Of a DNA stretch of 18,669 nucleotides, positions 1 through 18,669 are shown piece by piece. Position numbers and translations under genes: made by a program. The notes below the pieces were generated by a model. That model worked only from the letters and a program-made list of their open reading frames with translations. It did no database searches and was not told the origin of the DNA. This DNA comes from Candidatus Dadabacteria bacterium (GTDB lineage: Bacteria; Desulfobacterota_D; UBA1144; Nemesobacterales; CSP1-2): assembly GCA_040289575.1 (NCBI GenBank), contig PSLL01000042.1, positions 1 to 18,669 of the forward strand, given 5' to 3'. How positions within the stretch are numbered: the stretch's first letter is position 1; each line of letters starts with the position of its first letter.

Positions 1-6
1 TAGCTT

Positions 7-480
7 TCATTCTAAAAACGACCTCAGCATCCATGCCATCTTTTCGTGCTTCTCCATCAATCCTATAAGGAAGTCATTCGTCCCCATGTCCTTATACTTA
101 TCAGCACATATCTCAAGATCAATCCGCAAATGCCGAATAATTGCCTCGTGATCACTTAAAAGGCTGGCGATCATCTCCCGCTCATTTAGATATTGACCCG
201 GCTGCTCTTTGAGCCTCGTGTGCCTTAAAAATTCCGAAAGTGTTCCAAGTGATTGCCCACCTAGAGAACGAACACGCTCTGCCACCTCATCTACTATCTC
301 ATCAAGCTCTTTATATTGCTCCTCAAAAAACTCGTGTAAACTATGAAACTGAGGTCCAACAACATTCCAGTGATAGTTTCTTGTTTTTGTATATAGCACA
401 TATTCATCCGAAAGCAAGACATTGAGGATTAGCACAACTCCTCCGCGTTGCTCTTCCGAAAGATCTATATTCGGTTCCAT
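7..480 (-). CDS. dps: Dps family DNA starvation/stationary-phase protection protein (mini-ferritin)
   Basis: 157 aa. Dps signature HWNVVGPQFHSLHEFFEEQY...DEVAER and C-terminal EKHEKMAWMLRS. SD AAGGAGGT just upstream of the ATG. Confidence 0.95.
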   Translation of the reverse strand: MEPNIDLSEEQRGGVVLILNVLLSDEYVLYTKTRNYHWNVVGPQFHSLHEFFEEQYKELDEIVDEVAERVRSLGGQSLGTLSEFLRHTRLKEQPGQYLNEREMIASLLSDHEAIIRHLRIDLEICADKYKDMGTNDFLIGLMEKHEKMAWMLRSFLE

Positions 481-644
481 ATTGGTACCTCCTTATATAA
501 GGACTTCTCACAAATACTATATATTATTACACACAACGAAACAATATAAATCTTTTGTAGTAGCCACAACAATAAGAAGGAGGTATACTAATACACCAAA
601 TTCAGGAGGGAAGAGTATCCATAATATAAGTTGGAGAAAACAAC

Positions 645-1472
645 ATGCCGAGTTTATTTGACCTCATCTGGTTGTTCTTTATCATTGCTTCTCTTCAGCC
701 AATCATTCAAAAAAGGTTACTCGATGCAACCAGACAGCGGTTAATCTCAAAGATTGAACGTAAAAGAAAATCCCGGATCATTCTCTTGGTACATCGGCAA
801 GAGACAATGGGATTCCTGGGTTTCCCTATATTTCGGTATATAGACATTCAAGATTCTGAAGAGGTTATACGGGCTATCAATATGACTGATCCTGAAATAC
901 CTATAGATCTTATATTACACACGCCAGGGGGGCTTGTTATTGCGTCATTACAAATAGCACGGGCAATTAAAAAACATAAAGGGAAAGTAACGGCCTTTGT
1001 TCCCCATTATGCCATGTCCGGGGGAACCCTTATTGCTCTAGCTGCAGATGAAATAGTAATGAGTCCACATGCAGTGCTAGGTCCAGTAGACCCACAACTG
1101 GGTGAATATCCTGCAGCATCACTTGTGAAATTAGTTACAGAAAAACCAATCGATAAAATAGATGACAAGACATTGATTCTCGCAGATATGGCCAATAAGG
1201 CATTGAAACAGCTATATGAAAGCCTCAGGGAGCTACTCGCGGATAGATATCCAGCAGACAAGGTTGACGAGCTTGCACGTATCCTCTCTCAAGGGACATG
1301 GACACACGACTATCCCATAACATTTGAAAAGGGTAAAGAGCTAGGGCTTCATGTAAGTTCAGAAATGCCGCTTGAGTTTTTAGAACTTATGAGTTTATAC
1401 CCACAACCAATAAAACGGCAACCAACAGTCGAGTATATTCCAATCCCACGACATAGAGAAGAACAAAATTAA
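645..1472 (+). CDS. SDH-family ClpP-class serine protease (DUF114-like) with N-terminal membrane anchor
   Basis: 275 aa. Hydrophobic N-terminus, LILHTPGG, nucleophile motif YAMSGGTLIALAADEI, LGPVDPQ and WTHDYP. SD GGAG at about 633-636. Confidence 0.88.
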   Translation: MPSLFDLIWLFFIIASLQPIIQKRLLDATRQRLISKIERKRKSRIILLVHRQETMGFLGFPIFRYIDIQDSEEVIRAINMTDPEIPIDLILHTPGGLVIASLQIARAIKKHKGKVTAFVPHYAMSGGTLIALAADEIVMSPHAVLGPVDPQLGEYPAASLVKLVTEKPIDKIDDKTLILADMANKALKQLYESLRELLADRYPADKVDELARILSQGTWTHDYPITFEKGKELGLHVSSEMPLEFLELMSLYPQPIKRQPTVEYIPIPRHREEQN

Positions 1473-1477
1473 GGGCG

Positions 1478-1516
1478 AAAAAATTGAGAATCCCCCAATA
1501 GGAGTAAAAGGACTCT
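1478..1516 (-). terminator. Possible intrinsic terminator downstream of hsp20
   Basis: Minus-strand RNA AGAGUCCUU-N12-GGGGAUUCU (9 bp including 3 G-U pairs) followed by CAAUUUUUU. Lies between convergent genes. Confidence 0.3.
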
Positions 1517-1603
1517 GATTCCCGATAAAAACCGAGAACCAAAATCCCCTGATCTATCGTTAGATAATTTAATTAGTACAAGACAACGCCCTAGTCTACA
1601 GGC

Positions 1604-2074
1604 TTAACTGACTTTTATCTGTTTTGGTCTTACTTCTTCCTTCTTTGGAATTACTATCTGAAGAACCCCCTCTTTATATGTCGCCTTGATCTTATCAACA
1701 TCTGCGTTGCTTGGAATCACGAAGCTACGTAAAAACGCCCCGTATTGGCGCTCTGATCTTATACAATTATCTTTTGATAAATCCTCACGCTTCCTTTGCC
1801 CCTTTATTACAAGGATATTTTCATTCAACTCAATTTGGAAATCCCCTTTATTTATCCCTGGAAGGTCTGAACTCAATACAAAACTGTCATCAGTCTCGTA
1901 GATATCCACAGCTGGTATCCAGGTTTTGCCTTCGAACTCATATATATTCGGATAAATTGCCTGCACTGCTTCATTAAATAACCCACTTATCATCCCTTCT
2001 TGGGGCAAACTGAAATTCATAAAAGGAGCCCATCTCCTTAATCCTTTCCTTCCACTCCTCTTCCTCCTTATCAT
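1604..2074 (-). CDS. Hsp20/alpha-crystallin small heat-shock protein
   Basis: PAVDIYET, DLPGI, ERQYGAFLRSF, ATYKEGVLQIVIPK, C-terminal IKV (IxI/V) motif and RWAPF (WDPF-like). Start moved from 2092 to the ATG at 2074 because GGGGAGGTGG (2081-2090) is an ideal SD. 156 aa. Confidence 0.93.
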   Translation of the reverse strand: MIRRKRSGRKGLRRWAPFMNFSLPQEGMISGLFNEAVQAIYPNIYEFEGKTWIPAVDIYETDDSFVLSSDLPGINKGDFQIELNENILVIKGQRKREDLSKDNCIRSERQYGAFLRSFVIPSNADVDKIKATYKEGVLQIVIPKKEEVRPKQIKVS

Positions 2075-2173
2075 CTTTATCCACCTCCCCAACTATTCTT
2101 ATTACTTTTCCAGTAAAAAAATAATCATCATCTAGAATGAATCAAGATGAATTCTATGGTAGTTTAAAGGGAG

Positions 2174-3055
2174 ATGCTCAAATATAAGAAGCTCACTCTT
2201 AAGGTACCAGAAGAAGCAAAATCACTTGTCTCAGATTTCCTTCTAGGGCTTGAAGATGTCACAGGTACAGCCGAAGATATAATTGAGGGGGAAGGGTTCG
2301 AAGTCTCCGCCTATTTTCCCTTAAAAACAGACTTGAGTCCGACTATAAAAAGCCTGAGGAATTATCTCAAATTTTTAGAAAAGAATCTGCCCGGATTTCA
2401 TTCGGGAAGCATCAAGGTCGAAGGGATAGACCTCTCTAGCTGGGTATTGTGGAAACGGGAGTTAAAGATTGTAAAGGCGAGCAGAAGAGTCATTATAAGA
2501 CCACCATGGGAAGAATACTCACCTAAAGAGGATGAATTGGTAATTGAGATTAACCCATCAATGGCATTTGGCACCGGGCATCATGAGACAACGAGGCTCT
2601 GCATACGGGCAATGGAGGAAATTTTTGAGAAAGTCAATGTCAAGAGCGTCCTTGATGTAGGCTGTGGGAGCGGAATCCTATCCATTGTCGCTGTAAAACT
2701 CGGAGTAGATAAGGCCGTTGGATTGGATATAGACCCTGTGGCAGTCATGGAAGCAAAGAAGAATTCAGAAAGGAATTCAGTCTCTGACAAGATTAAACTC
2801 ATCTGTGGCTACATAGAGGCTGTAAAGGGAAGGTTTGATTTAATAGTCGCCAATATATCGGTTGAGACAATAATACTTATGAGGGATGAACTCAGGTTAA
2901 GACTAAATGGCAACCTCTTAGTCTCTGGAATTCCAATTTCAAGAAGGGATGAGGTCGTTTCAGGGCTTGAAAAAGACGGATTTATACTTGAGAGGGAACT
3001 GAGAGAAGGGGATTGGGTGGCAATCGTATTTAGCGTTGATAAAAATTCTATCTAA
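2174..3055 (+). CDS. prmA: Ribosomal protein L11 methyltransferase
   Basis: 293 aa. IRPPWE, INPSMAFGTGHHETT, SAM-binding VLDVGCGSGILSI, DIDP, DLIVANI and VSGI. Confidence 0.93.
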   Translation: MLKYKKLTLKVPEEAKSLVSDFLLGLEDVTGTAEDIIEGEGFEVSAYFPLKTDLSPTIKSLRNYLKFLEKNLPGFHSGSIKVEGIDLSSWVLWKRELKIVKASRRVIIRPPWEEYSPKEDELVIEINPSMAFGTGHHETTRLCIRAMEEIFEKVNVKSVLDVGCGSGILSIVAVKLGVDKAVGLDIDPVAVMEAKKNSERNSVSDKIKLICGYIEAVKGRFDLIVANISVETIILMRDELRLRLNGNLLVSGIPISRRDEVVSGLEKDGFILERELREGDWVAIVFSVDKNSI

Positions 3056-3084
3056 AGTAAAATTTGTAGAGTGAACTGGAAGCC

Positions 3085-3142
3085 GTCATTGCGAGCGATA
3101 GCGAAGCAATCTAAAATGGGATAGTTTGTCCCTCGCAATGAC
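3085..3142. repeat. REP/RPE-like short palindromic element (GTCATTGCGAG...CTCGCAATGAC type)
   Basis: Perfect 11-bp inverted repeat GTCATTGCGAG (3085-3095) / CTCGCAATGAC (3132-3142) enclosing CGAAGCAATC and a degenerate partner GATAGTTTG. Confidence 0.75.
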
Positions 3143-3187
3143 AATTTGAATATGCTAATCTTCATTAGAATAAGGAGGCGAAAAATT

Positions 3188-4225
3188 ATGTCCTCTTTTA
3201 AAACAATCGAATGGAAAGATGATAGGGTTATAATGATAGATCAAAGAAAACTACCTATTGAAGAGATATATGTTGAGTGCCTGAGTTTTAAGGATGTAGC
3301 ATGGGCGATAAAAGAGATGGTTATCCGTGGTGCTCCGGCAATAGGCATTGCTGCAGCAATGGGTATTGCTCTAGGATCAGTTAAAAGTAAGAAGAGGGAT
3401 AGAATTGAGTTCCTTGCCGAGATTAAGGAGATTGCTACGGTGATTTCAGGTACAAGACCGACTGCGGCAAACCTATTTTGGGCTGTAAAAAGAATGATGA
3501 ATCTCGTGGATGAAAACAAGGATAAAAATATTGACCTGATTAAGGAAAGATTGGTTGAAGAAGCAAAGAAGATATATGAAGAAGACATTGAGATTTGTAA
3601 AAGAATAGGAAAAGTGGGATCCGAATTGATAAAAGACGGAAGCACAATCCTCACCCACTGCAACGCGGGTGCCCTTGCTACCGCCGGTTATGGAACTGCA
3701 CTTGGAGTCATTAGAGCAGCCTTTGAGGACGGGAAAAAGGTAAAGGTCATTGCCACCGAAACAAGGCCACTTTTACAGGGCGCAAGGCTGACTGCATGGG
3801 AATTGGATAAGGACGGGATACCTGTTACGCTAATTACAGACAATATGGCCGGATATGTTATGGGCAAAGGTATGGTAGATGTCGTAGTCGTGGGAGCAGA
3901 CAGAATCGCTCTAAATGGAGACGTTGCAAATAAAATCGGAACCTACTCGCTCTCTATCCTTGCAAGGTTTCATAAGATTCCATTCTATGTAGCGGCTCCT
4001 ATCTCTACAATTGATTACAACTGTAATTCAGGGGATTTAATCTCGATCGAGAGGCGTGATACCAGAGAAGTAACCCACATTTTAGGAAATAAGATTGCAC
4101 CAGATGTTAATGTATTAAATCCCGCGTTTGATGTCACTCCGAGTGAAAATATAAGCTCTATAATTACTGAAAAAGGAATTGCTAAATCGCCATTTTCTGA
4201 GAGTTTAAGAGCGATGCTTGATTAG
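3188..4225 (+). CDS. mtnA: S-methyl-5-thioribose-1-phosphate isomerase (methionine salvage)
   Basis: DQRKLP, MVIRGAPAIG, RPTAANL, THCNAGALATAGYGTALG, ETRPLLQGARLTAWEL, GADRI...DVANKIGT and NPAFDVTP. Start set at the ATG at 3188 after SD AGGAGG (3173-3178). Confidence 0.95.
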   Translation: MSSFKTIEWKDDRVIMIDQRKLPIEEIYVECLSFKDVAWAIKEMVIRGAPAIGIAAAMGIALGSVKSKKRDRIEFLAEIKEIATVISGTRPTAANLFWAVKRMMNLVDENKDKNIDLIKERLVEEAKKIYEEDIEICKRIGKVGSELIKDGSTILTHCNAGALATAGYGTALGVIRAAFEDGKKVKVIATETRPLLQGARLTAWELDKDGIPVTLITDNMAGYVMGKGMVDVVVVGADRIALNGDVANKIGTYSLSILARFHKIPFYVAAPISTIDYNCNSGDLISIERRDTREVTHILGNKIAPDVNVLNPAFDVTPSENISSIITEKGIAKSPFSESLRAMLD

Positions 4226-4797
4226 ATATTCCTGCTTTCCTGCCTTTCCAAGTCTATCTTGCATGAGAGACAGAGCTTTGCAAGGGGCATAGCTCTAAGC
4301 CGATCCTCGCCTATCTCGTCTCCACAGCTTTCACAAATTCCATAGCTTCCATCATCAATCTTCCTTAAAGCCTCATCTATGAGCCTCAGCTTATCCCTTT
4401 CCCTATCGGTAAGTGTAAGAGATAGCTCCCTATCCCTATCGCTTGAGGCGTGGTCATAAAAATCACCGACGTCAAATCTTAGATAATCCGACTCTGCTTT
4501 AACCGTTTGTGAAACATCCTCTAAAAGTTCTTTTCTCATCTGAAGAAGCATATCCCTCATCTCATCCTTCCAGTTAGACTTGTCCGCCTTCTGAGGCGGC
4601 TCTGTTATCCTGCTTTCTTTTATCTCGGCCTCTGGTTTTTTCACTGACTTCAAAACAATACCTCCTTGCTTCCTGCCAATAGGCTTTTTGGTCTTCTGTG
4701 AAGAAGCCTTTTCCCTAAGCGGTTTATTCTTCTTAGACTTCTTCTCGTCTTGCCGCGTCTTAGTCTTTTTTGTCTTCCCTTTTATTGCTTTCCCCAT
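4222..4797 (-). CDS. dksA: DksA/TraR family C4 zinc-finger RNA polymerase-binding factor with Lys-rich N-terminal extension
   Basis: Coiled-coil tip DFYDHA (DxxDxA), ALRKIDDGSYGICESCGDEIGEDRLRAMPLAKLCLSC (C-x2-C-x17-C-x2-C). Start at the ATG at 4797 with SD GGAGG 7 nt upstream. 191 aa. Confidence 0.85.
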   Translation of the reverse strand: MGKAIKGKTKKTKTRQDEKKSKKNKPLREKASSQKTKKPIGRKQGGIVLKSVKKPEAEIKESRITEPPQKADKSNWKDEMRDMLLQMRKELLEDVSQTVKAESDYLRFDVGDFYDHASSDRDRELSLTLTDRERDKLRLIDEALRKIDDGSYGICESCGDEIGEDRLRAMPLAKLCLSCKIDLERQESRNI

Positions 4798-4825
4798 AAG
4801 CTTTCCTCCTCCCTCGGAGGTTAAT

Positions 4826-4853
4826 ATGATAAGCACATAAAAGAGTTTGTCAA
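4826..4853 (-). promoter_or_regulatory. Putative sigma70 promoter for dksA
   Basis: TTGACA (4853-4848), 16 nt, TATCAT (4831-4826). The -35 box overlaps the cupin stop codon. Confidence 0.55.
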
Positions 4854-5176
4854 GAGCGATAGTGCAATGCGAGCCAGACAGTCTTTTGATTCGCATCCGT
4901 CCATTCAATTCGATGGCGTCTGTGAGCGGGGATGTGGACATAATCACCCGGTTTCATCATGCATACCTCACCATCACCCTCAAATAGGAGACCCGCGCTG
5001 CCGCTCAACATAATGACCCATTCATTATCATCCTGGTCATACCATTTTCCCCGTGGCGTCGCTTGACCTGTTGAGATTATCCGCTTCAGATTAAAACTGT
5101 CTGCCTCTAGAAGGGTTTCAAAGATCTCATCTGGGACAGAATTGGGGATATTTGAGAATATGCTGTTTGGCATCAT
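4850..5176 (-). CDS. Small cupin-domain protein
   Basis: About 108 aa. EWVIMLSGSA and MKPGDYVHIPAHRRHRIEWT match the cupin motif 2 pattern. SD-like GAGGA at about 5185-5189 favours the ATG at 5176 or 5173. Confidence 0.85.
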   Translation of the reverse strand: MMPNSIFSNIPNSVPDEIFETLLEADSFNLKRIISTGQATPRGKWYDQDDNEWVIMLSGSAGLLFEGDGEVCMMKPGDYVHIPAHRRHRIEWTDANQKTVWLALHYRS

Positions 5177-5303
5177 CAAAAGATTCCTCTCACGATTAAT
5201 GTGATCTTAGATGATAAATATAATTTATGTTCTTGCTATCTCTAAGTAGCCTAATGGAATACGTAGAGCACCTCGGGTTGAATTCAAATGGCTTACATTG
5301 GTA

Positions 5304-8300
5304 TTAGAATTTATTTCCTAATCTCCCCTCATTCCATATCGCATATATCGCTGGAATTATAATGAGCGTAAGAATTGTGGATGTCACGAGCCCCCCAATC
5401 ATAGGAGCTGCTATTCGCTTCATTACATCTGCTCCTGCACCGTGGCTCCAGAGAAGGGGGAGTAATCCTAAAATCATTGTCATCACGGTCATCATCTTTG
5501 GTCTTACCCTCTGGACAGCTCCCTCATCAATCGCTTCAGCCAAGTCCTTCCAGTTGTTCATCTTTCCTTCTTTTACTCTCTTTTTATAAGATTCATCAAG
5601 GTAGATTATCATTACCACCCCTGTTTGAGTGGCAAGTCCTGCAAGGGCGATTATCCCCACCCAGACCGCTATACTCATGTTGTAACCGAGAATATACAAG
5701 AGCCAAACACTGCCAACCATTGCAAAAGGAACAGAGAGAATAACAATTAGAGTTTCTGTGATGCTACCAAAGTTGAAATAAAGCAGGACAAATATTATAA
5801 GGAGCGTAACAGGAATCACGAATTTTAATTTCTCCTCAACTCTTAGCATAAATTCATATTGACCACTCCAGGAAATATAGTATCCAGGAGGAAGCTTTAC
5901 CTTCTCTGATACAACACGCTTTGCTTCTCTAACATAGCTCCCAATATCCCTTCCACCCGTGTCTATAAAAACATAAGCCGCTTTAGAGCCGTTTTCATTC
6001 CTTATTTCAGAAGGTCCCATTCGCATGCGAATCTGGGCCACTTGCTCAATCGGAATCTGTACTCCCACAGGAGTAGATATAAGTACCCTCTGGAGTTTGC
6101 TTATATCATCACGGAGTTCTCTTGCGTATCTTACATTTACAGGATACCTCTCAGGTCCCTCGACTGTCTGTGTTATATTCTCTCCGCCGATTGCCGAGAG
6201 GACTATGTCCTCCACATCACCGACAGTAAGTCCATAACGGGCAGCCTCTTTCCGGTTGATATAGAAATCAAGATAATATCCAGTAGTTACCCTTTCCGCA
6301 TAAACGCTTCTTGTTCCGGGAACATCCTTAACAACGGCTTCAATTTCCTTTCCTATTTCCTCAATCTTACTTAAATCCTTTCCAAAAATCTTTACACCCA
6401 CAGGGGTTCTAATTCCGATTATCAACATATCGGTTCTATTTTTTATAGGCATAGTCCATATATTAGTGACCCCGGGGAAGCGCAGAACTTGATCCAACTC
6501 ACCTATAAGCCTTTCCCAAGTCATTCCCTTTCTCCACTCGCTTTCTGGCTTTAGTGTTATAGTAGTCTCAAACATGGAAATAGGTGCAGGGTCGGTTGGC
6601 GTCTCGGCTCTTCCTATCTTTCCAAAAACGGTTTCAACCTCGGGGAACTGTTTTATTATCTTATCTCGAATCTGAAGAATCTTCGACACCTCGGTAATTG
6701 AAATCCCAGGCTGGGTTATAGGCATATCCATCAGGCTTCCTTCATTGAAGGGGGGCATAAACTCAGAACCCAGTTTAAAAAAGAATGGGATTGTAACTAC
6801 TAAGATAATAAAGGCTAGGGCAACGGTTACCCTTCTCCACTTTATTATAAACCTGACCATTGGCCCATAAACCCGGATTAAAAAGAGGCTTATGGGATTC
6901 CTCTTCTCAGGAGTGATTTTTCCTCTAATAAGAATTGTTATCAAAGCGGGGGTAAAGGTTATAGAAAGAAGGGCGGCGAAGAACATCCCGAAGGTCTTTG
7001 TGTATGCAAGGGGTTTAAATAGTCTTCCCTCTTGAGCCTCTAAGGTAAATACAGGAATGAATGAAACCACTATAACAAGGAGTGCAAAGAATATGGGTTT
7101 CCCAACCTCCTTTGAGGCATCTATCACCACTTTTAATCTGTCCCCTATTCTTCCTCTATCTTCCCAGTGTTCAAGCCTCTTATGGACGTTCTCTACAAGT
7201 ACTATAGCAGCATCAACCATCGCTCCTATGGCAATGGCTATACCACCGAGAGACATTATGTTGGATGTGATTTTCATATAATACATAGGGATAAATGAAA
7301 AAAGTATTGCAAAAGGTAGGGTAAAAATAATCACCAGTGCCGACCTAAAATGGAAGAGAAAAAGGATACATACAAGGCTTACAATGATACTCTCCTCAAC
7401 CAGAGTGTGGGTAAGCGTTCTTATGGATTTCAAAATTAAATTTGACCTGTCGTAGGTGATGACAAGTTTTACTCCTTTTGGAAAAGCAGGTTCCACTTCT
7501 TTTAATTTTTCTTTTACCCCATTTATGATATTAAGTGCGTTTTCCCCATATCTCATAACAACGACTCCACCTACAGTCTCTCCTTCACCATTAAGCTCAG
7601 CAATCCCACGCCGAATATCGGGTCCAAGACGAACATCAGCAATATCTTTTATAAGAACTGGTGTTCCCGTTCCTTTTCCATCTACCGATACGGCGATATT
7701 CCTTATATCATCGAGCGATTTTATATATCCTATTCCTCTAACTATATATTCCCTCTCAGTAGCTTCTACTACCTTTCCTCCTACATCATTGTTGCTCATC
7801 CTAATTGCGTTAATAACAGTCTTTAAAGGTACATTATAAGCAAGGAGTTTGTTAGGATCTACATTTACCTGATACTGTTTTACAAACCCTCCCAAACTCG
7901 CAACCTCTGCAACCCCGGGCACACTCCGAAGCCAGTATCTTAAATACCAGTCGTTAAATGAGCGAAGCTCGGCAAGATTATGTCTTCCCGTTTCATCCAC
8001 CAGGGCATATTGAAAGACCCACCCAACACCAGTAGCATCAGGACCAATTATGGGAGTAACCCCTTCGGGGAGTCTTCCCTGAATCCCACTCATATATTCA
8101 AGCACACGACTTCTTGCCCAATAAAGATCGGTTCCATCCTCAAAGAGAACATAAACAAAGGAGAAACCGAACATAGATTGCCCTCTTACAGCCTTCACTT
8201 CAGGGGCCGAAAGGAGAGTCGAAACTATAGGATAGGTAATCTGATCCTCTACTAAATCCGGACTTCTTCCAGGCCACTCCGCAAAAACTATCACCTGAAC

Positions 8301-8432
8301 GTCTGATAGGTCTGGTATTGCATCGAGCGGCACGCGTTTTAAAGCCCAGAGACCCCAGACCGTAAGAAAACCAACTATAAGAAAAACGATGAATCTGTTT
8401 CTGGAGAAATATTCAATTGTCTTCTCTATCAT
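5304..8432 (-). CDS. cusA: CusA/SilA family heavy-metal (Cu+/Ag+) RND efflux permease
   Basis: 1042 aa. LDAIPDLSDVQVI, GPDATGVGW, TM4 GAMVDAAIVLVEN and RVRPKMMT. Met residues sit at positions matching the E. coli CusA periplasmic Met triad (LMDMP, PISMFET, NRTDML). Confidence 0.93.
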   Translation of the reverse strand: MIEKTIEYFSRNRFIVFLIVGFLTVWGLWALKRVPLDAIPDLSDVQVIVFAEWPGRSPDLVEDQITYPIVSTLLSAPEVKAVRGQSMFGFSFVYVLFEDGTDLYWARSRVLEYMSGIQGRLPEGVTPIIGPDATGVGWVFQYALVDETGRHNLAELRSFNDWYLRYWLRSVPGVAEVASLGGFVKQYQVNVDPNKLLAYNVPLKTVINAIRMSNNDVGGKVVEATEREYIVRGIGYIKSLDDIRNIAVSVDGKGTGTPVLIKDIADVRLGPDIRRGIAELNGEGETVGGVVVMRYGENALNIINGVKEKLKEVEPAFPKGVKLVITYDRSNLILKSIRTLTHTLVEESIIVSLVCILFLFHFRSALVIIFTLPFAILFSFIPMYYMKITSNIMSLGGIAIAIGAMVDAAIVLVENVHKRLEHWEDRGRIGDRLKVVIDASKEVGKPIFFALLVIVVSFIPVFTLEAQEGRLFKPLAYTKTFGMFFAALLSITFTPALITILIRGKITPEKRNPISLFLIRVYGPMVRFIIKWRRVTVALAFIILVVTIPFFFKLGSEFMPPFNEGSLMDMPITQPGISITEVSKILQIRDKIIKQFPEVETVFGKIGRAETPTDPAPISMFETTITLKPESEWRKGMTWERLIGELDQVLRFPGVTNIWTMPIKNRTDMLIIGIRTPVGVKIFGKDLSKIEEIGKEIEAVVKDVPGTRSVYAERVTTGYYLDFYINRKEAARYGLTVGDVEDIVLSAIGGENITQTVEGPERYPVNVRYARELRDDISKLQRVLISTPVGVQIPIEQVAQIRMRMGPSEIRNENGSKAAYVFIDTGGRDIGSYVREAKRVVSEKVKLPPGYYISWSGQYEFMLRVEEKLKFVIPVTLLIIFVLLYFNFGSITETLIVILSVPFAMVGSVWLLYILGYNMSIAVWVGIIALAGLATQTGVVMIIYLDESYKKRVKEGKMNNWKDLAEAIDEGAVQRVRPKMMTVMTMILGLLPLLWSHGAGADVMKRIAAPMIGGLVTSTILTLIIIPAIYAIWNEGRLGNKF

Positions 8433-8446
8433 CTTTTCTTACCTCT

Positions 8447-10012
8447 TTATCTAACATTTAAATCAAAATTCTCATTCACAGGCGGTTTTCCGGGCACAAG
8501 AGCCCTAACCCCCAGAGTCCAACTCCCACTCATAGGAATATCCAATTTCCCCATATAGATCCCATCTCCAACATGATTTGCTTCACCGGTGCTTCTCATT
8601 TCAGACATTCCGGGCATTGCGGGCATAAGGATGGTGAATTTAACCTTTGCATCCATAATCGGCTTACCTTCGGGATCGGTGAGCTTAAACTTGAAAGCAG
8701 TTTTTCCTGATTGAGGAGGTGTTGGGTCTGTGGAGAATGAGATTTTAATGTTACTTTTTCCATTTATCTCACCTTCACCGACGGCAACAGTCTCTTTCTT
8801 GCCTCCACCAAAAGCCTGAAGAGCCGCTTTAAGCCGACTTTCAGAGTCTACTAAGAATACAGCGCTTCTTACGACCTTTTCTCCTGCTTTCAATCCGTCC
8901 ACCACTTCATAATACCCTTCGGTCTTTTGTCCGACCTTAACTTCCCTTGGCTCGAAGTATCCATCTCCTGAGGCGATAAACACGAATTTTCTCTCCCCTG
9001 TGTCAATTACAGCGTCCTCAGCTACGGAGAGCCTCTCACCCAAGTCGGTTTGGAGTGTTACGTTGGTATACATCCCGGGCTTGAGTTTGTTGCCCGGGTT
9101 TGGAAATTCAAACCTCACCTTTGCGGTTCTAGTGGTTGTGTCAACAGTAGGATAGATATACATAACATTTCCTATAAAGGTTTCACTCGGATAATAGGAG
9201 AATTCAAGGGTTGCCGTATCTCCCTCTTTAATCAGAGGAAGTTCATACTCATAAACGTCTGCAATAACCCATACGGTTGATAAGTCCGCTATCTGAACTA
9301 CATTCTCGCCTTCTGATATATGCATCCCGGGAAACATCATTCTTTTTGTAATATAGCCGTTCATGTGGGAATATATGGTCATGTACGTAATCGGTTTTCC
9401 AGTCTTCTCAACCCTTTTCAATTCATTCTCAGGAATGTCCCAGAGCTGAAATCTCTTCCGTGTGGCCTCAAGTAGGGAACTTGCCCCCGATGATATTTCA
9501 GAGAAGGGACTTTTACCAAGGTCATCATTTGCCTTCAGGGCAATGAGATACTCTTCCTCGCTTGAAACCAAATCAGGACTATAAACAGTAAAGAGCGGAT
9601 CCCCGCGTTTTACATACTGCCCTTCATATACGGGCATGTCCTTTATCCAACCACTGAACTTAACGTGCACATAATCTATTTTTCTCTCATCCACCTCAAC
9701 AATCCCTACGGTTCTAATGTTTCTTACAAGTTTTCTAAGAGAGACCTCTCCGGTTTTTATACCTATCAGTTGCTGCTTCTGCGGATTTATCTCTATACCT
9801 ACGAACTCAGGAGGGTCTTGGTTTTCCTGCATTTGTCCTTTGGTTCCGCTTCCGTGTTGCATCCCTTGCATTCCTTGAGAAGAACTTGTGACTATGTTTT
9901 TTTCTTGTTCTTTTCTCTTTGATTTCATTAAGACATATGGGAGGGTAAAGATTAGAATAAGTAGGGTCAAAGCTGTTAAGGCCCTCAGTTTAATTATCCT
10001 TTTTTTCGTCAT
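8447..10012 (-). CDS. cusB: CusB-like RND periplasmic adaptor with C-terminal YtkA/FixH-like Met-rich domain
   Basis: 521 aa. N-terminal anchor, GMQGMQHG, YSPDLVSSEEEYL, IADLSTVWVIADVYE, IYPT...TRTAKVR, LKPGMY and FLVDSES, then about 100 extra residues with MPAMPGM and MSGSW. SD AAGGAGGT. Confidence 0.88.
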   Translation of the reverse strand: MTKKRIIKLRALTALTLLILIFTLPYVLMKSKRKEQEKNIVTSSSQGMQGMQHGSGTKGQMQENQDPPEFVGIEINPQKQQLIGIKTGEVSLRKLVRNIRTVGIVEVDERKIDYVHVKFSGWIKDMPVYEGQYVKRGDPLFTVYSPDLVSSEEEYLIALKANDDLGKSPFSEISSGASSLLEATRKRFQLWDIPENELKRVEKTGKPITYMTIYSHMNGYITKRMMFPGMHISEGENVVQIADLSTVWVIADVYEYELPLIKEGDTATLEFSYYPSETFIGNVMYIYPTVDTTTRTAKVRFEFPNPGNKLKPGMYTNVTLQTDLGERLSVAEDAVIDTGERKFVFIASGDGYFEPREVKVGQKTEGYYEVVDGLKAGEKVVRSAVFLVDSESRLKAALQAFGGGKKETVAVGEGEINGKSNIKISFSTDPTPPQSGKTAFKFKLTDPEGKPIMDAKVKFTILMPAMPGMSEMRSTGEANHVGDGIYMGKLDIPMSGSWTLGVRALVPGKPPVNENFDLNVR

Positions 10013-10046
10013 TTTAACCTCCTTTGCCGACGATTGATTCTTAACC

Positions 10047-10074
10047 GTAGGGGCAAACGGCTGTTCACACTTAC
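10047..10074. repeat. Degenerate GTAG-family REP-like palindrome
   Basis: GTAGGGGCAAAC-GGCT-GTTCACACTTAC. Arms match at 8 of 12 positions and start with the GTAG tetranucleotide. Intergenic between the tolC-like gene and cusB. Confidence 0.5.
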
Positions 10075-10091
10075 AAAGGCACGAGCATAAA

Positions 10092-11351
10092 TCACTCCGT
10101 CAACTCTACCCCCGCAATCTCCTCAATCCTTGCCAGAGCCTTCTCGTACTCAGCAAGTTGGGTATAGTATGAAAGCTCGAAGTTAAAGAGCGTGACAATA
10201 TTGTCTAGAAGCGTAAGGAAATCAATTTTTCCAACTTCATAACCTGCGATGGCAGAGTCAAGCGAGAGAGTGGCTTGTGGAATTATCCCTTGGGAGTAGA
10301 GGCCTAGGAGTTTCTCCGACGTCTTAGCTGTAATGTATTTATCTTTTACATCAAAGAAAAGATTTAAGTTCGTGTTGTTGTATTCCTCTTTCGCCTCTTT
10401 AAGCTGAGACATCGCTTCTTCGACTCCGAATCTTTCTTTTCTCCAGAAATAAAGCGGGACTATAAATCCAACCCTTACCTGCCACATATCGGCAAATGGC
10501 CCCTCATTTGTAAACTTTCCTCGATCAAACCAATCAAACTCCGCCATAAAATCAGGCAAATACCCTTTCTTTGCGAGTTCTAGGGCTTTGTTGTTTCTTT
10601 CAATAAGATCGCTCTTTGCTTTAAGCATTGGACTCTTGGTCTCTGTGAGTTTGTAAAGTTCATCTAATGAGAGTCCAAGTTCAGACTTTTTCACCTCTTC
10701 GGGTTTTCCAAGAGGGAAATCGGGCGGGCGGTTAAGAATGCTCCTTATCTTGGCTTCTATAATCTCTTTCTTCTGGTTTAAAAGCTCCAGTCTCTCGATA
10801 AATCCTGAAACTTCTACCTGAGCTTTTATTACATCCTGCTGTATACCCTTTCCGACAGAATATTTGGTTTCTGCGATCTTTACGAATTTCTCAATAAGTT
10901 CCTTATTCTTTGAAGTGATCTCTATTGACTTATCTGCCAAATACCAATCATAATAAGCTCCCTTGAGGTCAGCTATAACCCTTCTCATAGTAGCTTCTAG
11001 AAACTGTTCATCAGCCTTGGCCTCTTCTTCTGCGATTTTTCCTTTAAGAGAGAGTTTGCCAGGAAATGGAAACTCCCAAGAAGCGGAAACCCCAACCTGT
11101 GAAAAGTCATCTTTTCCAAGTGTGAGTTTGTCAAATCTGACATTGGTATAGTTAACTCCTATCGTGGGGTTTGGAAGCGTGCTTACCTGAGATGGGCGCT
11201 TAGTTGAAGCCTCCCATTTAGCCCTTGCTGCCTTTATTTCAGGGTTATTGGATAGAGCTTCGTCAACGAGGGATTTAAGGGTTGTGCTCTCCTCCGCAAA
11301 AGCATCAAGCCCAATTGAGGTTATGGCGATTAGTATTAAAACCAATCTCAT
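10092..11351 (-). CDS. TolC/CusC/CzcC family outer-membrane efflux protein
   Basis: 419 aa. Signal peptide, ALSNNPEIKAA, LPNP, PFPGKLSL, YSVGKGIQQDV, YLPDF and YEVGKIDFLTLL (two OEP repeats). First gene of the CBA order. SD AAGGAGGTG. Confidence 0.92.
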   Translation of the reverse strand: MRLVLILIAITSIGLDAFAEESTTLKSLVDEALSNNPEIKAARAKWEASTKRPSQVSTLPNPTIGVNYTNVRFDKLTLGKDDFSQVGVSASWEFPFPGKLSLKGKIAEEEAKADEQFLEATMRRVIADLKGAYYDWYLADKSIEITSKNKELIEKFVKIAETKYSVGKGIQQDVIKAQVEVSGFIERLELLNQKKEIIEAKIRSILNRPPDFPLGKPEEVKKSELGLSLDELYKLTETKSPMLKAKSDLIERNNKALELAKKGYLPDFMAEFDWFDRGKFTNEGPFADMWQVRVGFIVPLYFWRKERFGVEEAMSQLKEAKEEYNNTNLNLFFDVKDKYITAKTSEKLLGLYSQGIIPQATLSLDSAIAGYEVGKIDFLTLLDNIVTLFNFELSYYTQLAEYEKALARIEEIAGVELTE

Positions 11352-11366
11352 CTTACACCTCCTTAT

Positions 11367-11403
11367 AAAGCCCCTTCACGCTAAAGCTTTGAAGGGGCTT
11401 TTT
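11367..11403. promoter_or_regulatory. Perfect 12-bp hairpin immediately upstream of the tolC SD (attenuator/terminator-like)
   Basis: AAAGCCCCTTCA (11367-11378) / TGAAGGGGCTTT (11390-11401), 11-nt loop. The GC stem is followed by UUUAU on the minus strand and T5 on the plus strand. Confidence 0.65.
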
Positions 11404-11460
11404 CCATCCTCTTTTCGTCCATGATTGCTAATTTCTCTCTAGTTTTCACTAAGAGACAAT

Positions 11461-11504
11461 AAAGAAATAAGAAAAGCGGTGATAACCATTAGGGTTAATC
11501 ACCG
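11461..11504 (-). terminator. Intrinsic terminator-like hairpin after the leader ORF
   Basis: Minus-strand RNA CGGUGAUUAACC-CUAAU-GGUUAUCACCG (11 bp, one bulge) followed by CUUUUCUUAUUUCUUU, 27 nt past the stop at 11532. Confidence 0.65.
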
Positions 11505-11531
11505 AGCAGAGATTAAGCAGCAGAGTGGAAA

Positions 11532-11924
11532 TTATAGTAAAAGGGATGAGTTTGCCAGGAATAAATCAGGCGGTCGGTATTCTGTTTTTAGTGCAAGATT
11601 TAAGGAAAAATTAGAGATTGTATTGATTTCTAAGATAGGTATATCAAATGCTAGAGGATATAAAACAATGTTCTTTACTATATGGCTGTTGGGAGCATTA
11701 AGAACCGCATCGTAACATACGCATGCTTTATGATCCATTATACCAGTGATTTTGTAAGTACTTGTTGCAGCTTTAGCGCCGGAAATTTTATTCGGCTGGC
11801 TTGCATGGCAGTTTTTCATATTCATATTCGGAACGGCACTGCCACGGGAGTAACAGACACCTGGACCAACCCATGTATAGCAGAAGATTACGCTAAGAAC
11901 TAGGAAAAGACTCAAGTATTTCAT
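11532..11924 (-). CDS. Exported/membrane-targeted Cys/His/Met protein with C-terminal RPP; candidate metal-sensing leader (DUF2946/CruR/CutF- or CzcI-like)
   Basis: 130 aa from the ATG at 11924. Signal-like MKYLSLFLVLSVIFC, MNMKNCH, MDHKACVC and terminal EYRPPDLFLANSSLLL. Same strand as, and directly upstream of, the efflux operon. Confidence 0.7.
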   Translation of the reverse strand: MKYLSLFLVLSVIFCYTWVGPGVCYSRGSAVPNMNMKNCHASQPNKISGAKAATSTYKITGIMDHKACVCYDAVLNAPNSHIVKNIVLYPLAFDIPILEINTISNFSLNLALKTEYRPPDLFLANSSLLL

Positions 11925-11941
11925 AGGATGACAACGAATAT

Positions 11942-11970
11942 ACACTAAATAAGCTAAGTTTCAAAGTCAA
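11942..11970 (-). promoter_or_regulatory. Putative sigma70 promoter for the leader ORF / cus operon
   Basis: TTGACT (11970-11965), 17 nt, TAGTGT (11947-11942). Predicts a transcription start near 11935. Confidence 0.55.
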
Positions 11971-12011
11971 GTATAAACCTAATATTAACCAAGGATAGAA
12001 AAGGAATAATT

Positions 12012-12662
12012 TCAGCCTAGATTCTTGATTGTTTCAACACTAATCATACCTAAACTATCTACAACCAAATCAGCGATTTGAAATTCTTTCTGCTCTAGTC
12101 TCTTATCCGGAACTGCGATGCAGAACATCCCCGCACCCTTTGCGGATTTTACTCCGTTAATCGAATCCTCGATTACAACACATTCCCTTGTCTCGACCCC
12201 CAATCTCTTTGCGGTGTAGATATAAATGTCGGGATGGGGTTTTCCAAGCTCAATAAAATCCCCGGGGACAACCACAGAGAAAAATTCTCTGAGTGAGAAC
12301 TTATCCAAGACGAAATTTATGACTCTAATCGGAGAGCTTGAGGCAAGGGCCAAAAGGAAGCCACTCTCTTTAAGCCTTCTAAGAAGGGTTAGAAGCCCGG
12401 GCATAAGCCACAATTCTTTTTCATATAAACCAAGCAGTATCTCGATTCTTTCGGCAATAATCTCTTCAACTGTTTCAGTCAGGTTGAATGTCTCTCTCAT
12501 TAGCCTTCCGGAATCATTTTGGTTTAATCCCACTATCTTATCCCTGTATGTGGGATTATAACCTATGCCCCTCTTTGCAAGCAGTATTCTTTCTGCCTTC
12601 TCCCAAAGTGGCTCACTATCTATCATAACCCCGTCCATATCGAATATAACAGCTTTAATCAT
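12012..12662 (-). CDS. HAD-superfamily hydrolase, subfamily IA (beta-PGM/sugar-phosphatase-like)
   Basis: 216 aa. Motif I FDMDGVMIDSE, motif II ASSS, motif III GKPHPDIY and motif IV IEDSINGVKSAKGAGM. Confidence 0.92.
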   Translation of the reverse strand: MIKAVIFDMDGVMIDSEPLWEKAERILLAKRGIGYNPTYRDKIVGLNQNDSGRLMRETFNLTETVEEIIAERIEILLGLYEKELWLMPGLLTLLRRLKESGFLLALASSSPIRVINFVLDKFSLREFFSVVVPGDFIELGKPHPDIYIYTAKRLGVETRECVVIEDSINGVKSAKGAGMFCIAVPDKRLEQKEFQIADLVVDSLGMISVETIKNLG

Positions 12663-12752
12663 TGTTGAACCATCTCTTTCTCGGCGTTTCTTGAGATATT
12701 ATACGTTAATTACTCCTCAAAGAGTCGTTTATTATCTCTTGAGTTTCCAGTC

Positions 12753-12781
12753 TTGACAATAGAGCGGGTAAAAACTATCCT
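12753..12781 (+). promoter_or_regulatory. Putative sigma70 promoter for the PCYCGC gene
   Basis: TTGACA (12753-12758), 17 nt, TATCCT (12776-12781). Confidence 0.6.
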
Positions 12782-12859
12782 TCTATCCATTGGTTTAGGT
12801 GTTCATTTATAAGTAAGTAGAAATAAAATAAGAAGTGTTTTATCGGAGGAATAGTAGAT

Positions 12860-13345
12860 ATGAAAGCATCCATAAATTTTAAAAGGCAAGCCCTATTAGG
12901 CACAATTACGGCTCTTTTTATTGCTGGGTGTCTGACGGCTTATACTATTGTGTTTAAAAAGGATAACAAAGCGGCTCTGGACACCTCTCCCCTAGAGGCC
13001 TCTACGATAAAGCTTCCAAAGTACTTCGATACGGCTCCCCCTGAAATAAAGGAAGCCTATGAGTTTGCCCTTTCAGGACCCGATGTGCTTGAGCACATGG
13101 CATGTTACTGTGGATGCAAAAGGATCGGACACAAAAGCAATAAGAGCTGTTTTATAAATAGGGTAAATGAAGACGGATCAATCGTTCTCGATGAACACGG
13201 TACTATGTGCCATATATGTCTAGACGTTGCACTCACGACAAAGCGTTTAATAGCACAAGGAAAATCCCTTAGAGAAATCCGGAAATTCTTAGACGAAAAA
13301 TACGCCGGAAAGCCTTCTACCGATACCCCGTATTCTCCGGAGTAA
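12860..13345 (+). CDS. PCYCGC-motif family membrane-anchored protein or lipoprotein
   Basis: 161 aa. AYEFA...PDVLEHMACYCGC...GHKSNKSCF...DEHGTMCHIC. N-terminal hydrophobic segment with lipobox-like IAGC (Cys24). SD GGAGGA. Confidence 0.82.
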   Translation: MKASINFKRQALLGTITALFIAGCLTAYTIVFKKDNKAALDTSPLEASTIKLPKYFDTAPPEIKEAYEFALSGPDVLEHMACYCGCKRIGHKSNKSCFINRVNEDGSIVLDEHGTMCHICLDVALTTKRLIAQGKSLREIRKFLDEKYAGKPSTDTPYSPE

Positions 13346-13433
13346 TGGGGAAATTAATATATAGCATTTTTATTTAAAAAATCTCCATTTTCTATGATCT
13401 CTATGACTAAAATAATTAATTCGGGAAACCATA

Positions 13434-14000
13434 ATGAAGGGTTTTGATTTATTTGTTAAGCTGGTCGTGTTTGCGGCGATTGTGATTCTTCTCGGTCTTC
13501 TTGGTTATGCGGTTTTTGGAAATAAGGTGTTCTCAAAATCCTCTCCTCTTATTGGACACGAAGCGCCAGAGTTTACACTCGAACTCTTTAGTGGAGATAA
13601 ACTGAGGCTCTCGGATTTAAGAGGAAAAGCCGTTCTCCTAAACTTCTGGGCGTCATGGTGTATGCCCTGTAGGGACGAAGCATCCGCACTTGAGGCATCT
13701 TGGAAAAGGTACAAAGATAAGCCGGTAGTCTTTGTTGGTATAGATGTGTGGGACGACAAAGACGGTGCCCTTGCCTACATAAAGCAATTCGGCGGAGGGT
13801 ATATGAATGGAATAGATCCGAAGGGTGAAATAGCCGTTGACTACGGGGTTGGCGGGGTACCTGAGACATATTTCATTAACACATCGGGGAAAATAGTGGA
13901 TAAATATACAGGACCACTCACAGAAGAGATGATTGATCAGTTCCTGGGAAAAGCACTTTCATCATTGCCACTAAGCGGGCTAACTAAAGAAGGCGGTTAG
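13434..14000 (+). CDS. TlpA/ResA/CcmG family thiol-disulfide oxidoreductase
   Basis: 188 aa. N-terminal TM, APEFTL, LRGKAVLLNFWASWCMPC and YGVGGVPETYFI (cis-Pro loop). Confidence 0.92.
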   Translation: MKGFDLFVKLVVFAAIVILLGLLGYAVFGNKVFSKSSPLIGHEAPEFTLELFSGDKLRLSDLRGKAVLLNFWASWCMPCRDEASALEASWKRYKDKPVVFVGIDVWDDKDGALAYIKQFGGGYMNGIDPKGEIAVDYGVGGVPETYFINTSGKIVDKYTGPLTEEMIDQFLGKALSSLPLSGLTKEGG

Positions 14001-14007
14001 TTTAGAG

Positions 14008-14502
14008 ATGATTATCAAGGTTCGTATTGGAATGGTTTTTTACATAATGGCTTCGGTAGCATTCATATTGGGGCTACTTATCTCGAACTCCATAGCAGAT
14101 GATATTGATAAAGAGACCCGCGAGATTTCTTATCTCCTTATGTGTCCTGTGTGTGAGGGACAGACCGTGGCGGAGTCCAATTCCCAGCTTGCCAAACAAA
14201 TGCGAACAATAATAAGAGAGAAACTCCAAGAAGGGAAGTCCAAAGACGAGATAATCGCCTACTTTGTAAGCCGCTATGGAGAAGCAATACTTGGCGCTCC
14301 ACCTGCAAAAGGGGTAAACTGGATTCTTTGGACGCTGCCCGCCCTTTCATTATTAGTTGGAGGACTTATAATAGGGCTATTTCTCTATAAATTAAAAGAA
14401 GATAGAGAAAAATCTAAGAAGGAATCTCGAAAACCGCCAACCCAGTTCGAACCAGAATACATAGAAAAGCTCAACAAAGAGCTAAGAGAGTTTGAATCTT
14501 AG
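14008..14502 (+). CDS. ccmH: Cytochrome c-type biogenesis protein CcmH/CycL (N-terminal redox domain)
   Basis: 164 aa. LMCPVCEGQTVAESNSQLAKQMR, GKSKDEIIAYFVSRYGEAIL and LWTLP plus a TM helix. Starts 7 nt after the tlpA stop. Confidence 0.88.
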   Translation: MIIKVRIGMVFYIMASVAFILGLLISNSIADDIDKETREISYLLMCPVCEGQTVAESNSQLAKQMRTIIREKLQEGKSKDEIIAYFVSRYGEAILGAPPAKGVNWILWTLPALSLLVGGLIIGLFLYKLKEDREKSKKESRKPPTQFEPEYIEKLNKELREFES

Positions 14503-14603
14503 AAATCCCTAAAAATAAAATGTACTCATATCTAGAGAAAGCCTCTTCAATTTATTTTCTTTCCTCTAATTCCAATATAGGACTTTAGTTTTTAAACTCA
14601 GCG

Positions 14604-16160
14604 GTGACGCTAATGACTATATCACCAAAATTAAAACACACAAGTAAAGGGACAACCACTACTATAATTCTTGTAGTTTACTTAACCTATCTTTTCACAC
14701 TTGTTCTTAAGCCTTTCACATTCTCTTTACCTATATCGATTTCTCTAAGTGAGATGTACTACTATGATTTGGAAAACCTATCTACTAGTGTCAGTTCTTT
14801 TGTATGGAATTTTATTATAAATATATTACTTTTTATCCCACTGGGTTTTCTCCTCTGTGTTTTACCAAAGGTCTCAGAAAGAAGATGGTTTATTAAAATT
14901 ATTCTTGCTACCCTTTCGGGATTTATTCTTAGCTCTATAATCGAATTTGCTCAATTATTCCTACCACGTGATTCATCTCTAGCGGATATTATTGCAAATA
15001 CCACAGGCTCACTCATTGGGGCGTTTGGTGCGTCATTCTACTACAAAACACTAACTGGTTTAATCCGTAGATGGTGGTTTTGTGTTAAAAGAGGCAGATT
15101 TCTATCAACCCTAATTGTTATATACAGTGCCTTGCTCTTTGTATTCTCTAACTTTCCGATCCTACACACTGATTTTAGCAACTGGGATCCAAATTTCACA
15201 TTCCAGATAGGAAACGAACCAACGCTAGATAGGCCATGGCTTGGAAAGATTTACTTAGTCGCTATATATAGCGTTGCTCTCCGTCATAAAGATGTCGTCT
15301 CCAATTTTAAAGTAGGTCCTTTTCGTGACTACTCAGAGTCCAGTGATCGAGTCAATCTTGTAGCATTTTACAACTTTTATGAAGGAGCCGGAGCAATTGT
15401 TCATGATACCTCGTCTTTTGGGAAACACCTGGATCTAGCAATTCAAGATACCTCTAAGATTAAGTGGCTAACCCCCAATGGCATAGTATTTCTAGAGGGT
15501 ACAATTATTAGAAGTCAAAATCCTGCTTATAAGCTCTTCTATAGTCAGATACTGAGATACAATCGCCTTACTATCGAAGTCTGGATTGCTCCTACTGACT
15601 TAACTCAGGTATTTCACGATGGACCAGCCCCCATAGTTTCCTTTTCACGAGACACCGGTTTTCGCAACTTTACACTCGGTCAATCACAAAAGAATGTCTC
15701 TTTTCCCCTGCGTACCCCTATTTCACCATTAAATGGGATGTATATATACCTATTTACCAAAGACAATCCTTTGACAACTGATATTCAGCACTTGGTTGTT
15801 ACTTATAGAAACGGTATTGAGAAACTCTACATTAACAGTGTAGAGATTAAGTCAACTATTTTAGATGCCAGCAATAATTTATTGAACCTTGTAGGTGTAG
15901 GACTTGGAGGTAGGTGGACTTATTGTTTGCTGTTTCTCTTCCCAATTGGTTTTTTATCTTATACCGCCCTCTCAAGGAGTGTTATGGACAAAATAAAGGT
16001 GATTCCACTCTCTATTTTAACTGGATTTAGTCCTTTAACACTCATTGAAATTTTTCAGGTGCTCAAGGTTACTAGACCTTTTGATCTAAATCTTCTGTAT
16101 ATGGGACTATTCGTTATTTTCGCATCCGTACTAATAAGTTCTGCCATAGATAAGTCTTGA
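14604..16160 (+). CDS. VanZ-family membrane protein with an inserted LamG/ConA-like jellyroll domain
   Basis: VanZ motifs NILLFIPLGF and IEFAQLFLP.RDSSLADIIANTTG. Soluble LamG-like segments (LVAFYNFYEG, LTIEVWI, HLVVTY...LYIN) and C-terminal TMs resembling a second, degenerate VanZ (LFLFPIGF, IEIFQ). Start uncertain (GTG 14604 or ATG 14613). Confidence 0.78.
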   Translation: MTLMTISPKLKHTSKGTTTTIILVVYLTYLFTLVLKPFTFSLPISISLSEMYYYDLENLSTSVSSFVWNFIINILLFIPLGFLLCVLPKVSERRWFIKIILATLSGFILSSIIEFAQLFLPRDSSLADIIANTTGSLIGAFGASFYYKTLTGLIRRWWFCVKRGRFLSTLIVIYSALLFVFSNFPILHTDFSNWDPNFTFQIGNEPTLDRPWLGKIYLVAIYSVALRHKDVVSNFKVGPFRDYSESSDRVNLVAFYNFYEGAGAIVHDTSSFGKHLDLAIQDTSKIKWLTPNGIVFLEGTIIRSQNPAYKLFYSQILRYNRLTIEVWIAPTDLTQVFHDGPAPIVSFSRDTGFRNFTLGQSQKNVSFPLRTPISPLNGMYIYLFTKDNPLTTDIQHLVVTYRNGIEKLYINSVEIKSTILDASNNLLNLVGVGLGGRWTYCLLFLFPIGFLSYTALSRSVMDKIKVIPLSILTGFSPLTLIEIFQVLKVTRPFDLNLLYMGLFVIFASVLISSAIDKS

Positions 16161-16208
16161 AATTAAGAAGTCATACTAAGCAAATTATGGATTGAGACCA
16201 AGATTAAT

Positions 16209-16236
16209 TTGACAAGTAGAAAAAGGCGCCTACTAT
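16209..16236 (+). promoter_or_regulatory. Putative sigma70 promoter (distal)
   Basis: TTGACA (16209-16214), 16 nt, TACTAT (16231-16236). Confidence 0.45.
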
Positions 16237-16412
16237 GGCTGAAGGTCTCTTAGCCTTCATAGATCCCTGGGACCTAATAAAACAGCTGTTATTTTAGAGC
16301 GGATTGCCGTCTATCGAAATCAGGATAAATTTAACTGGATGGTGATAATTGACGTTCCTCTCGGGCAAGAACTACATCCTCTATTAAATTTATATATTCT
16401 AATTACCTTTAC

Positions 16413-16441
16413 TTGCATCCATTAGCATTTACGGGTATAAA
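16413..16441 (+). promoter_or_regulatory. Putative sigma70 promoter for the YncE-like gene
   Basis: TTGCAT (16413-16418), 17 nt, TATAAA (16436-16441), about 36 nt before the GTG at 16478. Confidence 0.45.
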
Positions 16442-16477
16442 ACAGGAAAAATAAAGACATTAGGGGGCAACTAAAAG

Positions 16478-17737
16478 GTGAAATATCAATTCGATTATCC
16501 ATCTTCACGGAAACTAAGATCTCACAAATATATCCGCGCTGAACTCATAAGGAAAAACCTGATAAAATTTGGTGGAATTGTCTTGTTCCTCATTCTGACC
16601 TTGGTGATATTGTGCCATGTGGGCAGTGCCTTAGCAAAGTCCGATTCTACCTCGGTGCCAGGGGTGATGACTGTGCCGGGAATGCCACCAGTAGTGGATC
16701 CAAACAATCTCTATAGCGAGGCATCTGCTGGCCGGCTCAGTCCAGCGGTTGCCGACGCACTGCAGCGCGTATACGTCCCCAACGTGCGGTCGAATGATGT
16801 TTATGTGATTGATCCGGCTACGCTCAAGGTTGTGGATCGCTTCAAGGTTGGCAAGAACCCACAGCACGTGGTTCCATCCTGGGACCTGAAGACTCTCTGG
16901 GTGGCAAACAACGCAGAGGGCCGCACAAACGGAAGCCTCACACCTATTGACCCTAAAACAGGTAAGCCGGCTCCCGCCATCGCGGTGGACGACCCATACA
17001 ACATGTATTTCACGCCGGACGGCCAATCGGCGATTGTGGTGGCTGAGGCACTCAGGCGGCTCGACTTCCGTGATCCACATACTATGGCGCTTCAGATGTC
17101 TCTCCCGACCCCGCAGTGCGCGGGCATCAACCACGCTGATTTCTCTATTGATGGACGGTACGCCATCTTCACATGCGAGTTCAATGGCGGACTGCTAAAG
17201 ATTGACCTTGTAAACCGCAAGGTGCTTGGCTACCTAAGACTCTCGAAAAGGAGCATGCCACAGGACATCCGCATCTCGCCTGATGGAAAGGTCTTTTATG
17301 TGGCCGATATGAGAGCCGACGGCGTGTTTATAGTGGATGGCAACACATTGTCCAAGGTTGGTTTCATTCCAACAGGCATCGGAACGCATGGGCTCTACCC
17401 AAGTCGAGATGGAAAGAAGCTCTATGTAGCCAATCGTGGCTCACATAAGATTCACGGGCCACCGCACGGCAAGGGCAGTGTATCTGTTATTGACTTCGCC
17501 ACGTGTAAAGTCGAGGCGACCTGGCCTATTCCGGGTGGAGGGAGTCCAGATATGGGCAATGTAAGTGCCGACGGAAAACAGCTCTGGCTCTCGGGACGCT
17601 ATGATAATGTCGTCTATGAGATCAATACCGCGACTGGCAATGTAAAGAGCATCCCTGTAGGCAAGGAGCCACACGGGCTTACTATATGGCCCCAACCGGG
17701 GCGCTACTCGCTTGGTCATACGGGCAACATGCGTTAG
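16478..17737 (+). CDS. YncE/YVTN-type beta-propeller repeat protein, exported or membrane-anchored
   Basis: Repeated blades VYVPN...VYVID, SPDGKVFYVA, SRDGKKLYVAN, SADGKQLWLS and IPVGKEPHGL. Hydrophobic N-terminal segment ending in ALA. Start codon uncertain. Confidence 0.85.
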   Translation: MKYQFDYPSSRKLRSHKYIRAELIRKNLIKFGGIVLFLILTLVILCHVGSALAKSDSTSVPGVMTVPGMPPVVDPNNLYSEASAGRLSPAVADALQRVYVPNVRSNDVYVIDPATLKVVDRFKVGKNPQHVVPSWDLKTLWVANNAEGRTNGSLTPIDPKTGKPAPAIAVDDPYNMYFTPDGQSAIVVAEALRRLDFRDPHTMALQMSLPTPQCAGINHADFSIDGRYAIFTCEFNGGLLKIDLVNRKVLGYLRLSKRSMPQDIRISPDGKVFYVADMRADGVFIVDGNTLSKVGFIPTGIGTHGLYPSRDGKKLYVANRGSHKIHGPPHGKGSVSVIDFATCKVEATWPIPGGGSPDMGNVSADGKQLWLSGRYDNVVYEINTATGNVKSIPVGKEPHGLTIWPQPGRYSLGHTGNMR

Positions 17738-17773
17738 AACGGGCGATTGTGCAGGGGACACATCCTACATTAA

Positions 17774-18669
17774 TTAACCGGATTTGATATTATTCATTAA
17801 TTGAATCGGTATTAAGACTCTATCCGGGTTTTGCAGTGATAGGTTTTTCAAGACAGGCAGCTCAATTATAAAGGTGGCTCCATTGCCCTCTTTGCTCAAA
17901 GCATATATATCTCCACCGTGATCCTTTATAATTCCGTATGAAATTGAAAGTCCCAGACCCGTGCCTTTGCCTATGGGTTTTGTAGTAAAAAAAGGATCAA
18001 ATATCCTACCCAAAATCTCATTACGGATTCCGGGACCGTTATCAACAAAAGAAATCTCTACAACGCCCTCCTCCTTAAGCCGGGTCTTTACCTTTAGCCA
18101 ACCCCCTTTCTCAGTATCGGCTATAGCCTGCTTGGCATTAAGTATTATGTTTGTAAAAACCTGCTGGATTTGATTCGGGTCTGCTACTATTCTAAGAGAC
18201 TCGGGAGAGAGGTCTTTAATTACCTCTATATTGCCGAGCCTCAAATCGTCATCCATAAGCTCAAGCGTTTTTTCTATGAGATGATTAATATCCACATGCG
18301 CCCTTTCAGGTTTACGCTCCTGTGAGAATGAAAGCAGATTTTCGACTATCCTCTTCAGCCTCTCCGCCGACCTATATATTATTTCAATAGCATTCTGCCT
18401 TCGCTCTGAATCCACATTAGGCTTCTCTAAGAGTAGACGCGAATAACCCAAAATCGGAGTAAGGGGATTATTAAACTCATGGGCTATACTAGAGACAAGC
18501 TGTCTGAGGGAGGCTAATTTCTCTGATTGTATCAAACGATCCTGAGCACTCCTCAGGTTTTCATATAAAGCTCTTAGTTCCTGTGTCTGCTGTCCCATTT
18601 CTTCAAATATCTTTATCCTTGATATAGACGCCCCAATCTGGTTACCAAAAGATAATAGAAGATCCAACT
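17774..18669 (-). CDS. Sensor histidine kinase, NtrB-like (5' part lies outside the window; probably GAF-HisKA-HATPase)
   Basis: H box IAHEFNNPL, N box QVFTNIILNA, G1 DNGPGI, F box IFDPFFTTK and G2 GTGLGLSISYGII. Preceded by a GAF-terminal-like helix LLLSFGNQIGASI and a coiled coil ending LIQSEKLASL. Confidence 0.92.
   Translation of the reverse strand, partial: LDLLLSFGNQIGASISRIKIFEEMGQQTQELRALYENLRSAQDRLIQSEKLASLRQLVSSIAHEFNNPLTPILGYSRLLLEKPNVDSERRQNAIEIIYRSAERLKRIVENLLSFSQERKPERAHVDINHLIEKTLELMDDDLRLGNIEVIKDLSPESLRIVADPNQIQQVFTNIILNAKQAIADTEKGGWLKVKTRLKEEGVVEISFVDNGPGIRNEILGRIFDPFFTTKPIGKGTGLGLSISYGIIKDHGGDIYALSKEGNGATFIIELPVLKNLSLQNPDRVLIPIQLMNNIKSG

Follow-up and report, generated by a model that had tools for sequence, protein, structure and literature searches.

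The window, by which we mean the whole stretch of DNA analysed here, comprises 18,669 nt of a Candidatus Dadabacteria bacterium (GCA_040289575.1, contig PSLL01000042.1, positions 1 to 18,669); the operon, its leader and the associated signals described below all lie on the minus strand, (-), with coordinates written from high to low. The operon (11351-5304) encodes a TolC-like outer-membrane factor (11351-10092; Pfam OEP, PF02321, 3.8e-52), a CusB-like adaptor with a C-terminal YtkA domain (10012-8447; HlyD_D23, PF16576, 3e-74; YtkA, 3.1e-19) and a CusA/CzcA RND pump (8432-5304; ACR_tran, PF00873, 6.7e-241), the last of which also matches TIGR00914 at 1207 bits against a cut-off of 701. With outer-membrane factor, adaptor and permease all present, the controlled genes are a CusCBA/CzcCBA-type HME-RND operon. 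Metal efflux pumps are usually described as being under the control of two-component systems or MerR/CsoR-type regulators. Here the flanks are free of regulators, as the initial annotation had remarked: Pfam identifies no regulator gene adjoining the ORF or the operon in the window, and none among the neighbouring ORFs scanned at five genome loci. At the contig end, 5.8 kb off and behind five opposite-strand genes, there is a truncated histidine-kinase gene (17774-18667).

Upstream of the tolC gene lies an ORF of 130 codons (P0001; 11924-11532, ATG at 11924, TAA stop at 11534-11532), preceded by a sigma-70-type promoter (11970-11942) with a -35 element TTGACT (11970-11965), a 17-nt spacer and a -10 element TAGTGT (11947-11942). 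The predicted mRNA leader of this ORF is short, about 12 nt, and carries no Shine-Dalgarno (SD) sequence. Downstream follow a terminator-like hairpin, a second, GC-rich hairpin and the tolC SD; these elements, together with the promoter, the ORF, its motifs and its R-P-P, had been pointed out in the initial annotation, and the sequence bears each of them out. A generic consensus scan found five promoter-like sites where 4.9 were expected, which is chance level, and did not list the terminator hairpin; we therefore placed weight on conservation instead. The element TTGAC[TA] occurs at the equivalent position in 17 of 17 distinct upstream regions of homologues, in which the distance from the -10 element to the ATG is 13-25 nt and an SD is mostly absent. 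The output of the consensus scan also contains an overlapping alternative promoter, TTGAAA-16-TATATT.

The N-terminus of the ORF product is hydrophobic (residues 1-23) and signal-like, with an invariant Cys15, and suggests that the protein is exported. Two motifs rich in potential ligands follow, MNMKNCH (residues 34-40, including C39-H40) and MDHKACVC (residues 63-70), and the Cys and His residues of the product may bind metal. Cysteine conservation, which had been anticipated for the CxC pair C68-x-C70, holds in part: C70 alone is invariant, and alignments show CC in most relatives in place of CxC. The protein ends in a conserved tail, E115-L130 (EYRPPDLFLANSSLLL; codons at 11582-11535), in which the Pro-Pro codons occupy 11573-11568 and are followed by exactly 11 residues; in the window these belong to an R-P-P (R117-P118-P119, 11576-11568) in the local context Y-R-P-P-D. 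A first homologue search with the ORF recovered 21 homologues, and the family as now defined comprises 74 representative clusters and is present in 51 of 120 genomes of the phylum. The dN/dS of the ORF against a same-genus copy is 0.29, indicating purifying selection, while the middle of the protein evolves fast (dN/dS 0.3-0.5). AlphaFold2 gave no confident fold, with a mean pLDDT of 42 and residues 18-120 below 50.

Similarity searches placed the protein in no described family. P0001 has no Pfam match (at E<=0.01) or NCBIfam match, so that the affiliation with DUF2946 (PF11162) first proposed for it finds no footing: a Pfam scan at E<=1 matched this model in 2 of 72 family members, with a best E of 0.018 (the model cut-off is 23.7 bits), and the model had no match in the bacterium's own genome at E<=10. 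The protein also lacks the CXXC or CxxxC of that family, having C68-V-C70 with only C70 invariant, and no RAPP or Pro-rich motif lies within a few residues of its end. The DUF2946-like spacing between Cys and Pro, 45 residues in CruR, does recur, the distance from Cys to Pro-Pro being 46-49 residues in 48 of 63 members and 47 in the window; the outliers bear extra Cys residues in the linker. A relationship to CzcI (PF28244), the other possibility raised at the outset, was likewise undetectable, since hhalign gave the 72-sequence family alignment 2.0% against CzcI alone and 2.7% against a 34-sequence CzcI alignment, with the overlap confined to the signal peptide. The nearest ESM Atlas clusters are unnamed, and the nearest one bearing a Pfam family is CzcI, at a score of 0.93, a level often reached by chance. 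Among the literature listed, no item on arrest or leader peptides also dealt with cusCBA, heavy-metal efflux or Dadabacteria; as the family is not searchable by motif, an earlier description of it may exist. Taken from sequence comparison, the ORF is supported as a real, conserved, fast-evolving, predicted-exported Cys/His protein of an unannotated family.

Pro-Pro is present in 63 of 72 family members and lacking in 9, and the distance from Pro-Pro to the stop is exactly 11 residues in 62 of the 63 that have it. The initial annotation had read the R-P-P as a RAPP/RGPP-like arrest motif, and here its expectation divides: the prolines are conserved, the arginine is not. The residue preceding Pro-Pro (n=63) is D in 25 members, R in 13, S and G in 8 each, H in 3, Q and A in 2 each, and T and K in 1 each; because Asp is the commonest residue, and the window has no Ala or Gly between Arg and Pro-Pro and 11 residues rather than three beyond it, we do not regard the motif as RAPP-like. 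The tail codons vary freely at synonymous sites (for example TCC/AGC for Ser), the tail dN/dS is about 0-0.13, and dS in close pairs resembles that of the rest of the gene; the tail is thus under selection at the level of the peptide, as judged from codon comparisons. In the bacterium's own genome the tail is confined to two paralogues, the other two pattern matches being frames of 8 and 19 codons. The stop codon is TAA in 40 of 42 loci, and the next base is T in 36 of 42. In some loci only, a GGAAUA/UAUUCC hairpin can be drawn around the RPPD codons.

These patterns bear on two explanations of the tail. According to one, the ORF is untranslated, and what is conserved at its 3′ end is an element of the DNA or RNA, for example a promoter within the ORF (CTGGCA-16-TATAAT, 11558-11531); this site appears in the consensus scan, and in most loci inspected TATAAT is formed by the last Leu codon and TAA-T. 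The reading frame is nevertheless open in 42 of 42 loci, the -35 element is not conserved, four loci have TTTAAT, and neither the free synonymous variation nor the low tail dN/dS would be expected of such an element. We consider it very improbable, and have rejected this promoter as the cause of tail conservation; it may serve as a minor promoter. According to the other, which was the model of the initial annotation, a RAPP-like arrest at R117-P118-P119 leads to attenuation, or to Rho-dependent termination as in CruR. The near-invariance of Pro-Pro, the Cys spacing of 47 against 45 in CruR and the excess of C over G from the Pro-Pro codons to the hairpin are in its favour, and xPPD and DPP are EF-P-dependent polyproline pause motifs. 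However, members of the RAPP-like class (ApcA/ApdA/ApdP/CruR) are reported to carry R-[A/G]-P-[P/G] near the C-terminus, with the Arg essential and arrest lost in an AAPP mutant (PMC12992588), whereas only 13 of 63 family members have R before Pro-Pro. The 11 residues beyond Pro-Pro are moreover conserved equally to it and would not yet have been made at the moment of arrest, and the Pro-Pro codons lie about 61 nt from the terminator stem; we therefore find that a pause at or near the stop codon fits better than arrest at the R-P-P, which we judge unlikely.

The RNA beyond the stop codon has its own conserved features. Directly after the stop lies a C-rich, G-poor spacer, TTTCCACTCTGCTGC (11531-11517), most of which a ribosome positioned at the stop codon would cover. 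In the 42 loci, C makes up 38% and G 6.5% of the 15 nt that follow the stop; behind 1574 long ORFs of the bacterium's own genome the figures are 17% and 22%. The complementarity of the spacers to the SD consensus averages -5.4 kcal/mol against -2.2 kcal/mol in genome controls. The adjoining anti-SD-like segment, CUUAAUCUCU (11517-11508), corresponds by homology to the 5′ arm of P1, a conserved long-range helix that covaries in relatives. In the window, both the MFE and the centroid structure predicted for positions 11534-11345 pair the segment with the tolC SD region (11362-11352); this fold has a z of -3.7, and 0 of 200 shuffles were as stable. Between these arms lies the terminator-like hairpin P2, CGGUGAUuAACC...GGUUAUCACCG (11504-11477), with dG -13 kcal/mol, z -4.9 and 0 of 200 shuffles as stable. 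The sequence 3′ of the hairpin is CUUUUCUUAUUUCUUUAUU, and a U-rich tract extends to about 11457. A stable GC-containing hairpin followed by a U-tract, CUUUUCUUAUUU, is the signature of an intrinsic terminator, and termination is predicted on this basis. Relatives show a homologous hairpin and T-run; as helix 3 of the alignment, P2 has changes on both sides in 6 of 11 pairs, with 82.9% of cells paired, and 19 of 42 loci count as terminator-bearing by a crude rule (dG<=-8, with 5 or more U among the 10 nt that follow).

Two further hairpins are specific to the window. The weak middle hairpin, UCUCUUAGU/ACUAGAGAGA (11459-11433; dG -8.1, z -2.4), has a 3′ half that resembles the P1 3′ arm of relatives, and from 11505 to 11317 the homology with the same-genus locus is interrupted. 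The strong GC-rich hairpin (11400-11368; dG -20.3, z -4.85) lies just 5′ of the tolC SD and is absent from the related loci inspected. The tolC ribosome-binding site itself (11364-11349; SD AAGGAGG at 11364-11358, ATG at 11351-11349) has a predicted pairing probability of 0.96 over its SD, wholly with positions +20 to +24 after the leader stop.

Across the family, helices P1 and P2 together have 81.4% of cells paired, against 30-48% in slid controls, and 14 of 24 pairs changed on both sides, with the observed value reached by 0 of 500 shuffles for four of five measures; both helices were defined from per-sequence MFE structures before pairs were counted, so that the structure derives from the same sequences on which it is scored. 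RNAalifold on the raw MAFFT alignment returned only 6 pairs, because linker lengths vary. The predicted pairing of the next gene's SD averages 0.84 (32 of 36 above 0.7), compared with 0.64 in control genes (n=248; 48% above 0.7), and should be read with the caveat that folding predictions for RNAs of 150-300 nt are soft and that control SDs are often predicted paired too. The SD partner lies <=33 nt from the leader stop in 18 of 36 loci, and at locus L031 the predicted partner of the GGAG/AUG region of an oxidase gene is the 8 nt that follow the stop. We found no consistent conserved anti-terminator pairing between the 3′ end of the ORF and the terminator arms, and no Rfam match at E<=1 in 10 loci (65 kb).

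The tail could also be explained as a signal for sorting or a tag for degradation at the C-terminus of an ordinary exported protein, the hairpin being an ordinary terminator. In its favour are a hydrophobic C-terminus (FLL, LLL or FLI) of constant length and the presumed breakdown of the CutF and CruR products once exported. A general signal should, however, be found on many proteins, whereas in the bacterium's own genome only two paralogues carry the tail; our search also recovered no longer or fused carriers of the protein or its tail, which is weak evidence, and the spacer and SD features would go unexplained. We regard this explanation as quite improbable.

The genomic position of the family is nearly uniform. 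In a set of 42 unique loci, in which the next same-strand genes downstream of the family ORF were classified, the next gene is TolC-type in 34; in 5 the next genes are operon accessory genes before the end of the DNA, in 2 a multicopper oxidase follows and no pump is found, and 1 is too short to classify. The ORF is the first gene of a metal-homeostasis operon in 41 of the 42, although these loci are related and the counts therefore overstate independence. The operons it heads are Cus-like, Czc-like with a CDF gene, or of the multicopper oxidase type, and because they differ, a general sensor fits better than a pump subunit.

This arrangement invites comparison with CzcI, and with the view that the protein acts in trans as a small, CzcI-like periplasmic metal-binding protein (a pump quencher, a metallochaperone or a sensor ligand), its tail being a motif for docking or C-terminal recognition by, for example, a PDZ protease or a pump subunit. 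The placement that had been called CzcI-like is indeed seen, with a small Cys/His protein, of exported type as judged from its hydrophobic N-terminus, directly upstream of the outer-membrane factor gene of an HME-RND operon (czcC in the case of CzcI), and both have an RpoD-type promoter. In Cupriavidus metallidurans pMOL30, monocistronic czcI and czcICBA transcripts are reported, czcI2 is leaderless, and CzcI is described as quenching CzcCBA (PMC10127602); that the nearest analogue before an RND operon was published as a trans-acting pump quencher also tells against a cis role, and in that account CzcI functions in trans whereas we propose action in cis. CzcI proteins share the layout of the family, including a tail that is invariant, contains Pro and extends as far as the stop (PPDRPQWxxLA), and alternative hairpins span the CzcI stop codon; the motifs YCQHE, HLGHHEH, DCGxCH and PPDRPQWxxLA differ from those of the family. 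The purifying selection on the ORF and the ESM Atlas proximity to CzcI, at a score often reached by chance, accord with a trans role, and the terminator might merely keep leader mRNA in large excess over pump mRNA; such a trans role could coexist with one in cis. Yet hhalign, at 2.7% and with only the signal peptide aligned, detects no homology to CzcI, no fold is predicted for the protein, the family also precedes multicopper oxidases in loci that have no pump, and a trans role gives no part to the post-stop spacer, the TAA-T context or the SD pairing. We consider action in trans the main rival to the explanation given next, though on the doubtful side.

The explanation we prefer is that the ORF is a cis-acting, metal-sensing nascent-chain leader of the CutF/CruR kind, belonging to a separate, undescribed family and pausing ribosomes at its own end, to which we assign a probability of roughly 0.45. 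In this scheme, the near-consensus promoter would give an almost leaderless mRNA, and the 130-aa product would be exported co-translationally by way of its hydrophobic N-terminus, so that its Cys and His residues could meet metal while the chain is still ribosome-bound. The tail (PP-DLFLxNSSLLL), lying in the exit tunnel, would slow either release at the UAA stop or the final steps of elongation, for a time set by metal binding or by pulling on the exported part. A ribosome parked at the ORF end would cover the C-rich, anti-SD-like spacer and abut the downstream helix, thereby freeing the SD of the next gene (tolC in the window) and perhaps carrying the transcript past, or protecting it at, the terminator region; without the pause, most transcripts would stop at the hairpin or retain a paired tolC SD. 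The family and its position, the selection on the tail peptide, the fixed spacings, the spacer composition, the covarying RNA helices and the predicted SD pairing are what the sequences show; export, metal binding, the pause, its site and the downstream step that it controls are what we infer, and control may act through attenuation at the terminator, through SD unmasking or not in cis at all. A ribosome on the stop codon reaches about 10-13 nt beyond it; since the window has its anti-SD segment from +17 and its terminator stem from +28, direct masking is marginal there. The family tail ends in Leu or Ile, unlike known Pro-ending termination-stalling peptides, which counts against the cis model, as do the nine members that lack Pro-Pro. 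The initial annotation's interpretation survives in outline, namely a conserved leader heading a metal operon, with a near-invariant Pro-containing tail and conserved RNA structure, while its RPP, CxC and DUF2946 specifics do not.

The design of the family parallels those of CutF, CruR and CzcI without detectable homology. CutF is described as a small Sec-exported Cys protein encoded by the first gene of a copper-detoxification operon of Rhodobacter capsulatus, with a Pro-containing C-terminus and an unstable, rapidly degraded product, and a stem-loop hides the SD of the gene that follows (PMC9973294; preprint 10.1101/2025.02.05.636593). The family shares with this account a small Cys protein heading a metal operon, a Pro-containing C-terminus and a downstream structure that hides the SD, here by prediction, and two family loci precede a multicopper oxidase as cutF precedes cutO. 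It has no detectable sequence homology to CutF, however, and differs from CutF as reported in having a single invariant Cys (in CC or CxC) rather than CxxxC, Pro-Pro with 11 conserved residues rather than PPP at the very end, and, in most loci, a terminator-like hairpin between leader and next gene.

CruR (Bp2923) of Bordetella pertussis, a DUF2946 protein described as poorly structured, has 45 residues between CXXC and RAPP (PMC9426467); RAPP is set three residues from the C-terminus and its two Pro codons are where arrest occurs, and CruR is reported to act via Rho, independently of its signal peptide, and to repress an uptake system (PMC9426467, PMC12992588). Like CruR in these reports, the family is an upstream ORF, its product predicted to be poorly structured, with a Cys about 45 residues before Pro-Pro and an excess of C over G at the ORF end, and the genes downstream of CruR are controlled after transcription initiation. 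Unlike it, the family has a non-conserved R, a long tail, an intrinsic-terminator-like hairpin, and efflux or oxidase targets.

A different parallel concerns the proposed site of the pause. TnaC, a cytoplasmic peptide of 24 residues, senses tryptophan in the tunnel and ends in Pro-UGA, and of its residues Trp12 and Pro24 the former is a key residue about 12 positions before the C-terminus. The family resembles it in that a key residue keeps a constant spacing of about 12 residues to the C-terminus. The proposed block of release at its own stop, with the ribosome covering the RNA downstream, is a further likeness to TnaC and other termination-stalling leader peptides (PMC8429421, PMC8450073, PMC11890864). 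Unlike TnaC, the family ORF encodes 130 aa of export type and ends in Leu-UAA, and its stall is only proposed.

A more specific version of the cis reading can be formulated tentatively, and we think it rather unlikely in its full form: a third independent metal-sensing leader family, in which the last 13 residues (Pro-Pro and the 11 that follow) block or delay release at UAA, the exported Cys/His part reports periplasmic metal, and the parked ribosome sits on a silencing anti-SD spacer. To our knowledge, the characterised copper-sensing nascent-chain upstream ORFs are CutF and CruR only, both of DUF2946. The locus described here defines a separate family that shares their overall design but is set apart by a different tail, conserved over a much greater length, and by a conserved RNA module; its members stand first in metal-resistance operons of three kinds. 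Action in cis would mean that ribosome-based sensing of metals emerged, or changed past the point of being recognised, on more than one occasion; the tail would then offer a new arrest sequence to study, and the regulation of HME-RND pumps that have no regulator gene beside the operon would be explained. By analogy, the invariant CzcI tail and the hairpins spanning its stop hint that the classic czc system may share this logic, which suggests a testable reinterpretation of a long-studied system. Should the third-family reading prove true, ribosome-based control free of transcription factors would govern RND, CDF-RND and multicopper-oxidase operons, and would span much of a phylum known mainly from metagenomes.

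The 130-aa leader open reading frame (ORF) of the efflux operon is a genuine gene whose family carries no annotation. Its product has no match in Pfam or NCBIfam, and a word-indexed search yielded 21 relatives among 30 candidates, none of them named; a profile search returned 74 out of 1.84 billion representatives at E ≤ 0.001, of which 39 were at ≤ 1e-10. Of 120 species genomes from the window's phylum, 51 contain the gene, at one to three copies each; all 14 genomes of the taxonomic family to which the window belongs are among them. Two of the related loci are labelled Candidatus Dadabacteria, and others Spirochaetia or Deltaproteobacteria. The window's own genome encodes a second copy on contig C51 (11014-11397, forward strand; 1492-1887 of locus L020), which ends in EYTPPDVFLLNSSLLL and is separated by 162 nt from a downstream TolC gene, 81% identical to the TolC of a TolC-CDF-adaptor-RND operon (locus L004). 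A 90-aa database entry (P0009), identical to the window ORF over residues 1-86 and with a different end (…KNI-SSSI), is probably an assembly variant that arose at a contig end or by a frameshift. Nei-Gojobori counts for seven pairs gave whole-gene dN/dS ratios of about 0.2-0.45 (0.082/0.281 for the window and its same-genus relative) and ratios of about 0-0.13 for the last 16 codons; in these codons, dS is similar to that elsewhere in the gene for the five closer pairs and lower for the two most divergent. As the tail combines low dN/dS with synonymous codons that differ between loci, including TCC/AGC serine switches, its conservation acts on the peptide and not on an overlapping DNA element.

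Sequence and translation bore out every coordinate of the initial annotation. On the minus strand, a promoter (TTGACT at 11970-11965, a 17-nt spacer and TAGTGT at 11947-11942) is followed by a short leader between the −10 element and the ORF that carries no Shine-Dalgarno (SD) sequence, and then by the ORF itself, from the ATG at 11924 to the TAA at 11534-11532. The product has a hydrophobic, signal-like N-terminal segment, C39-H40, C68-V-C70 and the C-terminal end EYRPPDLFLANSSLLL. Beyond the stop lie a 15-nt pyrimidine-rich spacer, a terminator-like hairpin with a U-rich tract (11504-11477; ΔG −13 kcal/mol, z −4.9), a weak hairpin (z −2.4) and a strong hairpin (11400-11368; ΔG −20.3, z −4.85), after which come the SD sequence AAGGAGG and the ATG of the first of three genes, encoding a TolC-like outer-membrane factor, a CusB-like adaptor (8447-10012, minus strand) with an extra C-terminal YtkA-like domain (residues 421-501), and a CusA/CzcA pump (TIGR00914, 1207 bits). 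The YtkA-like domain also occurs in loci L001-L003 and is absent from the adaptor of the CDF-containing operon type. No transcription factor was found adjoining the leader ORF in the window, or among the neighbouring ORFs scanned in the five genome loci. The only regulator-type gene in the window encodes a histidine kinase (HisKA and HATPase_c; 17774-18667, minus strand); it is cut by the contig end and lies 5.8 kb from the leader, with opposite-strand genes intervening. Right after cusA (4222-5179, minus strand) come a small cupin gene and a gene for a DksA/TraR zinc-finger protein of 241 aa, of which about 120 residues form an N-terminal extension; as listed, its ORF overlaps the cupin ORF (4850-4947), so that translation of DksA may in fact begin further downstream. 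A cluster running divergently from the leader promoter region (12860-14502, plus strand) encodes PCYCGC-motif, thioredoxin/AhpC-TSA-like and CcmH-like proteins; it is syntenic in the same-genus relative and may be linked to copper or thiol handling.

The protein's conservation is concentrated at a few positions. In an alignment of 72 sequences (the window protein and 71 representatives, after removal of three fragments of 63-92 aa from the 74), Cys15 within the hydrophobic N-terminus, Cys70, Pro118, Pro119 and parts of the tail are nearly invariant. The initial annotation had singled out an RPP motif and its distance to the stop; the Pro-Pro pair (63/72 within the last 20 residues) and the distance (exactly 11 residues following in 62 of 63) are conserved, and the arginine is not, as the preceding residue is D in 25, R in 13, S and G in 8 each, H in 3, Q and A in 2 each, and T and K in one each. 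Eight of the nine members without Pro-Pro retain one proline and the tail, and the ninth is truncated. The last Cys and Pro-Pro are separated by 46-49 residues in 48 of 63 sequences, and the outliers carry additional linker cysteines. AlphaFold2 with a 25-sequence alignment gave a mean pLDDT of 42, with residues 18-120 below 50. Within the genome the tail is confined to the two paralogues, and a search for longer proteins bearing it found none, which is weak evidence; judged by sequence, the tail is not a general signal. In several loci (e.g., L003, L016 and L020), the Glu-Tyr (GAAUA) and Leu-Phe (UAUUC) codons around RPPD are complementary and fold into a small hairpin with the proline codons in the loop; the stem is longer in L020 through a Leu>Val change and absent from His-His variants.

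This design is shared with CutF and CruR, which the excerpted texts describe as exported, poorly structured DUF2946 proteins encoded by the first genes of copper operons, with a Cys motif and a C-terminal Pro motif (PMC9973294, PMC9426467); in CruR, 45 residues separate CXXC from RAPP (PMC9426467). Membership tests nevertheless failed: only 2 of 72 members match DUF2946, with a best E of 0.018, and by the definition in the excerpted part of PMC12992588 the Pro-Pro motif is not RAPP-like. The initial interpretation is partly supported: it recognised the kind of element, and its assignment to the CutF/CruR family and its choice of critical motif did not hold.

We extracted 48 family copies, 42 of them unique. 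A TolC-type gene lies downstream on the same strand in 34 of 42 loci; in five, the DNA runs out after small accessory genes of the kinds seen in the other operons, and in one only 113 nt of downstream DNA are available. In the remaining two, L027 (ORF 1498-1878, minus strand) and L031 (1435-1875, plus strand), a Pfam-confirmed multicopper oxidase gene follows immediately, the same pairing as in cutF-cutO. Operon types comprise TolC-CusB(YtkA)-CusA; TolC-CDF-adaptor-RND, which is also that of the window's paralogue; and types with one to three inserted small genes for a 143-aa lipoprotein, a 122-152-aa protein or a 125-aa Cys/Met/His protein. Direct adjacency of leader ORF and TolC is the commonest arrangement. 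In the same-genus relative (L001, 6176-6916), the lipoprotein gene and a longer TolC N-terminus lie between leader and tolC; the window has no lipoprotein gene, and homology is interrupted between 11505 and 11317 by 187 nt unrelated to L001. This stretch holds two additional hairpins and a mini-ORF of 13 codons (11422-11381), the end of which is similar to the L001 TolC N-terminus; its sequence suggests a deletion or rearrangement. Among plasmid-borne CusA proteins, the closest (60% identity) is encoded in L021 (CP114558.1, a Candidatus Manganitrophus plasmid), where the annotation splits the TolC and adaptor genes into pieces, with the adaptor's YtkA/FixH part as a gene of its own, and lists no leader homologue upstream.

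The main rival explanation is a CzcI-like role in trans, which we consider less likely and which may coexist with a role in cis. CzcI is encoded upstream of czcCBA, with monocistronic and read-through transcripts, and its reported function is to quench the pump in trans (PMC10127602, in part); the CutF authors place it in the same superfamily and, in the excerpted text, describe it as without a proline motif (PMC9973294). Starting from pMOL30 CzcI we built a 34-sequence alignment, in which the tail PPDRPQWxxLA is invariant up to the stop and parallels the tail of the present family, which likewise runs to the stop. Comparing the two families with hhalign, however, gave 2.7%, over the signal peptide only, and the occurrence of the present family upstream of oxidase genes speaks against a pump-specific partner. 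In the pMOL30 czc locus (L022, 15485-15615, czcI 3′ end to czcC), the last codons, a segment just past the stop and a third segment are able to form mutually exclusive, attenuator-like hairpins, in one sequence and with a non-significant z of −1.76.

The nucleic acid around the leader ORF is also conserved. TTGAC[TA] is found in 17 of 17 distinct upstream regions, with a −10 element 16-17 nt past it, the ATG another 13-25 nt on, and the SD mostly absent. The leader ORF ends in TAA in 40 of 42 loci, and a T comes next in 36 of 42. The first 15 nt past the stop contain 38% C and 6.5% G, versus 17% and 22% after 1574 long ORFs of the window's genome, and 52% of family loci versus 4% of controls have at least five C with at most one G. 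This spacer is anti-SD-like, with a mean duplex energy with the SD consensus of −5.4 versus −2.2 kcal/mol and CTCC or CCTC in 36% versus 5.8%. In the window's subgroup, intergenic DNA conservation exceeds that of the protein, and a long-range helix, P1 (ACCUCUGC...GCAGAGGU), begins 12-13 nt past the stop and encloses the terminator-like hairpin P2 with its U-tract. In a 17-sequence alignment (three duplicate loci omitted, the window and three P1-less loci retained as misses), with the structure derived from the same sequences as were counted, 81.4% of P1/P2 cells pair versus 30-48% with slid partners, both partners vary in 14 of 24 pairs, and none of 500 shuffles matches the observed value on four of five measures. 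More distant subgroups have unrelated intergenic sequence and retain a structured region (mean z −1.96 across 42 loci, 21 below −2); the intergenic region has no Rfam match.

We then folded the intergenic RNA of each locus from the leader stop to +12 of the next gene. The predicted pairing probability of the SD averaged 0.84 and exceeded 0.7 in 32 of 36 loci, versus a mean of 0.64 and 48% for 248 SD-bearing genes of the same genome, each with 150 nt upstream. In 18 of 36 loci the SD is predicted to pair mostly with the first 33 nt past the stop, and in other loci with a local CCUCU element. In the window, the tolC SD, GGAGGUGUAAG (11362-11352), is predicted to pair with CUUAAUCUCU (11517-11508), a homologue of the P1 5′ arm, in the MFE and centroid structures alike (z −3.7); in L031, the GGAG/AUG region of the oxidase gene has a perfect complement in the 8 nt that directly follow the stop, with which it is predicted to pair. 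Such thermodynamic predictions across related loci support masking of the SD, though they are not proof of it.

The 11 residues behind Pro-Pro match it in conservation and lead at fixed length to TAA-T, with the anti-SD-like spacer beyond, which argues for a pause at or just before the stop. On these sequence grounds we think that the ribosome would pause there with the tail in the exit tunnel, as part of a cis-acting nascent-chain sensor to which we tentatively assign a probability of roughly 0.45. A ribosome terminating at the leader stop would cover the spacer, the exported Cys/His part would set the duration of the pause, and, while parked, the ribosome would keep the next gene from being silenced by the spacer and the base of the downstream helix, perhaps with a further effect on terminator read-through or transcript stability. 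The geometry of the window counts against this mechanism, however, since a ribosome sitting on the stop would not reach the anti-SD segment, which starts at +17, or the terminator, at +28, and a search for an anti-terminator found none. In excerpted accounts of the known systems, stalling on CutF opens a stem-loop concealing the cutO SD (PMC9973294; preprint 10.1101/2025.02.05.636593), and stalling on CruR blocks Rho (PMC9426467).

Our literature search found no description of this leader family, which is not searchable by motif. We regard the leader ORF as representing a new family of candidate regulators of a known type, and the Pro-Pro tail with its 11 following residues, the TAA-T stop, the anti-SD spacer and the terminator nested in a long-range helix suggest a mechanistic variant.
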